Assembly: GCA_043803805.1 (NCBI GenBank) | Contig: JAZDJP010000040.1 | Location: 1 to 23,350, forward strand | Reading direction: 5' to 3' | Source of the DNA: Planctomycetota bacterium | GTDB taxonomy: Bacteria > Planctomycetota > JAZDJP01 | Length of the DNA stretch: 23,350 nt | Shown here: positions 1-23,350 of the stretch, one piece after another | Layout of the letters: every line of letters begins with the position of its first letter | How positions within the stretch are numbered: position 1 is the first letter of the stretch | The notes under the pieces: generated by a model | What the model was told of the DNA's origin: nothing | The model's database searches: none | What the model saw: the letters and a program-made list of their open reading frames with translations, nothing else | Position numbers and translations under genes: made by a program

Positions 1-67
1 GTTTGGCGGTGTCCAACGCTTGGCGTGCGAGCGCTAAGGTTGACTTGGTGAAGGGAAGTCGAGGCAT

Positions 68-104
68 GGACGATCTCCTATAGTTGTCTCTATAAAGATC
101 GTCC
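68..104. other. Inverted repeat/hairpin: GGACGATCT (68-76) pairs with AGATCGTCC (96-104), with a 19-nt loop
   Basis: Exact 9-bp reverse-complementary arms read directly from the sequence; no T-tract follows on either strand. Confidence 0.25.
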
Positions 105-181
105 AATTTGCCTGTTGTCGGGAGGGGTTTTCAACGGAGCAGGCATTCGGCATTTCATGATCCCTATTCCCCCATTCCCTC

Positions 182-253
182 CCCGACTCCCAGACTCCGA
201 GACTCTTGGACTCCAAGACTCGGAGACTCTCTGACTCGCCGACTCGCTGACTT
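182..253. repeat. Tandem array of 8-bp units NNNGACTC: 8 perfect GACTC cores at 185,193,201,209,217,225,233,241 plus one degenerate unit (GACTT at 249)
   Basis: Strict 8-bp phasing of the GACTC pentamer read directly from the sequence; related arrays at 4796-4838 and 7954-8095. Confidence 0.9.
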
Positions 254-268
254 CCCATTCCACATTCA

Positions 269-845
269 TCATTTCCCCACGCCCACTCCCTTCCGGTACG
301 CCTCCCGCGCCCCGGCGGCGTCCCCGAGGAGTTCCCGGATCCGGCCAATTAAAATAAAACCCTCCGCATCCTCTCCCGCCCGGGCCATTTCCTCCCGGAG
401 CCGGGCATCGAGCGCCGCGAGGATCTTCCGATCGTCGTCGGTCACCGCCGGATCGCCGCGCATCCCCCGGGTGGCAAGGAACACCTCCACGTCCCGGCAG
501 GCCCGGTGCACCCCTTCCAGTTGCTCCAGCCGCGCCGCGCGTTCGAGCGTCCGCCAGAGCCGGGGGACAAACATCCCCGCCATGATCCCCGACGTGAGGA
601 GCACCGCCAGGGTGAACGCCGCCACGTCGCGGTTCCGGGTGAGGCGCTTGCGCAGAATGTACCACACCGACGGCGGCCGGGCGTGGATGGGCTCCCGCCG
701 GCAATTCCGGGGACACCATACTCAATTCGGATTCCGCCGCCTCCGGCGTCCCGGACGGGGCGACCGGGTTTGCCCCCGCCGCCCCCTCGCGCAGGAACCG
801 CGCGAGGGCTTCGGATGTCGAATAATTGAGCCGCGTGTCGGACAT
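269..845 (-). CDS. Putative ECF anti-sigma factor-like membrane protein that appears split across two reading frames (N-terminal segment 722-845 in one frame, TM plus periplasmic part 269-721 in another), suggesting a frameshift or sequencing error
   Basis: Lies immediately downstream of the ECF sigma gene on the same strand. The ATG at 845 gives MSDTRLNYSTSEALARFLREG... with high GC3 for about 45 codons. The frame ending at 269 has very high GC3 and encodes a TM helix (VAAFTLAVLLTSGIMAGMFV) plus an 80-aa charged domain. A G4 run near 708-711 is a plausible slip site. Confidence 0.4.
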
Positions 846-935
846 GACATCACTCCCCGATTACGCCGATTCCCGAAACGATTACCCCGTCGGATTCCAT
901 TTTCCCCCGGCGCAATCGCCCTTCCGCCGGCGCCA

Positions 936-1682
936 TCACCCTCCCGAAAGCAACTCGTTCATCTCACGTTCCACGTCCTCATTGGAGTCTACGGACTCGC
1001 GCACCACCCGGCGAACCTCCCGCCGAAGTTCCCCCCGCACCTGGTGAAGGCCGTTGCGGACGTCGCTCTCGGAAATCCCCAGTTCCTTCGCCATCGCCGC
1101 GTAGGTCGCCGGCGAATCCCCCTCCGCGATCGCCCCGACAAACAACCGGAAAATCCCCCGATGCCGCCGCCGGCCCTCCCGCTCCAACGCCGCCGCGAGG
1201 CGCCCGCAGGCCGTCTCGAGAACCGTCCGGCGCCATTCCCGGTCGAAGGCCTCGTCGGGGGCCGGGGCATCCGGGTCCGCGACGAGGGGCTCGACCGCCT
1301 CCACGTCGAGCGCGGAGAATCCCCCGGCGGGCATTCGTTTTTGCGCCCGTCGGGCCCGCCAGACATCCGTCATGTAGTTCTTCAGCGCCGTACGCAGGTA
1401 GGCCCGGAAGGACCGGCACTCGGCGTCCACGGCGCGCGGGAACTCGTGCTCGAGGAGCCGGGCGAAAAAATCCTGGACGGCGTCCTTGGCGTCCTCCACG
1501 GACAGCCGCCACGTCCGGCGCAAATGAATGTACGCCGGCTTCCAGTAGGCCCCGATGAGCCGTTCGAGGGAGGCCCGGCGGGTGGCCGCCGTGCCGTCCC
1601 GGGCGCTCCGGATGGCGGTCCAGGGGGTGTCGGGGAATTCCCGCGCGTTCCCGCCGAGGGTGGTGTCCTTGGATATGGCCAT
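936..1682 (-). CDS. ECF-type (extracytoplasmic function) RNA polymerase sigma-70 family factor
   Basis: 248-aa ORF with region-2-like DAVQDFFARLLEH and a C-terminal region-4 HTH (ATYAAMAKELGISESDVRNGLHQVRGELRR); the N-terminal TPWTAIRSARDG motif is typical of PVC ECF sigmas. Confidence 0.85.
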   Translation of the reverse strand: MAISKDTTLGGNAREFPDTPWTAIRSARDGTAATRRASLERLIGAYWKPAYIHLRRTWRLSVEDAKDAVQDFFARLLEHEFPRAVDAECRSFRAYLRTALKNYMTDVWRARRAQKRMPAGGFSALDVEAVEPLVADPDAPAPDEAFDREWRRTVLETACGRLAAALEREGRRRHRGIFRLFVGAIAEGDSPATYAAMAKELGISESDVRNGLHQVRGELRREVRRVVRESVDSNEDVEREMNELLSGG

Positions 1683-1820
1683 TTTCCGTAAAGAAGGACG
1701 AGAAATCCCTCCCGCTGTTTATCTGGAAATCCCCCGCCGGAAGGATTATACTCCGATTCCGGGATTTTCGAAAATCTTTAAAACGGACGATTGGTTTTCC
1801 CGTCAGGACCGGTGGAGGCG

Positions 1821-2636
1821 ATGCGCATCATGCGGCTACTCGATACCATCCTCGAACGAAACCGGACCGGAGGAACGGCCCCCCTCCCGGCGGGCGCCGG
1901 CCCCCTGGTCATTCTCTCCTGCATTGACCCGCGCCTGAACGACACCCTTCCCCGCGCCCTGGGCCTGGACGGGGAGGCATTCGTGTGGCTCAGGAACGCC
2001 GGGAACATCGTCACGGGACCGATGTCGAGCACCCTCCGGTCGCTCGCCCTCGCCTGCGCCGTGAAGGGCGGGAAGGAGATCGCCGTCGTCGGCCACACCG
2101 AATGCCGGGTGGCCAAAACCAGCGTCATGGCCCTCATGGACCGGTTCGGGACGCTGGGCATTCCCCGGACGAAACTCCCGGACGACCTCGTGACGTTCTT
2201 CGGCCTGTTCACCAGCGAACGCCAGAACGTCATCACCGCGGCGAAGACCATCCGCCAGAGCCCCCTCATCGGGACGAAAATTCCGGTCCACGGGCTTCTG
2301 CTGGACATCACGAGCAATCGCATCGAGTGGCTCGTGAACGGCTACGACGCGGCGTCCGCGACGGCGGTGTCCGTCGCCGCGACGGCGCCACCCGGGCCGC
2401 CACCCCTTCCCCGCACCGATGCCGAGACTGCGCCGATTGAAATGAAACCCGAAGAGGTGTTCCGTGTCGTCATGAAAGAGAAATTCAAGAACTCGGAGCA
2501 AGGTCTTTCCCCGAAGGAATATCTCCATCGGGTTGAAAAAAGCGGTTACAACGCGGGGAAGATCCCGGACAAGGGCGCACGGAACCCGAAAGGCAATAAA
2601 ACGCCCAACGGGATCGGCGCCGCACCCGGTCAATAG
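1821..2636 (+). CDS. Beta-class carbonic anhydrase family protein with atypical motifs (CIDPR, HTECR) and a roughly 90-aa Pro/Lys-rich C-terminal extension
   Basis: Cys-x-Asp-x-Arg (SCIDPRL) and His-x-x-Cys (GHTECRV) zinc-ligand pattern of beta-CA; N-terminus LLDTILERNRTGG resembles the beta-CA N-terminus; GGAGG at 1814-1818. The start could be the ATG at 1821 or at 1830. Confidence 0.7.
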   Translation: MRIMRLLDTILERNRTGGTAPLPAGAGPLVILSCIDPRLNDTLPRALGLDGEAFVWLRNAGNIVTGPMSSTLRSLALACAVKGGKEIAVVGHTECRVAKTSVMALMDRFGTLGIPRTKLPDDLVTFFGLFTSERQNVITAAKTIRQSPLIGTKIPVHGLLLDITSNRIEWLVNGYDAASATAVSVAATAPPGPPPLPRTDAETAPIEMKPEEVFRVVMKEKFKNSEQGLSPKEYLHRVEKSGYNAGKIPDKGARNPKGNKTPNGIGAAPGQ

Positions 2637-2645
2637 GAGGACATC

Positions 2646-3215
2646 ATGGAATGGCTCTACCTGTTTTTACTGCTCATCGGCCTGTTTTATGCGTTGATCG
2701 TCGGCGTCACCGGCGGCGTTTTCGGCGGCGACCACGGCGTCGGGATGGATGTGGATCACGACATCAGCGGCCATGTGGACACCGCGGCCGGGGCCGACCA
2801 CGGAACGGTGCACTTCTCCCCGTTCAGCCCGGTCATCCTTTCCATGTTTGTCGGCAGTTTCGGCGCGGCGGGGCTGATCGCCCAGAGATTCGTTTCCCCG
2901 TCCCTTCCCGTCCATCTCGCCATCGCGACGGGATCGGGAATTTTCATCGCGGCGCTGACCATGATCGTCTTCGGCAAACTCTTCAGCGTCACCCAGTCCT
3001 CCAGCCACTCCCGCCCCGGGGACCTCGTCAACCTGGAGGCCGAGGTGCTCACTCCCATCCCGGAGAATGGCCTGGGGAAGATCGCCTACGCCATCCGCGG
3101 GACGCGCCTCACGGCCTCGGCGCGATCGGAAAGCGGGAAGGCCATCCCCGCCAACGCGAGCGTGAAGGTCAAAAAAATCGCCGGCGACATCTTTTTCGTG
3201 GAATTGGTTTCGTGA
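2646..3215 (+). CDS. NfeD-like membrane protein (stomatin/flotillin operon partner) with a C-terminal OB-fold domain
   Basis: Hydrophobic N-terminal TM segments followed by a C-terminal beta-rich segment (GKIAYAIRGTRLTASARSESGKAIPANASVKVKKIAGDIFFVE) typical of short NfeD/YuaF. SD AGGAGGA lies 4 nt upstream of the ATG, and the gene is directly followed by a flotillin gene. Confidence 0.75.
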   Translation: MEWLYLFLLLIGLFYALIVGVTGGVFGGDHGVGMDVDHDISGHVDTAAGADHGTVHFSPFSPVILSMFVGSFGAAGLIAQRFVSPSLPVHLAIATGSGIFIAALTMIVFGKLFSVTQSSSHSRPGDLVNLEAEVLTPIPENGLGKIAYAIRGTRLTASARSESGKAIPANASVKVKKIAGDIFFVELVS

Positions 3216-3241
3216 TGAAAATTTTATAAGGAGACATGTCC

Positions 3242-4720
3242 ATGGGTCCCATCCCTTTCCTGCCGCTGGCGGAAATTTCCGGCGGCCACGTGGTGCTGGC
3301 CGCCCTCGCGGTGGTCGTCATCTTCTTCATCCTCATGACGGTCCTCCTCAAACGCTACATCAAGGTGGGACCGAATGAGGCCCTCATCATCTCGGGCCGC
3401 AAGCACACCTACTCCGGCCACAAGGGGGAGGATATCGCCGTCGGCTTCCGGATCGTGAAGGGCGGCGGGACGTTCGTCTGGCCCTTCATCGAAAAGGTGG
3501 ACATCCTCTCGATGGAACTCCTCACCCTCGACGTCAAACTCGAGGACGTGTACACCATCACGGGAGTCCCGGTGTACGTGGACGGCGTGGCCCAGATCAA
3601 GGTCAAGGGGGACGAAATCTCCATCGCGACCGCGTCGGAACAATTCCTTGGCAAAGACCAGGGCGAGATCATGCAGATCGCCCTCCAGACGGTGGAGGGG
3701 CATCTCCGGGCCATCGTCGGGACGCTGACCGTCGAGGAAATTTACAAGAACAGGGAAATGTTCTCCCAGAAGGTCCAGGAGGTGGCCGCCGGGGACCTCG
3801 CCAACATGGGGCTCACGGTGGTGTCGTTCACGCTGCGCGAGATCAAGGACAAACAGGGGTACCTCGACGCCTTGGGCCGGCCGCGCATCGCCCAGGTGAA
3901 GCGCGACGCGACCATCGCGGAGGCCGAGGCCTCGCGGGACGCCACCATCAAGAGCGCGCAGGCCAACCAGGAGGCCCAGCAGGCCAAGTTCGGGGCCGAG
4001 ACCAGGATCGCCGAGGCCAACCAGAGTTACGAGGTGAAAAAGGCCGAATATCAGGTCAACATCAACTGCCGGAAGGCCGATTCTGACCTGGCCTATGATT
4101 TGGAACGGTACAAGGTCGCCCAGCAGGTCAAGGCGGAGGAGATCAAAGTCCAGGTGATCGAACGCGAGCAGATGATTGACATCCAGGAGAAGGAAATCTC
4201 CCGGAGGCAAAAAGAACTGGAAGCGACCATCCAGAAGCCCGCCGACGCCGAGCGGTACAAGATCGAGACGCTGGCCAACGCCCAGCGCTTCAAGTACCAA
4301 ACGGAAGCGGAAGGGCAGGCCCTGGCGACGAAGTCCATCGGGTTCGCCGAGGCCGACGCCTCCCGGGCCAAGGGCATCGCCGTCGCCGATGTCATCAAGG
4401 CCCAGGGGTTCTCGGAGGCCGAGGCGATGACGAAGAAGGCCGACGCCTGGAAGTGCTACAACGAGGCGGCGCTCGCGCAAATTATTGTGGAGAAACTCCC
4501 GGAGATCGTCCGGGCCGCCGCGGAACCCCTGGCGAAGACGGAAAAGATGATCGTCATCAACGCCGGGAGCGAAGGCGGCGGGGCGTCCAAGATCACCAAG
4601 GACGTCACCACCATCGTCAGCCAGGTGCCGCCGATCATCGAGGCGCTGACGGGCCTGAAACTCGAGGACCTCATCGCCAGACTGCCGGGGATGGGAAAGA
4701 AGGATGGGGAAAAGAAGTAG
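3242..4720 (+). CDS. Flotillin-like SPFH/band-7 domain protein (FloT/YuaG-like)
   Basis: N-terminal TM, an SPFH domain, then a long Ala/Glu/Gln-rich coiled-coil flotillin region (EAEASRDATIKSAQANQEAQQAKF...). SD AAGGAGA at 3228-3234. The ATG at 3242 is preferred over 3236 because of spacing. Confidence 0.85.
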   Translation: MGPIPFLPLAEISGGHVVLAALAVVVIFFILMTVLLKRYIKVGPNEALIISGRKHTYSGHKGEDIAVGFRIVKGGGTFVWPFIEKVDILSMELLTLDVKLEDVYTITGVPVYVDGVAQIKVKGDEISIATASEQFLGKDQGEIMQIALQTVEGHLRAIVGTLTVEEIYKNREMFSQKVQEVAAGDLANMGLTVVSFTLREIKDKQGYLDALGRPRIAQVKRDATIAEAEASRDATIKSAQANQEAQQAKFGAETRIAEANQSYEVKKAEYQVNINCRKADSDLAYDLERYKVAQQVKAEEIKVQVIEREQMIDIQEKEISRRQKELEATIQKPADAERYKIETLANAQRFKYQTEAEGQALATKSIGFAEADASRAKGIAVADVIKAQGFSEAEAMTKKADAWKCYNEAALAQIIVEKLPEIVRAAAEPLAKTEKMIVINAGSEGGGASKITKDVTTIVSQVPPIIEALTGLKLEDLIARLPGMGKKDGEKK

Positions 4721-4795
4721 TGCTGAGTACGAAGTTCTGAGTGCTGGGAACATCGTACAGGGGGGAGGGATAGTTGATAGTGAATAGTGGCCAGT

Positions 4796-4838
4796 AGGAA
4801 GTCGGCGAGTCCGCGAGTCGCCGAGTCGGAGAGTCGGC
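4796..4838. repeat. Tandem 8-bp NNNGAGTC array: GAGTC at 4807,4815,4823,4831 plus degenerate AAGTC at 4799, the opposite orientation to the 182-253 array
   Basis: Read directly from the sequence; followed by CTGAACT...TTTTCTGCGAG, a motif shared with the element at 8015-8049. Confidence 0.85.
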
Positions 4839-4941
4839 AACCTCTCCAACTCCTGAACTCACGAACTTTTCTGCGAGATGCGGACGACGAGGAACGAGCG
4901 ACGAATCGGGCCGGGACTGCCAACCGGCCCTTCTTCGTAAC

Positions 4942-5175
4942 GTGGGCCCCATGAACAAACACGATCCGATTGCCTTTGTCATCCACTTTTTCGGAGGGGC
5001 GATCCTCGGAGGAGGAATGGGGTTCATCCTCGCCTGGTTTGAAGTCTGGGCGAAATGGGTCCCCGGTTGGTTGCTCATCGTCGGAGGCGCGTCGTTTATC
5101 GGTTTCGCGGCAGGCCATGATCAGGAGGAATTTTGGAAGTCCCTGTGGTTGCCACGATGGTGGAGAGATTGGTAA
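4942..5175 (+). CDS. Hypothetical small membrane protein (77 aa, two predicted TM segments)
   Basis: ORF with two hydrophobic stretches (IAFVIHFFGGAILGGGMGFILAWF and WLLIVGGASFIGFAAG); no clear SD. Confidence 0.4.
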   Translation: MGPMNKHDPIAFVIHFFGGAILGGGMGFILAWFEVWAKWVPGWLLIVGGASFIGFAAGHDQEEFWKSLWLPRWWRDW

Positions 5176-5400
5176 TTGTCAGGATGATCTGAAGTGGGTT
5201 ATCGATCCCCCAATTCCGAATCATTCGACAATTGATCGGCGAATCCGTCGTGAGCCCCGACCTTCCGCTTTCCCGCCCGTGGTGCTACCTCACCCCAACG
5301 ATTGTCCTGGCGGCGTTGGTCGCACTGGTGCTGACGTGAGGATGATTCGATTACCGGGACCGATGACGAAAATCACCCGCGCGCGGACGGACGGGGGCGA

Positions 5401-5622
5401 TCATCCCGCCGGCCGGCGCCTCCGGAAACTGGCCGCGATCCACCCCCGGTTCAAAATCACATGAAGGACGATGCCGACGATCAACACCGTCCCGCCCCCC
5501 TCGTGCGCCGCCTCGAAAACATCCCGGGGCAGATTGTCCGCCAAATACCCCGACAGCGCCTGCGTCACGGTGAGCAGGGCCAGCGCCGGGTTCAGGATTT
5601 TCAGCATTGTGGCTGTGGTCAT
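5401..5622 (-). CDS. Hypothetical small membrane protein (73 aa)
   Basis: ATG (reverse complement at 5620-5622) preceded by a strong SD GGGAGGG with a 5-nt spacer; high GC3; one hydrophobic segment (GTVLIVGIVLHVIL). The upstream in-frame extension overlapping the palindrome was rejected. Confidence 0.5.
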   Translation of the reverse strand: MTTATMLKILNPALALLTVTQALSGYLADNLPRDVFEAAHEGGGTVLIVGIVLHVILNRGWIAASFRRRRPAG

Positions 5623-5640
5623 GATTTCCCTCCCAACAAT

Positions 5641-5669
5641 GCAGGGGCGGGTTTGAAACCCGCCCCTAC
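5641..5669. repeat. 29-nt near-perfect palindrome GCAGGGGCGGGTTTGAAACCCGCCCCTAC with a 14-bp GC-rich stem and one mismatch in the left arm; REP-like element or terminator
   Basis: Read directly from the sequence; overlaps the stop codon (5666-5668) of the ankyrin gene; belongs to the same family as 6874-6901 and 11702-11730. Confidence 0.8.
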
Positions 5670-6832
5670 TTCTCCAACATCCCGACAATCGCCGGATTCT
5701 TCATTTCCTTCGCCAGCTTCACCGCCGTCCTTCCCTGCATATCGCACAATTTTTTATCGGCTCCGTTTTTCAAAAGAAGTGCGACCATATCCCGGTTCCC
5801 CTCCCGCACGGCGATATGCAACGGCGTATCACCAGCGGAGTCCTTGAAACCAACCTCCTCTACTACTTCGTTGACACTCCGTTCGGCAATATCCAACCAC
5901 CCATGCCGAACCGCCTCGTGTAAAACCGTGGTTTTGCCGGATGGCGCCTTAATTTTCGGATGGTGGTTCAATAACACGTCCACGATGCGCCGATTCCCTT
6001 GAACGGACGCCATCAGGAGCGGCGTGAGTCCATTCCGGGAGGTCGCATTCACATCCACATTCTGTGATAACAGGTACTGGACGGAATCCAAATCCTCCAT
6101 GACAATCGCCACGTGCAAGGGGCGATATCCCTCCTCCCCCAAGGCCTCCGGGGATTTTTTCATGAAGTCCTTGCGATTCTCCATCCCAAGCGCCAGGGCG
6201 ACATGAACATCCGGACGCGCCCCGCGACTGACCAGAAATTCCAATATGGACTTGAGAGACTCCGCCTCCGTCAATCGTTCCTGTAACCATCGGGGAAGAT
6301 TCTCCCGTCCGACCTTCATCTCATCCATGATCTTCGGCATCACCCTGACAAAGCACGTCGAAGCTGCGTAATGAACTGCCGCGCTATTCGCCAGAGATAT
6401 GCCATGTCTGTCCATCTCATTAACATCCGCCCCGTGCCGGATCATCAACTCCACCATTTTGCGCGTGCCGGAAAGGACAGCACTGCGCATGGCCGAACCA
6501 AACGACTTGTCCCGCAAATCCGCCCCTTGGGAAATCAGCAACTCCGCGACTTCAGCATTGTCAGCGAGCATCGCCCAAAAAAGCAACGGGAACCCGTTTT
6601 CATCCCGTTCATTGATGAGGTCCGGATTATTTCGAATCAACTCCTTCAATCGAAGTATGTCATTCTTCTTCACAGCCTCCGCCATCTTCTGCACCGTCAC
6701 CATCCGGTCCATTTTCCGAATATCGTCCTGTTTTTTCCAATGTTGATACATCCAACAAACGGCGCATATCCCCATCAGCACCAGCAACAGGCACAACCGA
6801 AGCCGACGATAAAATTCAACGGTCGTAATCAT
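5666..6832 (-). CDS. Ankyrin-repeat protein with an N-terminal membrane anchor
   Basis: Multiple ANK repeats (e.g. GYRPLHVAIVMEDLDSVQYLLSQNVDVNATSRNGLTPLLMASVQGNRRIVDVLL and DSAGDTPLHIAVREGNRDMVALLLKNGADKK); N-terminal hydrophobic helix LRLCLLLVLMGICAVCWMY; GC content about 50%, against about 65% in neighbouring genes. Confidence 0.85.
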   Translation of the reverse strand: MITTVEFYRRLRLCLLLVLMGICAVCWMYQHWKKQDDIRKMDRMVTVQKMAEAVKKNDILRLKELIRNNPDLINERDENGFPLLFWAMLADNAEVAELLISQGADLRDKSFGSAMRSAVLSGTRKMVELMIRHGADVNEMDRHGISLANSAAVHYAASTCFVRVMPKIMDEMKVGRENLPRWLQERLTEAESLKSILEFLVSRGARPDVHVALALGMENRKDFMKKSPEALGEEGYRPLHVAIVMEDLDSVQYLLSQNVDVNATSRNGLTPLLMASVQGNRRIVDVLLNHHPKIKAPSGKTTVLHEAVRHGWLDIAERSVNEVVEEVGFKDSAGDTPLHIAVREGNRDMVALLLKNGADKKLCDMQGRTAVKLAKEMKNPAIVGMLEK

Positions 6833-6873
6833 GCTCTTCCCCAGGCGAATTCATTTCCTTCCGCAATCCACAT

Positions 6874-6901
6874 GTAGGGGCACGTTGCAACGTGCCCCTA
6901 C
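6874..6901. repeat. 28-nt perfect palindrome GTAGGGGCACGTTGCAACGTGCCCCTAC
   Basis: Exact self-reverse-complement read directly from the sequence. It lies between the ThyA-like stop (6922) and the ankyrin start (6832) and shares GTAGGGGC/GCCCCTAC termini with the other two palindromes. Confidence 0.8.
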
Positions 6902-6921
6902 GAATCCGGATGATTTCCGAA

Positions 6922-7905
6922 TCACGCCGTCAACCGCCCCGTTTCAATCTCCCGGATGAGATTTTCAAGAAGGGCGATTTTGTCGGGGGGGAAGCGCCAC
7001 TGGCGGCGGTTCTCGTCGGAGAGAAGCCCCTTGAGTTGCGGAATCACAAGCATCTCGGCGGCATCCTCGCTCCGGAGCGCCCGCGCCACGTAGGATTCCT
7101 CGTCGCACGTCTCGAAGAAACTCTTGATGCCTTTTGCGGGATCGCCCCCCACCCGGGCGAAGTCCTGACCGTAGATGTGAAGGCTGAAAACGTGGTCGGA
7201 GTAGCTCCCCACCTTCACCGGCCGATTCGCTTTCGCGGCGATGTCCTTCGCGATCATCTGCTGGAGAAACGTGATTCCAATTAAATTATCCGGCCAGGCC
7301 TTGTAGAGGTCGCGGCTGCGCCAGTGGGTGCTTAAATTCAGCACGAGATTCCCGTCGGCGTCCTCCGGACAGCGGAATTGCATCTCCCGCAGGCACGGGA
7401 CGTCCTCCTTCAGGAACGGATCGAGCCAGGGCGCCGGGGTGGAGGCGACCGCCCGGCGGGTGTGCGGGGTCTTCGCGACGCGCTCGATGGCGAGCGCCAC
7501 CTGGTCCACCGTCCCGCCATCCGGCCCCGGGTGGGCGAAAAGCCTCTGGTGGTACGTGTAGGGCCACTCCGTCGCGGCGAGTTCCCCGTGGATGGAGGCC
7601 TTGAGTTTTTCCACCGGCACCACGAGATGGTCCTTCACTCCGAGAAACTCGGCGATGTAGGTCCCGATTTCGCAGAAGGACACCGCCGGGTAGCGCGGCT
7701 GGGCGAAGGGATCCAGAATTTCCACGAGGACGCGGGCGTCGCGGCTGGGCGGGTCCATGAACGACCCGTCCGGATTCTTCCGGTCGTACTCCGTCCGCAT
7801 GGCCAATCCGTTCTCCCACACCGCCTTCATGGCGCGGTAGTGGGCGCGGGGAATGGACTCGGCGACGACGTGAAGAGTGGGCAGGCGGCCGGGGTTCGTG
7901 GACAT
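6922..7905 (-). CDS. Divergent thymidylate synthase (ThyA) family protein; a thymidylate synthase or pyrimidine-nucleotide C5 hydroxymethylase-like enzyme
   Basis: Aligns by eye to ThyA core motifs: YTYHQRLF (~YGxQWR), DQVALAIERVAKTPHTRRAVASTPAPW (~DQ...DPxSRRxIxSAWN), PCLREMQFRC (~PCHxxFQFYV, catalytic Cys), LSTHWRSRDLYKAWPDNLIGITFL (~LSCQLYQRSxDxxLGxPFNIASYALL), DHVFSLHIY (~GDxHxY). SD GGGAGGA lies 6 nt upstream of the ATG at 7905. The longer ORF extension to 8058 is a translation of the GAGTC repeat and was discarded. Confidence 0.75.
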   Translation of the reverse strand: MSTNPGRLPTLHVVAESIPRAHYRAMKAVWENGLAMRTEYDRKNPDGSFMDPPSRDARVLVEILDPFAQPRYPAVSFCEIGTYIAEFLGVKDHLVVPVEKLKASIHGELAATEWPYTYHQRLFAHPGPDGGTVDQVALAIERVAKTPHTRRAVASTPAPWLDPFLKEDVPCLREMQFRCPEDADGNLVLNLSTHWRSRDLYKAWPDNLIGITFLQQMIAKDIAAKANRPVKVGSYSDHVFSLHIYGQDFARVGGDPAKGIKSFFETCDEESYVARALRSEDAAEMLVIPQLKGLLSDENRRQWRFPPDKIALLENLIREIETGRLTA

Positions 7906-7953
7906 GCGGATTCCTCCCGTAATAAATCGAGGATGTTCGTGATGCCGCCCCAT

Positions 7954-8095
7954 GAGTCTGGAGAGTCCGCGAGTCGGCGAGTCAGGGAGTCTACCCCCCT
8001 CCCCCCTGAACTTTCCACCTCTCTGACTCCGTCGGTTTTTCTGCGAGTCACAGGCCACAGGTCCGGGACTCGGTGACTCGAAGACTCACCGACTA
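7954..8095. repeat. Inverted pair of 8-bp-unit arrays: GAGTC x5 (7954,7963,7971,7979,7987) and GACTC x3 plus a degenerate unit (8067,8075,8083,8091), separated by about 75 bp that contains a CCCCCCTCCCCCCTGAACT...TTTTCTGCGAGTC motif
   Basis: Read directly from the sequence. It sits between the stop of the methyltransferase-PDZ gene (8100) and the ThyA-like start (7905), so it occupies the ThyA-like promoter region. Confidence 0.85.
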
Positions 8096-8099
8096 CTTC

Positions 8100-9131
8100 T
8101 TACCAAAGCGTCACCTCGATTTTCACCTTCCGTTTTCCGCGCACCATCACGAGGCGCAGTTTCTTCTCCTCGCCGACGGATTTTCGCAAGCGATGGATGT
8201 CGAGTTCCCCGACGGGACAATCGCTCACCGCGGCCAGGCGGTCCTTCGCCTTGACGCCGGCCTTCTCGGCGGGCGTGCCCGGAAGCACCTCCCCCACCGG
8301 CCAGGCGTCGCCCGTGCGCGTGATGTTCAGTCCGATCCCCAAAAGGGCCACCCCCAGACGCATGACATCGCAGGCCGCGTTCACCTCCACCCAGATGCCC
8401 TTCCCGGCCGGGACGGCCGTGATGACGGCCAGAGCCCCCGGCTCGCCGCGGTCCGAGTGATACGCGTATTCAAACGAGGCGATCCGGAAATCCGCCGTGT
8501 GGAGCGCACCCAGCCACTCCCGCGTCGCGGTCGAATCCTTCAGGGACGCGGCCGAAACGAGGATGCCGTCCTCCGCGAGCGCGCCCCGGACCCGCCGGAA
8601 CGCCTCCGCCCGCTCCCGGACGCATTCCACCGCGCGGGTGTCCACCGCCGCGTCGAAGGGCCCCCTGGGAAGCGCCTTCGTGAAATCCCCCGTCACGAAC
8701 TCGATATTTTTAATCTTGAGCGCCCCGGCCATCCGCCGCGCCTCGGCGACGGCGTTCCGGGCGAAATCCATCCCCGTGACGCGGGCCTTCTTGTTTCGCG
8801 CGGCGTACCACGTCGCGAGGTATCCGGTGGAACTCCCGAGGTCGAGGATGCGTTTCCTCTCACCGATCGCCTCCGCCGCCGCTTCCCCGGCCGCGCGGAC
8901 GGCGTCCGTGTGCATGGAGAGCACCACGGGCGCTATTTTCGGGTCGGCGGTGAAATTGGAAAACCCCTGCCAGTCCGCGAGATTGGATCCCTCGCGCTCG
9001 AGAGGCTGGAGAAGGGTCTGCACCTCGCGGGCGACCCGGGGGCCGAGTTCCTTCGCGGCCCAGTAGAAATAATCCACCGAGGTGAACCGCCGGAGGCCGA
9101 AGCGGACGAGATGCTTCTCCAGGGACGTCAT
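8100..9131 (-). CDS. Class I SAM-dependent methyltransferase fused to a C-terminal PDZ domain
   Basis: Methyltransferase motifs I (ILDLGSSTGYLATWYA), II (VTGMDFARNA) and III (IEFVTGDF) are present. The C-terminal 90 aa match the PDZ pattern (GIGLNITRTGDAWPVGEVLPGTPAEKAGVKAKDRLAAV...LRLVMVRGKRKVKIEV). Confidence 0.8.
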   Translation of the reverse strand: MTSLEKHLVRFGLRRFTSVDYFYWAAKELGPRVAREVQTLLQPLEREGSNLADWQGFSNFTADPKIAPVVLSMHTDAVRAAGEAAAEAIGERKRILDLGSSTGYLATWYAARNKKARVTGMDFARNAVAEARRMAGALKIKNIEFVTGDFTKALPRGPFDAAVDTRAVECVRERAEAFRRVRGALAEDGILVSAASLKDSTATREWLGALHTADFRIASFEYAYHSDRGEPGALAVITAVPAGKGIWVEVNAACDVMRLGVALLGIGLNITRTGDAWPVGEVLPGTPAEKAGVKAKDRLAAVSDCPVGELDIHRLRKSVGEEKKLRLVMVRGKRKVKIEVTLW

Positions 9132-9325
9132 GGCCGTTCATGGTAAGCGGCGGCCCCCGCCGGCGCAATCCGAATTCCGCCGGATCCCCGCGCCGCCGGG
9201 TTCCACCTCTACCGCGTGAGGCAGGCCGCCAAGCACAAAATCACCGCGACCGGTTTCTTTTTATATATCCATCGGCGCGGGCCTGGAAACCCTTGAGCCC
9301 GGCGGCAGGGGAACGGGGGGCCGAC

Positions 9326-12300
9326 CTAGTCCGTGCGCTCGACCTTCGCGGTGGCCGTCCTTACCAGCGCCGCCTTGCCGGAACCGTCCCAGAACCGCAG
9401 CGCGGCAACCACCTCGGCGCCCACCTTCAGGTACGGGCCATCGCGCGTGACGAGCTCGACAACGAGTTTTTTACCGGCATGGACGGTGATGGTATCCCGG
9501 GCCTTGGGGTCCTCTCCCGGAAAGAACTTGCCATTGTTTCCCACGGTCGCGACGTGCATGTTCCAGGAGAGATTGACGTCCTTCTTGCCGGCGGAGTTGT
9601 CCAACTCCACGGCCACCTTGGCGTGGAGCGGCGAGCCGCCGTCGGGGCCGGGATTGTCCACGACGGGCATCCAGTCGCGCCAGAAGTAGACGTCCCCGGT
9701 CTTAATCTTGCAGTCGCCAACGGCCTCCCCGCGCTGGAGCACCACCTCGGCCCTGCCCGGCTCGACGATCTCGATTTCCACGGGGCCGGTGGTGACCTTG
9801 CCGTTCCAGAATGCGGTCCCCGCTTGCGGAACGTCGCAAGCCGCGGTCATGACGTACTTGCCGGGCGGCAGGGACTTCGACAAGATGTTTTTCCCCTCCT
9901 CGCCGACGTTCCAGAACTCACACATCAACAACGCCTGCGCTTTTTCACCGGCCTGTAAATTCACATCGGGGCGGAGAGGCATCGGCTTCGGCGGCGGGTG
10001 AATGCTCGCCGTGTACGTTTTCTTGCTTTCTTGCGCGACAAGACGCACTTTCCAACTCCATGTGTCAAGCACCCAACCCGGCAGTTTTATGGGCTGATTT
10101 CCCGCGTTCATGAGACAAGCATCCATCACAACCGGCTTCCCGGCCTCGAACTTCGCCTGCTTGGCCGACAGCCCCGCTTGGAGGCCGTTCACCGCCGAGC
10201 CCCAGGAAATGTTTTCAGCCTCCTTTCCACCCTTTTCTATCCGAATCGTCCAGACGTTTGAACTGACTTTTCCGCGAATCTGACGGATTCTATATTCGCC
10301 GGGTTTTTCGAATGAAAAAAAAGTTGAAAGAGGGATAACAAGAGTTTGTTCCTGCCCCGACGCCAGGGAGTAGCGAGTGTTGACGATATGGTTGGCGATA
10401 CGGCCCTTCACGGCTTTCCCATCAGGACCGATGACTTCCAACAACGCCGCGTTAAATGCTCCGAGGTAGAGATTTTCCTGAACATCTTCTTGGTCCATTT
10501 GCTCGAAATGGCCGACGTCCTGTATGGCTTCCTTGCCGCCGTTTCTTACGCCAAGTGTGACTTTGATGACCTCGTTCGGTGCGTATTCCGTCTTTTCCGA
10601 CCAGACGCCGCATTGAAGCCCCGCGTTCAGCCCGACCGACGCCTGGCCCCAGGAGATGTTGTCCTTCGGCACCGTCGATTTCGCGCCGCTTTTATCCCTG
10701 ACCTCGATCCTGATTGAACCGGTCTCCACCGCACCCGTCCATGCGGGAACGAGGTTCTGGGGCACGACCCTGACGTGTTTTCGCGTGTCGCCTCCCCATT
10801 GATATTTCGCTTTGACAAGGTACTCTCCTGCCGGCAAGGCATCGACATCAATCTTGGCGCCCGCAGGGGAGTTCCCGATTTTCCAGAATCCGCCGACCTC
10901 GCCAAAAACGATGGTCTCGATTTTCCGATCCTTCTTTTCGAATTCGCCAAGAGAAATATCTTCCCCTCCCGCCGACTTCGTCCAGTAGTAGATTTCTTTC
11001 CTTTCCCCGGATTCAAACGAGAGCGCGAACCGGTCCGGATGGTCCCAAGCATCCAGCCGGAGCGCTTTTCCCCCCGTATTTTCAAAATGAATAGCGAAAT
11101 TCATGGATTCGCCGGCCCTGAATACGTTTTGTCCTGCGGTTGCGATCCCCGCCTGCAGGCCGTTGACGGGCTGGCCCCAAGAAATGTTTTCAGCCTCCTT
11201 TCCACCCTTGGTCTGAATTTCAACCGCTGGTGAGCCGGCCTCGCCTATCCAGACTCCTTCCTTGCGGAGTTTTTCCAAGTACGCAACCGCCTCCGCCTTA
11301 TTGGCCTCGGTGTTCTCAACAAGGGAGTCCAGCGTCAGGGCGTACCGGAATCGCACCGCGCGGGCCCTTGCCTCCGGCGCGGCGCCGAAGAATTCCTTGA
11401 GAGAGCCCGACGAAAGCGCCGCGGTTTCCCCCGGCGCGATGATTTTGCGCTTGCCGTCGTAGATGCCGGCGTCGAGCACCGCGAGTTCTCCAGTTTTGTA
11501 GCTGAGCCCCTGACGTACGACCGCCCCCTTCTCGTCCACGAGTTCCCAGCCGGAGGAACCCCGATAGGTGCAGAGCGTCACGGGTTTGTCACCCTCGTTT
11601 CTGACAAATGCCCCGGCGCGCAATCCGTCTCGGTCTTTCGTCAACCGGACGCCAACAGACAGGCCGTTGACCGGCTGGCCCCAGGAAATGCCGTCGTTTA
11701 CGGGTGAATCCGTAGGGGCGGGTTTCAAACCCGCCCCTACATTGTCGGTTTTTTTCGTGACGTCCTCGCCCGCCCTGCACCCCGCCACCACCACCGCCAT
11801 TGCGAGAAACACCATTCCTGTGAATCCCAGCATCCAGGTATTCATCCGCGTCACAAGACGCCTCCTTTCGTCAAGAATTCCTTTCACACGCTCCTCAAGA
11901 TTCCACCGGGGATGCACGAGGCCCACCGCCGCCGGTGTGCGGTGGAAGATGCTCGTCTTCTCCGCGAGATCCAAGAGCATTTTGGCGTAACCCGGCGCGT
12001 TCCCCCGCCGCAATACATAATTGTCGCACACCTCCTCGCGGGCGCGGGCGAGTTCGCCGTTTGCCTTCCAGACAAACGGATGCCACCAGAACACGACTTC
12101 CGCGATGCGCTGAAGAAGTCCCACCAGATGATCCCGCTGAAGAACGTGGGCGCATTCGTGGACGAGAATATCGCGAAGTTCCACCGGACCGAGAAGTCCC
12201 GCCACCGGCGTCGGAAGCAAAATCATCGGCCGCGTGATGCCGAAACAGATCGGCCCCGTGATCTGCCCCGACATGCCGATCGGAGGAAGCGCGCGGACGC

Positions 12301-12880
12301 CGAGCGCATTTTTCACATCCGCCAGGACGGGCCCCATCTCGTCGTCATCCAGCGGGATGGCGCTTGTCCGGAGCGCCGTCTGGACTCCAAAACCATGAAT
12401 CAGACGAACCAGCATGACAAGAACTCCCCCCGCCCAGACGAGAAAAACGCCGCACACCGCGGCCCGAATCCGGTCCGCTCGGGAAAGCGGCGGCGACGCG
12501 GGTTTCACGGGCGTCGCCGGCGCGGTCTCCGCGCGGACGACCGGCGCCGGATGCGGGGAGACCGGGATGACGGGTTCCGAAACGGTTTGGATCGACGTCG
12601 CCGGTGCGGCCGCCGCCGGTGGGGAAACAGGTTTCTCCCTCAAGAAAGGAAGAGTAAACGTCGTGATCCCCGCCGCCTCCGCCACCACCGACACCAGCGG
12701 CGCGAGAAGCACCACCGCCAGGGCCGACAGCCACAATCCGTAACGGACGGCCGCCCCCGCCCGGCGGAAAATCCGGGAAAGCATCCAGGCCAGAGCCACC
12801 ACCACCGTGACCTGGATCAACGCATTCATCGCGGCGAGCGCCGCGGCGTCACCAAGATAAAATCGGAGAAGCGTCCTCAT
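9326..12880 (-). CDS. blaR1: BlaR1/MecR1-family M56 peptidase signal transducer (anti-repressor) with a very large C-terminal extracytoplasmic sensor built from about four tandem repeats, each of about 190 aa, carrying an ISWGQPVNGL motif
   Basis: N-terminal TM helices and the zinc-metalloprotease motif VHECAHVLQRDH characteristic of BlaR1; a further TM at about aa 350; the repeats contain DGISWGQPVNGL, ENISWGQPVNGLQAG, DNISWGQASVGLNAG and ENISWGSAVNGLQAG. The gene overlaps the upstream blaI-family gene by 4 nt (ATGA). Confidence 0.85.
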   Translation of the reverse strand: MRTLLRFYLGDAAALAAMNALIQVTVVVALAWMLSRIFRRAGAAVRYGLWLSALAVVLLAPLVSVVAEAAGITTFTLPFLREKPVSPPAAAAPATSIQTVSEPVIPVSPHPAPVVRAETAPATPVKPASPPLSRADRIRAAVCGVFLVWAGGVLVMLVRLIHGFGVQTALRTSAIPLDDDEMGPVLADVKNALGVRALPPIGMSGQITGPICFGITRPMILLPTPVAGLLGPVELRDILVHECAHVLQRDHLVGLLQRIAEVVFWWHPFVWKANGELARAREEVCDNYVLRRGNAPGYAKMLLDLAEKTSIFHRTPAAVGLVHPRWNLEERVKGILDERRRLVTRMNTWMLGFTGMVFLAMAVVVAGCRAGEDVTKKTDNVGAGLKPAPTDSPVNDGISWGQPVNGLSVGVRLTKDRDGLRAGAFVRNEGDKPVTLCTYRGSSGWELVDEKGAVVRQGLSYKTGELAVLDAGIYDGKRKIIAPGETAALSSGSLKEFFGAAPEARARAVRFRYALTLDSLVENTEANKAEAVAYLEKLRKEGVWIGEAGSPAVEIQTKGGKEAENISWGQPVNGLQAGIATAGQNVFRAGESMNFAIHFENTGGKALRLDAWDHPDRFALSFESGERKEIYYWTKSAGGEDISLGEFEKKDRKIETIVFGEVGGFWKIGNSPAGAKIDVDALPAGEYLVKAKYQWGGDTRKHVRVVPQNLVPAWTGAVETGSIRIEVRDKSGAKSTVPKDNISWGQASVGLNAGLQCGVWSEKTEYAPNEVIKVTLGVRNGGKEAIQDVGHFEQMDQEDVQENLYLGAFNAALLEVIGPDGKAVKGRIANHIVNTRYSLASGQEQTLVIPLSTFFSFEKPGEYRIRQIRGKVSSNVWTIRIEKGGKEAENISWGSAVNGLQAGLSAKQAKFEAGKPVVMDACLMNAGNQPIKLPGWVLDTWSWKVRLVAQESKKTYTASIHPPPKPMPLRPDVNLQAGEKAQALLMCEFWNVGEEGKNILSKSLPPGKYVMTAACDVPQAGTAFWNGKVTTGPVEIEIVEPGRAEVVLQRGEAVGDCKIKTGDVYFWRDWMPVVDNPGPDGGSPLHAKVAVELDNSAGKKDVNLSWNMHVATVGNNGKFFPGEDPKARDTITVHAGKKLVVELVTRDGPYLKVGAEVVAALRFWDGSGKAALVRTATAKVERTD
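10183..10234. repeat. Intragenic DNA repeat, copy 1 (52 nt; the last 34 nt are nearly identical to 11175-11208)
   Basis: GGCCGTTCACCGCCGAGCCCCAGGAAATGTTTTCAGCCTCCTTTCCACCCTT matches 11157-11208 with about 6 mismatches, and the 3-prime 34 nt differ at a single position. It encodes the KGGKEAENISWGQ segment of a sensor repeat. Confidence 0.7.
11157..11208. repeat. Intragenic DNA repeat, copy 2 (paired with 10183-10234)
   Basis: See copy 1. Weaker, more diverged copies occur near 10621-10660 and 11671-11700. Confidence 0.7.
11702..11730. repeat. 29-nt perfect palindrome GTAGGGGCGGGTTTCAAACCCGCCCCTAC located in frame inside the blaR1-like ORF, where it encodes the GAGLKPAPT linker segment
   Basis: Exact self-reverse-complement with a 14-bp stem; same family as 5641-5669 (opposite loop orientation) and 6874-6901. 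Confidence 0.8.
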
Positions 12881-13275
12881 GCGCGTTTCCTCCCCTTCTC
12901 GGCCGTGTCAATGAGTTTCCGGATGCGCGTGGTCTCCTCGGAGGTGAGATTCTCCCCGTCCACGAGGGCCGCCACGAGCCCCGACGCGGATCCCGCGAAG
13001 ACGGTCCGCACGAGACGCGACACGATCCCCCCCAAGGCCTGTTTGCGTTCGGTGGCCGCGGAATACACAAAACTGTTCCGCACCGCCCGACGAACCAGCC
13101 ACCCCCGTTCTTCGAGGCGCGTCATGTGAGTGAGGACGGTGTTCCGGGCCACCGGCCGCCGGGCGCGCAGAACATCCCAGACGTCCGCGACCGACGCCTC
13201 CCGGCGTTCCCAGATCACGTTCATGATCTCGAGTTGTCCGGGAGAAAGGGTTTCCGTGGAAGACATTCGGCCCAT
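12877..13275 (-). CDS. blaI: BlaI/MecI/CopY-family (penicillinase repressor) winged-helix transcriptional repressor
   Basis: N-terminus LSPGQLEIMNVIWERREASVADVWDVLRARRPVARNTVLTHMTRLEERGWL has the typical BlaI DNA-binding domain, followed by a C-terminal dimerisation region. SD GGAGG lies 6 nt upstream of ATG 13273-13275, and the stop overlaps the blaR1 start. Confidence 0.85.
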   Translation of the reverse strand: MGRMSSTETLSPGQLEIMNVIWERREASVADVWDVLRARRPVARNTVLTHMTRLEERGWLVRRAVRNSFVYSAATERKQALGGIVSRLVRTVFAGSASGLVAALVDGENLTSEETTRIRKLIDTAEKGRKRA

Positions 13276-13293
13276 GCGAGACCTCCTTCTCAA

Positions 13294-13345
13294 CGATTGT
13301 TGTAGGCATAATACCTACCCGAGTAGGCATTGACAAGAAAAAAAA
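13294..13345 (-). promoter_or_regulatory. Candidate blaI-blaR1 promoter with an overlapping operator
   Basis: The minus-strand read gives -35 TTGTCA, a 17-nt spacer and -10 TATTAT. The spacer contains the dyad GCCTAC-TCGG-GTAGG, and a further GCCTAC follows the -10 hexamer. Confidence 0.5.
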
Positions 13346-13360
13346 CGAAATTATTTTTCG

Positions 13361-13390
13361 GACGGGTGAAAAAAACCGCCCGTCGCCGAG
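13361..13390 (-). terminator. Weak hairpin GACGGG...CCCGTC with a T-rich tract following on the minus strand; possible terminator of the small ORF 13448-13663
   Basis: 6-bp GC stem with a 12-nt loop on the minus strand, followed at some distance by a T8 run; not a canonical intrinsic terminator. Confidence 0.2.
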
Positions 13391-13447
13391 GATCCCGATG
13401 AAATCGTGATGACCGGCCGAAACGCCTGCGCCATCGCCGGACCTCCG

Positions 13448-13663
13448 TCAGATCCCCGGGGCGGTCGGGGTGGTCGGCGCGACCGGGACGGCCGGGACGA
13501 CCGACGGCAGGGACAGGGGCGGAGACGGGGGCAGCGGCAGGGGGGAAATCGCCGGGGGCGGCGTTTCGACCGTTCCCATTTTCCGCCTTAACTTTTCCTC
13601 ATGCTTTCGTTTCTTGGCGATGTCCCGCTGTCGCTTCGCAAACGCATAATTGGGCTTGGCCAT
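13448..13663 (-). CDS. Hypothetical small basic protein (MAKPNYAFAKRQRDIAKKRKHEEKLRRK...) with a Pro-rich C-terminal tail
   Basis: AGGATGG SD-like sequence 6 nt upstream of the ATG. The N-terminal 30 aa look like a real basic peptide. The C-terminal half lies in a GC-rich low-complexity tract, so the call is uncertain. Confidence 0.3.
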   Translation of the reverse strand: MAKPNYAFAKRQRDIAKKRKHEEKLRRKMGTVETPPPAISPLPLPPSPPLSLPSVVPAVPVAPTTPTAPGI

Positions 13664-13995
13664 GTTCCATCCTCATGAAGGGAAGGGTTGATCGCGGAAC
13701 CGGAGCAGGTCCCCCTTCGCCATCCCGGCACCGGGACCGGAACCCGCCCACCGCCGACAACATCAGTATACGGGACGGGAAGCGCTGGAACAAAGCGAAA
13801 TCCGATCCGCGCCAACGCGGGCGCCCGTCCGCGTTCGTCCCTTTTCCTCCTCCAACACCTTCACGCATCTCCCCAGCCGCCGACAATTCCCGCATCGGGT
13901 TCCCGTTTTCGCCCCTCATTTATCGTGTCAAATCCCGGCCCACTTCGTTAAAATCCCCGGCTGGATGCATTTACACTTAACGGAGGATGGCCTCA

Positions 13996-16563
13996 ATGAA
14001 AAGATTTTACCGGGTGAAGGCGAAGGGGCTCGTTGCTCTGGCGGTACTTTTGGTGTTTTCCGGTAATGGATCCATGGTTGTTTGGGGGGCGGGAGCGGCG
14101 CCGGCGCCGGTCGCGGAAACCGGGCAGACGATTCTTGGCGGAGGCGGCTATTTCCGCGCGTTCGCCATGTGGCGGGATTCGGGAACGGGGATATTGAAGG
14201 GCTTGAAATCCGCGCCGCCATCGGAAGGCTGGATACAGCCCGATTTCGACGATCAAAACTGGTACCGCTCGGCAGGGCCGCTCACGGGCGAGGATGTCTT
14301 TTCCCACGGGGCGAACGAACCCAGGCTCGCCTTCTGCGGTCTTTTGTGCCTGAGGGGTAAATTCAGGGTGGAAAAACCGGGCTCGGTGACGGGGCTCGAT
14401 TTGAGTTTGAAGTTCCGCGGCGGGGCCGTGGTGTACCTCAATGGCAAAGAAGTCGCCCGGGGAGAGATGCCGGACGGCGCAACGGCGCCCGAGGCCCCCG
14501 GCAAGCCTTATTCGGACGAGAATTACACTGCCGGAACGTTGGAGAGAAGCCTCGGCCCGGTTCGCGTTCCTGTCAGTCAACTTCGTCAGGGCGTCAATGT
14601 CCTGGCGATCGAGATTCATGGAAGCGACTTCACCGCGGCGAAATCGGTTGCGTCCGGATCGAAGAAGGCGCGCGAAACGTCGTTGGCCGGTTTGTGCGGG
14701 CTCAAACTTTCGGCCGCCGGCTCGGGCATCGTTCCCAACGTGGATCGGCCTGCCGGGTTCCGGGTTTTCAATATAGATTCCCATCAGGTCTTTACCATAA
14801 TGGAATACGGGGATCCCTGCGAGCCGGTGAAACCCATCCGTCTCGGAGGCGCGAGGAACGGGAGTTATTCCGGAGCGGTCGTGGCATCCTCGACGGCGGC
14901 CATCGACGGACTCAAAGCGGTCGTTTCCGACCTGGCGCAGGCCGGTGGAACCGCGAGGATTCCCGCCGCGAGCGTCGAAATCCGCTACGGAACTCCGGCC
15001 GACCGTGATCATGTGGGCAAGGTAGGCTTGGCCAAGGAGACTTACCGGTGGACGATTCCGCCCTCCTTCTCGGGGCTTGACCGGGAGCCGCCCGGGAGCG
15101 TCGTCCCCGGGGGGTTACCGGTTGACTCGGCGGAGAGGGTGGAACTCGGCCTTCCGGCAAAGCCGACGCCCGGCGCGGTCGTGCCCGTGTGGGTCACGGT
15201 CAACGTGCCCAAGACGATTCCAGCCGGCAAATATGCCGGCAGCCTTACGATTACGGCAACCGGCGCGCCGGAGACGAAAGTCCCCGTGGAAGTGGAGGTG
15301 GTCGAGTGGACGATCCCGGATGTAAAGAAGACCTTCGTCGGCATCTACCAGTCTCCCGAGAGCCTGGCCAGCATGTACAAGGTTCCCCTGTGGTCCGATG
15401 CGCACTGGAAGCTGATGGAGGAATCGTTCAATCTGATGGGGAAGGCGTACAACAATTTGCTGATGCTTCCGTTGCTGGAGAAGAGCCAGACCGGCAATGA
15501 GGAGAGTTTGATCTTCTGGATGAAGCAACCCGACGGATCCTTCACGTTCGACTATGCGAATTTCGACAGGATGCTGGGTCTTGCGACGAGGTACTGCACG
15601 TTGAGGGTTGTCGTCGCCCAGTTGACTCACGGCCCCTACATGGCGGAGTGGGGCACGACCAAACTGAAAAACCCGGAGGGCGCGGAGTCGGTTTTCTCTG
15701 GTATCCGGAGCGTCACGCTGAAGGACGCCTCCGGCAAGCTTTCCTCCATGAGGCTCATGGACTATGGCACCCCGGAGAGCAAGGCCGCGCTCAAGACCCT
15801 GACCGACGGGATCCGGGGCAAGTTGAAAGCCAAGGGGATCGAGGGATCCTTAACCTTCGGCACCAATCAAGATACGGGTATGGACAAGGAAACGGCGGAC
15901 TTCTTCAAGGACATCCAGCCGCAGGTGAAATGGCACTACGCGGCGCACGGCTGCAGGACCATCCCTCTTTATGCGTATGTCGAGTATCTCTATGTGGACA
16001 ATTGGTTGCCAGAATCGTTGGAGAAACGCAGGGACAGGAAAGCTGATCCCGGGACGATCATCGTTATGAGCCAGAGGATTTCGTGCGCGGGACAGCCGAT
16101 TTCGGTCTTCCGCACGATGATGGAGCGCGCCGGCATCCTGGGTGACAACGGCGCCGGTCGCATGGGCATGGACTACTGGAGTTTTCCAAAGGGCCAGGGA
16201 GGCTCGGGCTGGTCGGGGACCTACCTCGGCCGCTGGCCGAACTCCACACCCGGACAGAGGTGTCCGCATGTGGGCGCCATTGCCCTGCCGGGAAAGAACG
16301 GCCCGATTTCTTCTTCCAAGCTTGAAGCGCTACGGGAAGGCGTTCAGGAAAACGAGGCGCTGGTTTTCATGCGTGAGGCGCTGGAAGGCGGCAAGATCAG
16401 CGGAGAATTGGCTGATCGGGTCCGGGCGTTTCAGGAGGCGCGATTCCAGTATTGCCGGATGATTCACGGAAGCGTGGCCGAACCGCGCGCGGCTTGTGAC
16501 GGTGGTCGTTTTGCGCGTTCGATGGCTTTGTACCGCCTCGTTGCGGAGGTGGCCGGCAAGTAA
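13996..16563 (+). CDS. Large secreted putative glycoside hydrolase: signal peptide, an N-terminal galactose-binding-like beta-sandwich, and a central/C-terminal region resembling the DUF4091/GH123-like catalytic domain
   Basis: Signal peptide MKRFYRVKAKGLVALAVLLVFSG (GGAGG lies 9 nt upstream of ATG 13996; the ATG at 13987 has no spacer). EGWIQPDFDDQNWYRSAGP resembles the GH2-type sugar-binding domain. IFWMKQPDGSFTFDYANFDRMLGLA resembles the DUF4091 TIM-barrel region. The family assignment is tentative. Confidence 0.75.
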   Translation: MKRFYRVKAKGLVALAVLLVFSGNGSMVVWGAGAAPAPVAETGQTILGGGGYFRAFAMWRDSGTGILKGLKSAPPSEGWIQPDFDDQNWYRSAGPLTGEDVFSHGANEPRLAFCGLLCLRGKFRVEKPGSVTGLDLSLKFRGGAVVYLNGKEVARGEMPDGATAPEAPGKPYSDENYTAGTLERSLGPVRVPVSQLRQGVNVLAIEIHGSDFTAAKSVASGSKKARETSLAGLCGLKLSAAGSGIVPNVDRPAGFRVFNIDSHQVFTIMEYGDPCEPVKPIRLGGARNGSYSGAVVASSTAAIDGLKAVVSDLAQAGGTARIPAASVEIRYGTPADRDHVGKVGLAKETYRWTIPPSFSGLDREPPGSVVPGGLPVDSAERVELGLPAKPTPGAVVPVWVTVNVPKTIPAGKYAGSLTITATGAPETKVPVEVEVVEWTIPDVKKTFVGIYQSPESLASMYKVPLWSDAHWKLMEESFNLMGKAYNNLLMLPLLEKSQTGNEESLIFWMKQPDGSFTFDYANFDRMLGLATRYCTLRVVVAQLTHGPYMAEWGTTKLKNPEGAESVFSGIRSVTLKDASGKLSSMRLMDYGTPESKAALKTLTDGIRGKLKAKGIEGSLTFGTNQDTGMDKETADFFKDIQPQVKWHYAAHGCRTIPLYAYVEYLYVDNWLPESLEKRRDRKADPGTIIVMSQRISCAGQPISVFRTMMERAGILGDNGAGRMGMDYWSFPKGQGGSGWSGTYLGRWPNSTPGQRCPHVGAIALPGKNGPISSSKLEALREGVQENEALVFMREALEGGKISGELADRVRAFQEARFQYCRMIHGSVAEPRAACDGGRFARSMALYRLVAEVAGK

Positions 16564-16588
16564 AAAATCGTAACGGTATTTATCGCGT

Positions 16589-16617
16589 TTGACAGAGTCT
16601 TTTAAGTGCGGTATGAT
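16589..16617 (+). promoter_or_regulatory. Near-consensus sigma-70 promoter: -35 TTGACA (16589-16594), 17-nt spacer, -10 TATGAT (16612-16617)
   Basis: Read directly from the sequence; lies 60 nt upstream of the start of the first gene of the BNR/GH operon (16679), which has SD AAGGAGG at 16665-16671. Confidence 0.6.
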
Positions 16618-16678
16618 GAATTAGTCACGATGCTGGCGGTCTGGTTGTTCTGGTGGGCGTTATCAAGGAGGCGTCTTT

Positions 16679-18865
16679 ATGGATACGACAGGTCAAGGGC
16701 GGGCTGTTTTGTTTGCCGGGTTGGTGTTTGCCTCTCTTGGAGTTGGCGCCGGAGCGCGCGGGGCCGAGGCGGTTCAGGTCCTCTATGATTTTGAGCCCGG
16801 CGAAAAGAAGCTGAATGGCCCCAAGGCGCAGAAAGGCGAGGCCTCCCATGGGGAGTACGCGCTCTTCGTGGACATGAAGCAGACGGGCGGCGGCCGGATG
16901 GACCAGTATTGCCCGGTAAGCCCCGAGCCCAACCAGATGAAGGCGCTTCCGAGTCTCATGGCCATGCCGCCGAGCAACGACTACCACGATATCATGCAGT
17001 GGTACTACGAACGCTACTGCGCCATTTTGGATGAGTGCGGCGTGGCCAACATGATGGAACAACCGCTCCGGGACTGGTCAGGTTATGACCGTTTGCGATT
17101 CGATGTCTACGCCAAGGAAGCGCCCGTCATTCTGGCCTTGAGCGTCCGCGACGGCACGGGACCCCGGTTTCGCATCGGCTTCACGGGCATGCGATCGGGA
17201 AACGCCATCTTCAACGTTCCCGCGGGAAAATGGGTGACCTGCGAGTTTCCGCTCAAGGAAATGGCCCGCCTGGGAGAGTTGGATCTTCAGAAGGCCCAGG
17301 GATTCTTCCTGCACTTCAACGGCTTCCAGGGAAATACGCCGCTGTATATTGACTACTTCCGGCTGGTGGCCACCGGCGCCGAGAAAAAAACAAAGACCGA
17401 TGTGCTGGCGCCCTCCAATACACTGACGGCCCGTTTGTACAAAGTCGTCAAGACACCTCTCCCCGCGAAGTATCCGGAGAAGCTCAAGCGCGATGTCTCC
17501 CCGGTGGAGAATCTGGGCCCCGTCACGGTAACCGACCACGGCGGCTTCGGCAGGTCGGGCGTCACCTATTGTCAGACCGTGCGCCAGGGCGTGGTGTGCT
17601 ACGACAATCAGCGCATCGCGTTCCTGTCGAAGGACGGCGGCAACAAGACATCCCGCAAGATCAATCCCGACAGCGTCGGCGGAGGAGGCATTTACGCCCA
17701 CGCCTCCTTCGATGGAGGCAGGACGTGGGGCGGAATCACTCCGGACGAGAAGGTGGCCACCAACCTCAACACGTGGTACGATCGTAGCGGGGCCTCGGCG
17801 GATTACGCCACCGGGCAGATTTTCCTCGTGGGCACCGAGAACTGCCAGAGTTACATGGGCGGCTACGACACCTTTTTCCGGTCTCTGGATTTCACCGGAG
17901 AGAAATGGGACATCGGGCGCATCGCCATGATTGACGGCAACATGCAAAAATGCCCATGGTGGTGCCATGTGCTCCGGACGGAGAACGGACGTCTGTGGGC
18001 CTGCTGGTGCGACGGGCGCGTTACCCGCCAGGGAATCGGCTTTCCGCACAAATACTCCGACGACGGCGGCCTGACCTGGCTCCCGGCACGGAACGGGGAT
18101 TCGAAAGAACTCCCCCACCCGTTCTACAAGCCGGACCTCAACGATCTGGACAAGGCCCATGAGAAGGCCCCGGACAAGGTCATTCTTCTGCCCGGAGAAT
18201 TCATCCCCGGCCCGATGATGACGTCGTACAAGGGTTCCCTGGCCTCCGTATCGTACACGGGTACGCAGTGGTCAATACACGACGGCAAGGATTGGGATGT
18301 GACCGTGCACGATATTAAAAACTCCGGGAATTGGAAAAAAATCCCCGCCTTCGGGAAATCGAGGGATTACTCGGAGTGCACCGTAACCTCGGTTCAGGAC
18401 AAACACATCTTTGTCTGCAAGGGAGGCGCTTACCAGTTCAGTTTTCATGAGAAGGATGTTGGCCGCGGCAACACGACCGTGGAAAGCCTTGAGGCAAGAC
18501 AGCAGACCGATCTGGCCGTCGCCCATTGGGACGGAGACGCCGGGGCGTGGACGAGCGACGTATTGGAGACGGAGGGTGTCTGGGAAAGCATTCTGACGGC
18601 CAGCGGCGACGCGGTCTTTTGTTTTTATGTGAAGGTCGAGAAGCGGGACGACACCAAGAAGAAGTGGGTGGTTTATTATCGCCGCTGGGCCGGCGGCAAG
18701 TGGGGTGACGCGGTCAAGCTGGCCGAGGATGCGGTTCGAATCAACCGTCTGGCCGCGGCGCAACGCTGTCCTCCCAGCTACGCCGCGATCCTCTGGGATC
18801 ATCTGGTTCGAAAGGATGAGACCGGGCCGGACGGCATCCGGTTCATGCGGGTGGCGAATAAATGA
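16679..18865 (+). CDS. Secreted protein with an N-terminal CBM-like (CBM11/CIA30-like?) domain of about 220 aa followed by a BNR/Asp-box beta-propeller (sialidase-like fold)
   Basis: Signal peptide with an AGA cleavage-like site; Asp-box motifs SFDGGRTWG and YSDDGGLTWLP; the N-terminal domain runs VQVLYDFEPGE...LYIDYFRLV; the stop overlaps the next gene start (ATGA at 18862). Confidence 0.85.
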   Translation: MDTTGQGRAVLFAGLVFASLGVGAGARGAEAVQVLYDFEPGEKKLNGPKAQKGEASHGEYALFVDMKQTGGGRMDQYCPVSPEPNQMKALPSLMAMPPSNDYHDIMQWYYERYCAILDECGVANMMEQPLRDWSGYDRLRFDVYAKEAPVILALSVRDGTGPRFRIGFTGMRSGNAIFNVPAGKWVTCEFPLKEMARLGELDLQKAQGFFLHFNGFQGNTPLYIDYFRLVATGAEKKTKTDVLAPSNTLTARLYKVVKTPLPAKYPEKLKRDVSPVENLGPVTVTDHGGFGRSGVTYCQTVRQGVVCYDNQRIAFLSKDGGNKTSRKINPDSVGGGGIYAHASFDGGRTWGGITPDEKVATNLNTWYDRSGASADYATGQIFLVGTENCQSYMGGYDTFFRSLDFTGEKWDIGRIAMIDGNMQKCPWWCHVLRTENGRLWACWCDGRVTRQGIGFPHKYSDDGGLTWLPARNGDSKELPHPFYKPDLNDLDKAHEKAPDKVILLPGEFIPGPMMTSYKGSLASVSYTGTQWSIHDGKDWDVTVHDIKNSGNWKKIPAFGKSRDYSECTVTSVQDKHIFVCKGGAYQFSFHEKDVGRGNTTVESLEARQQTDLAVAHWDGDAGAWTSDVLETEGVWESILTASGDAVFCFYVKVEKRDDTKKKWVVYYRRWAGGKWGDAVKLAEDAVRINRLAAAQRCPPSYAAILWDHLVRKDETGPDGIRFMRVANK

Positions 18866-20637
18866 TGACCAAAGGCATTTTGGATCAGGTTTGCGCCGCC
18901 CTGGGCGGGCAATGCGATTTCGCGCGGGCCGATGTTTCGTTCAGTCCGTTTTACTCCGATCTGGGACTGGGTTTCAACGACGCCGTCCCCGGCATCGCGC
19001 AACTTTTTCTGCACTACAACCGCCGCACGACATCCCTGGGTGCGCCTTTTCTGAAGTTGGACGACGCGCTCATCGGTTCCGAGCGTACGCCGGTGAGCGT
19101 GCGGCAGGTGTTCGCGTCCGGACAGGCCGAGTACGCTTTTTGCGGACACAATACCTGGCTGGCGCGGGTGCGGTGCCCGCGGATCGTGGAGTTTTCGTTC
19201 GGCGCTCCGGAGATGATCGAGTTGCGGGTGACGGAAATCGCGAACCAGCGCATCTTCGATGGCTACCTGTCCAATCAGGACAAACGGGATCCCGATGTTG
19301 CCTTTCCCTTTGTCCTGGGGTTGCGGGTGTTGAAAGGCCGGTTGAGCGGCTCGGGAGCGATGGGACATCCGCTACGGTTTTCCCCCGACGCGCAGGGCGA
19401 ACTTCTGATTTGCTTCTCGGCGTCCTGCCTGGAAGTCGGGCACGAGCGCCTCGAGCAGAGGCTGGCGGAGGCCCCGGTGGATTTTGCGGAGGCCGTGGCG
19501 CGTTCCCGCCGCTGGCTGACACAGGCGCTGGGGAATCTGGATTTCAGCCGCGCGCAACCGCGAGAGCGCGCGGTTCTGGCGAAGGCGGCCTGCGCGTTGG
19601 CTTTCAATGCCTGCAGGGCGCCGGGACTGCTGGGCGGACGGGTGTCGCTTTTTCCCAATCGCGGCCGTTACCCCACGCACTACATGTGGGATTCGTGTTT
19701 TCAAAACCTGGCCCTGGAACATATGGATCCGCAACTGGCGCCGGATTCCCTCCTGTTGTTGACCGAGAACCAGCGCGTTGACGGCAAGCTCGGTCATTTC
19801 CTCTGTTCGACCTGGATGCGGCCGCATGAAAGCCAGCCGGCCCTGGTGGGCTGGGCCGCCTTGCGGCTGGTGGAGCAACGTAGCGATCTCAATTTCGCGC
19901 GACGCATCCTGCCGGCCTTGCTGAAAAATAACCGCTGGTGGTTGCAACAGAGGATGACGCGCTTCGGGTTGATCAGTTCCCCCGGTCCGCTCGAAACCGG
20001 TTGGGATGACACGCCGCGGCAGGACCAGGGCGCAATCCTGGCGCTGGACATGAACACCTATGTGCTGCTGCAGATGCGGGCGTGCGCCGTGCTGGCGCGC
20101 CGCCTGGGGGACGAGAACACCGCCGCCGATTGCGAGCGGCAATCCCGGGATTTCGGCCGGCGTCTGGTGGATGTGTTCTACGATCCCGCGGACAACCTGT
20201 TCAAAGACGTCATGCTGTCCACGGGCGAGAGATTGCCTTTGAAAACGCCGGCCTGTTTCATTCCGTTGCTGGCCGACCTTCCGTTGCCGCCGGAACGCAT
20301 TCGGGCGATGATCGAAAACAGCCTGCTCGATCCCAGGCATTTTTTTGGCGCGGTGCCGTTTCCTTCCGTGGCCTATGACGAAGTGGTCTATGAGGCGGAA
20401 ACGTGGTGGCGTGGCCCGACTTGGATTCCGATCGCCTATCTGATGCTGGAGGTTCTGCGCAGACACGGTTTCGATCAGCCGGCGCGGATCGCAGCGAAGC
20501 GGCTTTACGACATGCTGATCGCCGACGGCAATCTGCGGGAGTTGTTCAATTCCCGGACGGGCGAAGGCATGGGCGCCTACGAGCAAGGCTGGACCGCCGC
20601 CATCTGTCTGCGCTTGTACATTGAACTGAACGCATAA
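18862..20637 (+). CDS. Cytoplasmic (alpha/alpha)6-barrel glycoside hydrolase, GH63/GH37-like (clan GH-G: mannosylglycerate/glucosylglycerate hydrolase, trehalase or debranching-enzyme C-terminal-like)
   Basis: PNRGRYPTHYMWDSCF fits the GH37/GH63 G-R-[FY]-x-x-x-Y-x-W-D-[ST]-x-F signature; C-terminal EQGWTAAICL; no signal peptide; translationally coupled to the upstream gene. Confidence 0.8.
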   Translation: MMTKGILDQVCAALGGQCDFARADVSFSPFYSDLGLGFNDAVPGIAQLFLHYNRRTTSLGAPFLKLDDALIGSERTPVSVRQVFASGQAEYAFCGHNTWLARVRCPRIVEFSFGAPEMIELRVTEIANQRIFDGYLSNQDKRDPDVAFPFVLGLRVLKGRLSGSGAMGHPLRFSPDAQGELLICFSASCLEVGHERLEQRLAEAPVDFAEAVARSRRWLTQALGNLDFSRAQPRERAVLAKAACALAFNACRAPGLLGGRVSLFPNRGRYPTHYMWDSCFQNLALEHMDPQLAPDSLLLLTENQRVDGKLGHFLCSTWMRPHESQPALVGWAALRLVEQRSDLNFARRILPALLKNNRWWLQQRMTRFGLISSPGPLETGWDDTPRQDQGAILALDMNTYVLLQMRACAVLARRLGDENTAADCERQSRDFGRRLVDVFYDPADNLFKDVMLSTGERLPLKTPACFIPLLADLPLPPERIRAMIENSLLDPRHFFGAVPFPSVAYDEVVYEAETWWRGPTWIPIAYLMLEVLRRHGFDQPARIAAKRLYDMLIADGNLRELFNSRTGEGMGAYEQGWTAAICLRLYIELNA

Positions 20638-20651
20638 GGAAAGGAGAAGTT

Positions 20652-21923
20652 ATGAGCCAGAAGAAAATGAAGTCCGGTGGAAAACCGATTCGCCTGGGGG
20701 TTGTCGGCGTCGGCCGCGGGCGGTCGTTCGCGCGTGGCGCGGCGACGGCGGGGATGGAACTGGTCGCCCTGTGCGACACGTGGGAGGAAAAACTCAACGA
20801 AGTCGGCCGGGAGCTCGGCGTCACGACTTACACCGATTTCGGCAAGATGCTGGAACACGACCTCGACGCGGTGGTGCTGGCGAATTATTTTCACCAGCAC
20901 GCGCCGCTCGCCATCCAGGCGATGGCGGCGGGGAAGCACGTGATGTCCGAGTGCGCATCCTGCTTCACGCTGGCGGAAGGCGTGGCGCTCATCCGCGCCG
21001 TGGAGAAGTCCAGGAAGATTTACATGATTGCCGAGAATTATCCCTACTCCGCCTACAACCAGGAGATGCGCCGGTTGTACCAGGCGGGAAAGATCGGCGA
21101 GTTCGTCTATGGCGAAGGCGAGTACGTCCATTGCGAGAGCGCGGATGTCTGGGCGTGGCTGGCGCCCGGAATCAAGCATTGGCGCGGCTGGCTCCCCGCG
21201 ACGTACTATTGCACCCACGCATTGGCGCCGCTCATGTTCATTACCGATACGCGGCCCGTCAAGGTCAACAGTTTCATCATGCCCTGTCACCCGGATGATC
21301 CGGTCTTCCGAAGGTTGCCGCGTTTCAGCGACGCCGCTTCGATGATCGTCTGCCGGATGGACAACGGCGCATGGGTGAAGCTCCTGCAGGTTTATTTGCG
21401 CGGACACGGTTCCTGGGTTCGCGTCCACGGATCGCGCGGCCACATGGAAAACATGCGGTTCGGCGACCGGAATTGGCTGCGCCTGAACCGCGAGCAGTTC
21501 CATGAGAAAAAGACGGGGCCGGTCGAGCAGATCTATCGTCCGGAATTCCCGGCCGTTCACCAAAAGATGGCGAAAAAGGCGGGGCATGGCGGCGGCGATT
21601 ACTTCACCAATTTCCATTTCGCCGAGGCCATCCGGAAAAACGAGCCGCCCTACCTGGACGTCTATCGCGGCGTGGCGATGTCCATCATCGGGCCGCTCGG
21701 ATATCGTGCGGCGCTTCAGGGCGGCGTGACGCTGGAGGTGCCCGACTTCCGGAAAGAGGCGGCCCGCAAGAAATACGAAAACGACCATTGGGCGCCCGAT
21801 CCGTTCAACCGGAAGAAGGGCGATCCCTGGCCGAGCATCACGGGGAAAATCACACCGTCGAAGCGGGCGCTGGCGTATGCGCGGAACGTCTGGCGGAATG
21901 AGAACAAATACTTCGGAGAATAA
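20652..21923 (+). CDS. Gfo/Idh/MocA-family NAD(P)-binding oxidoreductase
   Basis: N-terminal Rossmann motif IRLGVVGVGRGRSF and the conserved region AVVLANYFHQHAPLAIQAMAAGKHVMSE; SD AAGGAG 5 nt upstream. Confidence 0.85.
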   Translation: MSQKKMKSGGKPIRLGVVGVGRGRSFARGAATAGMELVALCDTWEEKLNEVGRELGVTTYTDFGKMLEHDLDAVVLANYFHQHAPLAIQAMAAGKHVMSECASCFTLAEGVALIRAVEKSRKIYMIAENYPYSAYNQEMRRLYQAGKIGEFVYGEGEYVHCESADVWAWLAPGIKHWRGWLPATYYCTHALAPLMFITDTRPVKVNSFIMPCHPDDPVFRRLPRFSDAASMIVCRMDNGAWVKLLQVYLRGHGSWVRVHGSRGHMENMRFGDRNWLRLNREQFHEKKTGPVEQIYRPEFPAVHQKMAKKAGHGGGDYFTNFHFAEAIRKNEPPYLDVYRGVAMSIIGPLGYRAALQGGVTLEVPDFRKEAARKKYENDHWAPDPFNRKKGDPWPSITGKITPSKRALAYARNVWRNENKYFGE

Positions 21924-21932
21924 GGAGGAGCC

Positions 21933-23350
21933 ATGTTTTATAAAATGCTGGGTGGTGTGGTTGTTATTGCCGGGCTTTTGATGGTCGCGACGGGCGGAGC
22001 GGTTGCCGCCGAGCCGGTGAAGGTGCTTTACGGTTTTGAGAACGGCAACGATCTGAAGGGCGTGGTGGTTCTCAAAGACCTTGTCGAGAACCACGCCACG
22101 GAAGGGAAACAATCCCTCATGTTCGGTAACGGATACCCCGAGTCCTGGCGTTATATCAAGAGTTATGCGGAAGGCAAACCAACCGGCCTCATGGCGCAAC
22201 CGCCTGTGAAAGGCGCCTACGAAGACGTGCTCGATTGGTTCTACCAGCGCTACGGGTGTGTCCTGGATGACGCGTGCCGCAACCGGGATCGCCAGCTCGA
22301 CTGGAGCAGTTATAGCAGTCTTCGTTTCGATATTTTCAGCGAAAAGGCCCCGGCCGTGCTCGCCACCCGTATATTCGATTCCAACGGCCCGAAGATCCGG
22401 GCTCACTATCTGGGGGTACGAAGCGGGTTGGGGGTTTTCAAGATTCCCCAGGACAAGGAGGTGACGTGCGAATTTCCGATCGTCGAGATGGCGGCGGCCG
22501 CGGAAATGGATCTGTCCAGGATGATGGGTTTCGTTCTCCGGATCAACGGCTTTGAGGGGGAGGCTCTTCTTTATGTGGACAATATCCGCCTGGTGATGAA
22601 GGATGCTGCCGCCGGCGACGCCAAATTCCCGATCATCAAGATGGAAGGGGATGTCAAACCCTACGCGCGGCCGGTCATCTACAATCCGGTCAAGCGAAAC
22701 GCGGAGAAGATGACACCGGTGCGGGGGAAGGTGGAGAAGGTGGGGCCGGTCACCGTTTTCACGGGGAATACCGTTTGGAATGCGTCGGACACGGCGTTCG
22801 GAGGATCGGGAGTGACCTATGCCCAGAGTTTGCGACGGGGATGCGTCGCCTGGGACGACAATCGCCTGTTGGTATTGGTGGGCGCGAACGGTTTGACGGC
22901 GGCGGCGAGTTTTGACGGCGGGAAGACGTGGGGCGGCATCACGCCGGGCGAAAAGGAGCAGACCAAACTGCCGTCCTGGGGTGTGCGGGGTTCCGGCGCC
23001 GCGGACGGCACAGGGGATGCGTACATCATCGGAACGCAGAATTGCTCTTCCTACCATGAAGGGTATGACATTGTGTTCCGGCGTCTGGCGTTCGTCGGAG
23101 AGGGATGGGCGGAGGAGAGGATGTCGCTCATCAGCCAGCATCTCCGGAAATGCCCGTGCGAATCCCGCGCCTGGCGGCTGCCCAATGGGCGGATATGGAC
23201 GGTTTATACCGATGGCTGGGGCGGGTGCGTCGCGAATTTCAGCGACGACGACGGTTACACCTGGGTGCCGTGCAAGGATGCGTCCAAGCCGGTTCCGAGG
23301 CCGTTCTACGAGCCGAATCTCGAAGACTTGAAAAAGCCGGCGGAAGAACA
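21933..23350 (+). CDS. Paralog of 16679-18865: secreted CBM-like N-terminal domain plus BNR/Asp-box beta-propeller protein; 3-prime partial, running off the window end
   Basis: Not listed in the ORF track because no stop falls within the window. SD AGGAGG at 21924-21929 and ATG at 21933. Signal peptide MFYKMLGGVVVIAGLLMVATGGAVAA. Colinear motifs with the paralog: VKVLYGFENG/VQVLYDFEPG, LDWFYQRYGCVLDDAC/MQWYYERYCAILDECG, SFDGGKTWGGITPGEKE/SFDGGRTWGGITPDEKV, FSDDDGYTWVP/YSDDGGLTWLP, RPFYEPNLEDL/HPFYKPDLNDL. Confidence 0.8.
   Translation, partial: MFYKMLGGVVVIAGLLMVATGGAVAAEPVKVLYGFENGNDLKGVVVLKDLVENHATEGKQSLMFGNGYPESWRYIKSYAEGKPTGLMAQPPVKGAYEDVLDWFYQRYGCVLDDACRNRDRQLDWSSYSSLRFDIFSEKAPAVLATRIFDSNGPKIRAHYLGVRSGLGVFKIPQDKEVTCEFPIVEMAAAAEMDLSRMMGFVLRINGFEGEALLYVDNIRLVMKDAAAGDAKFPIIKMEGDVKPYARPVIYNPVKRNAEKMTPVRGKVEKVGPVTVFTGNTVWNASDTAFGGSGVTYAQSLRRGCVAWDDNRLLVLVGANGLTAAASFDGGKTWGGITPGEKEQTKLPSWGVRGSGAADGTGDAYIIGTQNCSSYHEGYDIVFRRLAFVGEGWAEERMSLISQHLRKCPCESRAWRLPNGRIWTVYTDGWGGCVANFSDDDGYTWVPCKDASKPVPRPFYEPNLEDLKKPAEE

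Follow-up and report, generated by a model that had tools for sequence, protein, structure and literature searches.

Phased GAGTC box arrays in intergenic regions of a Planctomycetota contig, possible arms of a duplicated composite element

Three intergenic regions of a Planctomycetota contig contain four arrays of four to nine units each, in which an AGTC box, usually preceded by G, recurs every 8 bp while the three nucleotides between successive boxes vary almost freely. The sequence examined, hereafter the window, spans the entire length of a 23,350-bp contig of a MAG from a poorly sampled lineage and has a G+C content of 0.61. The reading favored here, if only tentatively, is that the arrays are iterated protein-binding boxes that would form the arms of a duplicated composite element, an interpretation drawn by analogy with characterized box arrays. 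The arrays and the segments associated with them are as follows, the strand of an array being that on which its boxes read GAGTC.

161 to 184, no strand assigned: C-rich tract tccctattcccccattccctcccc, adjoining A1 (row 168-191 of Tandem Repeats Finder, TRF)
185 to 253, minus strand: array A1, nine units, AAGTC followed by eight GAGTC
4760 to 4769, plus strand: G-tract GGGGGGAGGG, 30 nt ahead of A2
4799 to 4835, plus strand: array A2, five units, AAGTC followed by four GAGTC
4836 to 4877, plus strand: tail of A2, homologous to the tail of A3
7954 to 7991, plus strand: array A3, five GAGTC units, with one 9-bp step
7992 to 8066, no strand assigned: central segment between the convergent arrays A3 and A4
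8067 to 8095, minus strand: array A4, four units, TAGTC followed by three GAGTC (on the plus strand, three GACTC followed by GACTA)

On the plus strand, A1 has GACTC at 185, 193, 201, 209, 217, 225, 233 and 241, in steps of 8 bp throughout, and a ninth unit, GACTT, at 249. These positions, including the degenerate last unit, agree with the original prediction and were reproduced both by a phased search and by TRF, which delimits A1 at 179-257 with a period of 8, 9.8 copies and 73% matches. The expectation that the same unit would recur in both orientations at two further intergenic loci, and that the arrays thus belong to one repeat family, was borne out by A2, A3 and A4, which bring the family to four arrays with a common core at three loci. 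A3 and A4 form a convergent pair with 75 bp between them. Three of the arrays are adjoined by G- or C-tracts; on the GAGTC strand of A1, the tract at 161-184 is G-rich and lies immediately 3' of the array.

The phased arrays are real and statistically secure. Windows randomized with a first-order Markov model gave 0.27 chains of at least three phased units, with a maximum of 2 (200 trials, one mismatch allowed), and 18 of the 19 unit-to-unit steps in the contig arrays are exactly 8 bp. The window holds 39 occurrences of GACTC or GAGTC against 46 expected. The pentamer total is thus not raised, showing that the non-randomness lies in the clustering and phase of the boxes.

The four arrays are conserved only in part of the unit. 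AGTC is intact in all 23 units and is preceded by G in 20 of them, the three exceptions each opening an array (A1, A2 and A4). Across the same 23 units the information content of the three spacer positions is 0.05, 0.44 and 0.21 bits, which is near random, and within A1 no two neighboring units have the same spacer. Because about 110 core positions remain intact beside near-random spacers, the arrays cannot be the product of neutral decay of a perfect repeat; the retention of the core while the spacers drift indicates that the boxes and the 8-bp register are maintained, either by selection or by a box-specific process. In this the arrays differ from an ordinary decaying microsatellite. They have the head-to-tail unit of 1-11 bp that defines simple sequence repeats (SSRs), with a period of 8 and four to nine units, but lack near-perfect identity between units, only five of eight positions being conserved at the 73% matches found by TRF. 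An 8-bp unit with 3-nt spacers is also far from the 23-50-bp repeats and unique spacers of similar length of a CRISPR locus, in agreement with the earlier exclusion of that class.

The intergenic and non-coding nature of the arrays, which had been claimed from the outset, was confirmed by a frame plot, in which third-position G+C periodicity stops where the flanking genes end and does not extend over any of the four arrays. The spurious open reading frames that run through the arrays do translate into the recurring ..TRRLADSP.. peptide that had been described. All three array-bearing intergenic regions are flanked by genes on the same strand. Followed along its GAGTC strand, A1 starts 15 nt past the stop codon (269-271) of a TPR-like gene, 269-667(-), and ends 117 nt ahead of the ATG (67-65) of the next minus-strand gene. 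A2 starts 78 nt past the flotillin stop codon (4718-4720) and ends 106 nt ahead of a 77-aa membrane-protein ORF at 4942-5175. A3 is situated 48 nt upstream of the ATG of a thymidylate-synthase-like gene (7905-7903, minus strand), which is preceded by GGAGGA, and is antisense to that gene. A4 starts, on the minus strand, 4 nt past the stop codon (8100-8102) of a methyltransferase-PDZ gene, 8100-9131(-). A scan of positions 1-9400 for promoter and terminator consensus sequences found nothing above the shuffled expectation. A separate and truly palindromic repeat occurs in the window at 5633-5669 and 11712-11748.

At two of the arrays the homology extends beyond the boxes. The A2 tail contains CCTGAACTC at 4852-4860 and an exact TTTTCTGCGAG at 4867-4877. 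The central segment between A3 and A4 contains a C-tract at 7994-8006, CCTGAACTT at 8005-8013, an exact TTTTCTGCGAG at 8037-8047, a solitary GACTC at 8025 and a solitary GAGTC at 8045. The tails of A2 and A3 are homologous over about 45 nt, including the exact TTTTCTGCGAG (at 4867 and 8037) and CCTGAACT; taken together with the arrays the homology covers about 95 nt, the exact 11-mer included. The common tail means that A2 and A3, at least, derive from the duplication of a module that is larger than the array, about 95 nt long. The motif TTTTCTGCGAG was not present in any other array locus examined. An ECF-type reading of CCTGAACTT...CGTC was rejected because the spacing is wrong in the second copy.

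Arrays with the same core are widespread. A scan for four phased GACTC units in one genome per bacterial or archaeal species returned at least 117 loci, the matches listed including Chloroflexota, Acidobacteriota (among them Thermoanaerobaculia), Gemmatimonadota, Armatimonadota, Verrucomicrobiota, Planctomycetota, Actinomycetota, cyanobacteria, Bacteroidota and others. A metagenome scan for arrays in the GAGTC-SGC style returned at least 120 loci. Among the matches listed, several MAGs have at least three to four loci each, indicating array families that are specific to a genome. Contigs that share a flotillin 68-79% identical to that of the window carry no arrays and differ in G+C content or in neighboring genes; of the relatives that had been proposed as a place to look, these were negative. 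Multi-copy families with this core and period occur in MAGs of several other phyla. In most arrays of other lineages the spacer takes a single form or one of two forms, characteristic of the lineage, such as TGA/TGC, GAA/GAC or GCC/GCT, so that conservation of the core alone is demonstrated only in the contig and at a few other loci. One of the variable-spacer arrays, in another Planctomycetota MAG (L009), lies 12 nt ahead of a start codon, and an array of the heptamer GTCCAAG lies directly past the stop codon of the same gene.

Comparison of related contigs shows how the arrays change. Contigs that are 98-99% identical differ by one 8-bp unit in one case (L211/L217) and by several units in another (L210/L308). 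In two pairs with flanks 78-86% identical (L283/L298 and L212/L301) the array is found at the same site with identical cores and with changes in the spacers only, and in the second of these pairs the array-bearing intergenic region is more conserved than the coding flanks. These unit-wise changes, together with persistence at orthologous sites, show that the arrays are plastic in length and long-lived in place.

The arrays of other lineages have no consistent relation to gene function or to the direction of transcription. By gene calls made from third-position G+C, which is a rough method and gives approximate calls, start codons especially, 16 of 206 arrays appear to lie inside genes, 25 lie between convergent and 25 between divergent genes, 41 and 39 lie in the two orientations in co-directional spacers, and about one fifth of the arrays elsewhere are between convergent genes. 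A count of co-directional spacers gave 43 with sense arrays only and 31 with antisense arrays only (p 0.2). A Pfam census of 150 array-flanking genes, those starting toward an array, found 230 families, none of them in more than four genes and with no enrichment, and ribbon-helix-helix proteins are absent from the commonest of these families. The scatter of the families indicates that there is no regulon, and the even orientation counts that neither strand is preferred relative to transcription.

The arrays nevertheless have a polarity of their own. Inverted pairs less than 400 bp apart, A3/A4 included, are all convergent, the GAGTC array coming first and the GACTC array second, in nine cases against none of divergent order. 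After removal of near-duplicate loci, a core of the opposite orientation was found within 100 nt of the 3' side of the GAGTC array at 48 of 206 loci and of the 5' side at 13 of 206 (p 1.4e-6). Sense GAGTC arrays start between -5 and 30 nt from the stop codon of the incoming gene in 41 of 72 cases, often overlapping the stop, as compared to 14 of 60 arrays of the opposite sense (p 1e-4). Both the opposite core on the 3' side and the polarity relative to stop codons follow if the arrays belong to a polar composite element and lie at its outer end.

A mechanism can be proposed on this basis, which is conjectural in its protein part. The (G)AGTC boxes, with their 8-bp register and unconstrained spacers, would be read on double-stranded DNA by a sequence-specific protein, one copy of which, probably a dimer, would occupy each box, and the array would be coated cooperatively. 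The combination of an invariant box, free spacers, a fixed register, no preference for a direction of transcription and no RNA structure points to a reader of duplex DNA, the lack of strand preference being what is expected of a duplex-level site. The arrays would be the outer arms of a small intergenic element with a tail of roughly 50-80 nt on the inner side, and the full form, if the geometry of the pairs is read correctly, would be an array, a center and an inverted array, that is, two convergent arrays around a core as at 7954-8095. The element has been copied within the genome, as the duplicated array and tail show, and arrays grow and shrink by whole 8-bp units, as is seen in other lineages. 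The reader might be a host regulator, a nucleoid protein or a recombinase of the element, and its binding could act as an operator or insulator, in nucleoid organization or in mobilization.

The suggestion of iterated binding sites, made in the original prediction, thus gives the best fit to the invariant AGTC, the free spacers, the register and the precedents, while its other half, the binding protein, was not found. Pfam scans of 29 ORFs of the window, small ones included, found no ribbon-helix-helix protein, and the only small DNA-binding proteins in the window are a BlaI-type repressor and an ECF-like sigma factor. The evidence against protein-binding boxes comprises this lack of a candidate protein, the lack of a regulon, the position of about one fifth of the arrays between convergent genes, the uniform spacers of most other lineages, the absence of arrays from the relatives with a similar flotillin, the coexistence of unrelated arrays and the fact that GACTC is not enriched over control cores in viral contigs.

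The last two points also lead to the most serious alternative, which is nonetheless judged unlikely: that the arrays are neutral SSRs with a long unit, generated because slippage favors units of 7-8 nt in non-coding DNA, and are functionless and tolerated. In 1.49 Mb of fetched bacterial loci, arrays that lack the core number 86 at period 7 and 32 at period 8; periods 6, 9, 10, 11 and 12 account for only 18, 11, 1, 1 and 13 arrays, respectively. Array-bearing genomes are therefore full of varied 7- and 8-bp arrays, and so many unrelated arrays indicate a generation process that is independent of sequence. The GAGTC arrays appear, from these counts, to be one family amid a general abundance of 7-8-bp intergenic repeats. 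Nor does the core appear to be special among octamer arrays: five phased GACTC units occur in 22 stretches of viral contigs, compared to 50, 20 and 16 for the control cores GTCAC, GCTAC and CATCG, which have the same composition. A universal reader of GACTC was rejected because the control cores are similar or higher in number in these viral contigs. The over-representation of heptamers in intergenic DNA has been described and a polymerase-slippage hypothesis put forward for it (PMC4692102), and differences of whole units between close relatives, the absence of a common gene function and the absence of strand bias are all as expected for neutral repeats. However, slippage copies whole units, yet neighboring units of A1 never share a spacer while AGTC is kept in 23 of 23, and neutral decay would erode core and spacer equally. 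Neutrality also leaves unexplained the presence of one core in four arrays within 8 kb, the pairing of inverted arrays in convergent order only, and the spacer region of L212/L301 that is better conserved than the coding sequences around it. A genesis of GAGTC repeats by a nickase and a polymerase was also considered. GAGTC nickases reportedly generate repeats in vitro together with a polymerase; no usable literature source for this was found, the variable spacers count against it, and it was rejected.

The arrays might alternatively act in RNA, as (GAGUCNNN)n in 3' or 5' untranslated regions, where an oligomeric RNA-binding protein would affect termination, stability or translation. An RNA role has already been proposed for TAACTGA repeats (PMC4679880). 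Every array-bearing intergenic region of the contig has an array with GAGUC in the sense of the flanking genes, 4, 15 or 78 nt past the upstream stop codon, and in other lineages sense arrays are likewise concentrated near stop codons (the 41 of 72 against 14 of 60 given above). A conserved core, free spacers and a fixed period are also the design of TRAP sites. In the trp leaders of Bacillus about 9-11 copies of a GAG/UAG core follow one another every 5-6 nt, always in the sense orientation and within one regulon. TRAP sites are thus RNA sites of strict orientation, whereas the present arrays have a period of 8 and occur in both orientations, one of the four in the contig (A3) being antisense and those elsewhere having no strand bias (41 against 39, and 43 against 31). 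The polarity relative to stop codons is explained equally well by an element with an outer array and an inner tail. The A4-A3 region, 7900-8105(-), folds no better as RNA than its shuffles (z -0.43), and Rfam gave no match at the gathering score or at E<=1 for the arrays of the window and none in 12 other loci. A role in RNA is on balance distinctly unlikely. A polar terminator model was rejected, the preponderance of sense-only over antisense-only arrays being insufficient.

A bolder form of the composite-element idea holds that the arrays belong to an undescribed prokaryotic element of the foldback type, in which convergent arms of 8-bp-phased boxes, bound by a dedicated recombinase or coating protein, would enclose a variable center. 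Such an element would be present in multiple copies in at least Planctomycetota, Acidobacteriota (including Thermoanaerobaculia), Chloroflexota, Gemmatimonadota and Armatimonadota, typically directly behind stop codons, so that, if the proposal is true, one type of element is multi-copy in five or more phyla. A selfish version fits well with a geometry that is convergent only, with arrays placed at the outer end, with the absence of any link to particular genes and with a patchy distribution; a version with a host reader fits the conservation at orthologous sites. The earlier description of the arrays as possibly MITE-like is sustained by the homologous tail of A2 and A3 and by the convergent outer arms in other lineages. 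It is not sustained at the termini: apart from the boxes no terminal inverted repeat was found, and neither a target duplication nor an empty site was seen. Element lengths vary and the centers are mostly unrelated between copies. In the one empty-site comparison (L215/L307) the flanks are wholly diverged and no empty site was identified. The proposal in this full form is considered improbable.

A hairpin element of the REP or terminator type is still less easily reconciled with the contig and is regarded as quite improbable. The convergent arrays would be the arms of a stem-loop or cruciform, and single arrays would be decayed halves. In Thermoanaerobaculia, Acidobacteriota and Chloroflexota (L040, L058, L083, L100 and L243), arms complementary over 20-40 nt do enclose loops of 20-60 nt directly past stop codons. 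However, in lineages with a single 8-mer such complementarity arises automatically. In the contig the complementarity of the arms is limited to the 5-nt cores, which are nonetheless perfectly preserved, and three of the four contig arrays have no partner arm or no good one. The divergent order would form a hairpin equally well but is seen in none of nine pairs, and the arrays are direct repeats, not the palindromes of REP/BIME sequences.

Least credible is the methylation-dependent switch that had been proposed for these sites, with GANTC clusters serving a CcrM/HinfI-type adenine methyltransferase, or a GAGTC-specific system: although GANTC is present in every unit and GACTC/GAGTC is modestly depleted outside the contig arrays (19 where 32 are expected; z -3.5, sixth of 512 pentamers in rank), the middle base is G or C in 23 of 23 units and never A or T, the window contains as many GAATC/GATTC sites as expected (69 against 68.6) and encodes no DNA methyltransferase, the depletion is not repeated in other array-bearing lineages (observed/expected 0.87-1.02), and methylation leaves the 8-bp register unexplained. 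The methyltransferase adjoining A4 has no DNA-methylase features and no relative at E<1e-30. Restriction-type avoidance of GACTC was rejected, the depletion outside arrays being confined to the contig.

Families of 7-8-bp tandem repeats crowd the sequence between the genes of many environmental bacteria, and no function for them has won acceptance since their first description in cyanobacteria. The contig is an unusually clean case, in which everything has drifted except a 4-5-bp box and an 8-bp register, and it therefore separates the letters that are maintained from those that are copied by slippage. Convergent-only pairing and outer-end polarity across phyla are new descriptive rules that any explanation has to accommodate. 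Should a protein reader or a mobilizing enzyme be found, a common and unannotated fraction of intergenic DNA would be explained, and its mistranslation by gene callers could be stopped.

Several known systems resemble the arrays in part. Foldback-type elements and MITEs with subterminal repeats, such as the eukaryotic foldback elements, Ac/Ds and En/Spm, have inverted arms made of short tandem repeats. The present arrays are like them in that the repeats are outermost and converge on a variable center, and in that there are many non-coding copies independent of gene function. They differ in that neither a target-site duplication nor an empty site, a transposase or a conserved terminus could be found, in that the centers are largely unrelated between copies, and in that several arrays persist at orthologous sites in diverged genomes.

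Closer precedents for the boxes themselves are sites bound by ribbon-helix-helix proteins. One dimer of MetJ binds each contiguous 8-bp met box. The omega protein (ParB of pSM19035) recognizes 7-10 contiguous 7-bp repeats, with one dimer on each, binds direct and converging repeats tightly and requires at least four for full function (PMC9499535). As in such arrays, the boxes in the contig are contiguous, their period falls within 7-8 bp and there are at least four per array; the cognate protein, which in the known cases is usually encoded beside an array, is absent from the window, and its gene could lie elsewhere in the genome. The convergent-only pairing recalls the preference of omega for direct and converging repeats. 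However, the sites of omega and MetJ overlap the promoters of defined regulons or plasmid genes, whereas here convergent arrays do not adjoin but are separated by 40-130 bp, the period is 8, the spacers are free and there is no regulon.

The greatest likeness in the box is to the sites of ParG of plasmid TP228: its operator OF has 8 and its centromere parH 12 ACTC boxes, direct and inverted, with 4 bp between successive boxes, and one dimer binds each box, so that the DNA becomes coated (PMC3130281). There too a short, non-palindromic, ACTC-containing box recurs with an 8-bp period and the spacers are not read directly (PMC3130281). The TP228 sites form a single plasmid locus beside the genes for its proteins and have AT-rich spacers. 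The arrays described here, by contrast, are at several chromosomal loci with unrelated neighboring genes, have G+C-rich, near-random spacers and an invariant AGTC/GACT with a fifth base rather than ACTC, and the window has no ParG- or ParF-like gene.

A search of the literature for GAGTC or octamer repeats found nothing relevant, and the nearest described families are heptamers: GGGAATC in Xanthomonas, GGGGAYT in Nostoc, TAACTGA in Beggiatoaceae, cyanobacteria and Bacteroidetes, and the tandem heptanucleotides of Calothrix (PMC4692102, PMC4679880). A role as a post-transcriptional regulator has been proposed for the TAACTGA heptamers (PMC4679880). In these families (STRR, TAACTGA, GGGAATC and GGGGAYT) one short motif forms head-to-tail arrays in many intergenic regions of a genome, with a patchy phylogeny, neighboring genes without a pattern of function, a frequent position near the end of an ORF, and a copy number that varies among relatives (PMC4679880, PMC4692102). 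The GAGTC arrays resemble them, with four arrays in three intergenic regions of the 23-kb contig, at least three to four loci in several other MAGs, and whole-unit differences between relatives in other lineages. The heptamer families repeat a whole unit of 7 nt, whereas here the period is 8, five of eight positions are kept, and the arrays occur in convergent pairs and with a tail. The contig arrays, as phased boxes with free spacers in convergent composites, are thus a variant of a known, if unexplained, kind of intergenic repeat.

Phased tandem arrays strongly favour periods 7 and 8 in the array loci fetched from other genomes and metagenomes. Among the matches listed (loci L001-L117 and L193-L312, 1.49 Mb, GAGTC arrays excluded), 86 arrays have period 7 and 32 have period 8. 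Other periods are represented by 18 arrays of period 6, 11 of period 9, 13 of period 12, and one each of periods 10 and 11.

Short-repeat features of two array loci
L009, 1895-1977 and 718-746: short-repeat stretches, Planctomycetota MAG SMAG_U14276
L115, 4628-4700: GACTC array with alternating steps, Acidobacteriota MAG MFD03899.bin.2.39

In the Planctomycetota locus, a GACTC octamer array with variable spacers is situated 12 nt before the ATG of one gene, and the heptamer GTCCAAG, repeated about 12 times, follows directly past the stop codon of the same gene. The two arrays flank a single gene, and distinct short-repeat families therefore share one genome. The steps of the Acidobacteriota array alternate between 8 and 7 bp (GACTCcgaGACTCtg repeated), forming a 15-bp super-unit. 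A tRNA gene is found about 110 bp upstream of its convergent partner array, the inverted second array that faces the first across a central segment.

Outside the arrays, GACTC/GAGTC is rarer in the window than expected, with 19 occurrences observed versus 32 predicted by a maximal-order Markov model (z = -3.5), making it the sixth lowest among 512 pentamers. The remaining GANTC forms, GAATC/GATTC, occur at expectation. Because no such depletion was seen in other array-bearing lineages, that found in the window may be sampling noise or a trait peculiar to this organism. Homopurine/homopyrimidine G/C tracts (GGGGGGAGGG, CCCCCCTCCCCCC and one C-rich 24-mer) adjoin three of the four arrays.

Features of the window
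161-184, 4760-4769 and 7994-8006: G/C tracts adjoining arrays
1791-4720: beta-carbonic anhydrase, NfeD-like membrane protein and flotillin genes, in that order
5633-5669 and 11712-11748: copies of the palindromic element CCAACAATGCAGGGGCGGGTTTGAAACCCGCCCCTAC, inverted relative to each other
9326-12880, minus strand: BlaR1-like protein gene
12877-13293: BlaI-type repressor gene, preceding the BlaR1-like gene
13330-13385: A/T-rich stretch with a terminator-like hairpin
13457-13543: G-rich repeats of period 9 and period 12
20652-21923, plus strand: GFO/IDH/MocA oxidoreductase gene
21933 onward, plus strand: second gene

The order of the flotillin neighbourhood is kept in the distant relatives L118 and L120 (68% flotillin identity). 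In neither relative is the stretch downstream of flotillin conserved, and the arrays are absent from both.

The longest open reading frame in 20577-23141, which encodes 854 residues on the minus strand and lacks a Pfam match, is probably not a genuine gene; evidence from third-position G+C and from Pfam favours the two plus-strand genes in its place.

The BlaR1-like protein has an M56 peptidase domain (residues 16-333) and four internal repeats of about 150 residues each, marked by NISWGQPVNGLQAG. The A/T-rich stretch and the G-rich repeats lie within about 690 bp (13294-13986) that hold no confident gene.

The two copies of the 37-nt palindromic element match at 95%. One overlaps the ankyrin gene's stop codon, a terminator-like placement. 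The other lies in frame within the BlaR1-like open reading frame, where its translation, ..VGAGLKPAPTDS.., falls in the linker that follows the peptidase domain, resembling the in-frame palindromic insertions of Rickettsia.

Follow-up and report, generated by a model that had tools for sequence, protein, structure and literature searches.

Convergent arrays of GAGTC octamers in a Planctomycetota contig: a modular dispersed repeat resembling intervening sequences or MITEs

Introduction

Downstream of the flotillin operon on a contig of a Planctomycetota metagenome-assembled genome, the pentamer GAGTC appears four times in succession, each copy exactly eight nucleotides after the previous one, within an intergenic stretch that has words in common with a second array on the same contig. 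What are these arrays? They could be rows of operator sites for a DNA-binding protein or parts of a mobile or recombining element, and the preliminary description of the locus (4796-4890) favoured the latter. We have analysed the whole 23,350-bp contig (the window in what follows) and compared its arrays with those of other genomes.

Several known systems are built from short repeated units. Tandem units are the binding sites of two ribbon-helix-helix repressors, MetJ with its 8-bp met boxes and omega with direct and inverted 7-bp heptads, and BldC and Xis bind DNA head to tail. REP sequences consist of one imperfect palindrome 20-40 nt long, have GTAG at the 5' end and are moved by a RAYT (REP-associated tyrosine transposase). 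Intervening sequences (IVSs) of the 23S rRNA with an S23p (PF05635) ORF are found in Leptospira, Coxiella, Xanthomonas and Azospirillum, and the classical insertion sites are helices 9, 25 or 45 of the 23S rRNA. IVSs and S23p genes have been described for more than 30 years and we know of no function or means of spread for them, nor for the short tandem intergenic repeats of cyanobacteria (STRRs). An IVS consists of an S23p ORF between terminal inverted repeats, whose pairing produces a stem that RNase III cleaves; IVSs are considered selfish, their origin being unresolved and their mobility hypothesised only (PMC4990558). The ends of IS607-family elements contain several short repeats to which TnpA binds cooperatively (PMC6188088).

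Results

The arrays and their genomic context

The contig carries ordinary chromosomal genes, including those for an ECF-type sigma-factor-like protein, a beta-carbonic anhydrase, NfeD, flotillin and a small membrane protein, together with ankyrin-repeat and thymidylate-synthase-like proteins, a SAM-dependent methyltransferase with a PDZ domain, a BlaI/BlaR1 pair and glycoside hydrolases. Pfam searches gave no transposase or recombinase in the 23-kb contig, HMM and Pfam searches gave no PF05635 gene among the window ORFs of at least 40 aa, and the window encodes no ribbon-helix-helix protein. Searches for Rfam families, tRNA, tmRNA and rRNA were all negative, and the scans for sigma-70 promoters (a model that does not represent Planctomycetota promoters) and intrinsic terminators returned counts not above those of shuffled sequences. 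A separate, REP-like GTAG hairpin repeat is found in the window at 5633-5669 and 11712-11748. The next homologue of the flotillin is 79% identical and lies on a 1.9-kb contig without an informative flank. The arrays are absent from relatives at most 70% identical that preserve the same carbonic anhydrase-NfeD-flotillin synteny, an observation that we count against the interpretation preferred below.

GAGTC is not enriched in the window as a whole (39 copies, 48 expected). Three intergenic arrays, located in what we call loci A (117-253), B (4758-4930) and C (7954-8095), hold 20 of the 39 copies, a clustering far above chance. Outside the arrays the pentamer is somewhat depleted (17 copies versus 30.7 expected, 0.55 of expectation), and with this modest depletion in mind a restriction-site decoy was also considered. 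GAGTC is exact in each of the 20 array units, which follow an 8-bp period, and the 3-nt spacers never repeat inside any array (eight distinct spacers in A, four in B and four in C). Contiguous units of 7-8 bp with a conserved core, as in operator arrays of the ribbon-helix-helix type, are thus present, and the identity of whole units expected of a slippage microsatellite or VNTR is not seen in the window arrays. On the sequence pattern, an invariant core with variable spacers points to a putative sequence-specific reader.

Arrays A and C start 4-14 nt past the upstream stop codon. The distance from the last same-strand unit to the next start codon is 115-119 nt at each of the three loci (from 184 to 68 in A, from 4836 to 4950 in B and, for a lone unit, from 8025 to 7906 in C). 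The genes downstream of the arrays are functionally unrelated, specifically a small membrane protein, a thymidylate-synthase-like protein and a protein of no known function.

Anatomy of locus B

The stretch 4796-4890 is the middle of an intergenic repeat of ~140-160 bp, roughly 4758-4930, made of 8-bp units with a GAGTC core. The following features could be distinguished.

4758-4769, plus strand: G-rich 12-mer CAGGGGGGAGGG, 5' of array B, with two exact copies in the window, 4758 (plus) and 7997-8008 (minus)
4770-4798, plus strand: decayed leading units ATAGTTG ATAGTGA ATAGTGG CCAGTAGG, with AGT every ~7 bp (direct reading)
4799-4835, plus strand: direct arm of B, AAGTC (4799) and four GAGTC (4807, 4815, 4823, 4831) at an exact 8-bp period (motif scan)
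4840-4868, minus strand: proximal inverted arm of B, ACCTC 4840, AACTC 4848, AACTC 4856 and AACTT 4864, GAGTT-type in reverse complement (motif scan and reading)
4867-4877, plus strand: junction motif TTTTCTGCGAG, a T-run and the decayed direct unit GCGAGAT, with two exact copies in the window, 4867 and 8037
4903-4919, minus strand: remnant of the distal inverted arm of B, GAATC 4903 and CCGGGACTG at 4911-4919 (aligned to the start of the inverted arm of C)
4908-4937, plus strand: hairpin GGGCCGG-9 nt-CCGGCCC, then TTCTTCG (-21.7 kcal/mol, z = -2.0)

The spacers of the direct arm are all distinct (GGC, CGC, GCC and GGA). The segment that follows it had been described as a flanking module beginning with CTGAACT, a view that did not survive inspection of the register. 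CTGAACT belongs to a run of degenerate inverted units that keep the 8-bp step (4840, 4848, 4856, 4864), and read in this 8-nt register the segment 4840-4871 resolves into ACCTCTCC, AACTCCTG, AACTCACG and AACTTTTC, four degenerate units in the opposite orientation. Its register makes the segment part of the repeat architecture and not foreign flanking DNA. The word CTGAACTCACGAACTTTTCTGCGAG sits at 4853-4877. Further downstream, GAATC at 4903 keeps the 8-bp phase of the direct arm (96 = 12x8); the remnant also contains GACTG at 4915. At the other end, the 5' boundary of B (TGAAT.GTGG..A.T.GGAAGTC) resembles the boundary of array A, with a non-array similarity that is not significant. Bordering inverted sequences able to pair are present in B in a weak form, through the degenerate arm at 4840-4868, and the fold of the locus is no better than those of shuffled sequences (z = +0.1). 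The hairpin at 4908-4937, a fold prediction, is probably the actual terminator of the flotillin operon.

Anatomy of loci C and A

The other two loci contain the following features.

7954-7991, plus strand: direct arm of C, five GAGTC, the first step of 9 bp and the rest of 8 bp, spacers all distinct (motif scan)
7994-8008, plus strand: C-rich block CCCCCCTCCCCCCTG, a 14-nt insertion relative to B, with the reverse complement of the B 12-mer (alignment and word search)
8009-8029, minus strand: proximal degenerate inverted units of C, AACTT 8009, ACCTC 8017 and GACTC 8025 (reading and motif scan)
8037-8049, plus strand: TTTTCTGCGAG plus TC, giving a solitary direct GAGTC at 8045 (word search)
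8063-8095, minus strand: distal inverted arm of C, CCGGGACTC, GACTC 8067, 8075 and 8083, GACTA 8091 (motif scan)
185-253, minus strand: array A, eight perfect GAGTC and one AAGTC at an exact 8-bp period, with eight distinct spacers (motif scan)
117-184, minus strand: tail of A, with the G-block GGGGAGGGAATGGGGGAATAGGG (184-162), a 34-nt loop and the inverted partner CCCCTCCCGAC (127-117) (reading and fold)

Locus C is ~142 bp long and its inverted terminal arrays enclose a core of about 70-75 bp. Both arms share one 8-bp register (8067-7963 = 104 = 13x8), and the inverted arm starts 4 nt past the stop of the methyltransferase-PDZ gene. The core includes CCTGAACTTTCC from 8005, a weak terminator-like stem at 8023-8035 with a T-run, and GGTTTTTCTGCGAGTC at 8034-8049. 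The bordering inverted sequences of C (7954-7991 and 8067-8095) are able to pair, and C is the only one of the three loci that folds better than its shuffles (-60 kcal/mol, z = -2.15). The arms are complementary in the GAGTC cores only and not in the spacers, so that pairing alone cannot keep GAGTC invariant; a young MITE was ruled out as well, because the arms of C agree solely in these cores.

Array A starts ~14 nt past the stop of a TPR-like gene. Its pairable border is weak, consisting of the one partner at 127-117, and its fold is no better than those of shuffled sequences (z = -0.6). A structured RNA was rejected for A and B on their z-scores, and since neither folds better than shuffled sequence, arm pairing cannot maintain the arrays of these two loci.

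Loci B and C are copies of one repeat

Aligned with MAFFT, B (4799-4937) and C (7955-8099) are colinear over ~140 nt with 72% column identity. In both, four array units come first, with CCGCGAGTCG identical between them; then follow an insertion found in C only, ~40 nt of loose similarity, TTTTCTGCGAG and CCGGGACT. The last of these is the start of the inverted arm of C, of which B retains a remnant only. Common to both loci are CCTGAACT, TTTTCTGCGAG and, in inverted form, CAGGGGGGAGGG. The non-array flanks of B and C have 11 8-mers and five 10-mers in common, numbers reached in 0 of 1000 dinucleotide shuffles in either case, and their longest common word is 12 nt (attained in 5 of 1000 dinucleotide shuffles). 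The array-free flanks of A have no significant similarity to those of B or C. Being colinear over ~140 nt, B and C represent one composite repeat in two copies that have diverged. The best explanation of the three loci is that C is the second colinear copy, better preserved than B, and that A is a third, more divergent copy.

In these respects the preliminary description was borne out. The motifs that it quoted all lie where it had placed them, including GAGTC at 4807, 4815, 4823 and 4831 and the sequences of C; the CAGGGGGGAGGG block, present in exactly two copies, stands upstream of the array in B and downstream, in reverse complement, in C; and the arrays do belong to a composite modular repeat with more than one copy (colinear over ~140 nt, 11 common 8-mers, 0/1000 shuffles). 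B and C differ by indels and by a G/C-rich block whose position and orientation have changed, the 14-nt C-rich insertion of C being the reverse complement of the G-block 5' of B.

The repeat is read on the plus strand in both B and C, with flanking genes on the plus strand at B and on the minus strand at C, an arrangement more in keeping with a dispersed element than with a promoter or operator tied to one strand. Neither B nor C is flanked by a visible target-site duplication (the flanks of C, GCCGCCCCAT ... CTTCTTACCA, have no direct repeat). As for near-identical copies and a transposase, the window has two copies at about 72% identity and no transposase in its 23 kb. Two further candidates were tried and rejected, namely Rho-utilisation (rut) sites with UC every 8 nt, the RNA being G-rich, and a KOPS-like polarity (FtsK-orienting polar sequences) of the GGGGAGGG block, which has copies on both strands.

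GAGTC arrays in other genomes

We searched one genome per species for runs of four GAGTC spaced 8 bp apart, which gave more than 117 stretches. Among the matches listed there are arrays from Acidobacteriota, Chloroflexota, Verrucomicrobiota, Gemmatimonadota, Cyanobacteria, Actinomycetota, Bacteroidota, CPR (Patescibacteria) and others, with up to 36 units versus at most 8-9 in the window. Perfect repeats make up 66 of the 125 GAGTC arrays listed from other genomes, i.e. about half are plain microsatellites. In viral contigs, 8-bp arrays of GAGTC (49 stretches) were set against those of three control pentamers of the same composition (82, 45 and 39), most of them perfect repeats. The controls being as common, the wide occurrence of GAGTC arrays is not shown to be specific, and this weakens the idea that they are a universal GAGTC-specific signal.

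The orientation of paired arrays is a different matter. Among the matches listed, pairs of arrays within 150 bp were convergent in 31 cases and divergent in none, in 24 unrelated bacterial loci. The convergent layout is (GAGTCNNN)n then (NNNGACTC)m, and C conforms to it, so the direct-then-inverted arrangement noted in the window recurs as an element type in other genomes. Convergent and divergent pairs would form the same duplex, which means that orientation itself matters. No pairs with an inverted partner were found in any viral-contig set. The 100 unpaired arrays among the matches listed had no orientation bias with respect to neighbouring gene ends (25 vs 20, with a crude gene caller), and the proposal that arrays are always sense to the upstream gene is not supported by this split. 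In Thermoanaerobaculia there are several convergent elements per genome, located directly after stop codons and with partly related loops; in these and in Anaerolineae the arm spacers are complementary too. No description of GAGTC octamer arrays was found in the literature.

Convergent arrays bracket PF05635 genes

In a Chloroflexota locus (L092), a PF05635 gene fills the gap between convergent arrays of 16 and 6 units. The product, which scores 39.3 bits versus a gathering score of 33.8, is named "23S rRNA-intervening sequence protein" or "four helix bundle protein". Its homologues P0203, P0204, P0216 and P0154, retrieved by exact protein look-up from three genomic contexts, are bracketed in the same way, with GAGTC/GATTC or GAATC units upstream and the complementary GACTC/GAATC or GATTC units downstream. 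GA(G/T/A)TC octamers are found in the Chloroflexota loci L092, L337, L341, L342 and L344. Convergent arrays also bracket PF05635 genes in Acidobacteriota (L082, L364 and L024, with units of the GAGTC type in L082, from Acidobacteriia), in Bacteroidota (L048 and L351, with units of the AAGTCAAC type and the GAGTT type in L048, from Bacteroidales) and in Cyanobacteria (L025, L350, L354, L355 and L356); in L025, from Dolichospermum, (GGGTAAT)n precedes the gene and (ATTACCC)m follows it. The cassettes of Binatia (L358), NC10 (L360) and Pyrinomonadaceae are convergent too. The PF05635 genes in array loci were found by HMM and confirmed with Pfam at 104-116 bits (L082, L048 and L025). The sequence of the array unit differs between lineages, and the length of the array varies between samples with an identical protein (L360 vs L362).

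By inspection, 18 of 22 PF05635 genes lie between convergent arrays with a period of 7-9 bp, and tandem arrays flank 21 of the 22. The exceptions are L353 and L367, with direct arrays on both sides, L048b, with ambiguous orientation on both sides, and L357, with none. Automatic scoring, from which L024 and L367 were left out, gave 14 of 20 genes in which the inverted complementarity of the flanks beat 200 of 200 shuffles, the period again being 7-9 bp, and imprecise gene coordinates account for three of the misses. A sample collected without regard to arrays, by tblastn against plasmids (eight PF05635 genes), was convergent in six cases (Nostoc, Riemerella, Leptolyngbya, Picosynechococcus, Geminocystis and Azospirillum), with Pseudanabaena (direct arrays on both sides) and Calothrix (none) as exceptions. 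No PF05635 was found in the viral-contig scans.

Most of the PF05635 cassettes examined are outside rRNA. The Azospirillum gene (L352) lies inside a 23S rRNA (535 bits to the bacterial large-subunit rRNA model), between arms made of short tandem units, and is thus a classical intervening sequence with tandem-unit arms. Taken together, PF05635 genes lie between convergent arrays in seven phyla or more, and one of these cases is a true intervening sequence. We found nothing in the literature that links PF05635 genes, intervening sequences or STRRs to convergent tandem arrays, and the association is without prior description in the literature searched. In Anaerolineae the cassette has stayed at a single syntenic position among orthologues that are only 60-70% identical, which argues for long residence rather than frequent hopping.

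Arrays of one unit with and without the gene coexist in the genomes JBMOMR01 (L003, L341) and JBDRGC01 (L021, L092), and the GAACT/AACTC unit of the inverted arm of B recurs around PF05635 genes (L048b, L364 and L367). The cassettes examined come from other phyla, and PF05635 is absent from the window. As the array unit differs between lineages, we infer the link between window and cassettes from architecture and unit type, not from sequence homology.

Discussion

The explanation that we prefer as a whole, with a confidence that falls a little short of even, is that the window elements belong, as gene-free members or as remnants, to a class of convergent tandem-array elements, whose full form, found in other phyla, would bracket a PF05635 (S23p) gene for a four-helix-bundle protein. 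The classical 23S rRNA IVS, excised by RNase III, would belong to the same class. The interiors of the window elements measure only ~70 bp, so that these could be at most a gene-free derivative. In such elements the two arms may pair with each other, either in transcripts or as a cruciform in the DNA, and the resulting duplex, long but imperfect, would process, terminate or insulate the flanking messages. Each 8-bp unit would be a putative recognition site on which a sequence-specific factor may load as a multimer. Such a factor is suggested by a core that stays invariant while the spacers vary, by the strict phasing and by the single polarity of paired arrays. A candidate for this reader is the PF05635 protein, which is basic and pentameric. 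Copies would spread by duplication or mobilisation and then decay. A wider version of the proposal is more doubtful, and we put it forward as a tentative generalisation only. In it, GAGTC (GANTC-type) arrays would be the arms of small selfish cassettes across many phyla, with the PF05635 gene in the full form and the 23S rRNA IVS as a special case; the units would be candidate multimeric sites for the pentameric PF05635 protein or another lineage-specific reader, and the gene-free copies would be scattered in the manner of MITEs.

Below the preferred explanation we rank, in decreasing order, an operator array, an RNA-level stem, an active MITE and a neutral microsatellite. Were the arrays operator-like or iteron-like, a DNA-binding protein would polymerise on the 8-bp GAGTC units and regulate the downstream gene, and the flanks would be shared promoter elements. 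The invariant core, the variable spacers and the strict 8-bp phasing, a period that is also the binding geometry of MetJ, all suit this explanation, as do the intergenic position of all three loci and the constant 115-119 nt between the last same-strand unit and the start codon. We nevertheless hold it to be unlikely. B and C are colinear on the plus strand though their downstream genes are on opposite strands, the genes downstream of the three loci are functionally unrelated, the regulators in the window are limited to BlaI and the ECF-type sigma-factor-like protein, and the promoter scan did not exceed shuffles; elsewhere, the 100 unpaired arrays are split 25 vs 20 in orientation and the equivalent architecture encloses a gene instead of preceding one. 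The preference of the preliminary description for a mobile element over operator sites can thus be kept in part. The dispersed modular repeat is there, but we found no transposase on the contig, no target-site duplication and no signs of recent movement. As for operator sites, a binding-site function may still apply, and the invariant core and variable spacers argue for a sequence-specific reader.

A purely RNA-level role, in which the arrays would be the strands of long stems (bidirectional terminators, RNase III sites, 3'-end stabilisers or REP-like structures) without any protein reader, appears to us somewhat less probable than operators. It would agree with arrays that start 4-14 nt past stop codons in A and C, and likewise in Thermoanaerobaculia, with the long stem of C, with the complementary spacers of the Thermoanaerobaculia and Anaerolineae arms and with IVS stems being RNase III substrates (PMC4990558). 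Against it, A and B fold no better than shuffles, the spacers of C are non-complementary while its cores are perfectly kept, and pairing alone explains neither the conservation of core over spacer nor the convergent bias of 31 vs 0. An active MITE, with the arrays as multi-site terminal inverted repeats for a transposase encoded elsewhere (as in the subterminal repeats of IS607- and hAT-family elements), is improbable. C does have inverted terminal arrays around a 75-bp core in ~142 bp, an internal core is common to B and C, an exclusively convergent orientation is what transposon ends require, and IS607-family ends have several short direct repeats with cooperative TnpA binding (PMC6188088). 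Yet neither B nor C has a target-site duplication, the arms match in 5-bp cores alone, the identity of the copies is as low as ~72%, no transposase is encoded on the contig, and in distant Anaerolineae the cassette stays at a conserved syntenic site. Least of all do we favour neutral 8-bp microsatellites born of replication slippage, with the flank similarity as a by-product of composition. Perfect 8-mer tandem repeats of any pentamer core are common, 66 of the 125 GAGTC arrays listed elsewhere are perfect repeats and array length differs between strains (L360 vs L362). Slippage would copy whole units, however, yet in the window the spacers all differ and the core is invariant; there are three arrays within 23 kb, and the similarity of B to C runs through non-repetitive sequence (0/1000 shuffles). 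This makes it a very remote candidate.

Returning to the convergent-array explanation, a comparison with known systems places the window elements nearest to, and yet apart from, several of them. They resemble IVSs in their inverted, pairable borders, in the existence of forms with and without a gene, in a sporadic distribution and in a putatively selfish nature, and the Azospirillum IVS (L352) has arms of short tandem units, as the arrays do. The window elements differ from IVSs in lying between protein-coding genes rather than in 23S rRNA helices, in having no ORF and in arms that are strict 8-bp GAGTC arrays with non-complementary spacers. Like MITEs and the ends of IS607 and hAT elements, they have a length of ~140 bp, inverted arms of repeated short motifs and an internal core common to copies. 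However, the window lacks a target-site duplication, near-identical copies and a cognate transposase, and the IS607/hAT ends have 9-bp motifs at helical phasing whereas the window units abut every 8 bp. With REP, BIME and REPIN sequences the likeness is one of location and layout (intergenic, directly after stops, in either orientation, with inverted hairpin pairs and many copies in some lineages), but the window arrays are direct octamer repeats and do not have the 5' GTAG and single palindrome of a REP.

The operators of MetJ and omega have contiguous units of 7-8 bp, a conserved core, a variable number of units and direct as well as inverted arrangements, and binding of this type would explain the conservation of the core and the phasing. 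They differ from the arrays in size, which reaches 8-9 units in the window and up to 36 elsewhere, and in layout, which in the arrays can enclose a gene. The STRRs of cyanobacteria are intergenic arrays of 7-bp units, and the Dolichospermum PF05635 gene (L025) lies within (GGGTAAT)n/(ATTACCC)m; their unit sequence and period are unlike those of the window arrays. Our verdict is that the element is an IVS-like or MITE-like inverted-repeat element, a modular dispersed repeat whose mobility is unproven.

At a practical level, arrays of this kind probably break metagenome assemblies and create spurious ORFs. If the cassette-class explanation is true, the S23p family, the IVSs and possibly the cyanobacterial STRRs would gain a common explanation, and the vague notion of a "selfish element" would turn into testable predictions, namely a unit-specific reader, with the PF05635 pentamer as candidate, processing of the arms by an RNase III-type activity, and filled and empty sites among strains.

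Sequences adjoining the arrays

Directly adjoining array A (the tandem GAGTC octamers at 185-253, minus strand) on its 3' side is the G-rich stretch GGGGAGGGAATGGGGGAATAGGG (162-184, minus strand). With four G-tracts and loops of 1-4 nt, it has the canonical G-quadruplex motif, and in the predicted fold it also pairs with CCCCTCCCGAC (117-127). Just beyond element B, the GAGTC-array repeat downstream of the flotillin operon, there is a hairpin (GGGCCGG, 9 nt, CCGGCCC) followed by TTCTTCG (4908-4937; z = -2.0), which is probably the true terminator of that operon.

The pentamer most depleted in the whole window was CTCAG/CTGAG, with 3 occurrences observed versus 17.5 expected under a third-order Markov model. 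GAGTC outside the arrays was found 17 times versus 30.7 expected. Both depletions may reflect avoidance of restriction sites.

Other repeats in the window

A 37-nt repeat, which includes GTAG and then a perfect palindrome (GTAGGGGCGGGTTTCAAACCCGCCCCTAC), appears in two copies (5633-5669 and 11712-11748) that are 95% complementary to each other. The first directly follows the ankyrin gene's stop codon and the second is within the long BlaR1-like open reading frame; judging from its appearance, this repeat looks like a REP element. Four further repeats belonging to families D1 and D4, ~450-530 bp apart, are found at 10170-11695 inside the BlaR1 (peptidase M56) gene (1184 aa), which indicates repeated protein domains. 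Upstream there is a BlaI repressor gene (12877-13293).

PF05635 cassettes in other genomes

Tandem arrays also bracket genes of the PF05635 family (S23p, four helix bundle) in other phyla. In three Chloroflexota loci (L342, L337 and L344) the array core varies among GAGTC, GATTC and GAATC, and the opposite arm has the complementary variant, so that all the units are GANTC sites, which is the methylation motif of the HinfI/CcrM type. In L367 (160-240 and 740-900), the stretches between the TTTGAACT-type arrays that surround the PF05635 gene contain several small hairpins whose four-base loops are of the GNRA type (for example CACCC-GTAA-GGGTG). In two cyanobacterial plasmids the gene and its flanking arrays interrupt CRISPR-Cas operons, between cas6 and cas4 in Pseudanabaena (L353) and between cas10 and cmr3 in Picosynechococcus (L355).

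Among the PF05635 homologues in the match table, a large proportion are on contigs of 0.5-1.5 kb, in keeping with short-read assemblies being broken by the flanking arrays. Two NC10 cassettes from different samples (L360 and L362) encode an identical PF05635 protein, and the downstream array has ~3 units in one sample and ~8 in the other; array length is thus polymorphic among strains.

Follow-up and report, generated by a model that had tools for sequence, protein, structure and literature searches.

Subclass 2.4 of the TnpA_REP proteins reportedly corresponds to group 4 in the RAYT classification of Bertels et al. 2017. The REPs described for this subclass are double-footed, having a 5' GTAG and a 3' CTAC, and the bottom of their stem is composed of three G-C pairs (Quentin et al. 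2018, BMC Genomics 19:475, PMC6006769). In addition, in-frame REP insertions are present in tnpA_REP itself, between HuH and Y, and the subclass has a patchy spread over many phyla (PMC6006769). The same authors (PMC6006769) suggest that a double-foot REP may arise from a REP dimer by a central deletion. Planctomycetota are not singled out as hosts in these descriptions of the subclass.

Planctomycetes and Chloroflexi are among the reported hosts of GTAG REPs, most of which lie between unidirectional or convergent ORFs and some inside genes (Di Nocera, De Gregorio, Rocco 2013, BMC Genomics 14:522, PMC3733652). In the GTAG-tagged families, the GTAG is unpaired and located at one end. The REPs of E. 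coli are imperfect palindromes with a bulge and a single foot, usually present in BIMEs, and a REPIN (Bertels and Rainey 2011) is composed of two inverted REPs with a short spacer, which form one larger hairpin. An in vitro cleavage and strand-transfer assay has been described for REP hairpins and TnpA_REP (PMC8266576). In the REP/RAYT literature cited here, there is no experimental demonstration of transposition by a group 4 RAYT.

Three palindromes of one family

The window, which is the whole stretch of 23,350 nucleotides that was analyzed, contains three palindromes, termed REP1, REP2, and REP3 (Table 1). These are very probably double-foot REPs of the GTAG super-family that belong to TnpA_REP subclass 2.4, that is, RAYT group 4. 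The first two had been placed at 5641-5669 and 6874-6901 by an earlier, sequence-only reading, and both are indeed present at these coordinates. Such structures are beyond chance, as the window contains three palindromes whose arms reach 12 nt or more, versus 0 in 30 first-order Markov simulations.

Table 1. Positions of the three palindromes and of the genes and signals around them
Feature	Coordinates	Strand	Description
REP1	5641-5669	.	29-nt double-foot GTAG REP, GCAGGGGCGGGTTTGAAACCCGCCCCTAC
REP2	6874-6901	.	28-nt perfect double-foot GTAG REP, GTAGGGGCACGTTGCAACGTGCCCCTAC
REP3	11712-11740	.	29-nt perfect double-foot GTAG REP, GTAGGGGCGGGTTTCAAACCCGCCCCTAC
Terminator-like hairpin and T-run	5374-5393	-	just past the stop of the 73-aa gene; from a consensus scan only
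73-aa membrane protein gene	5401-5622	-	downstream of the ankyrin gene, same orientation; NCBI MFH1022598.1
Ankyrin-repeat gene	5666-6832	-	388 aa, N-terminal hydrophobic anchor; NCBI MFH1022599.1
ThyA-like (thymidylate-synthase family) gene	6922-7905	-	upstream of the ankyrin gene, same orientation; REP2 in its 3' flank
M56 family (BlaR1-like) metallopeptidase gene	9326-12880	-	1184 aa; host of REP3
BlaI-like repressor gene	12877-13293		precedes the M56 peptidase gene

All three palindromes have a GT[AG]G foot that abuts the stem, a 10-bp stem beyond the foot, arms of 14 nt, and a loop of 0-1 nt. The base of the stem consists of three G-C pairs in each, with GGG after GTAG and CCC before CTAC. 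The feet are GTAG...CTAC in REP2 and REP3. In REP1, GTAG is present on the minus strand, and the left terminus on the plus strand is a degenerate GCAG. Thus, REP1 is not a perfect palindrome. Its overlap with the ankyrin stop codon had been correctly seen: the TAG within the minus-strand GTAG foot is the stop codon itself (5668-5666). On the minus (coding) strand, the REP1 mismatch becomes a G.U wobble, which leaves the RNA hairpin complete. Likewise, the termini are shared as had been claimed, but the centers are not wholly different, since those of REP1 and REP2 both contain xxGTT...AACxx. The family therefore has a common module, GTAGGGGC/GCCCCTAC, and centers that vary, with REP2 being a core variant of the same palindrome family as REP1 and REP3. 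Within the window, GT[AG]G-footed perfect hairpins are limited to REP1, REP2, and REP3, giving 3 copies of the REP in 23.35 kb versus 0 expected for the window. As RNA, the hairpins have predicted energies of about -28 kcal/mol, with z about -5. When the entire window was scanned against Rfam at E <= 1, the palindromes gave no match, and two sub-threshold matches lay elsewhere.

This anatomy resembles that of subclass 2.4 in its 5' GT[AG]G foot with a 3' reverse complement and in the three G-C pairs at the bottom of the stem. Like the GTAG-tagged families, including the SMAG elements, the palindromes are GC-rich stem-loops in the 20-40-bp class with a GTAG tag, are mostly extragenic with an occasional in-frame intragenic copy, and are present as several core variants, which may coexist in one genome. 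Unlike in those families, however, the GTAG here pairs with CTAC at the other end, and so the same element is found on both strands. With REPINs, the palindromes would share a non-autonomous and RAYT-dependent character, which is putative here; in contrast to a REPIN, each element is a single palindrome of 28-29 nt, and a distance of 1.2 kb, which includes a gene, separates REP1 from REP2.

REP1 and REP2 sit between co-directional genes, and REP3 lies in frame within a coding sequence. The spacer between the stop of the ThyA-like gene and the start of the ankyrin gene is 89 nt long and contains REP2, which is positioned 20 nt past the ThyA-like stop (6922) and 41 nt ahead of the ankyrin ATG (6832). 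Downstream of REP1, the Shine-Dalgarno GGGAGGG follows after 5 nt and the start codon of the 73-aa gene (ATG, 5622) after 18 nt, so that this gene has a Shine-Dalgarno of its own directly after REP1. The 73-aa protein has a weak DUF4405/cytochrome-b561-like match.

The third family member, at 11712-11740, had been overlooked by the sequence-only reading. REP3 keeps the reading frame of the M56 peptidase gene and encodes VGAGLKPAPT, residues 381-390 of the protein, at a site that is a non-conserved linker following a transmembrane helix. It is missing from 13/13 of the closest M56 peptidase homologues. Removing 29+1 nt in silico keeps the frame, and removing 29 nt breaks it. The NCBI annotation covers the full 1184-aa ORF with REP3 included. 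An alternative host for REP3, a lipoprotein starting at 11851, was rejected because both Pfam and NCBI show a single 1184-aa M56 ORF; the "signal peptide" at this start is an internal transmembrane helix of the peptidase. A palindromic repeat that is kept in frame within a gene recalls the Rickettsia palindromic elements (RPEs), for which we know of no dedicated transposase. RPEs differ in that they are 100-150 bp long and occur in one lineage (background partly from PMC3733652).

Recurrence in other genomes and the link to RAYTs

The pattern GTAGGGGCNNGTTN{2,3}AACNNGCCCCTAC matches at least 120 genome stretches. Among the matches listed, the phyla represented are Chloroflexota, Thermodesulfobacteriota, Nitrospirota, Planctomycetota, Acidobacteriota, Pseudomonadota, Patescibacteria, Omnitrophota, Cyanobacteria, and others, and identical 28/29-mers recur with unrelated flanks. 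Over 120 loci from the matches listed, the information content outside the 29-mer is approximately zero, and the GC content of the host locus ranges from 36 to 71%. The exact 28-mer of REP2 is found in at least 5 loci of other lineages (L026, L044, L053, L081, and L100). No gene family is regularly adjacent to the palindrome at the 120 listed loci, where the neighbors are generic housekeeping genes (ABC transporters, aminotransferases, histidine kinases, SDR, DnaJ). At these loci, long read-through ORFs contain fewer of the palindromes than of random positions (16% versus 38%), and the TAG of the foot is not enriched as a preferred stop codon (19/134 versus about 12% expected). The same 29-mer/RAYT pair is also present on some predicted viral contigs.

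A CRISPR repeat, a sequencing or assembly artefact, and a protein operator site were considered as other origins for the palindrome and dropped. The copies are solitary, their sources are not only MAGs but also assemblies of isolates and long-read chromosomes, and their contexts are unrelated.

In three of these genomes, from three phyla (L034, Binatia; L092, Dehalococcoidia; L120, Gemmatimonadota), an ORF of about 190 aa contains the 29-mer in frame. The 29-mer here falls between the HUH and Tyr motifs of a RAYT-like gene and encodes VGAG(L/F)KPAPT. The ORFs match Pfam Y1_Tnp above cutoff, in NCBIfam they score best against the REP-associated tyrosine transposase model (E 9e-20), and the genes are additionally flanked by GTAGGGGC REPs. 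At E <= 1e-10, the RAYT-like family numbers at least 7983 homologues, and JGI has named several of them "REP element-mobilizing transposase RayT"; aligned homologues are 54-74% identical. The peptide VGAG(L/F)KPAPT is present in 120/120 of the homologues listed, a figure that is inflated because the query held the peptide and the search pre-selects candidates having words in common with the query. The peptide follows HUH and precedes the next helix, and frequently there are several copies or incomplete ones. The RAYT-like proteins carry the motifs NHVH, WQ, and YIx[ND]NP within their approximately 190 aa. In the PDB, E. coli TnpA_REP (4ER8, E 6e-05) is the only match to a family profile; a single sequence gives a marginal match (E 0.42), and thus the profile is required. 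The link to RAYTs was seen only via ORFs that contain the palindrome, not via adjacent genes.

These systems resemble subclass 2.4 in having REP copies in frame within the transposase between HuH and Y, a patchy presence in many phyla, and associated proteins of about 190 aa with NHVH, WQ, and YIxNNP-like motifs. By published descriptions and motif similarity, the palindromes match TnpA_REP subclass 2.4 and would belong with it. E. coli TnpA_REP, whose similarity to the RAYT-like family is remote (E 6e-05, by profile), has no REP-encoded insert. Unlike in the subclass 2.4 descriptions, a cognate transposase would be encoded off this contig: a check for a nearby integrase or RAYT gene found neither within the 23-kb contig, and the RAYT link was found in other genomes. 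Of the possibilities raised by the sequence-only reading, that of REPs is the one borne out, by a family with a shared module, variable centers, and a link to RAYTs elsewhere. The cited subclass 2.4 literature does not contain this 29-mer or its base-for-base identity across phyla, and neither the 29-mer nor the peptides it encodes brought up anything relevant in a full-text search of the literature. The palindromes are copies of an already described REP class that is associated with a domesticated transposase.

Together, these features suggest a mechanism. The REP elements would be non-autonomous, and the RAYT/TnpA_REP, a single-domain HUH/Y1 nuclease, is assumed to be encoded elsewhere in the genome; we infer a cognate RAYT in this genome that would mobilize these copies. 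As for E. coli REP/BIME (4ER8; Ton-Hoang 2012, Messing 2012, Corneloup 2021), the HUH/Y1 enzyme would bind a folded single-stranded hairpin together with the GTAG foot and would nick and rejoin DNA there. New copies would be seeded mainly in tolerant sites: co-directional spacers, the 3' ends of ORFs, and disordered protein linkers. REP2 would have inserted into the spacer between the ThyA-like and ankyrin genes. REP1 would have inserted into the last ankyrin codons, producing a new TAG stop and breaking an ATGA overlap with the 73-aa gene, and REP3, adding 29+1 nt, would have entered the M56 peptidase linker in frame.

The ankyrin gene and the cassette question

The ankyrin repeats are confirmed by Pfam (Ank_2, E 8.5e-41). 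The sequence-only reading had described the gene as low in GC, and a composition check agrees: at 53.0%, rather than the "about 50%" first given, the ankyrin gene is lower than its neighbors (64-67%) and than the whole window (61.3%). Its 60-bp windows range from 40 to 62%. It is the lowest-GC stretch of 1167 bp in the contig, where the others average 61.8% (sd 2.9) and the next-lowest, at 9941, has 54.6%. Its GC3 (65.7%) is also the lowest, with the other genes at 72-89%, and among genes of more than 100 codons it shows the largest codon-usage distance. Thus, it is the compositional outlier among 16 gene segments. The protein has no close homologue among 5.8 billion proteins, the next match being 28% identical. 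The nearest relatives of the ThyA-like protein are about 71% identical, and at the homologue loci examined their neighbors are all different. The odd composition and the absence of a close homologue make a foreign origin of the ankyrin gene possible.

The idea that the palindromes delimit a cassette is not supported. In this highly improbable scenario, 5641-6901 would have been excised and inserted as a unit by a RAYT acting on the outer hairpins, like the TnpA of IS200/IS605 on its left and right end hairpins, and a foreign ankyrin gene would thereby have been delivered between the ThyA-like and 73-aa genes. RAYTs are the closest relatives of the IS200/IS605 transposases (PMC8266576), the compositional outlier with homologues no higher than 28% identity is precisely the gene between the two intergenic REPs, and without 5641-6901 there would be a plausible 38-nt spacer between the ThyA-like and 73-aa genes with the Shine-Dalgarno intact. 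However, when exactly the 29 nt of REP1 are removed in silico, the ankyrin ORF gains 6 codons and ends with a TGA that overlaps the ATG of the 73-aa gene (ATGA). Regaining this overlap suggests that the two genes were coupled before REP1 arrived, with REP1 inserted into a pre-existing ankyrin/73-aa operon rather than bounding an incoming cassette; REP1 would then lie within the ankyrin ORF, not outside it. In addition, the cores of REP1 and REP2 differ. With about 16 gene boundaries, the chance that two intergenic REPs flank one gene is p ~0.13, and an unrelated genome (L113) has the same REP-gene-REP layout, there with an ordinary J-domain gene between the REPs. No second copy or empty site was found among the 5.8 billion proteins and the relatives examined, and a REP pair that mobilizes a non-RAYT gene is not reported in the cited REP/RAYT literature. 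The gene between the hairpins is an ankyrin gene with no Y1_Tnp match, in contrast to a REPtron or IS200/IS605-like unit.

There is very little likelihood that REP1-ankyrin-REP2 represents a gene captured and moved by a RAYT via two double-foot REPs. If it did, REP/RAYT systems, which are usually seen as domesticated and vertically inherited, could shuttle cargo genes, and the 29-mer/RAYT pair, which is identical to the base in genomes of many phyla and also occurs on the predicted viral contigs, would be a horizontally travelling system that is not lineage-bound. Most likely, the bracketing of the ankyrin gene by a pair of REPs is incidental. The possible foreign origin of the gene is not tied to the REPs, and its low GC needs a separate explanation.

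Hairpins in the transcript and the fates of insertion

A role for the palindromes as generic or bidirectional intrinsic terminators, which the sequence-only reading had also raised, is not supported. None of the three was called in a promoter/terminator scan, one copy is inside a coding sequence, and no T-run follows the hairpin in the minus-strand tails of REP1 (AUUGUUGG) and REP2 (AUGUGGAU). The plus-strand tail of REP3 contains a T7 run, 9 nt past the stem at a site inside the gene. The hairpin at 5393-5374 is probably the true end of the ThyA-like/ankyrin/73-aa transcription unit.

In a broader form of this idea, the hairpins would be chiefly host regulatory RNA elements (stabilizers, attenuators, or terminators), selected for the expression of the three genes, and any mobile ancestry would be irrelevant. 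Such a role would fit the position of both hairpins in the spacers of three co-directional genes, their fold of about -28 kcal/mol on the coding strand, and the single REP1 mismatch, which pairs as G.U only on the transcribed strand; an E. coli REP has been described as a partly Rho-dependent terminator and an mRNA stabilizer (bioRxiv 10.64898/2026.03.23.713779). It is nevertheless a highly improbable account. T-runs are missing, the terminator scan made no call, and identical 28/29-mers are present in unrelated contexts of many phyla and in coding sequences, including that of REP3. This recurrence in unrelated contexts indicates that the sequence is dictated by something besides local regulatory needs.

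Once transcribed, the hairpins of REP1 and REP2 would lie inside a probable ThyA-like/ankyrin/73-aa polycistron, where they may keep 3' exonucleases from degrading the RNA upstream or may dampen read-through, as has been shown for E. coli REPs.

The remaining suggestion, in which the palindromes would serve as attC sites of an integron and the ankyrin gene would be one of its gene cassettes, shares with the locus the general idea of a folded single-stranded palindrome beside a compositionally odd gene, but can be dismissed as having almost no chance of being correct: attC sites are about 57-141 nt long and have R''/L'' and L'/R' boxes (RYYYAAC...GTTRRRY) and extrahelical bases, whereas the elements here are 28-29 nt without such end boxes or bases, occur on each side of the gene rather than once at its 3' end, and have ordinary housekeeping-type genes as neighbors. 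In a search of the contig's 107 ORFs of 100 aa or more, neither a tyrosine recombinase nor a member of another integrase family was found.

As double-foot REPs, the hairpins of this locus are selfish or domesticated repeats and neither cassette boundaries nor terminators that evolved for these genes. In hosts of 36-71% GC from many phyla, the 28/29-mers are the same down to the single base, and they travel together with a well-conserved RAYT family whose genes contain their own REP in frame, making the 29-mer/RAYT pair a convenient model for the maintenance of REP specificity and for possible horizontal movement. One contig displays three typical fates of insertion: a copy in a spacer, a copy that supplies a new stop codon and breaks translational coupling, and a copy that adds an in-frame decapeptide to a linker. 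For annotation, VGAG(L/F)KPAPT or, in another frame, RGGF(E/Q)TRPY should be read as a REP-encoded peptide and not as a protein motif.

Three double-foot REPs in the window

The palindromes reported on either side of the ankyrin gene, REP1 and REP2, are both present, and a third, REP3, which the sequence-only reading overlooked, lies within the M56 peptidase gene. Three palindromes in the window have arms of 12 nt or more, vs. none in 30 Markov-chain simulations, and REP1-REP3 are its only GT[AG]G-footed perfect hairpins. The termini said to be shared by the flanking pair hold for REP2; the left end of REP1, however, is GCAG instead of GTAG. Because this mismatch is a G.U wobble on the coding strand, the REP1 RNA hairpin is uninterrupted. 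The TAG within the GTAG foot (the tag at the stem base) of REP1 is the ankyrin stop codon.

Features of the window, which is a complete contig (23,350 bp) from an NCBI metagenome-assembled genome under the label "Planctomycetota bacterium"
Feature	Coordinates	Strand	Description
Terminator-like hairpin and T-run	5374-5393	minus	directly 3' of the 73-aa gene
73-aa membrane-protein gene	5401-5622	minus	strong Shine-Dalgarno sequence
REP1	5641-5669		GCAGGGGCGGGTTTGAAACCCGCCCCTAC; overlaps the 3' end of the ankyrin ORF
Ankyrin-repeat gene	5666-6832	minus	Ank_2, E 8.5e-41; 388 aa, N-terminal hydrophobic anchor
REP2	6874-6901		perfect 28-mer GTAGGGGCACGTTGCAACGTGCCCCTAC; in the 89-nt ThyA-like/ankyrin spacer
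ThyA-like gene	6922-7905	minus	Pfam Thymidylat_synt, E 8e-10
M56 (BlaR1-like) metallopeptidase gene	9326-12880	minus	1184 aa; a single protein in the NCBI annotation
REP3	11712-11740		GTAGGGGCGGGTTTCAAACCCGCCCCTAC; inside the M56 peptidase gene

REP-associated tyrosine transposases (RAYTs, or TnpA_REP) of subclass 2.4, which corresponds to Bertels RAYT group 4, are about 194 aa long and carry the motifs NH[IFV]H, WQ, and YIxNNP. Their REPs include canonical long REPs, in which three G-C pairs form the bottom of the stem, and "double foot" REPs with 5' GT[AG]G and 3' C[TC]AC. Unique to this subclass are frame-preserving REPs inside the tnpA_REP gene, generally between HuH and Y, and its patchy distribution over many phyla resembles that of horizontally moving elements (Quentin, Siguier, Chandler, Fichant 2018, PMC6006769). 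Group 4 spans 17 bacterial classes, evolves slowly, and has only moderately abundant flanking repeats (Bertels et al. 2017). GTAG-tagged REPs are known from Planctomycetes, Chloroflexi, and others, mostly between unidirectional or convergent ORFs; some lie in frame inside genes and some are nested within other palindromes (Di Nocera et al. 2013, PMC3733652). On this 23-kb contig, REP1-REP3 display every sequence-level feature of the double-foot type, and are further members of a REP kind already published. What remains of interest is that the 28- and 29-mers are base-for-base identical in many phyla and also occur on some viral contigs.

Recurrence across phyla and association with RAYT-like genes

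With one genome scanned per species, the pattern GTAGGGGCNNGTTN{2,3}AACNNGCCCCTAC matched at least 120 stretches. Among the matches listed, in which some bins may hold misassigned contigs and at least 7 phyla are backed by contigs of 0.7-4.8 Mb, the hosts are Chloroflexota (many, including complete Dehalococcoidia chromosomes); Thermodesulfobacteriota/"Deltaproteobacteria", Nitrospirota, Binatia, and Rubrobacter; anammox and other Planctomycetota; Omnitrophota, Patescibacteria, Acidobacteriota, Gemmatimonadota, and Latescibacterota; Alpha-, Beta-, and Gammaproteobacteria, including the isolate Lamprocystis purpurea DSM 4197; an Oscillatoriales cyanobacterium; and others. A scan of IMG/VR gave 24 viral-contig stretches with the pattern. 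In the 120 listed loci, the 29-mer of the window, with any loop base, is the dominant form (89 of 134 palindromes), and the 28-mer is found 5 more times. Information content falls to about zero immediately beyond the palindrome edges, and host-locus GC ranges from 36 to 71%. Since the palindrome is identical to the base across unrelated contexts and compositions, the comparison points to a sequence-specific trans-acting enzyme, rather than local selection for a terminator or operator, as the agent that would maintain it.

Clustering of all ORFs in the 120 listed loci revealed no commonly adjacent family, only generic housekeeping families. One small cluster contains the palindrome itself: in L034 (Binatia), L092 (Dehalococcoidia), and L120 (Gemmatimonadota), it is in frame within a protein of about 190 aa of the form ...VVMPNHVHGI..-VGAG(F/L)KPAPT-..LSEIVRAIKTFS..VWQRNYY.H.IRN....IR.YI.DNP. 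These ORFs score above the cutoff of Pfam Y1_Tnp; among NCBIfam models, "REP-associated tyrosine transposase" matches best (E 9e-20), in two parts separated by the insert, and the genes are also flanked by GTAGGGGC-footed REPs. At E <= 1e-10, a homology search retrieved at least 7983 relatives, of which JGI calls some RayT. Among the matches listed, the REP-encoded decapeptide lies after the HUH motif and before the helix that follows in 120 of 120, a count biased upward because the query held the peptide and candidates were pre-selected by shared words. In these matches it is often tandem, partial, or multiple, and sometimes sits at the protein ends too; the F or L at its position 5 is an effect of the loop base. 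When a 25-member profile of the family was compared with the PDB, the single entry found was E. coli TnpA_REP (4ER8), aligned on either side of the insert. Together, the double-foot features, the recurrence across genomes, and the association with RAYT-like genes elsewhere bear out the earlier suggestion that the palindromes are REPs.

Some RAYT-like homologues (P0243-P0246, P0295, P0304, P0309, P0315, and P0321) have long tandem or partial REP-peptide runs between HUH and Tyr, such as VGAGFNPDN repeated, or GSVGAGSVGSGSVGAG... With these runs, protein length grows from about 180 to about 300 aa, so the internal REP apparently multiplies and degenerates where it sits.

Host genes and the ankyrin neighbourhood

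The ThyA-like, ankyrin, and 73-aa genes form a minus-strand tandem. They are probably a single transcription unit because the 73-aa gene, the last of the three, is followed by a terminator-like hairpin with a T-run. This hairpin is likely the true end of the unit; no REP lies at the convergent junction (5175-5401). In-silico deletion of exactly the 29 nt of REP1 extends the ankyrin ORF by 6 codons (...MLEK|LLGGKS*), so that its new TGA stop and the ATG of the 73-aa gene overlap in the sequence ATGA (window 5620-5669). Such a stop/start overlap is the classic arrangement for translational coupling. The result, expected by chance in one frame in three, fits, and is only suggestive of, insertion of REP1 into the 3' end of an ankyrin gene already within the operon. 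REP1 apparently took the place of six C-terminal codons and disrupted the coupling.

REP3 is in frame and encodes M56 residues 381-390 (VGAGLKPAPT), 14 residues past a conserved transmembrane helix (...VVAGC) downstream of which M56 homologues diverge. The decapeptide is absent from all 13 of the 13 closest homologues, and the M56 frame is broken by removal of 29 nt and kept by removal of 30. This position agrees with the published view that coding sequences tolerate REP insertions where they encode a flexible linker or loop (Quentin et al. 2018, PMC6006769). One contig tidily illustrates three outcomes of REP insertion.

The low GC claimed for the ankyrin gene stands, at 53.0% rather than about 50% (window, 61.3%; neighbouring genes, 64-67%): it is the lowest of any contig stretch of equal length. 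Among genes of more than 100 codons, it also has the lowest GC3 (65.7% vs. 72-89%) and the largest codon-usage distance, and a search of 5.8 billion sequences turned up no relative of its protein at more than 28% identity. The second-lowest stretch, 9941-11107, in the C-terminal part of the M56 gene, has 54.6% GC; thus, low GC is not peculiar to the ankyrin gene.

That the flanked gene is the most atypical of the contig, and an orphan, is what would be expected had it been captured as a REP-bounded unit, the cassette proposed earlier. However, with 2 intergenic REPs and about 16 gene boundaries, one gene would be flanked by chance in about 1 case in 8, the cores of REP1 and REP2 differ, and the ATGA result places REP1 inside the ancestral ankyrin ORF, not outside it. 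Furthermore, an ordinary 123-aa J-domain membrane-protein gene in a Chloroflexota MAG (L113, 2041-2483) is bracketed likewise by two double-foot REPs, the foot of the first serving the DnaJ-like gene upstream as its TAG stop, as at the ankyrin gene. The evidence does not require a cassette, and capture is very unlikely. REPs may simply accumulate around dispensable, recently acquired DNA. Use of the foot TAG as a stop codon is not enriched in the listed loci (19 of 134 vs. about 12% expected). The missing T-run, the intragenic REP3, and the cross-phylum identity all speak against the terminator reading. An attC identity is contradicted by the length of the elements, the structure of the boxes, the extrahelical bases, the layout of the cassette, and the missing integrase. 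All 107 window ORFs of at least 100 aa lack both an integrase and a Y1 transposase.

Proposed mechanism and further observations

Sequence class, recurrence with unrelated flanks, and physical linkage to RAYT-like genes of other genomes are established here. TnpA_REP of E. coli, Stenotrophomonas, and Marinomonas binds folded single strands, reads the GTAG foot together with features of the loop or stem, and cuts and religates at CT/CA dinucleotides close by (PMC8266576). In this genome, a group-4 RAYT encoded elsewhere most likely seeded REP1-REP3; with a fully palindromic element, the enzyme would meet the same substrate on either strand. As RNA, REP1 and REP2 would form stable hairpins inside the polycistron, which may lend stability to the RNA upstream or dampen read-through, effects demonstrated for E. 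coli REP325 (bioRxiv 10.64898/2026.03.23.713779). REP1 would also have swapped out the ankyrin C-terminus (six residues) and uncoupled the downstream gene.

Within the window, the M56 gene start overlaps a BlaI-like repressor gene (12877-13293) by 4 nt, and at 2646-4720 (plus strand) an NfeD-like gene and, immediately after it, a flotillin/SPFH (Band_7) gene make up the customary NfeD-SPFH operon pair. The Pfam match of the ThyA-like protein is weak and partial. Its family is large and well conserved (2062 relatives at E <= 1e-20, the best of them with 65-73% identity), with hosts in Planctomycetota, Hydrogenedentes, and Latescibacteria, and the protein may not be a canonical thymidylate synthase.

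In a predicted viral contig (IMGVR_UViG_3300031670_000658; L149, 5174-6032), palindromes and decayed relatives are in frame in a 367-aa ORF; the adjoining 445-aa ORF is, by its appearance, presumably portal-like. In L042 (about 2260-2370), similar direct repeats of about 40 nt lie on either side of the 29-mer. In a 36%-GC Patescibacteria contig (L069, about 1380-1470), the 29-mer occupies the exact centre of a longer AT-rich inverted repeat and is inserted into another hairpin, like the nesting reported for GTAG-tagged REPs (Di Nocera et al. 2013). Finally, a different REP family, GTGGCGCAATCCTCCTGGATTGCG, with a GTGG foot, forms a tandem cluster of 33-nt period downstream of a rhomboid gene on a Planctomycetota contig (L121, 10415-10570; L122, 10415-10471), with 5 copies in one assembly vs. 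2 in a near-identical one, a copy-number polymorphism.

Follow-up and report, generated by a model that had tools for sequence, protein, structure and literature searches.

The window analysed here is a stretch of 23,350 nucleotides from a Planctomycetota bacterium, and the gene in focus encodes a protein of 327 residues which is a member of the ThyA superfamily. The product is identical to the NCBI MAG protein P0001, annotated as 'thymidylate synthase [Planctomycetota bacterium]'. The features at the locus are the following:

6874–6901, no strand assigned: perfect 28-nt palindrome GTAGGGGCACGTTGCAACGTGCCCCTAC, 21 nt past the stop codon and with no T-run after it
6922–7905, reverse strand: ThyA-superfamily coding sequence of 327 aa, stop codon at 6922–6924, taken from the ORF list and the sequence
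6925–7152, reverse strand: predicted C-terminal helical subdomain, residues 252–327, from the AlphaFold2 model and family conservation
7153–7560, reverse strand: ThyA catalytic core, residues 116–251, from PF00303, phmmer and hmmsearch with PDB, hhalign and residue invariance
7393–7395, reverse strand: codon of the catalytic nucleophile Cys171, equivalent to E. coli Cys146, from the sequence and alignments
7561–7905, reverse strand: N-terminal half, residues 1–115, family-specific and without sequence alignment to canonical ThyA
7913–7918, reverse strand: Shine-Dalgarno-like motif GGGAGG, 7 nt upstream of the ATG at 7905, read from the sequence
7954–7991, forward strand: GAGTC array of five units with an 8-bp period, 49–86 nt upstream of the start codon
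8067–8087, reverse strand: GAGTC array of three units, just downstream of the stop codon of the methyltransferase-PDZ gene
8100–9131, reverse strand: class-I SAM methyltransferase (Pfam Methyltransf_31/25/11/12) with a weak C-terminal PDZ match

The coding sequence starts at the ATG at 7905–7903 on the reverse strand, and the N-termini of the homologues fit this start. A longer ORF, started by GTG and reaching 8058, was rejected, as it crosses the repeat array and the homologue N-termini give it no support. The palindrome past the stop codon is probably a terminator or a REP-like hairpin, and related copies are found at 5641–5669 and 11712–11740. A promoter and terminator scan of 6700–8200 gave nothing above the shuffled background.

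A search with the PF00303 profile, proposed as a check in an earlier sequence-only reading of this DNA, gave 39.1 bits (E = 6e-10), above the gathering score of 24.3, with a match that spans residues 116–244 only, or profile positions 94–215 of 266. The best curated model was TIGR03283, the methanogen-type thymidylate synthase, which covered residues 15–251 with 98.7 bits as compared to an equivalog cut-off of 174.55. TIGR03284, the model of canonical ThyA, stayed at 24.7 bits, also below its equivalog cut-off (108.35). Two control proteins pass TIGR03283, ORF59 of Methanobacterium virus PhiF1 with 187.1 bits and the Bathyarchaeia protein P0312 with 184.8 bits. The 327-residue protein has the ThyA fold and its best structural match is the hydroxymethylase MilA, while a BFVD fold search returned nothing beyond generic viral thymidylate synthase and dCH matches.

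The sequence-only reading had described a divergent member of the ThyA family whose catalytic framework is intact, and the motif alignment behind it survived both the profile and the fold comparison. All the motifs it quoted were found, PCLREMQF with Cys171, HTRRAVAS with Arg150/151, WRSRD with Arg196, Ser197 and Asp199, WPDNLIG with Asn207 and SLHIY with His243 and Tyr245, as was the quoted C-terminal string. The core also contains Tyr118 and Asp168. Arg150/151, Cys171, Arg196 and Ser197 align with E. coli Arg126/127, Cys146, Arg166 and Ser167. When residues were counted over 129 full-length family members, Arg150/151, Cys171, Arg196, Ser197, Asn207, His243 and Tyr245 were invariant (129/129), and Asp168 and Asp199 were each present in 128.

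The placement of Asn207, earlier called shaky, is now firm, as the residue aligns with E. coli Asn177 in the profile searches. Asn at this position stands for uracil and not cytosine (PMC13326640), and the sequence therefore indicates that Asn207 would recognise uracil. T4 dCMP hydroxymethylase gp42 and MilA have an Asp at this base-specificity position, as cytosine enzymes do, and CMP or dCMP as the substrate was ruled out by the invariant Asn207. The flavin-dependent 5-hydroxy-dCMP synthases with a ThyA fold (PDB 9iqc; RB69 gp48, DLP3 gp80) carry the diagnostic substitutions D169N and N177D (PMC13326640). Here the canonical pair is kept, as Asp199 and Asn207, and this enzyme type was also ruled out. 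The Arg pair and the Ser167 equivalent are ThyA-like, unlike in the MilA-type hydroxymethylases. A study of MilA reportedly found that these positions set the preference for CMP or dCMP.

Other parts of the protein differ more from canonical ThyA (E. coli, EC 2.1.1.45). Only residues 117–251 align with it by sequence, and hhalign left the first 116 residues unaligned, which bears out the divergence of the N-terminal half noted before. The folate-binding region around Trp80/Trp83 is not recognisable, and the hydrophobic seal that it forms with Leu143 is lacking, as is a recognisable folate-binding N-terminal half. This half does hold an invariant Arg37, in RTEYDR, and an invariant Glu86. The latter is likely the equivalent of E. 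coli Glu58, where the equivalences to Arg21 and Glu58 were placed by eye and fold and not by alignment. At single positions the protein has Asp for E. coli Leu143, Thr for Val93, Leu for His147 and Trp for Gln165. The first two are Asp168, three residues upstream of Cys171, and Thr117, and they give the protein the acidic and the hydroxyl residue that mark a hydroxymethylase. In T4 dCMP hydroxymethylase the first of these positions holds Asp145, by which the substrate water is activated, and the second Ser94, and among phage enzymes the Leu143 position correlates with a methyl or a hydroxymethyl product (PMC6400193, PMC13326640). Similar acidic and hydroxyl residues are found in the two proteins that pass TIGR03283, KEIPC and YTY in PhiF1 ORF59, and DSPPC and YTYH in P0312. 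This implies that the Leu143 rule is not clearly transferable to the archaeal-type clade, and that Asp168 and Thr117 do not discriminate within it.

The closest known relatives are the methanogen-type ThyA proteins of TIGR03283 (MJ0757-like), with which the protein shares PxSxD...EPR, YTYH(Q/E)RL, TRRA, WRSRD...N and SxHIY, as well as an acidic residue three or four positions ahead of PC. Both groups are assumed to form dTMP, and a cofactor has been demonstrated for neither of them; no ThyA of the archaeal type has been studied in purified form with its cofactor defined (PMC9931769). The likeness has its limits. The Bathyarchaeia sequences that pass the model have PTEYGE where this protein has RTEYDR, and the methanogen-type proteins are compact, about 200–240 residues long and ending about 20 residues past HxY, as compared to 327 residues here. 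The family studied here occurs mainly in Bacteria (Hydrogenedentota, Planctomycetota and Patescibacteria) and in DPANN archaea, and not in methanogens.

A C-terminal extension of roughly 80 residues had been pointed out in the sequence-only reading. The C-terminus is indeed distinctive, but it is not a simple addition, and its apparent size depends on the comparison. Past the HxY motif the protein has 82 residues, as compared to 55 in the E. coli enzyme and about 21 in the methanogen type, and the C-terminus is therefore both replaced and enlarged. The length of 82 residues is the same in 120 of 120 close homologues, and the median in 114 Bathyarchaeia sequences is 21. Canonical ThyA ends in a strand-and-loop structure, which is replaced here by helices, and T4 dCH has almost no C-terminus whereas this one is long and conserved. 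The AlphaFold2 model has a mean pLDDT of 90, with means of 87–97 for 10-residue blocks of the C-terminus, and places helices at 246–253, 263–266, 269–274, 279–294, 297–303 and 307–322. Homologues span 97–100% of the query with the C-terminus included, and the mean majority-residue frequency is 0.66 in the C-terminal subdomain as compared to 0.81 in the core. The last 76 residues are thus predicted with high confidence to be a helical subdomain present throughout the family. A fold search with the C-terminal region alone gave no significant structural match, and no nucleotide- or flavin-binding motif was recognisable in it.

The neighbouring gene, 194 bp away, had been read as a methyltransferase-PDZ fusion. 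The class-I methyltransferase was confirmed, and the PDZ part is a weak match only, with both PDZ_6 and PDZ_2 below their cut-offs. Its translation, which was read by eye and not tested with profiles, shows no DPPY/NPPY-type or C5-methyltransferase motifs. Homologues of the methyltransferase-PDZ protein and of the ankyrin and BlaR1-like proteins were found beside a family member in none of 84 other loci. The GAGTC arrays reported upstream of the gene are there, with their 8-bp period, and further arrays lie at unrelated intergenic sites of the window, 185–245 and 4807–4835. As a word, GAGTC shows no enrichment in the window (39 observed as compared to 47.9 expected), and of 85 related loci 83 lack the arrays. 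When metagenomes were scanned for arrays of four units, more than 120 contigs came up, so heterogeneous, with a GC content of 33–74% and mixed spacers, that the arrays do not form a coherent element. They are a dispersed repeat specific to this genome, with no link to the gene family. PADLOC gave no match for the ThyA homologue, and a role in a defence system was rejected.

A conserved context was found elsewhere in the family. In 13 Patescibacteria and DPANN loci a full-length orthologue (50–61% identity) abuts a dTMP kinase that scores above the TIGR00041 cut-off, and in most of them a ComEB-like dCMP deaminase and a P-loop kinase precede the orthologue. These loci lie amid housekeeping genes, with NusG, L11 and L1 upstream and GatB downstream. 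The gene order matches the pathway from dCMP to dUMP, dTMP and dTDP, and this context points to ordinary dTTP synthesis. When the neighbours in 85 loci were clustered, only the dCMP deaminase, the kinases and the dTMP kinase recurred, and they did so only in Patescibacteria and DPANN. No conserved nucleotide-metabolism context was seen in Hydrogenedentota and Planctomycetota, this window included. The antibiotic and hypermodification gene clusters in which hydroxymethylases are found were absent around the gene over all 85 loci. A tblastn search covered 1.47 Mb of fetched loci, with at most 10 kb of flank per side, and used ThyA and FolA of E. coli and ThyX of T. maritima as queries. Apart from members of the family it matched a single paralogue, which lacks the Cys; that thyX, folA and canonical thyA were not found in these loci has little bearing on whole genomes.

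The family is large, with 2,106 homologues at E <= 1e-3 and more than 2,000 protein clusters, and it is present in at least 581 species genomes. Sequence identity across phyla is 65–73%. The gene is single-copy, sits in varied housekeeping neighbourhoods and is kept in very small genomes. One relative bears an intein, and inteins are typical of replication and nucleotide-metabolism genes. Full-length members were also seen on three phage-like contigs, and among cultured phages there was no close relative, the best having 33% identity across 40% of the query. Our literature search found no description of this bacterial subfamily, and no paper that names MJ0757 together with thymidylate synthase. 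The family is a large, strongly conserved and uncharacterised branch of ThyA, probably sister to the archaeal methanogen-type ThyA.

It is fairly likely that the protein is a stand-alone housekeeping thymidylate synthase which methylates dUMP, of an uncharacterised subfamily of bacteria, Patescibacteria and DPANN. Against this count the residues Asp168 and Thr117, MilA as the top fold match, the two TIGR equivalog cut-offs that were missed, the want of a purified archaeal-type ThyA with a defined cofactor (PMC9931769), and the absence of a conserved nucleotide-metabolism context in Hydrogenedentota and Planctomycetota. That it is something other than a classical thymidylate synthase, either a cellular dUMP hydroxymethylase or an enzyme that forms dTMP with the help of a non-folate carrier or a separate reductant, is on the whole somewhat unlikely. 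As a hydroxymethylase, it would use the same Cys171 chemistry, and a water activated by Asp168 would add to the exocyclic methylene intermediate to give 5-hydroxymethyl-dUMP. The product would go into a metabolite or a modified base of the DNA. This option, part of the modification-type function first proposed, gains from the match of Asp168 and Thr117 to the T4 dCH signature Asp145 and Ser94 (PMC6400193) and from the product rule for the Leu143 position (PMC13326640), while the contextual argument made for it has failed. The members on phage-like contigs also speak for it. So does the dCMP deaminase and kinase context, which resembles phage 5-hmdU pathways. It is weakened by the occurrence of similar residues in proteins that pass the methanogen-type model, by adjacent kinases that score as dTMP kinase equivalogs, and by the lack of any recurring glycosyltransferase, dTMPase, dUTPase or other hypermodification gene nearby. 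The gene is moreover a single housekeeping-like copy in all those cellular species, tiny genomes included. Carrier contigs reach megabase scale, with 2.03 Mb for CAXXYE010000009.1 and 1.08 Mb for CAVVHG010000006.1, and if these assemblies are long-read, as we assume, a wholesale replacement of thymine may be unlikely. We regard dUMP hydroxymethylation as unlikely. Still less likely is a dTMP-forming enzyme in which the C-terminal helical domain assists a non-folate carrier or a separate reductant, so that no dihydrofolate is produced. The canonical folate-binding half cannot be aligned, and Patescibacteria and DPANN, in which the family is present, generally lack folate biosynthesis. UniProt/HAMAP reportedly also gives the cosubstrate of archaeal-type ThyA as unknown. 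A C-terminus with neither a nucleotide- or flavin-binding motif nor a structural match argues against such a cofactor, and the conserved Asp199, the equivalent of the pterin-orienting Asp169, fits a pterin.

Two further explanations are very improbable. One is that the enzyme, the SAM methyltransferase-PDZ protein and the GAGTC arrays, which are of the GANTC type, make up a system for DNA or nucleotide base modification, as the sequence-only reading had speculated. The genes are physically adjacent in this one window, and PADLOC gave a weak 'mad2' match, on the methyltransferase domain only. The idea is largely refuted by the absent synteny: the neighbours never recur, 83 of the 85 loci are without arrays, the word is not enriched and arrays sit at unrelated intergenic sites, and the methyltransferase lacks the motifs looked for by eye and is separated by a gap of 194 bp. 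The other is that the protein is a ThyA paralogue with no catalytic activity or with a regulatory role. The Cys-less paralogue lies beside a family member in one Woesearchaeota locus (L076, 8183–8827), which means that pseudo-enzymes do occur in this clade, but the invariance of the catalytic residues in 129 of 129 members indicates strong purifying selection on the active site.

As a housekeeping thymidylate synthase, the enzyme would work as ThyA does. By homology, Cys171 would attack C6 of dUMP, with the 5'-phosphate held by Arg150/151 of the partner subunit together with Arg196 and Ser197, the deoxyribose 3'-OH bound by His243 and Tyr245, and the face of the uracil read by Asn207. Proton transfers would go via Glu86 and Tyr118. 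A methylene-pterin carrier would give its one-carbon unit to C5, and reduction to methyl would yield dTMP, which would then be taken on by dTMP kinase. The pterin-binding half is rebuilt relative to canonical ThyA, and the helical C-terminus, with its tail of fixed length, probably does the capping for which canonical ThyA uses its C-terminal tail.

Thymidylate synthesis is essential and a drug target, and has been thought to be covered by two families, ThyA and ThyX. The family described here is carried by at least 581 species genomes, mostly of uncultured phyla and ultra-small symbionts, and combines a rebuilt cofactor-binding half, a new C-terminal domain and hydroxymethylase-like residues in the active site. 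If the family proves to be just another thymidylate synthase, the annotation is fixed and the published relation between the Leu143 position and the product fails for the archaeal-type clade. If it is not a classical one, it would mean that cellular life contains modified precursors of thymine, or that dTMP can be made by a new route. With a dUMP hydroxymethylase, hundreds of uncultured lineages of bacteria and DPANN would contain nucleotides of 5-hydroxymethyluracil, and an enzyme with a non-folate carrier or a separate reductant would be a third mechanistic kind of thymidylate synthesis, with a bearing on the cosubstrate of archaeal-type ThyA. The bacterial members might be easier to express than the methanogen enzymes, and this would make the question of the archaeal-type ThyA cosubstrate testable.

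The ThyA homologue lies on the minus strand as a 327-aa ORF at 6922-7905; GGGAGG at 7913-7918 stands ahead of its start codon, the ATG at 7905. A longer ORF with a GTG start, reaching 8058, crosses a repeat array, and its start is unsupported by the N-termini of the homologues. Every ThyA motif quoted in the sequence-only reading was found in the product, profile methods agree with that alignment, and PF00303 matches residues 116-244 with 39.1 bits (cut-off 24.3). Equivalent residues were located with phmmer and hmmsearch against PDB sequences and with hhalign against E. coli ThyA:

Tyr118, E. coli ThyA Tyr94
Arg150/151, E. coli ThyA Arg126/127
Cys171, E. coli ThyA Cys146
Arg196 and Ser197, E. 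coli ThyA Arg166 and Ser167
Asp199, E. coli ThyA Asp169
Asn207, E. coli ThyA Asn177
His243, E. coli ThyA His207
Tyr245, E. coli ThyA Tyr209

The placement of the Asn, regarded as shaky in the earlier reading, is thus correct. The N-terminal 116 residues did not align at all to canonical ThyA in hhalign.

The top curated model is TIGR03283, the methanogen-type thymidylate synthase, at 98.7 bits over residues 15-251, below its cut-off of 174.55; canonical ThyA models gave 23-31 bits as compared to cut-offs above 100. A search of 5.8 billion protein clusters returned 2,106 relatives, and the best 120 of these are about 324-355 aa, 65-73% identical, with 97-100% query coverage, the named members being from Planctomycetota, Hydrogenedentota, Latescibacterota and Phycisphaerales MAGs. 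The database entry of the window protein reads 'thymidylate synthase [Planctomycetota bacterium]'. Among 50%-identity representatives, an exhaustive search gave 796 clusters at E <= 1e-3, of which only 40 reach E <= 1e-30. This wider set forms a diverse radiation of TIGR03283-like proteins, and all the members scanned score under the cut-off of that model; a relative in this radiation, the metagenomic P0159 (694 aa), has an intein inside the ThyA domain with a homing-endonuclease-sized insert. When one genome per GTDB species was scanned, relatives were found in at least 581 genomes, all MAGs, mostly Hydrogenedentota but also Planctomycetota, Latescibacterota, Patescibacteria (Buchananbacteria) and DPANN archaea (Woese-, Pace- and Nanoarchaeota). 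Three phage-like IMG/VR contigs (L086, L087 and L088; 47-90 kb, with small ORFs, YopX and an MT-A70 methyltransferase) have full-length members of 48-57% identity, and therefore viruses also carry the subfamily.

An AlphaFold2 model from a 25-sequence family alignment is confident (pLDDT 90, pTM 0.88) and gave these structural comparison scores, with which Foldseek agrees:

19.4, MilA, CMP hydroxymethylase (5jnh)
19.2, 9iqc, ThyA-fold flavin monooxygenase acting on dCMP
16.7-17.7, ThyA chains
15.2, T4 dCMP hydroxymethylase

The model has six helices over residues 246-322 (10-residue pLDDT means 87-97), and this segment alone found no significant structural neighbour in a structure search. In each of the 120 close homologues 82 residues follow the HxY motif; the wider radiation has a median of 59, the methanogen-type enzymes of Bathyarchaeia have about 21 and E. 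coli ThyA has 55. Because of this, the C-terminus is a conserved, family-wide, enlarged and restructured region; the extension noticed earlier is no separate 80-aa domain that this gene alone has added. The majority residue has a frequency of 0.66 in the C-terminus and 0.81 in the core, and the final few residues are of constant length.

The gene order in the window is a possible ECF sigma factor, flotillin, an ankyrin-repeat protein, the ThyA homologue, the methyltransferase-PDZ gene, a BlaR1/M56 protein and glycoside hydrolases; none of these neighbours is related to nucleotide or DNA metabolism. Repeats and neighbouring genes are as follows:

185-245, minus strand, intergenic GAGTC array, 8-bp period
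4807-4835, plus strand, intergenic GAGTC array, 8-bp period
7954-7991, plus strand, intergenic GAGTC array, 8-bp period
8067-8087, minus strand, intergenic GAGTC array, 8-bp period
5641-5669, 6874-6901 and 11712-11740, near-perfect 28-29-nt palindromes (GTAGGGGC...GCCCCTAC)
8100-9131, minus strand, class-I SAM methyltransferase with a PDZ match under threshold (profile search)
9326-12880, minus strand, BlaR1/M56-family protein, 1184 aa

The neighbour read as a methyltransferase-PDZ fusion is a methyltransferase whose PDZ match is sub-threshold. The four arrays in 23 kb have 3-8 units each and are 83-88% similar to one another, and the word GAGTC is not enriched in the window overall (39 occurrences, with 47.9 expected). 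Of 85 related loci, only 2 have as much as a pair of units spaced by 8 bp, and a metagenome scan for arrays gave a heterogeneous set of simple repeats. The arrays are a dispersed repeat of this genome, without demonstrable tie to the enzyme family. The ankyrin gene and the ThyA-like gene each have a palindrome at the stop codon or directly behind it; these two lack a T-run and resemble terminators or REP elements. The third is in frame in the BlaR1/M56 ORF, where it encodes GAGLKPAPT in the linker that follows the peptidase domain; the C-terminal two-thirds of this protein, which no Pfam match covers, are made up of roughly four internal repeats, each 450-530 nt long, in which an ISWGQPVNGL motif recurs.

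To survey the context, all ORFs up to 10 kb on each side of the gene at the 85 loci were clustered for recurrent neighbours. No homologue of any window neighbour was found near the gene at the other loci, and among the Hydrogenedentota and Planctomycetota loci there was no conserved synteny at all, which is typical of a stand-alone housekeeping gene. The sequence-only reading was right in its structural observation on the ThyA-family protein, but the DNA-modification role that it argued from context is not supported, as the neighbours do not recur and the arrays show no tie to the family.

At 13 Patescibacteria and DPANN loci the full-length orthologue, 50-61% identical, directly abuts a dTMP kinase (PF02223 match; TIGR00041 passed with 145 and 120 bits, cut-off 83). 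At most of these a ComEB-like dCMP deaminase and a P-loop kinase precede it, separate in Patescibacteria (L063 7511-8516; equivalents in L065, L066, L073 and L075) and fused in the DPANN locus L076 (8923-9972). The blocks lie among NusG, L11, L1 and GatB, and their gene order spells out dCMP to dUMP to, through the ThyA homologue, dTMP to dTDP. On the phage-like contig L086 a dTMP kinase lies 2.3 kb downstream of the family member. The kinase/deaminase genes have a weak likeness to the anti-phage dCTP deaminase model NF041025 (129 bits, cut-off 400) and lie in a housekeeping dTTP operon. The Patescibacteria operons also have two tandem dTMP kinase paralogues directly upstream of the ThyA homologue (L063 8540-9970, L065 8412-9878, L073 8563-9972, L075 8494-9954), of which only the first passes the TIGR00041 cut-off. 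In L076, a Woesearchaeota MAG, a second archaeal-type ThyA paralogue of 214 aa (8183-8827; TIGR03283 138 bits) lies in the same operon, upstream of the kinase-deaminase fusion, the family member and the dTMP kinase. It lacks the catalytic cysteine, with ATPGLV replacing PC, and is possibly a pseudo-enzyme or else a partner subunit.

Arg37, Glu86, Tyr116, Tyr118, Arg121, Arg150, Arg151, Pro170, Cys171, Arg196, Ser197, Asn207, His243 and Tyr245 are invariant in all 129 full-length members, and Asp168 and Asp199 each occur in 128 of them. Asn at the E. coli 177 position signifies uracil and not cytosine (PMC13326640, PMC6400193), which excludes a dCMP or CMP enzyme of the T4 dCMP hydroxymethylase or MilA type. 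Flavin-dependent 5-hydroxy-dCMP synthases have Asn at the 169 position (PMC13326640, PMC6400193), and the Asp found there excludes such an enzyme. A 2'-deoxynucleotide substrate is suggested by the Arg pair, Ser197, His243 and Tyr245, all of ThyA type. The residue three before the catalytic Cys, Leu143 in E. coli, correlates with a methyl product, and T4 dCMP hydroxymethylase has Asp145 there, activating the substrate water (PMC13326640, PMC6400193). The query has Asp168 at this position and Thr117 where E. coli has Val93 and the T4 enzyme Ser94, and this resemblance to Asp145 and Ser94 speaks for a dUMP hydroxymethylase. Most related clusters, however, have D/E-P-P-C, and both Methanobacterium virus PhiF1 ORF59 (TIGR03283 passed at 187 bits; K-E-I-P-C and Y-T-Y) and TIGR03283-passing Bathyarchaeia proteins (D-S-P-P-C and Y-T-Y-H) have the pair. 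The pair is therefore not specific to this family but shared throughout the archaeal-type clade. That clade is taken as the source of dTMP in methanogens, which are not known to have ThyX, and the Leu143 rule cannot be transferred to it with confidence.

The rule nevertheless leaves real doubt on the product, since no archaeal-type ThyA has been characterised in purified form with its cofactor established (PMC9931769). A dUMP hydroxymethylase is unlikely, and a thymidylate synthase with unconventional cofactor use somewhat more so. Most likely, and with reasonable probability, the gene encodes a housekeeping thymidylate synthase from an uncharacterised subfamily that occurs widely and is related to archaeal-type ThyA. 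In this family the cofactor-binding half is rebuilt and the C-terminus is new and helical; that C-terminus may close the active site in place of the canonical C-terminal tail.

Follow-up and report, generated by a model that had tools for sequence, protein, structure and literature searches.

The window, by which we mean the whole stretch of DNA that was analysed (23,350 bp), is a complete contig of a MAG labelled as Planctomycetota and has a G+C content of 61%. The spacer in focus, 7906-8099, lies between two co-directional genes on the minus strand. The upstream gene (8100-9131) encodes a class-I SAM methyltransferase with a C-terminal PDZ domain, which resembles small-molecule or protein methyltransferases and not DNA methyltransferases, and it ends with a TAA stop codon at 8102-8100. 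The downstream gene (6922-7905), referred to as ThyA-like in the following, encodes a divergent protein of the thymidylate-synthase superfamily with scores below the curated cut-offs. It starts with an ATG at 7905-7903, which is preceded, in agreement with the preliminary description, by a strong Shine-Dalgarno sequence at 7918-7912. The same description had warned of an artefact in the ORF track, and indeed the mechanically called ORF (6922-8058, 378 aa, GTG start) runs on for 51 codons through the array, whereas the deposited protein (P0001, 100% identity) comprises 327 aa and begins at the ATG. The features of the spacer and of two further copies in the window are as follows.

7912-7918, minus strand: Shine-Dalgarno sequence GGGAGGA of the ThyA-like gene, outside the repeat
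7954-7991, plus strand: start-proximal arm with five exact GAGTC boxes (GACTC on the gene strand), spaced by 9, 8, 8 and 8 nt
7992-8066, no strand: doublet centre of 75 nt with a C/G tract and two isolated boxes
7994-8006, minus strand: GGGGGGAGGGGGG tract as read on the gene strand, right next to the proximal array
8037-8047, plus strand: TTTTCTGCGAG, identical to 4867-4877
8067-8095, minus strand: stop-proximal arm with three exact boxes and one degenerate box at period 8
185-253, minus strand: second copy, AAGTC and eight exact GAGTC boxes with nine spacers that are all different, no inverted partner
4799-4868, plus strand: third copy, AAGTC and four exact GAGTC boxes (4799-4835) followed by degenerate inverted boxes

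The opposed arrays at 7954-7991 and 8067-8095 are real, and the preliminary description of them was correct in every detail. It had seen five GAGTC boxes facing three to four GACTC boxes at a distance of about 75 bp, and we find five exact boxes against three exact and one degenerate box across 75 nt. On the plus strand, the exact GAGTC boxes start at 7954, 7963, 7971, 7979 and 7987, and the exact GACTC boxes start at 8067, 8075 and 8083, followed by the degenerate GACTA at 8091-8095. Read on the gene strand, the stop-proximal arm is TAGTC-ggt-GAGTC-ttc-GAGTC-acc-GAGTC, and its degenerate first box (TAGTC, 8095-8091) begins 5 nt past the stop codon of the methyltransferase gene, as had been stated. 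The start-proximal array, placed earlier at about 50-85 nt before the ThyA-like start, is located 49-86 nt upstream of the ATG. The long imperfect inverted repeat that had been proposed was recovered by a repeat search, either as 29-nt arms with 76% complementarity (7960-7988/8062-8090) or as 28-nt arms with 79% complementarity (7964-7991/8067-8094), i.e. the arms are complementary in several registers. Two isolated boxes, GACTC at 8025-8029 and GAGTC at 8045-8049 (both given for the plus strand), lie in the doublet centre, which also includes the segment CCTGAACT...TTTTCTGCGAG in common with the copy at 4799-4877. Altogether, the 194 nt of the spacer contain 10 boxes, whereas dinucleotide shuffles predict 0.40 (Poisson, 2e-11).

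The arrays at 185-253 and 4799-4835 were absent from the preliminary description. The former lies 24 nt past position 269, where the upstream gene ends as judged from GC3; about 117 nt separate it from the next ATG (68), and GGGGAGGGAATGGGGG (184-169) comes after the array. The latter is located between a flotillin-like gene (stop at 4720) and the next ORF, with GGGGGGAGGG at 4760-4769, and is directly followed by the degenerate inverted boxes AACCT, AACTC, AACTC and AACTT (4839-4868; period 9, 8 and 8). In all three window copies, the first array after the stop codon is GAGUC in the sense of the transcript, and all three occurrences of GGGGAGGG in the window adjoin GAGTC arrays on the gene-sense strand. 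The copies 4799-4877 and 7954-8047 have the order array, CCTGAACT, TTTTCTGCGAG in common, and their genes lie on opposite strands; CCTGAACT and TTTTCTGCGAG thus represent a non-array module, which is present in two copies in opposite orientation relative to the genes.

More than half of the GAGTC/GACTC sites of the window (20 of 39) fall into four period-8 arrays of 4-9 boxes each (185-253, 4799-4835, 7954-7991 and 8067-8095), which occupy three co-directional spacers, and no period-8 array with at least three copies of any other pentamer was found in the window. Outside the arrays, GAGTC/GACTC was depleted (17 observed and 30.9 expected, rank 7 of 512) and GAATC/GATTC was not (69 and 68.2); the evidence for this depletion comes from just 23 kb (z=-2.5), and the pooled loci showed it weakly (ratio 0.90). 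Within the 23 units that make up the four arrays, the parts differ markedly in how strongly they are kept: 3 of 115 box positions deviated from GAGTC, whereas 35 of 69 spacer positions deviated from the consensus of their own column (Fisher p=4e-15). The period was 8 throughout with a single 9, and 18 of the 23 spacers were distinct. Since slippage would produce identical units and neutral decay would affect all positions alike, we conclude that the pentamer is constrained at an 8-bp phase. Arm pairing cannot explain this conservation, since the nine-unit array at 185-253 keeps eight perfect boxes in the absence of an inverted partner. The contrast between boxes and spacers therefore speaks in favour of a reader that recognises the sequence and against mere slippage.

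Next to its geometrical observations, the preliminary description had raised the possibility that the arrays act as a looping or roadblock operator of the ThyA-like gene. An operator, looping device or attenuator dedicated to this gene would be compatible with where the proximal array lies (49-86 nt before the ATG) and with the fact that the whole spacer is filled. However, arrays of the identical type lie beside unrelated genes in the window, a sigma-70-like promoter was not found in spacer 7906-8099, and the four closest ThyA-like homologues (L118, L376, L377 and L379; about 70-73% protein identity) have no arrays upstream and have different neighbours, so that synteny is not conserved. The databases contain no close relative of this MAG, the best ThyA-like homologue reaching about 71-73% protein identity. 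We thus rejected a gene-specific operator on the basis of these four loci and regard a dedicated local device as highly improbable; the spacer doublet is not a switch made for the ThyA-like gene, and the interpretation as a local regulator was largely wrong. Other attempts to connect the arrays with their surroundings were equally unproductive. A functional link to the adjacent methyltransferase was dismissed because the protein is a generic class-I SAM enzyme with a PDZ domain and not a DNA methyltransferase. Guilt by association was dismissed as well: the 150 ORFs flanking arrays at 117 loci of other genomes are ordinary, unrelated housekeeping genes with no common function in a Pfam scan, and no Pfam family was enriched among them, including RHH, ParA, transposase and restriction-modification domains. 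Among the window proteins tested, there was no RHH protein of the ParG, MetJ or Omega type, no ParA, no transposase and no restriction-modification protein.

A scan of one genome per species for runs of four period-8 GAGTC boxes returned at least 117 loci from many phyla. Many of these matches are perfect 8-mer microsatellites with up to 36 copies, and in viral contigs GAGTC formed 49 period-8 stretches compared to 30-95 for four control pentamers of the same composition. The idea that their presence in many phyla sets GAGTC arrays apart was therefore dropped, as the control pentamers were comparably or more common in these contigs. About 88% of the arrays in other loci are intergenic, and 91 arrays of high-GC loci showed no bias in orientation relative to the adjacent genes (23 sense, 26 antisense, 19 divergent and 12 convergent spacers), with the reservation that these counts rest on crude gene calls.

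The arrangement of pairs followed a strict order. Among the matches listed, at least 32 GAGTC..GACTC pairs were found in at least 25 loci versus none in the opposite order, with doublet centres of 12-158 nt. The carriers comprise at least 17 species-level genomes, mostly Acidobacteriota, and otherwise two Chloroflexota, one Patescibacteria, one genome labelled Actinomycetota and the present Planctomycetota contig among those listed. Viral contigs gave the same order, with two pairs versus none. A metagenome scan, which covered the opposite polarity, yielded only 5 matches in 241 million records; three of these proved to be genuine inverted pairs, and each has the unit GGTGACTC/GAGTCACC. Since a GAGTC/GACTC duplex is equally stable in either order, the polarity is not thermodynamic. 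In lineages with variable spacers, the spacers of the two arms are not complementary. The doublet centres vary in length and sequence within one genome, and no clear mod-8 register was detected in them in a phasing test.

The order is not confined to GAGTC. When all retrieved loci were scanned with TRF irrespective of motif, 105 inverted tandem-array pairs of period 6-10 were found, in which the 5' arm had more G than C in 91 pairs and more C than G in 12. Counting only unit families without any query pentamer, the G-rich arm came first in 32 versus 4. The doublet of the window conforms to this rule. Purine-richness (82:20) and keto-richness (67:33) were also tried as the underlying property and were set aside, as both describe the polarity less well than GC skew (91:12). 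One acidobacterial family, AAGTCTCA, keeps the AGTC orientation contrary to the GC-skew rule. Inverted tandem-array doublets were also present in a Planctomycetota relative (L118, 3293-3403) and directly after a ThyA-like homologue (L379, 4989-5076). Some high-GC phage contigs carry doublets between most of their genes; these doublets lie between co-directional genes, often just upstream of the start codon, and for one doublet-bearing contig (L280), megablast against INPHARED returned no annotated phage relatives. A description of GAGTC tandem arrays in bacteria was not found in the literature.

The preliminary description had also considered that the arrays form a cruciform or an RNA hairpin that attenuates read-through. 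The part of this proposal that held is the ability of the arms to pair: the inter-arm RNA duplex reached -39.9 kcal/mol compared to -23.1 +/- 4.0 kcal/mol for shuffled arms (0/1000). Shuffling only the spacers left the energy at -40.5 +/- 4.5 kcal/mol, from which it follows that the pairing potential resides wholly in the boxes and that the spacers were not selected to pair. What did not hold is the fold of the spacer as a whole. The RNA folds of the three array-bearing spacers did not differ significantly from dinucleotide shuffles (z=-0.98, -0.29 and -2.07, the first being that of spacer 7906-8099), and the 7906-8099 doublet was marginal when folded as DNA (z=-2.26 vs dinucleotide shuffles). 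A terminator-like hairpin with a U-run was not found on the gene strand; the sole terminator-like site (8023-8035, 5-bp stem) lies on the plus strand, antisense to both genes, and such sites were no more frequent than in shuffles. With folds that were not significant and a terminator-like site on the wrong strand, a stable RNA hairpin or terminator was discarded. A known RNA family was ruled out by Rfam 15, which gave no match at the gathering threshold in the whole window and none at E<=1 in 7850-8150.

In comparison with known systems, the feature is a variation on dispersed intergenic repeats and box arrays, combined with a fixed polarity. REPs are intergenic, lie beside unrelated genes as single elements or inverted dimers, fall into superfamilies with GTAG or CGTC tags, and have been reported in Planctomycetes/PVC and Chloroflexi (PMC3733652). 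The GAGTC arrays share with REP, BIME and REPIN elements that they are short, abundant and intergenic, often near a stop codon, and that they occur singly or as inverted dimers, whose members are separated by 20-100 bp in a fixed head and tail arrangement; arrays were found in three spacers of the window, in addition to the mostly intergenic arrays and the inverted pairs of other genomes. GTAG(TC) stands at the beginning of several arrays, with GTAGTC at the head of the 8067-8095 arm and GTAG ahead of the 4799 array, but the tag is missing from 185-253 and from the outer end of 7954-7991. In the unit preceding 137 arrays, AGTC is kept and the first G is lost, with T making up only 0.16 at that position. 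However, a REP unit is a stem-loop of 20-40 bp, whereas the GAGTC arms are direct GAGTC-NNN repeats of 5-bp boxes, which have no self-complementarity, the intergenic spacers that hold them do not fold better than shuffles, and the doublet centres vary in length and sequence. REPs go with a cognate RAYT (Y1 transposase) gene that they flank; no transposase was found in the 23 kb of the MAG that form the window or among the flanking ORFs of arrays elsewhere. Since the stem-loop unit that defines REPs is lacking, the arrays cannot be assigned to them, although their genomic behaviour matches.

Box arrays that are read by proteins provide a second comparison. ParG of plasmid TP228 coats direct and inverted ACTC boxes, which are separated by 4-bp gaps and thus recur every 8 bp, and each box takes up one RHH dimer (PMC3130281). 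Both systems have a (G)ACTC core every 8 bp; ParG arrays at the parH centromere and the OF operator hold 8-12 boxes, their spacers are not read directly and binding is cooperative. The arrays of the window resemble such RHH sites in their period of 8, their 4-9 boxes and their free spacers (RHH arrays: 7-9 bp, at least four boxes), and direct and inverted boxes occur within one site at 7954-7991/8067-8095 and, in degenerate form, at 4839-4868. In contrast, ParG spacers are AT-rich and the arrays lie beside plasmid parFG, whereas GAGTC spacers are GC-rich and scattered over chromosomal spacers, and neither an RHH nor a ParA gene lies near them among the window proteins tested and the 150 flanking ORFs; the cognate RHH protein of such sites is usually encoded next to them. 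We regard the RHH protein ParG as the best mechanistic precedent. The 8-bp metboxes of MetJ and the 7-bp heptads of omega (pSM19035) are further cases in which RHH dimers polymerise along the DNA. They are likewise tandem boxes of 8 or 7 bp, direct and inverted in the case of omega, but they form gene-specific operators of 2-10 boxes with a consensus over the whole unit and are not dispersed genome-wide. At the RNA level, TRAP binds targets of 11 G/UAG triplets, which are separated by 2-3 nt, and CsrB-like RNAs serve as sponges. These have conserved short boxes, free spacers and a multimeric protein reader in common with the arrays, but they are confined to one RNA strand with flexible spacing, whereas the GAGTC arrays have a strict period, both orientations and two-fold symmetry. 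Bacterial VNTRs also consist of short tandem intergenic units, which are near-identical; many GAGTC arrays in other genomes are exactly of this kind, whereas the window arrays hold the box and randomise the spacer, and one box recurs in four arrays. Clusters of CcrM/HinfI GANTC sites, in which any GANTC is equivalent, do not match, as the window arrays keep the central G on one strand throughout and GAATC/GATTC occurs at the expected frequency, while GAGTC/GACTC is depleted. An intrinsic terminator does not match either, the only candidate being the antisense site at 8023-8035.

From these results we conclude that it is well supported that spacer 7906-8099 represents one copy of an intergenic repeat that is dispersed, lineage-specific and REP/BIME-like, with phased GAGTC boxes in the form of a convergent doublet, and equally that this doublet is the usual form of the family. 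Regarding its mode of action, we tentatively favour a REP/BIME-like dispersed repeat, to whose phased boxes a protein may bind cooperatively at the DNA level, in a register of 8 bp; we consider this possible, short of an even chance. The unit would be a phased array with one GAGTC box per 8 bp and free 3-bp spacers, and in the doublet the boxes read 5' to 3' toward the centre from either side. As a family, such units behave like REP/BIME elements: they are short and abundant, lie between unrelated genes in either orientation and are often paired. An orientation-sensitive, sequence-specific protein could read the boxes on double-stranded DNA, occupying one box per 8 bp and polymerising cooperatively along the array like ribbon-helix-helix proteins. 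Here, the coat would begin 5 nt past the upstream stop codon and reach to within about 50 nt of the ThyA-like start, covering nearly all of the spacer, and could serve as a boundary, a roadblock or a means of promoter occlusion between the two genes. We base the preference for a protein acting at the DNA level on the conserved boxes with free spacers, the 8-bp register, the long single arrays, the occurrence in both orientations and the doublets with their two-fold symmetry and fixed polarity; the protein nature of the reader, the choice of DNA over RNA and any effect on expression are what we infer from this pattern. Of the repeat-binding protein that had been proposed earlier, the genome-wide reader remains our best guess, while the role as a local regulator is abandoned for lack of gene specificity.

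Several observations speak against a protein reader: no candidate was found among the window proteins tested or the 150 flanking ORFs, the G-rich-first rule is independent of the sequence and points to an RNA-level or more general cause, the duplex formed by the boxes alone is strong (-39.9 kcal/mol), and all three window copies are co-directional with the GAGUC-sense array first after the stop codon. The 30-95 period-8 arrays of the control pentamers in viral contigs, compared to 49 for GAGTC, speak against a special status of the motif. The sequence-independent polarity and the box-only duplex in particular keep an RNA hairpin with multiple registers alive, which is the main rival to a DNA-bound protein and which we consider doubtful, though conceivable. 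Such RNA punctuation would arise when the co-transcribed GAGUC and GACUC arms zip via their 5-bp boxes in several registers: a G-rich GAGUC arm right after the stop codon and a C-rich GACUC arm before the Shine-Dalgarno sequence would form a long imperfect stem-loop, which could protect the 3' end of the upstream transcript, slow or partly terminate read-through, or shield the C-rich arm from Rho. The arms are indeed complementary in multiple registers, with a duplex well below that of shuffled arms, and the G-rich-first rule (91 vs 12; 32 vs 4 unit families) is explained most easily at the transcript level, where a C-rich arm transcribed second would be paired at once and could not load Rho, a possible cause of the rule. 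The placement of the phage-contig doublets between co-directional genes just before start codons and of all three window copies in co-directional spacers agrees with this as well, and REPs, too, mostly follow an ORF and are flanked by unidirectional or convergent genes (PMC3733652). On the other hand, the whole spacers fold no better than dinucleotide shuffles, their variable positions show no compensatory pairing, and most arrays have no partner, including the nine-unit array at 185-253, and yet keep perfect boxes. Moreover, the gene strand carries no U-tract terminator, divergent spacers also hold arrays and doublets without orientation bias (as far as crude gene calls allow), and Rfam gave no match.

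The remaining explanations concern the origin of the arrays. A selfish REPIN- or MITE-like mobile repeat with no host function at the locus appears unlikely to us. In this case, the boxes would be sub-terminal sites for binding or processing by a transposase encoded elsewhere, with the doublet as the mobile unit and single arrays as half-elements. The dispersal of copies among unrelated genes, the non-array module that two copies share although it faces opposite ways with respect to their genes, the (G)TAGTC at the opening of many arrays, which resembles the REP GTAG tag (PMC3733652), and the similarity to inverted REP dimers 20-100 bp apart are consistent with mobility, and oriented end-binding sites would yield a fixed doublet polarity. 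However, doublet centres differ in length and sequence within one genome, unlike those of MITE copies, target-site duplications were not seen, the arms are direct repeats and not the stem-loops that define REPs, and no transposase adjoins any array among the 150 flanking ORFs. Mobility alone also leaves unexplained why perfect boxes stand beside diverged spacers. GAGTC is also the recognition site of PleI, MlyI and N.BstNBI, which cut 4-5 nt 3' of it, and of N.BspD6I. The arrays could be produced or targeted by a restriction-modification or nicking enzyme that recognises GAGTC, either as clusters for methylation or through nick-primed slippage and fold-back synthesis, which would create or maintain arrays with inward-facing sites. 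N.BspD6I and Nt.BstNBI are known to direct the in vitro synthesis of tandem and palindromic repeats that contain the nickase's own site by polymerases such as Bst polymerase (reviewed in PMC10520511). Every site of a doublet would aim cleavage at the centre, and fold-back from a nick would presumably yield the order GAGTC..GACTC; the depletion of GAGTC, and not of GAATC, outside the window arrays and a patchy distribution by horizontal spread of such enzymes would fit too. Templated amplification, however, predicts identical units and not 18 distinct spacers in 23 units, the polarity rule extends to unrelated unit sequences, the depletion is weak in pooled loci (0.90), and the window proteins tested include no restriction-modification protein, of the PleI/MlyI/N.BstNBI family or otherwise, the adjacent methyltransferase not being a DNA methyltransferase. 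With the diverse spacers unexplained, we consider this origin very unlikely and treat it only as a lead. Lowest in our ranking, along with the dedicated operator, stands a neutral microsatellite or VNTR, i.e. 8-nt slippage repeats that hold GAGTC by chance. Period-8 arrays of any pentamer are common, and many GAGTC matches elsewhere are perfect 8-mer repeats with up to 36 copies, but the window arrays combine conserved boxes with almost random spacers (p=4e-15), a single pentamer recurs in four separate arrays, and the polarity is absolute (32 vs 0 among the matches listed), which leaves this explanation with hardly any probability.

For the analysis of such genomes, this means that GAGTC arrays should not be taken as regulators of the neighbouring gene and that gene callers run ORFs on through them, by 51 codons in the present case. 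According to a more far-reaching reading, which seems unlikely to us at present, phased GAGTC arrays and inverted tandem-array doublets would be widespread and so far undescribed gene-boundary elements that are read by an orientation-sensitive protein or by the transcription/Rho machinery, and the near-absolute polarity would stem from a functional law that governs how intergenic regions of bacteria and phages are built, and not from shared ancestry. If the doublet acted as RNA, it would represent a new, multi-register design of an intercistronic hairpin. If, as we tentatively prefer, a protein coats the arrays, this Planctomycetota lineage would mark many of its gene boundaries with a sequence-specific nucleoprotein array, and several Acidobacteriota and Chloroflexota with doublets would do likewise, which would amount to a so far undescribed form of bacterial chromatin or insulation.

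The edges of the arrays of period-8 GAGTC boxes are not random, as judged from 137 arrays in the window and in loci L001-L117, among the matches listed by the GAGTC-array scan. In the unit preceding the first exact box, AGTC is usually kept and the first G is lost, and in the unit following the last box GAG is kept and TC is lost; from this we conclude that the arrays have the form xAGTC-NNN-(GAGTC-NNN)n-GAGxx. At about 140-284 and at 4788-4879 of the window, the period-8 signal runs past the exact boxes into the flanks.

Arrays are also accompanied by G tracts of the GGGGAGGG type, which are located at 169-184, 4760-4769 and 7994-8006 of the window, all three on the gene-sense strand, and also occur at six fetched loci (L003, L021, L053, L063, L092 and L105). 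In other genomes, 9 of 128 arrays have a G tract within the 60 nt on their 5' side, versus about 2.4 expected; these tracts, often present as GGGGAGGGGGATAGGG, are mostly from Chloroflexota (both among the matches listed). In a second Planctomycetota MAG (L009, DATLAR010000363.1), positions 660-760 carry GACTC boxes with variable spacers, the last one 13 nt 5' of a start codon, and TTGAACTTTGG, which is similar to CTGAACTTTCC of the window. L009 possibly harbors a promoter-like arrangement, TTGACC-N17-TAGACT, overlapping the GACTC boxes.

Where short tandem arrays (period 6-10) form inverted pairs in the fetched loci L001-L387, the pairs nearly always share one polarity: the G-rich arm is located 5' on either strand in 91 pairs versus 12 with the other order, and in 32 versus 4 among unit families that bear no relation to the search pentamers. 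To our knowledge, this rule has been neither described nor explained. Examples are:

L220, 4312-4440, inverted array pair
L237, 6953-7040, inverted array pair
L280 (phage contig), 5754-5951, inverted array pair
L118 (locus of a ThyA-like homologue), 3293-3403, inverted array pair
L379 (locus of a ThyA-like homologue), 4989-5076, inverted array pair

In some high-GC phage contigs, such doublets are found between nearly all gene pairs, immediately 5' of the start codons. Cases in which a GACTC array precedes a GAGTC array are rare (L381-L385, JGI metagenome contigs); the true inverted pairs within them consist of GGTGACTC/GAGTCACC units and instead follow the GTGAC-first / G-first rule, and L383 is a direct array, in which the central base changes from GACTC to GAGTC while the spacer is unchanged.

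Two further genes of the window are paired:

12877-13293, minus strand, BlaI-like repressor gene
9326-12880, minus strand, BlaR1/M56-like gene

The region immediately upstream of this pair (13302-13337) contains the palindrome GTAGGCATAATACCTAC and, after it, another GTAGGCA half-site, which together look like the operator of the BlaI-like repressor. The spacer of about 700 nt between the repressor gene and a GH123-like gene contains the sole further strongly periodic segment of the window, a G-rich tandem repeat (13444-13558, period 9/12) of CGGGGCGGT-like and then GGCAGAGACAGG-like units.

In the GC3 frame plot of 269-845 (minus strand), the coding signal is in the frame of ORF 90-845 and then, at about 670-720, passes to the frame of ORF 269-667, which points to a frameshift in the gene or to a misassembly; the protein had no match in Pfam or NCBIfam.

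The ThyA-like protein (6922-7905, minus strand) is distant from canonical ThyA (Pfam, 39 bits), and its best NCBIfam match is the archaeal-type TIGR03283 (98.7 bits; cut-off 174.55). It belongs to a large family of about 330 aa (2062 matches at E ≤ 1e-20), which occurs in Hydrogenedentota, Latescibacterota and Planctomycetota, and it may act on a substrate other than dUMP.

Follow-up and report, generated by a model that had tools for sequence, protein, structure and literature searches.

A GTAG double-foot REP palindrome read in frame within the sensor linker of a BlaR1-like gene from a Planctomycetota bacterium

How does a perfect DNA palindrome come to be read in frame in the middle of a membrane sensor gene, and does it serve a purpose there? 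Here we address this question for a contig of a Planctomycetota metagenome-assembled genome (MAG), of which a stretch of 23,350 nucleotides, referred to below as the window, was analyzed. A sequence-only reading had placed a perfect 29-nt palindrome inside a blaR1-like gene at 11702-11730. A direct sequence check found this palindrome, GTAGGGGCGGGTTTCAAACCCGCCCCTAC, within the gene, but at 11712-11740, the earlier coordinates being wrong by 10. The reading frame is indeed preserved, as had been claimed: the palindrome begins precisely at a codon boundary, and its minus strand encodes VGAGLKPAPT (V381 to T390 of the host protein), in the context ...KKTDNVGAGLKPAPTDSPVNDGISWG... We conclude that the palindrome is a GTAG double-foot REP, very probably a unit spread by a RAYT transposase that landed in the blaR1-like gene and is carried there as a tolerated passenger.

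The palindrome has a GC-rich stem of 13 bp, a loop of 3 nt, and a GTAG foot on both strands. On the plus strand GTAG occupies 11712-11715, and the CTAC at 11737-11740 is the minus-strand GTAG (11740-11737). Double-foot REPs are defined by a 5' GT[AG]G and a 3' C[TC]AC (Quentin et al. 2018, BMC Genomics 19:475, PMC6006769). Folded as DNA, the hairpin (46 nt) has an energy of -16.7 kcal/mol (z = -5.3), and it dominates the fold of an 81-nt RNA (-35 kcal/mol, z = -4.4). Two of the three frames on each strand are free of stops. Chance does not account for the repeat: the window contains the 23-nt core twice, whereas 100 dinucleotide-preserving shuffles give an expectation of 0.00.

The host gene (9326..12880, minus strand), defined by its ORF and a domain search, encodes a 1184-aa M56/BlaR1-like membrane metalloprotease. 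The Peptidase_M56 domain (PF05569) spans residues 16-333 (E = 4.6e-37), with the HExxH motif present as HECAH. Beyond this domain come a TM helix, a linker, and four extracytoplasmic repeats of the ISWG type. The palindrome lies after the last TM helix and ahead of the first ISWG repeat, where the sequence-only reading had put it. Upstream of the host gene is a BlaI/Penicillinase_R-type repressor (PF03965; 12877..13293, minus strand). Since the end of the repressor ORF (12877) overlaps the host ATG (12880) by 4 nt, the two genes form an operon. All 24 aligned M56 homologues diverge in sequence and length immediately past ..VAGCRAGE.., and neither a conserved element nor the linker peptide is present in them at the REP site. 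A search of 5.8 billion proteins returned no close orthologue of the BlaR1-like gene and no REP-free allele; the closest relative has 46% identity and aligns over the N-terminal third only. Because a close orthologue is not available for comparison, we can only infer that the copy in this gene is an insertion rather than ancestral.

A second copy of the palindrome is found in the window at 5641-5669, the position given in the sequence-only reading, with the loop inverted as described there (centre base G versus C). Together with its flank it covers 5633..5669 (GCAGGGGCGGGTTTGAAACCCGCCCCTAC plus flank CCAACAAT), is inverted relative to the 11712-11740 copy, and sits between two minus-strand genes. 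One foot of this copy has a mismatch, GCAG versus GTAG, with GTAG kept on the other strand; on the minus strand, which is the transcribed one, the mismatched bases form a G-U pair. Both window copies have an asymmetric 8-nt flank in common (CCRACAATG; 37 nt at 95% identity), at 5633-5640 and at 11741..11748 (ATTGTCGG; minus strand CCGACAAT, codons T-D-N), which had been overlooked. It follows that the duplicated unit in the source genome is at least 37 nt. Also overlooked was an intergenic sibling at 6874..6901, the double-foot REP GTAGGGGCACGTTGCAACGTGCCCCTAC, which shares the foot of the 29-mer (GTAGGGGC..GCCCCTAC) but differs from it in the inner stem. The 23 kb of the source genome thus hold two copies and one sibling. 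An ankyrin-repeat gene (5666..6832, minus strand) has a REP on either side, at 5641-5669 and 6874-6901, and its TAG stop (5666-5668) is the TAG within the GTAG foot of the former. A comparable inverted pair was observed in another genome (L091), where it brackets glycogen-metabolism genes.

We considered the ACAAT flank as a general part of the element and rejected this, as the flank is rare outside the window: it occurs in only 7 metagenome contigs, whose outer DNA is unrelated. The few ACAAT-flanked elements in the flank comparison fit the pair of copies in the window plus one copy internal to a RAYT gene (L139). The flank is a marker of a local sub-lineage. A composite transposon at 5633-11748, bounded by the inverted copies, was also rejected because the genes in this segment are ordinary ones, along with two-thirds of the coding sequence of the BlaR1-like protein.

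Two inverted copies with 37 nt in common, lying 6 kb apart on a contig from a metagenome-assembled genome, could also point to a chimeric contig. Here, two loci would have been joined, or a 6-kb segment inverted, at the repeat, and the 1184-aa ORF would be an artefactual fusion. We regard this as very unlikely. The open frame of 1184 codons runs through the repeat, and the host protein has the usual order of its homologues (650-1900 aa), namely M56 domain, TM helix, and large extracytoplasmic domain. Homologues P0003 and P0004 likewise combine M56 and the ISWG repeats in one protein. In addition, the usual metagenome assemblers work to a final k-mer longer than 37 nt, which counts against a join at this repeat.

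Outside the window, we found the 23-nt core in at least 120 loci from contigs representing one genome per species, in at least 10 phyla. The taxa among the matches listed are Chloroflexota, Desulfobacterota, Nitrospirota, Omnitrophota, Planctomycetota, Actinomycetota, Bacteroidota, Pseudomonadota, Patescibacteria, Fibrobacterota, and Binatia. Most of the matches listed carry a GTA..TAC extension that is absent from the query, and the remaining flanks are unrelated. Stem variants are compensatory, many of them with 14/14 pairs (GCA..TGC, ATA..TAT, GTAT..ATAC, and GTAGGGACAGG..CCTGTCCCTAC). In other genomes, L027 and L135 among them, a stretch of 8 kb can contain several copies, and in L135 the element is arranged as REPIN-like doublets. 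When the ORFs lying up to 2.5 kb from 125 copies were compared all-against-all by BLAST, no recurrent neighbour family emerged. In plasmid and phage BLAST searches only isolated copies were seen, in Gloeothece PCC 7822, Desulfosarcina BuS5, and Leptolinea HRD-7, with no full-length match to the element in phage records; the 29-mer is present in 15 IMG/VR contigs. Literature queries with the DNA strings and encoded peptides gave no relevant match.

The sequence-only reading had left open whether this is a REP- or a MITE-like element kept in frame in a coding region. If a DDE transposase had moved it, as a MITE or as the remnant of an IS, it would be expected to have inverted repeats at its termini, bounding an internal segment, together with a target-site duplication; a small inverted-repeat element in several copies would agree with this. 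However, at 29-37 nt the element is far under MITE size, and all of it is a single hairpin with a GTAG foot. Across 101 copies, there was no target-site signature except a pyrimidine preference at -1, and no conserved flank of the kind left by a fixed-length target-site duplication. Y1_Tnp is the sole gene family in which the element was found inside or flanking the genes. A MITE origin is thus highly improbable, and it is the REP half of the proposal that stands, on the foot, the compensatory stems, the dispersal, and the RAYT link.

This link is seen most directly in locus L115, where the Y1_Tnp gene at 6412..6987 contains the exact 29-mer, read in frame (..ENVGAGFKPAPT..). The L115 RAYT has 7993 homologues at E<=1e-5. 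Most of the 120 homologues listed have VGAG[LF]KPAPT or a near variant in the stretch that separates the HUH motif from the helix HGLPEIVRAFKTFSSRRIN, a share inflated by the word-based choice of candidates. In an unbiased search from a member without an intact peptide, 12 of the 150 top representatives had the exact peptide, and several other listed members have different repeat-like peptides in the same loop. The 120 homologues have in common the motifs NH[IVF]H (113/120), WQ (118/120), and YIxxNP, with a median length of 192.5 aa. At the DNA level, the RAYT-internal palindrome, placed in frame between the HUH and Tyr motifs, is exact in L139, L141, and L115 and differs by one substitution in L142. 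REP copies, exact or variant, are also seen immediately outside the RAYT core. The latter also carries variant copies of the GTAGGGGCAGG..CCTGCCCC type 306 nt to each side of the internal copy, at the ORF ends. An approximate query for the E. coli RAYT (YafM) gave one weak match (E = 0.002), which led to the L115 RAYT. With the family HMM, no further RAYT was detected in about 140 loci, nor was one present in the 23-kb window.

The element is tolerated in frame in proteins other than RAYTs, encoded in other genomes. In a CobC-like phosphatase (L083), the PDB CobC homologues have a 14-residue gap exactly at ..DGSVGAGLKPAPTKT.., a PaaK-like ligase (L055) has 4-9 extra residues at the 29-mer, and a MoeA_C domain (L060) is 10 residues longer there. 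In a CheA-CheY hybrid (L095) the 29-mer lies in the linker between the CheW and receiver domains, and in L019 it is within an MMPL-family protein (PF03176). The 29-mer is read in different frames, as VGAGLKPAPT or RGGFETRPY.

These copies bear on whether the palindrome is a coincidence or a by-product of constraint on the protein, with VGAGLKPAPT itself under selection. A Gly/Ala/Pro-rich peptide of this sort is plausible as a linker. However, identical DNA is found in more than 100 coding and non-coding contexts and in differing frames, and variants that keep the pairing alter the residues; for example, GTATGGGC..GCCCATAC yields VWAGLKPAHT in a RAYT paralogue. No M56 homologue carries the peptide. 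As the DNA is identical in unrelated contexts and the peptide is absent from homologues, we consider protein-level constraint refuted, with a negligible chance of being correct.

The hairpin could instead be a selected cis-element of the blaR1-like mRNA or DNA, pausing translation or transcription between the two modules, as the sequence-only reading had suggested in the alternative, for instance to help membrane insertion, or else protecting or processing the transcript. The stem is very stable, as the RNA fold above indicates, the palindrome is still perfect, and the hairpin falls exactly at the boundary of the membrane-protease and sensor modules. The 5641-5669 copy retains pairing on the transcribed strand through its G-U pair, and in certain operons REPs are known to stabilise mRNA or to act as terminators (background cited in PMC3733652). 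Conversely, the identical sequence occurs at unrelated sites, in genes and in intergenic DNA, across phyla, so a position-specific function is not needed to account for it, and the M56 homologues show no conserved element at the REP site. A terminator scan of 5300-12200 flagged neither copy; there is no T-tract, the sense-strand stem being followed by GGATTCACCC. No Rfam family matched anywhere in the window at the gathering threshold, nor did any match the surroundings of the palindrome at E<=1. Overall, a cis-acting role seems unlikely. The sequence-only reading had also raised exaptation by the coding region, but nothing points to it and no sign of function was found. Preservation of the perfect palindrome could reflect selection or simply a recent arrival.

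The origin that we favor, a mobile REP carried as a passenger, would proceed as follows. GTAG double-foot REPs of this type are the cognate repeats of subclass 2.4 (RAYT group 4) of the RAYT/TnpA-REP enzymes, which are tyrosine (HUH-Y1) transposases. RAYTs are thought to cut and re-join REPs as single-stranded hairpins, leading to genome-wide spread. A unit of at least 37 nt, including the short 5' flank, would have landed in the blaR1-like gene with a length that preserved the reading frame. This would have placed the Gly/Ala/Pro-rich VGAGLKPAPT in a non-conserved linker of variable length, running from the last membrane helix to the sensor repeats. Because the frames are stop-free, the peptide is rich in Gly, Ala, and Pro, and the linker is variable, the insertion would have been tolerated and would persist as a passenger. 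We infer that a RAYT moved this copy into the BlaR1-like gene and that the copy is functionally neutral.

The REP in the BlaR1 linker is already-described biology, a new copy of the known GTAG double-foot type. It is of little consequence for the BlaR1-like gene, where it most likely acts as a tolerated 10-13-residue spacer in the sensor linker. For annotation, VGAG[LF]KPAPT and RGGF[EQ]TRPY in predicted proteins are REP-derived and not conserved protein motifs, and TAG stops within GTAGGGGCGGG are likewise a sign of REP-derived sequence. Such repeats can mislead assembly and gene calling in MAGs. A nucleotide-identical REP in many phyla, tied to RAYTs that carry it themselves, bears on the question of horizontal versus vertical spread and may deserve a survey. 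A broader proposal, which we offer tentatively as possible but doubtful, is that the 29-nt REP stays near-invariant in more than 10 phyla via a master copy embedded in the RAYT gene (a self-seeding REPtron) and colonises protein linkers. If true, one horizontally transferred RAYT 2.4 gene would deliver both the enzyme and the seed repeat, and the two stop-free frames per strand would let the repeat serve as a reusable Gly/Pro-rich linker spacer. This would contradict the prevailing view that a REPIN-RAYT system is specific to its lineage and inherited vertically.

Rickettsia palindromic elements (RPEs), reportedly described by Ogata and colleagues in 2000, are said to lie in frame in genes, with their peptides tolerated in surface loops or linkers. 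The likeness is that of a palindromic repeat in frame in a coding gene, adding a peptide segment. With about 100-150 bp, RPEs are longer than the 29-mer and have no sequence relationship to it; they are not known outside Rickettsia, nor is a RAYT known to be associated with them. They are cited within the work of Di Nocera et al. 2013 (BMC Genomics 14:522, PMC3733652), which describes intragenic GTAG REPs, the donation of TAG stops, and 24 GTAG families, with GTAG REPs in Planctomycetes, Chloroflexi, and Cyanobacteria. As in the BlaR1-like gene, REPs in that study that lie wholly within ORFs of known proteins add short peptides, and the donation of TAG to a neighbouring ORF is the same as at the ankyrin gene. 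The intragenic cases in PMC3733652 are mostly in DNA-repair or RNA-related genes, whereas here the host is a BlaR1-type sensor.

The closest match in kind is subclass 2.4 of Quentin et al. (PMC6006769), which has the same feet and a long GC-rich stem with G-C pairs at the stem base. There, too, REP copies are found within the tnpA-REP gene and around it, some of them inserted in frame in the part that separates the HUH motif from the Tyr motif. The traits of the protein also agree (NH[IFV]H, WQ, YIxNNP, about 194 aa), and the distribution is patchy over multiple phyla, as for the 29-nt element. PMC6006769 stresses Cyanobacteria and Bacteroidetes, whereas the host of the BlaR1-like REP is a Planctomycetota MAG; we did not find the sequence identity of the element across at least 10 phyla stated in PMC6006769. 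The REPIN/RAYT systems of Pseudomonas and E. coli (Bertels & Rainey 2011, PMC3116915; Nunvar et al. 2010, PMC2817692) have the same GTAG/GTGG head and GC-rich hairpins. Mobilisation by a single-copy RAYT is likewise presumed for them, and they form doublets, as the 29-mer does in L135. Classical REPINs, however, consist of two imperfect REPs and a spacer, are nearly all extragenic, and are lineage-specific, whereas the 29-mer consists of one perfect palindrome, has two feet, and is common to many phyla.

The 29-nt palindrome GTAGGGGCGGGTTTCAAACCCGCCCCTAC was located by sequence reading at 11712-11740, inside the minus-strand open reading frame (ORF) 9326..12880. The sequence-only reading had correctly described it as perfect, but its coordinates were wrong, the true site being 10 bases rightward. 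Its account of the frame and surroundings holds. The first base of the element falls on a codon boundary of the coding strand, and the codons GTA GGG GCG GGT TTG AAA CCC GCC CCT AC give VGAGLKPAPT (residues 381-390), between the last transmembrane (TM) helix (..AMAVVVAGC) and the first ISWGQPVNGL repeat. Two copies of the 23-nt core are present in the window; shuffled sequences gave an expectation of 0.00. As DNA, the stem-loop reaches -16.7 kcal/mol (z = -5.3 against shuffled sequence), and it dominates the RNA fold around the palindrome (-35 kcal/mol, z = -4.4). A functional pausing or stabilising hairpin is nevertheless quite improbable, since a terminator scan gave no T-tract or terminator call at the palindrome, there was no Rfam family match, and the identical sequence is found at arbitrary positions in unrelated genes.

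The host gene encodes 1184 aa, with a Peptidase_M56 domain at residues 16-333 (E = 4.6e-37). A Penicillinase_R/BlaI-type repressor gene comes before it, and the end of the repressor ORF overlaps the host start codon. The sensor part (residues ~395-1010) consists of four repeats of ~150-175 residues, every one starting with (N)ISWG(Q/S)xVNGLQAG. This module had no Pfam match; P0003 and P0004, two further metagenomic proteins, also have it fused to M56 domains. A fusion artefact or assembly chimera is unlikely, because the host domain order matches the usual architecture of the family, an M56 domain followed by a TM helix and a large extracytoplasmic domain, and because ISWG-M56 fusions recur in other proteins.

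Elsewhere the palindrome is associated with a transposase. At locus L115, the exact 29-mer lies in frame within a 191-aa protein with a Pfam Y1_Tnp match (..MPNHVHGIIVL..ENVGAGFKPAPTSRHPLSEIVRAIKTFSSRRIN..WQRNYYE..YIVDNP..). This protein has 7993 homologues at E<=1e-5, and VGAG[LF]KPAPT or a close variant is present in most of the 120 listed, a fraction inflated by the word-based choice of candidates. In the listed homologues the site is between the HUH motif and the next helix; in several the peptide recurs ~100 residues away, towards either terminus of the protein, or as partial copies in tandem. The DNA encoding the internal peptide is an exact palindrome in L139, L141, and L115 and one substitution off in L142. 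In L142 (3058-3698), variant copies of the GTAGGGGCAGG..CCTGCCCC type lie 306 nt either side of the internal copy, so that three REP (repetitive extragenic palindrome) copies are spaced exactly 306 nt apart, one at each end of the RAYT (TnpA-REP transposase) ORF and one in its middle. RAYT paralogues (L139, 932-960 and 3274-3302; L142) preserve the internal palindrome by compensatory double substitutions that alter the protein: one paralogue in L139 has GTATGGGC..GCCCATAC, which keeps the base pair and changes two amino acids (VWAGLKPAHT). Some RAYTs (P0123-P0126) contain tandem partial duplications of the segment encoded by the REP, with DNVGAGFNP present 2-4 times ahead of DNVGAGLKPAPT.

Among the 120 homologues listed, NH[IVF]H is present in 113/120 and WQ in 118/120; YIxxNP is a further trait, and the median length is 192.5 aa. 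Quentin et al. 2018 (PMC6006769) tabulate these traits for TnpAY1 subclass 2.4 (RAYT group 4) and state that its REPs are of the “double foot” type, with a 5' GT[AG]G and a 3' C[TC]AC. Judged by its sequence, the palindrome is a GTAG double-foot REP, and the same kind of evidence links this REP to RAYT genes in other genomes. Of the REP- or MITE-like element proposed earlier, the REP part stands, on the RAYT link and the double foot; a MITE is very unlikely, as the element size does not fit and no flank signature was seen around 101 copies. An unbiased HMMER search, with a family member lacking the intact peptide as query, returned, at E<=1e-10, 17,426 representative clusters. The exact peptide is present in only 12 of the best 150, and several other clusters listed show other repeat-like peptides in that loop, which indicates that the 29-mer is one of several REP variants of the subclass.

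We scanned one genome per species with GGGGCGGGTTTNAAACCCGCCCC and obtained at least 120 loci. The 23-nt core matches listed come from Chloroflexota (Anaerolineae, Dehalococcoidia), Desulfobacterota, Nitrospirota, Omnitrophota, Planctomycetota, Actinomycetota (Rubrobacter, Coriobacteriales), Bacteroidota (Lewinella), Patescibacteria, Fibrobacterota, Binatia, Alpha-, Beta-, and Gammaproteobacteria, and others. Most matches listed have the GTA..TAC extension, which the query left unspecified, and the remainder mostly have a complementary alternative (for example GCA..TGC, ATA..TAT, or TCA..TGA); flanks beyond the extension are unrelated among them. No recurrent gene family was found adjoining the copies. 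Plasmids from cultured strains (Gloeothece PCC 7822, Desulfosarcina BuS5, and Leptolinea HRD-7) contain isolated copies, and the 29-mer is in 15 IMG/VR contigs. One Dehalococcoidia locus (L047, 5430-5620) has two tandem copies, each inside a ~113-nt conserved repeat.

Sibling palindromes with fully compensated stems occur inside single loci (L027, GTAGGGACAGGTTTCAAACCTGTCCCTAC), L135 contains REPIN-like doublets, and many variants across the loci examined keep 14/14 pairs via two-sided changes. The sibling and doublet pattern marks a dispersed repeat under hairpin constraint, as opposed to convergent terminators. Coincidence at the protein level is excluded by DNA identity in non-coding contexts, by the use of different reading frames, and by compensated stems in which the encoded amino acids differ. 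In L091, two 29-mers within 91-nt inverted repeats (161-251 and 4252-4342; 85% complementary) lie on either side of a 4-kb operon for glycogen metabolism (starch synthase, ROK kinase, GH57), an example of a REP pair framing an ordinary operon, not a transposon.

Copies are rarer in long ORFs (median longest spanning ORF 552 nt, against 1191 nt for random positions in the same loci), with a minority deep within them. TAG occurs in one of the three frames of the palindrome on each strand, so two-thirds of frame-preserving insertions would be read through without a stop. In-frame copies within other ORFs, a question raised by the sequence-only reading, were found as extra residues in conserved proteins. 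Three PDB CobC/phosphatase homologues have a 14-residue gap exactly at ..DGSVGAGLKPAPTKT.. of L083, a MoeA_C domain (L060) holds ten extra residues at the 29-mer, and a PaaK-like ligase (L055) has 4-9 extra residues, with the 29-mer read in the other open frame (RGGFETRPY). Further copies lie inside an MMPL-family protein (L019, PF03176) and in a CheA-CheY hybrid (L095), where the 29-mer occupies the linker that separates the CheW-like domain from the receiver domain, closely resembling the situation in the BlaR1 linker. The nearest relatives of the host protein are at most 52% identical, over the M56 third only, and all 24 aligned homologues diverge in sequence and length right after ..VAGCRAGE.., which places the element in a non-conserved, variable linker. 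In-frame copies are thus tolerated in other proteins, the host copy is in a linker, and by analogy the latter is probably an insertion.

The second copy reported earlier is indeed at 5641-5669, with its centre base inverted and one foot mismatch. We also noted two features overlooked in that reading. The two copies lie in opposite orientation and have an asymmetric flank, CCRACAATG, in common; with it the repeated unit reaches at least 37 nt at 95% identity. This common flank marks 5633-5669 and the copy at 11712-11740 as recent relatives. ACAAT-flanked elements are few, consistent with the window's two copies plus the RAYT-internal copy of L139; the flank is in only seven metagenome contigs, with unrelated DNA beyond it, and is not a general part of the REP element. 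The other is a third double-foot REP, GTAGGGGCACGTTGCAACGTGCCCCTAC, at 6874-6901. This perfect palindrome of 28 nt has the same foot and another inner stem, and it is intergenic, between a thymidylate-synthase-like gene, 6922..8058(-), and the minus-strand ankyrin-repeat gene 5666..6832, which is flanked by a REP on either side. The TAG stop of the ankyrin gene (5666-5668) comes from the GTAG foot of REP 5641-5669 (...MLEK-TAG-GGGCGGG), and this REP may have shortened the original C-terminus or taken its place. Separately, GACTC/GAGTC pentamer arrays of up to 9 units with a strict 8-nt period (e.g., GACTCCCA GACTCCGA GACTCTTG ...) lie at 180-255, 4796-4838, 7955-7992, and, more loosely, 8024-8095. 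At least two are at or just upstream of minus-strand ORF 5' ends (3224..4849; 6922..8058). The arrays may represent sites for regulator binding or methylation, or else a low-complexity repeat that encodes protein N-termini.

The best-supported reading is a RAYT-mobilised REP insertion tolerated in the linker. A subclass-2.4 RAYT, in the source genome now or formerly, would have moved its cognate double-foot REP in the form of a single-stranded hairpin, and one copy with a short 5' flank would have entered the blaR1-like gene where the linker is encoded. The inserted length would be divisible by three, and the resulting Gly/Ala/Pro-rich decapeptide would be tolerated in the flexible extracytoplasmic linker. 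RAYT is the probable mobilising enzyme, and the host copy is presumably neutral.

The same 29-mer recurs with essentially no variation in >10 phyla and lies inside the RAYT gene, which suggests that the enzyme may be co-transferred with a seed copy of its own substrate; we found no explicit statement of this in the publications consulted on these REPs. Di Nocera et al. 2013 catalogued GTAG REPs, with Planctomycetes, Chloroflexi, and Cyanobacteria among the carriers, and described REPs wholly within ORFs and GTAG feet supplying TAG stops (PMC3733652). The literature already covers GTAG double-foot REPs, REPs in frame within genes (their own RAYT among them), and donated TAG stops. To the list of genes carrying GTAG REPs we add a BlaR1-type sensor from a Planctomycetota MAG, and the TAG donation of Di Nocera et al. 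2013 also occurs in this window, at the ankyrin gene.

Follow-up and report, generated by a model that had tools for sequence, protein, structure and literature searches.

Background

The GH33 sialidases (Pfam BNR_2, Sialidase clan) are secreted proteins with a six-bladed Asp-box propeller, a FRIP motif and Arg triad, and a Tyr-Glu pair, and they commonly bear an N-terminal lectin- or CBM-like domain. Seven-bladed propellers acting at uronic acids are found in the PL42 L-Rha-alpha-1,4-GlcA lyase (7esk), GH145 (5mum), and the PL25 and PL24 ulvan lyases (5uam), none of which has a CBM11-like domain. The latter domain is known from CBM11 of C. thermocellum Lic26A-Cel5E (1v0a), from CIA30, and from the CBM-like domain of the GH50 agarases (4bq4), where its partner is a TIM barrel.

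Three further families are relevant here. GH63 (YgjK and the TTHA0978/mannosylglycerate hydrolase-like proteins) and the GH37 trehalases have an (alpha/alpha)6 domain with an acid Asp and a base Glu. The GH109 enzymes, such as NagA (2ixa) and AmGH109A (6t2b), are NAD+-dependent N-acetylgalactosaminidases; the roles of their catalytic His loop (GGHGG) and general-base Tyr are given in the part of PMC10755693 that cites Teze et al. 2020. The GH123 enzymes (BvGH123, CpNga123, NgaP) contain a DUF4091 domain, and a DE dyad is conserved in 94% of DUF4091 proteins (PMC11087588).

Here we compare these systems with a locus of an uncultured Planctomycetota bacterium, contained in a window (the whole stretch of DNA that was analysed) of 23.35 kb. 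Two of its genes encode propeller proteins that the databases label as sialidases and that, by their sequence features, do not look like sialidases.

Results and discussion

Organization of the locus

The region 13996–23350 is a genuine carbohydrate-degrading gene cluster. Its four closely packed + strand genes are gene A (16679–18865, 728 aa), a GH63-like gene (18862–20637, 591 aa), a GH109-like gene (20652–21923, 423 aa), and gene B (21933–23350), of which the first 472 aa are encoded before the contig ends. A DUF4091/GH123-like gene (13996–16563) precedes them on the same strand.

The first-pass annotation had placed a textbook σ70 promoter before the four genes. The sequence at 16589–16617 (+ strand; TTGACA, 17-nt spacer, TATGAT) indeed matches the σ70 consensus at 11 of 12 positions, and no other site in the window comes this close, chance alone predicting 0.02 sites with at most one mismatch. 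It is a near-consensus candidate promoter by this match, Planctomycetota promoters being poorly known, and lies 62 nt 5' of the ATG of gene A. A Shine-Dalgarno sequence, AAGGAGG, can be read at 16665–16671 (+ strand), 7 nt 5' of that ATG. The stop of gene A and the start of the GH63-like gene overlap as ATGA (18862–18865); the GH63-like and GH109-like genes are separated by a 14-nt gap with GGAAAGGAG, and the GH109-like gene and gene B by a 9-nt gap with AAGGAGGAG. The overlap and the Shine-Dalgarno gaps are as first described, except that the gaps had been put at 10–15 nt and one is slightly shorter. No terminator-like site was seen at the three junctions. The single strand, the overlap, the short gaps with Shine-Dalgarno sequences, the terminator-free junctions and the lone consensus promoter 5' of gene A together suggest that the four genes are co-transcribed as an operon, and hence co-regulated.

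On inspection of the N-termini, the proteins of genes A and B and of the upstream DUF4091 gene have the hydrophobic stretch after a basic residue that is typical of signal peptides (residues ~1–29 of A and ~1–26 of B). The GH63-like and GH109-like proteins have no such N-terminus. The compact glycan-processing cluster proposed in the first pass, with secreted first and last products and cytoplasmic middle ones, is therefore supported. No lyase, sulfatase or transporter gene is present in the 23.35-kb window, which ends within gene B.

What would such a cluster do? We give about an even chance to the reading that 13996–23350 serves polysaccharide degradation, that its propeller proteins are carbohydrate-active enzymes working on a uronate-type or sulfated sugar, and that the GH63-like and GH109-like proteins trim the products in the cytoplasm.

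Two paralogues with a CBM11-like domain and a propeller

Genes A and B are colinear, diverged paralogues, as had been claimed from the sequence alone; their products are 38% identical over 505 aligned positions (E 3e-99). A, the A-type protein, consists of an N-terminal CBM11/CIA30-like beta-sandwich (residues ~30–235; 16766–17383, + strand) and an Asp-box beta-propeller (residues ~275–728; 17501–18862, + strand), and its AlphaFold model has a pLDDT of 84.5 and a pTM of 0.86. The visible part of B, the B-type protein, has the signal peptide, then the CBM11-like domain, then the first propeller blades. Neither A nor B matched a family of its own in Pfam or NCBIfam.

The two motifs quoted in the first pass, V-x-V-L-Y-x-F-E and L-Y-[IV]-D-x-[FI]-R-L-V, are both present, as the conserved start and end of the N-terminal domain, for which a CBM11/CIA30-like identity had been queried. 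The domain is similar to CBM11 and to the CIA30-like beta-sandwich in both fold and sequence, and its conserved residues in A are F38, E39, D132, W133, S134, D142, D158, T187, D225 and R228. It differs from CBM11 in the extra loops at residues ~60–125 of A, and in being joined to a propeller rather than to a TIM barrel. Carbohydrate binding by this CBM-like domain is putative.

In the C-terminal part, the S-x-D-x-G-x-T-W hairpins that define the Asp-box superfamily recur between blade strands 3 and 4, in agreement with the propeller first proposed. The canonical Asp-boxes of A are SFDGGRTW (residues 343–350; 17705–17728) and SDDGGLTW (residues 460–467; 18056–18079), and degenerate G-x-x-W copies at residues 403–410, 533–539, 617–624 and 669–675 are all kept across the family. 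Judged by its secondary structure and by the topology of propellers, that of A is probably seven-bladed. It fits seven-bladed propellers best, rather than the six-bladed propeller of sialidases.

Are the propeller proteins sialidases?

The first-pass annotation had favoured a sialidase-like glycoside hydrolase and a sialylated substrate, and in the NCBI annotation A is named 'sialidase family protein'. If A and B were exo-sialidases or nonulosonic/Kdo-acid hydrolases of the GH33 type, that name and the canonical Asp-boxes would be explained. Similarity searches also lend this reading something: Foldseek lists NanA first (E 4e-9), 30 of 69 relatives match BNR_2 weakly (best 2e-8), and a DHDPS-family domain fused to a BNR_2 domain is encoded close to one family locus (L011). 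The matches of A and B to the BNR repeat profile PF02012 are all sub-threshold, PDB profile matches are mostly limited to the Asp-boxes, and the family has no full-length sequence match to GH33.

The residues of the active site are where the likeness ends. R-[IVL]-P, the core of the FRIP motif, is absent from A. There is no Arg triad across the family, R438 being the sole Arg conserved in at least 90% of the 74–86 members aligned, and no Glu in the propeller is conserved at that level, even within the 18-member close clade, so that the GH33 set of nucleophile Tyr, partner Glu and acid/base Asp is missing. The genomic context is one of lyases, DUF4091 proteins and sulfatases rather than of sialic-acid catabolism. 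Probably seven-bladed, and lacking both an Arg triad and a conserved Glu, the propeller does not support the sialidase reading, and we consider GH33-type activity very improbable. Since the close clade conserves several Arg, its members may still bind anions. The seven-bladed enzymes of PL42, GH145, PL24 and PL25 show no significant sequence similarity to the family beyond one Asp-box region (E 0.025).

The two cytoplasmic proteins

The product of 18862–20637 had been described as GH63/GH37-like. Its Pfam matches are PF22422 (4e-49), PF03200 (7e-14) and PF01204 (1e-10), and PGAP names it 'trehalase family glycosidase'. It shares the (alpha/alpha)6 domain and the cytoplasmic location of the GH63 and GH37 relatives. 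It aligns with TTHA0978 and YgjK, and the acid Asp (ETGWDD, paired with ESGMDN of TTHA0978) and base Glu (LRELFN, paired with FREYYD and with IQENYN of YgjK) are conserved, so the original assignment holds. It differs from these relatives in its N-terminal 270 aa, which match no family, and in its scores against the NCBIfam equivalogs for glucosylglycerate hydrolase and YgjK (77 and 61 bits), which fall far below the cut-offs of 550 and 625; equivalence to either enzyme was rejected. The first pass had tied its proposal to a glycoside hydrolase domain in 18862–20637, which was found, and to the propeller proteins lying outside non-catalytic families; for these the evidence establishes neither catalysis nor a purely structural role.

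The product of 20652–21923 (+ strand) had been taken for a Gfo/Idh/MocA oxidoreductase providing an intracellular oxidation step. It has the Gfo/Idh/MocA fold (PF01408, 1e-13), and its best PDB matches, which span the N- and C-terminal parts, are AmGH109A (6t2b, 4e-23) and NagA (2ixa, 8e-17), the next oxidoreductase following at ~1e-9. Precomputed Pfam data add PF21252, Glyco_hydro_109_C, a match that was not reproduced with a local Pfam copy. AGHGGGDY (residues 310–317) aligns with GHGG of 6t2b and 2ixa, and GEGEYVH (154–160) with GEAAYIH; GHGGGDY (311–317) is kept in 115 of 120 homologues and GEGEYVH in 104. The nearest proteins of solved structure are thus NAD+-dependent N-acetylgalactosaminidases, whose His loop and Tyr it keeps along with the Rossmann and C-terminal domains. 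Rather than an oxidation step, it more likely provides another glycosidase in the cytoplasm. It differs from GH109 in its low identity, in belonging to a very large cross-phylum clade annotated as oxidoreductase only, and in having no secretion signal. To our knowledge, the characterised GH109 enzymes are exported.

In the proposed pathway, oligosaccharides freed outside the cell would be imported and then cleaved in the cytoplasm by the GH63-like protein, acting as an alpha-glucosidase-type hydrolase, and by the GH109-like NAD+-dependent glycosidase. Could the gene order instead be a matter of chance, with an unrelated pair of cytoplasmic sugar-catabolism genes for another substrate lying between members of a secreted module? 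GH63 and GH109 genes accompany propeller genes on this contig only, no other locus of the family having them, and homologues of the GH109-like protein are 60–70% identical across phyla in varied sugar-catabolic contexts. The shared strand, the tight junctions without terminators and the single promoter 5' of gene A speak against coincidence, which we regard as unlikely.

The propeller family and its genomic context

At E<=1e-3 the family comprises 1214 representatives, of which 139 remain at E<=1e-30; the two-domain architecture is kept. No solved or characterised relative was found in our searches, which bears out the earlier view of the pair as an uncharacterised family. B-type orthologues are 45–62% identical to B and 35–40% to A. 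Both types occur together in the window, at locus L001, at loci L006 and L008 of one MAG, and as P0003 and P0011. The pairing therefore appears old and conserved.

Among the loci examined the context is always carbohydrate-related. DUF4091 genes lie near family members in the window and at L001, L002, L003, L006 and L017. PcRGLX (PL26-like) is present at L001 and L002, a CE15+PL14 fusion at L004, L012, L013 and L014, heparinase II/III-like genes at L017 and L018, a sulfatase at L016, and PL8 with a sulfatase and a 3-keto-disaccharide hydrolase at L019. By this synteny, the conserved unit across MAGs is the A-type and B-type propellers with DUF4091/GH123-like proteins. The four-gene arrangement of the first-pass annotation is real here and is not that unit, its GH63 and GH109 genes being specific to this contig. 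The lyase and sulfatase neighbours, mostly of the more distant clade, hint at an acidic polysaccharide as substrate.

The propeller residues under the strongest conservation have structural roles (Asp-boxes, Trp, Gly, Cys). C389 and C425 of A are invariant; K424 (K424-C425, 17948–17953) is shared by 100% of the close clade and is His in 87% of the far clade, and many Arg and Tyr are conserved within the 18 members of the close clade. No acid/base pair conserved family-wide was found in alignments of 74–86 members.

Each paralogue is a rigid fusion, in which the CBM-like domain may extend the substrate-binding surface as in the GH50 agarases. From secondary structure and topology, the working site is predicted on the propeller face opposite the Asp-boxes, around blades 2–3, where the C389/C425 pair would bracket the Lys of this clade or the His of the rest, together with several conserved Arg and Tyr. 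This set of residues suits anionic-sugar recognition, possibly with beta-elimination, better than it suits a two-carboxylate hydrolase.

Alternatively, A and B may be non-catalytic glycan-binding surface or sensor modules, which feed the DUF4091 enzymes or report that polysaccharide is present. In three members of the family, a single polypeptide joins an ECF sigma factor, by way of a transmembrane helix, to the CBM-like domain and propeller. Such a fusion suggests that these members, at least, sense a ligand rather than catalyse a reaction. Conservation is strongest in the CBM-like domain and the structural propeller motifs, with no family-wide acid/base pair, and the neighbours of family members could be the true enzymes. 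In P0059 and P0068, two of these three fusions, however, the Cys pair and R-H/K motif kept by secreted members are gone, which suggests that the motif does something that sensors do not need. Some members carry CBM6, CBM9, PKD/fn3 or type IX secretion (T9SS) tails, and the CBM6 and CBM9 fusions are typical of enzymes; several tandem propeller paralogues at L009 have no recognisable enzyme beside them; and the partner DUF4091 proteins themselves appear to lack the GH123 acid/base Glu. We think a purely binding or sensing role possible, at clearly less than an even chance. On the preferred, enzymatic reading, the CBM11-propeller family is a genuine candidate for a new CAZyme family, and a new enzyme family here is a reasonable candidate rather than a surprise.

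The upstream DUF4091/GH123-like gene

The gene at 13996–16563 (+ strand; subtype 'a', ~855 aa) had been thought probably part of the locus. It does belong there: it matches PF13320 (3e-20), and by the synteny described above, genes of its kind are the constant companions of the propeller genes. It shares with GH123 the DUF4091 domain, a beta-sandwich at the N-terminus and the first part of the barrel (BvGH123, 5l7v: 7e-15, or 7e-32 with a profile), and it has an extra N-terminal domain of ~270 aa. At the position of the GH123 dyad it reads D-T (QDTG), and seven cluster-associated homologues read D-[TGHMR], so that all appear to lack the Glu; this call is provisional because the alignment is weak there (3 bits). 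The DUF4091 neighbour at L017 reads IDEP at this position.

The DUF4091/GH123-like protein and the A-type and B-type paralogues would act outside the cytoplasm. More tentatively, the A-type and B-type propellers and two Glu-less DUF4091 subtypes may form a four-component extracellular enzyme system of Planctomycetota and allied phyla. The CBM11-propeller protein would then possibly be a lyase of a uronate-containing or sulfated polysaccharide, with the Lys or His by the invariant disulfide as base and the sigma-fused relatives as sensors. We would sooner expect this fuller scheme to fail than to hold; if true, it would mean a new CAZy family attacking a polysaccharide that no known enzyme degrades. 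As to the extent of the gene, GGAGG abuts the first ATG at 13987 and a protein starting there is absent from the public collection, so the start is probably 13996, as the first-pass annotation had it.

Organization of the locus

The first-pass annotation had described four tightly packed genes behind a single promoter, and this layout was borne out. The window is a complete contig, 23,350 bp long, from a Planctomycetota MAG. The promoter, TTGACA-17-TATGAT at 16589–16617, matches the consensus at 11 of 12 positions; the window contains no other site with at most one mismatch, and 0.02 such sites would be expected. All four genes are on the + strand. The first, A (16679–18865, 728 aa), has the Shine-Dalgarno sequence AAGGAGG 7 nt 5' of its ATG at 16679. 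Gene 2 (18862–20637, 591 aa) overlaps the stop codon of A as ATGA, gene 3 (20652–21923, 423 aa) follows after a 14-nt gap containing GGAAAGGAG, and B starts at 21933 after a 9-nt gap containing AAGGAGGAG and continues to the contig end, with 472 aa visible. No family was matched in an Rfam scan of the whole window, thus the 5' UTR is without a known riboswitch or leader.

A and B, each comprised of a CBM11-like domain and an Asp-box propeller, are colinear and 38% identical (E = 3e-99), as expected of the paralogues they had been taken for, and the DNA repeats across the region reflect this paralogy only. Inspection of the translated sequences identified signal-peptide-like N-termini in A, B and the protein of the upstream DUF4091/GH123-like gene (13996–16563) and none in genes 2 and 3, in keeping with the proposed division into secreted and non-secreted products. 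Together, the genes of 13996–23350 very probably form one co-regulated CAZyme cluster, of a type that is itself ordinary.

A recurrent partnership with DUF4091 genes

A-type proteins have 53–79% identity to A and 35–39% to B; B-type proteins have 45–62% identity to B and 35–40% to A. The two types are old paralogues. They occur together in the window, in locus L001, in loci L006 and L008 of one MAG, and on a 32.9-kb contig encoding homologues P0003 and P0011. The upstream DUF4091 gene, which had been assigned to the locus as a probable member, does belong there; such genes recur beside A- or B-type genes in the window (13996–16563), L001 (5223–7814 and 12239–14965), L002 (532–2445), L003 (7278–9974) and L006 (2599–5277 and 7728–10043). 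Their proteins are of two subtypes, a (the window, L1a and L6a) and b (L1b, L2, L3 and L6b). The co-occurrence and the subtypes define a recurrent unit of DUF4091-a, DUF4091-b, A-type and B-type genes, often joined by GntR/LacI-type regulator and PcRGLX (PL26-like) genes. Among the family loci compared, GH63 and GH109-like genes lie between the paralogues on this contig only.

The family has a close clade, represented by 18 members, and more distant members, 56 of which were compared. Beside distant members there are fusions of a CE15 glucuronoyl-esterase with PL14 (L004, L012, L013 and L014), heparinase II/III-like genes (L017 and L018), a PL8 gene with a sulfatase and a 3-keto-disaccharide hydrolase (L019), and a sulfatase (L016). 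The theme of these neighbourhoods is acidic-polysaccharide degradation, not sialoglycan use. An acidic polysaccharide, one of the substrates first suggested, is hinted at by these neighbours; a sialylated one is not.

The DUF4091 partners may lack the GH123 dyad

The upstream protein matches PF13320 (3e-20) and, with a profile, BvGH123 (7e-32). The DE motif is reported for 94% of 734 DUF4091 sequences [PMC11087588]. A weak local alignment places QDTG of the window protein opposite the catalytic Asp-Glu of GH123, which lies within MDERP in 5l7v. The Asp of the dyad is kept in 7/7 cluster-associated homologues, again by weak alignment, and the next residue is Thr, Gly, His, Met or Arg; so aligned, the motif is QD[TG]G in subtype a and GD[HMR][RH]P in subtype b, both without the dyad Glu. 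An unrelated DUF4091-type neighbour in L017 keeps IDEP. If the alignment holds, loss of the Glu would provisionally mean that these partners cannot use the known substrate-assisted mechanism of GH123.

The first ATG of this reading frame, at 13987, directly abuts GGAGG, and the ATG at 13996 is normally spaced. A protein starting at 13987 is absent from the public protein collection which, with the spacing, makes 13996 the likely start.

The propeller proteins are unlikely to be sialidases

NCBI MFH1022606.1, named "MAG: sialidase family protein", has the same sequence as the protein of 16679–18865. Neither A nor B has a match reaching Pfam BNR_2; in the Pfam scan, 30 of 69 relatives had weak BNR_2 matches (best 2e-8), which probably explains the name. 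PDB profile matches to sialidases cover mostly Asp-box stretches only. In alignments of 74–86 full-length members, conservation in the propeller reaches at least 90% only at Asp-box residues, at Trp and Gly, at two invariant Cys and at a single Arg. No Glu is conserved in the propeller, even within the close clade, and the R-[IVL]-P motif is absent from A. Without the Glu, the motif and more than a single Arg, the catalytic hallmarks of GH33 are missing, and the earlier sialidase-like reading of A and B falls with them. It is most improbable that A and B are sialidases, and the public label is probably misleading. Searching the PDB with family profiles returned Asp-box and CBM11 matches only and no characterised relative, a literature search found no paper on the family, and no dedicated Pfam or CAZy family was found. 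The family is uncharacterised, probably mislabelled publicly, and in conserved partnership with atypical DUF4091 proteins.

Among the loci viewed there is one sialic-acid-flavoured neighbour. Near a family member in L011, the gene at 5011–6705 on the - strand encodes in 564 aa an unusual fusion of a DHDPS-family segment with a full BNR_2 domain (5.5e-22). The DHDPS family includes N-acetylneuraminate lyase.

Conserved residues and possible functions of the propeller family

The AlphaFold model of A, made with 17 homologues, is confident (pLDDT 84.5, pTM 0.86), and a pTM this high for two domains points to a fixed arrangement between them. The invariant C389 and C425 are placed by propeller topology in a B-C loop and a D-A loop of blades 2–3, on the face opposite the Asp-boxes, and so are probably disulfide-linked, tying together two loops of the functional face. 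Position 424, adjoining C425, is Lys in 18/18 close-clade members and His in 87% of the 56 distant ones, usually within D-x-D-x-R-H-C-P. Also conserved in the close clade are Arg 312, 369, 401, 414, 438, 668 and 669, Tyr 297, 308, 392 and 650, and Asp 309, 397 and 707. With its Lys/His switch next to an invariant disulfide and the Arg and Tyr around it, this region resembles a site that acts on an anionic sugar, and residue 424 would be compatible with a beta-elimination base. Residue 303 of A (17585–17587) is Gln where 94% of its clade has Arg, which B and the orthologues keep; this may be a specificity change or simple drift.

An exhaustive profile search returned 1214 cluster representatives (E ≤ 1e-3), 139 of them with E ≤ 1e-30. 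Most have 650–750 aa and both domains. The genome matches are exclusively MAGs, of Planctomycetota (Phycisphaerae and Pirellulales), Fibrobacterota and Lentisphaerae. Some members carry CBM6, CBM9, PKD/fn3/He_PIG domains or type IX secretion (T9SS) tails, additions as found in secreted enzymes. In the Fibrobacterota MAG locus L009 (6–12562 and neighbours), four large ORFs give three strong and one weak partial tblastn match to A; after the tandem paralogues come several T9SS-tailed proteins in which no catalytic domain is recognisable, and a DUF4091 gene is absent from the locus.

Could A and B only bind or sense a glycan? In P0028, P0059 and P0068 an ECF sigma factor (sigma-70 domain), a transmembrane helix and the CBM11-like-propeller body are joined in one polypeptide. 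These proteins resemble one-component glycan sensors made from the module, an architecture in which the body can act as a ligand sensor, and they keep the non-catalytic reading alive. In P0059 and P0068 both the Cys pair and the R-H motif are gone, which suggests that the motif is needed for something beyond binding. We regard binding or sensing without catalysis as rather doubtful; catalysis by A and B has about an even chance or slightly better.

Predicted intracellular enzymes

A GH63-like hydrolase had been proposed at 18862–20637, and the GH domain is present. Gene 2 matches PF22422 (MGH1-like/GH63) at 4e-49, the GH63 C-terminal domain at 7e-14 and trehalase at 1e-10. Aligned with TTHA0978 and YgjK, it conserves the general-acid Asp (ETGWDD) and the general-base Glu (LRELFN); its scores against the glucosylglycerate hydrolase and YgjK equivalogs fall well short of the cut-offs. 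By homology, gene 2 encodes a GH63-type alpha-glycosidase.

Gene 3 has the Gfo/Idh/MocA fold (Pfam) that had been recognised; the oxidation step attributed to it is the less likely role. Its best solved relatives are AmGH109A (6t2b, 4e-23) and NagA (2ixa, 8e-17), both NAD+-dependent N-acetylgalactosaminidases, followed by oxidoreductases at about 1e-9. The alignments to 6t2b and 2ixa span the Rossmann domain and the C-terminal part, with GEGEYVH aligned to GEAAYIH and AGHGGGDY to GHGGMD. The GHGGGDY motif is kept in 115/120 close homologues and GEGEYVH in 104/120; the roles of the catalytic His in the first and the general-base Tyr in the second are as given in PMC10755693, citing Teze et al. 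PF21252 (Glyco_hydro_109_C) is listed for the protein in precomputed Pfam annotation and was not returned by the local Pfam scan. The clade has at least 3564 proteins at E ≤ 1e-20, annotated solely "oxidoreductase" or "predicted dehydrogenase", is 60–70% identical across Planctomycetota, Armatimonadota, Chloroflexi, Latescibacteria and others (P0166–P0285), and retains the GH109 His loop in varied sugar-catabolic contexts. Because of these relatives, motifs and contexts, gene 3 is read as a probable cytoplasmic redox-assisted glycosidase, not an oxidiser of released sugar. In L024, two gene 3 homologues flank an acetyltransferase.

A model for the locus

Many of the enzymes with which Planctomycetota and related phyla break down complex polysaccharides of algae and microbes are still unassigned. 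Here, the extracellular DUF4091, A and B proteins would bind and cut a complex polysaccharide, probably acidic, the products would be imported, and the GH63-like and GH109-like enzymes would complete the breakdown in the cytoplasm. If catalytic, the CBM11-propeller family would be a new glycoside hydrolase or lyase family and would provide a function for a DUF4091 branch that may be barred from the GH123 mechanism. The GH109-like re-reading would be a practical annotation correction for thousands of homologues annotated in the same way. Current ideas are not overturned; the propeller family is a well-defined target for enzymology.

The remainder of the window

The window has a G+C content of about 60%, which accounts for many spurious ORFs on both strands. 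Two on the - strand, 19372–20586 (404 aa) and 20577–23141 (854 aa), are antisense to the genes for GH63, GH109 and B; they were rejected as presumed high-G+C artefacts because every + strand gene has strong homologues. The genes at 1–13900 have no carbohydrate link and are unrelated to the glycan locus. They include genes for a beta-carbonic anhydrase, NfeD and flotillin, an ankyrin-repeat protein (5666–6832, - strand, 388 aa), a thymidylate-synthase-like protein and a BlaR1/M56 protein (1184 aa), all upstream of 13.9 kb. G+C falls to 0.53–0.54 in 6001–7000, coinciding with the ankyrin-repeat gene, and in 10001–11000, inside the BlaR1/M56 gene, and is about 0.60–0.67 elsewhere; the two dips might be marks of foreign DNA.
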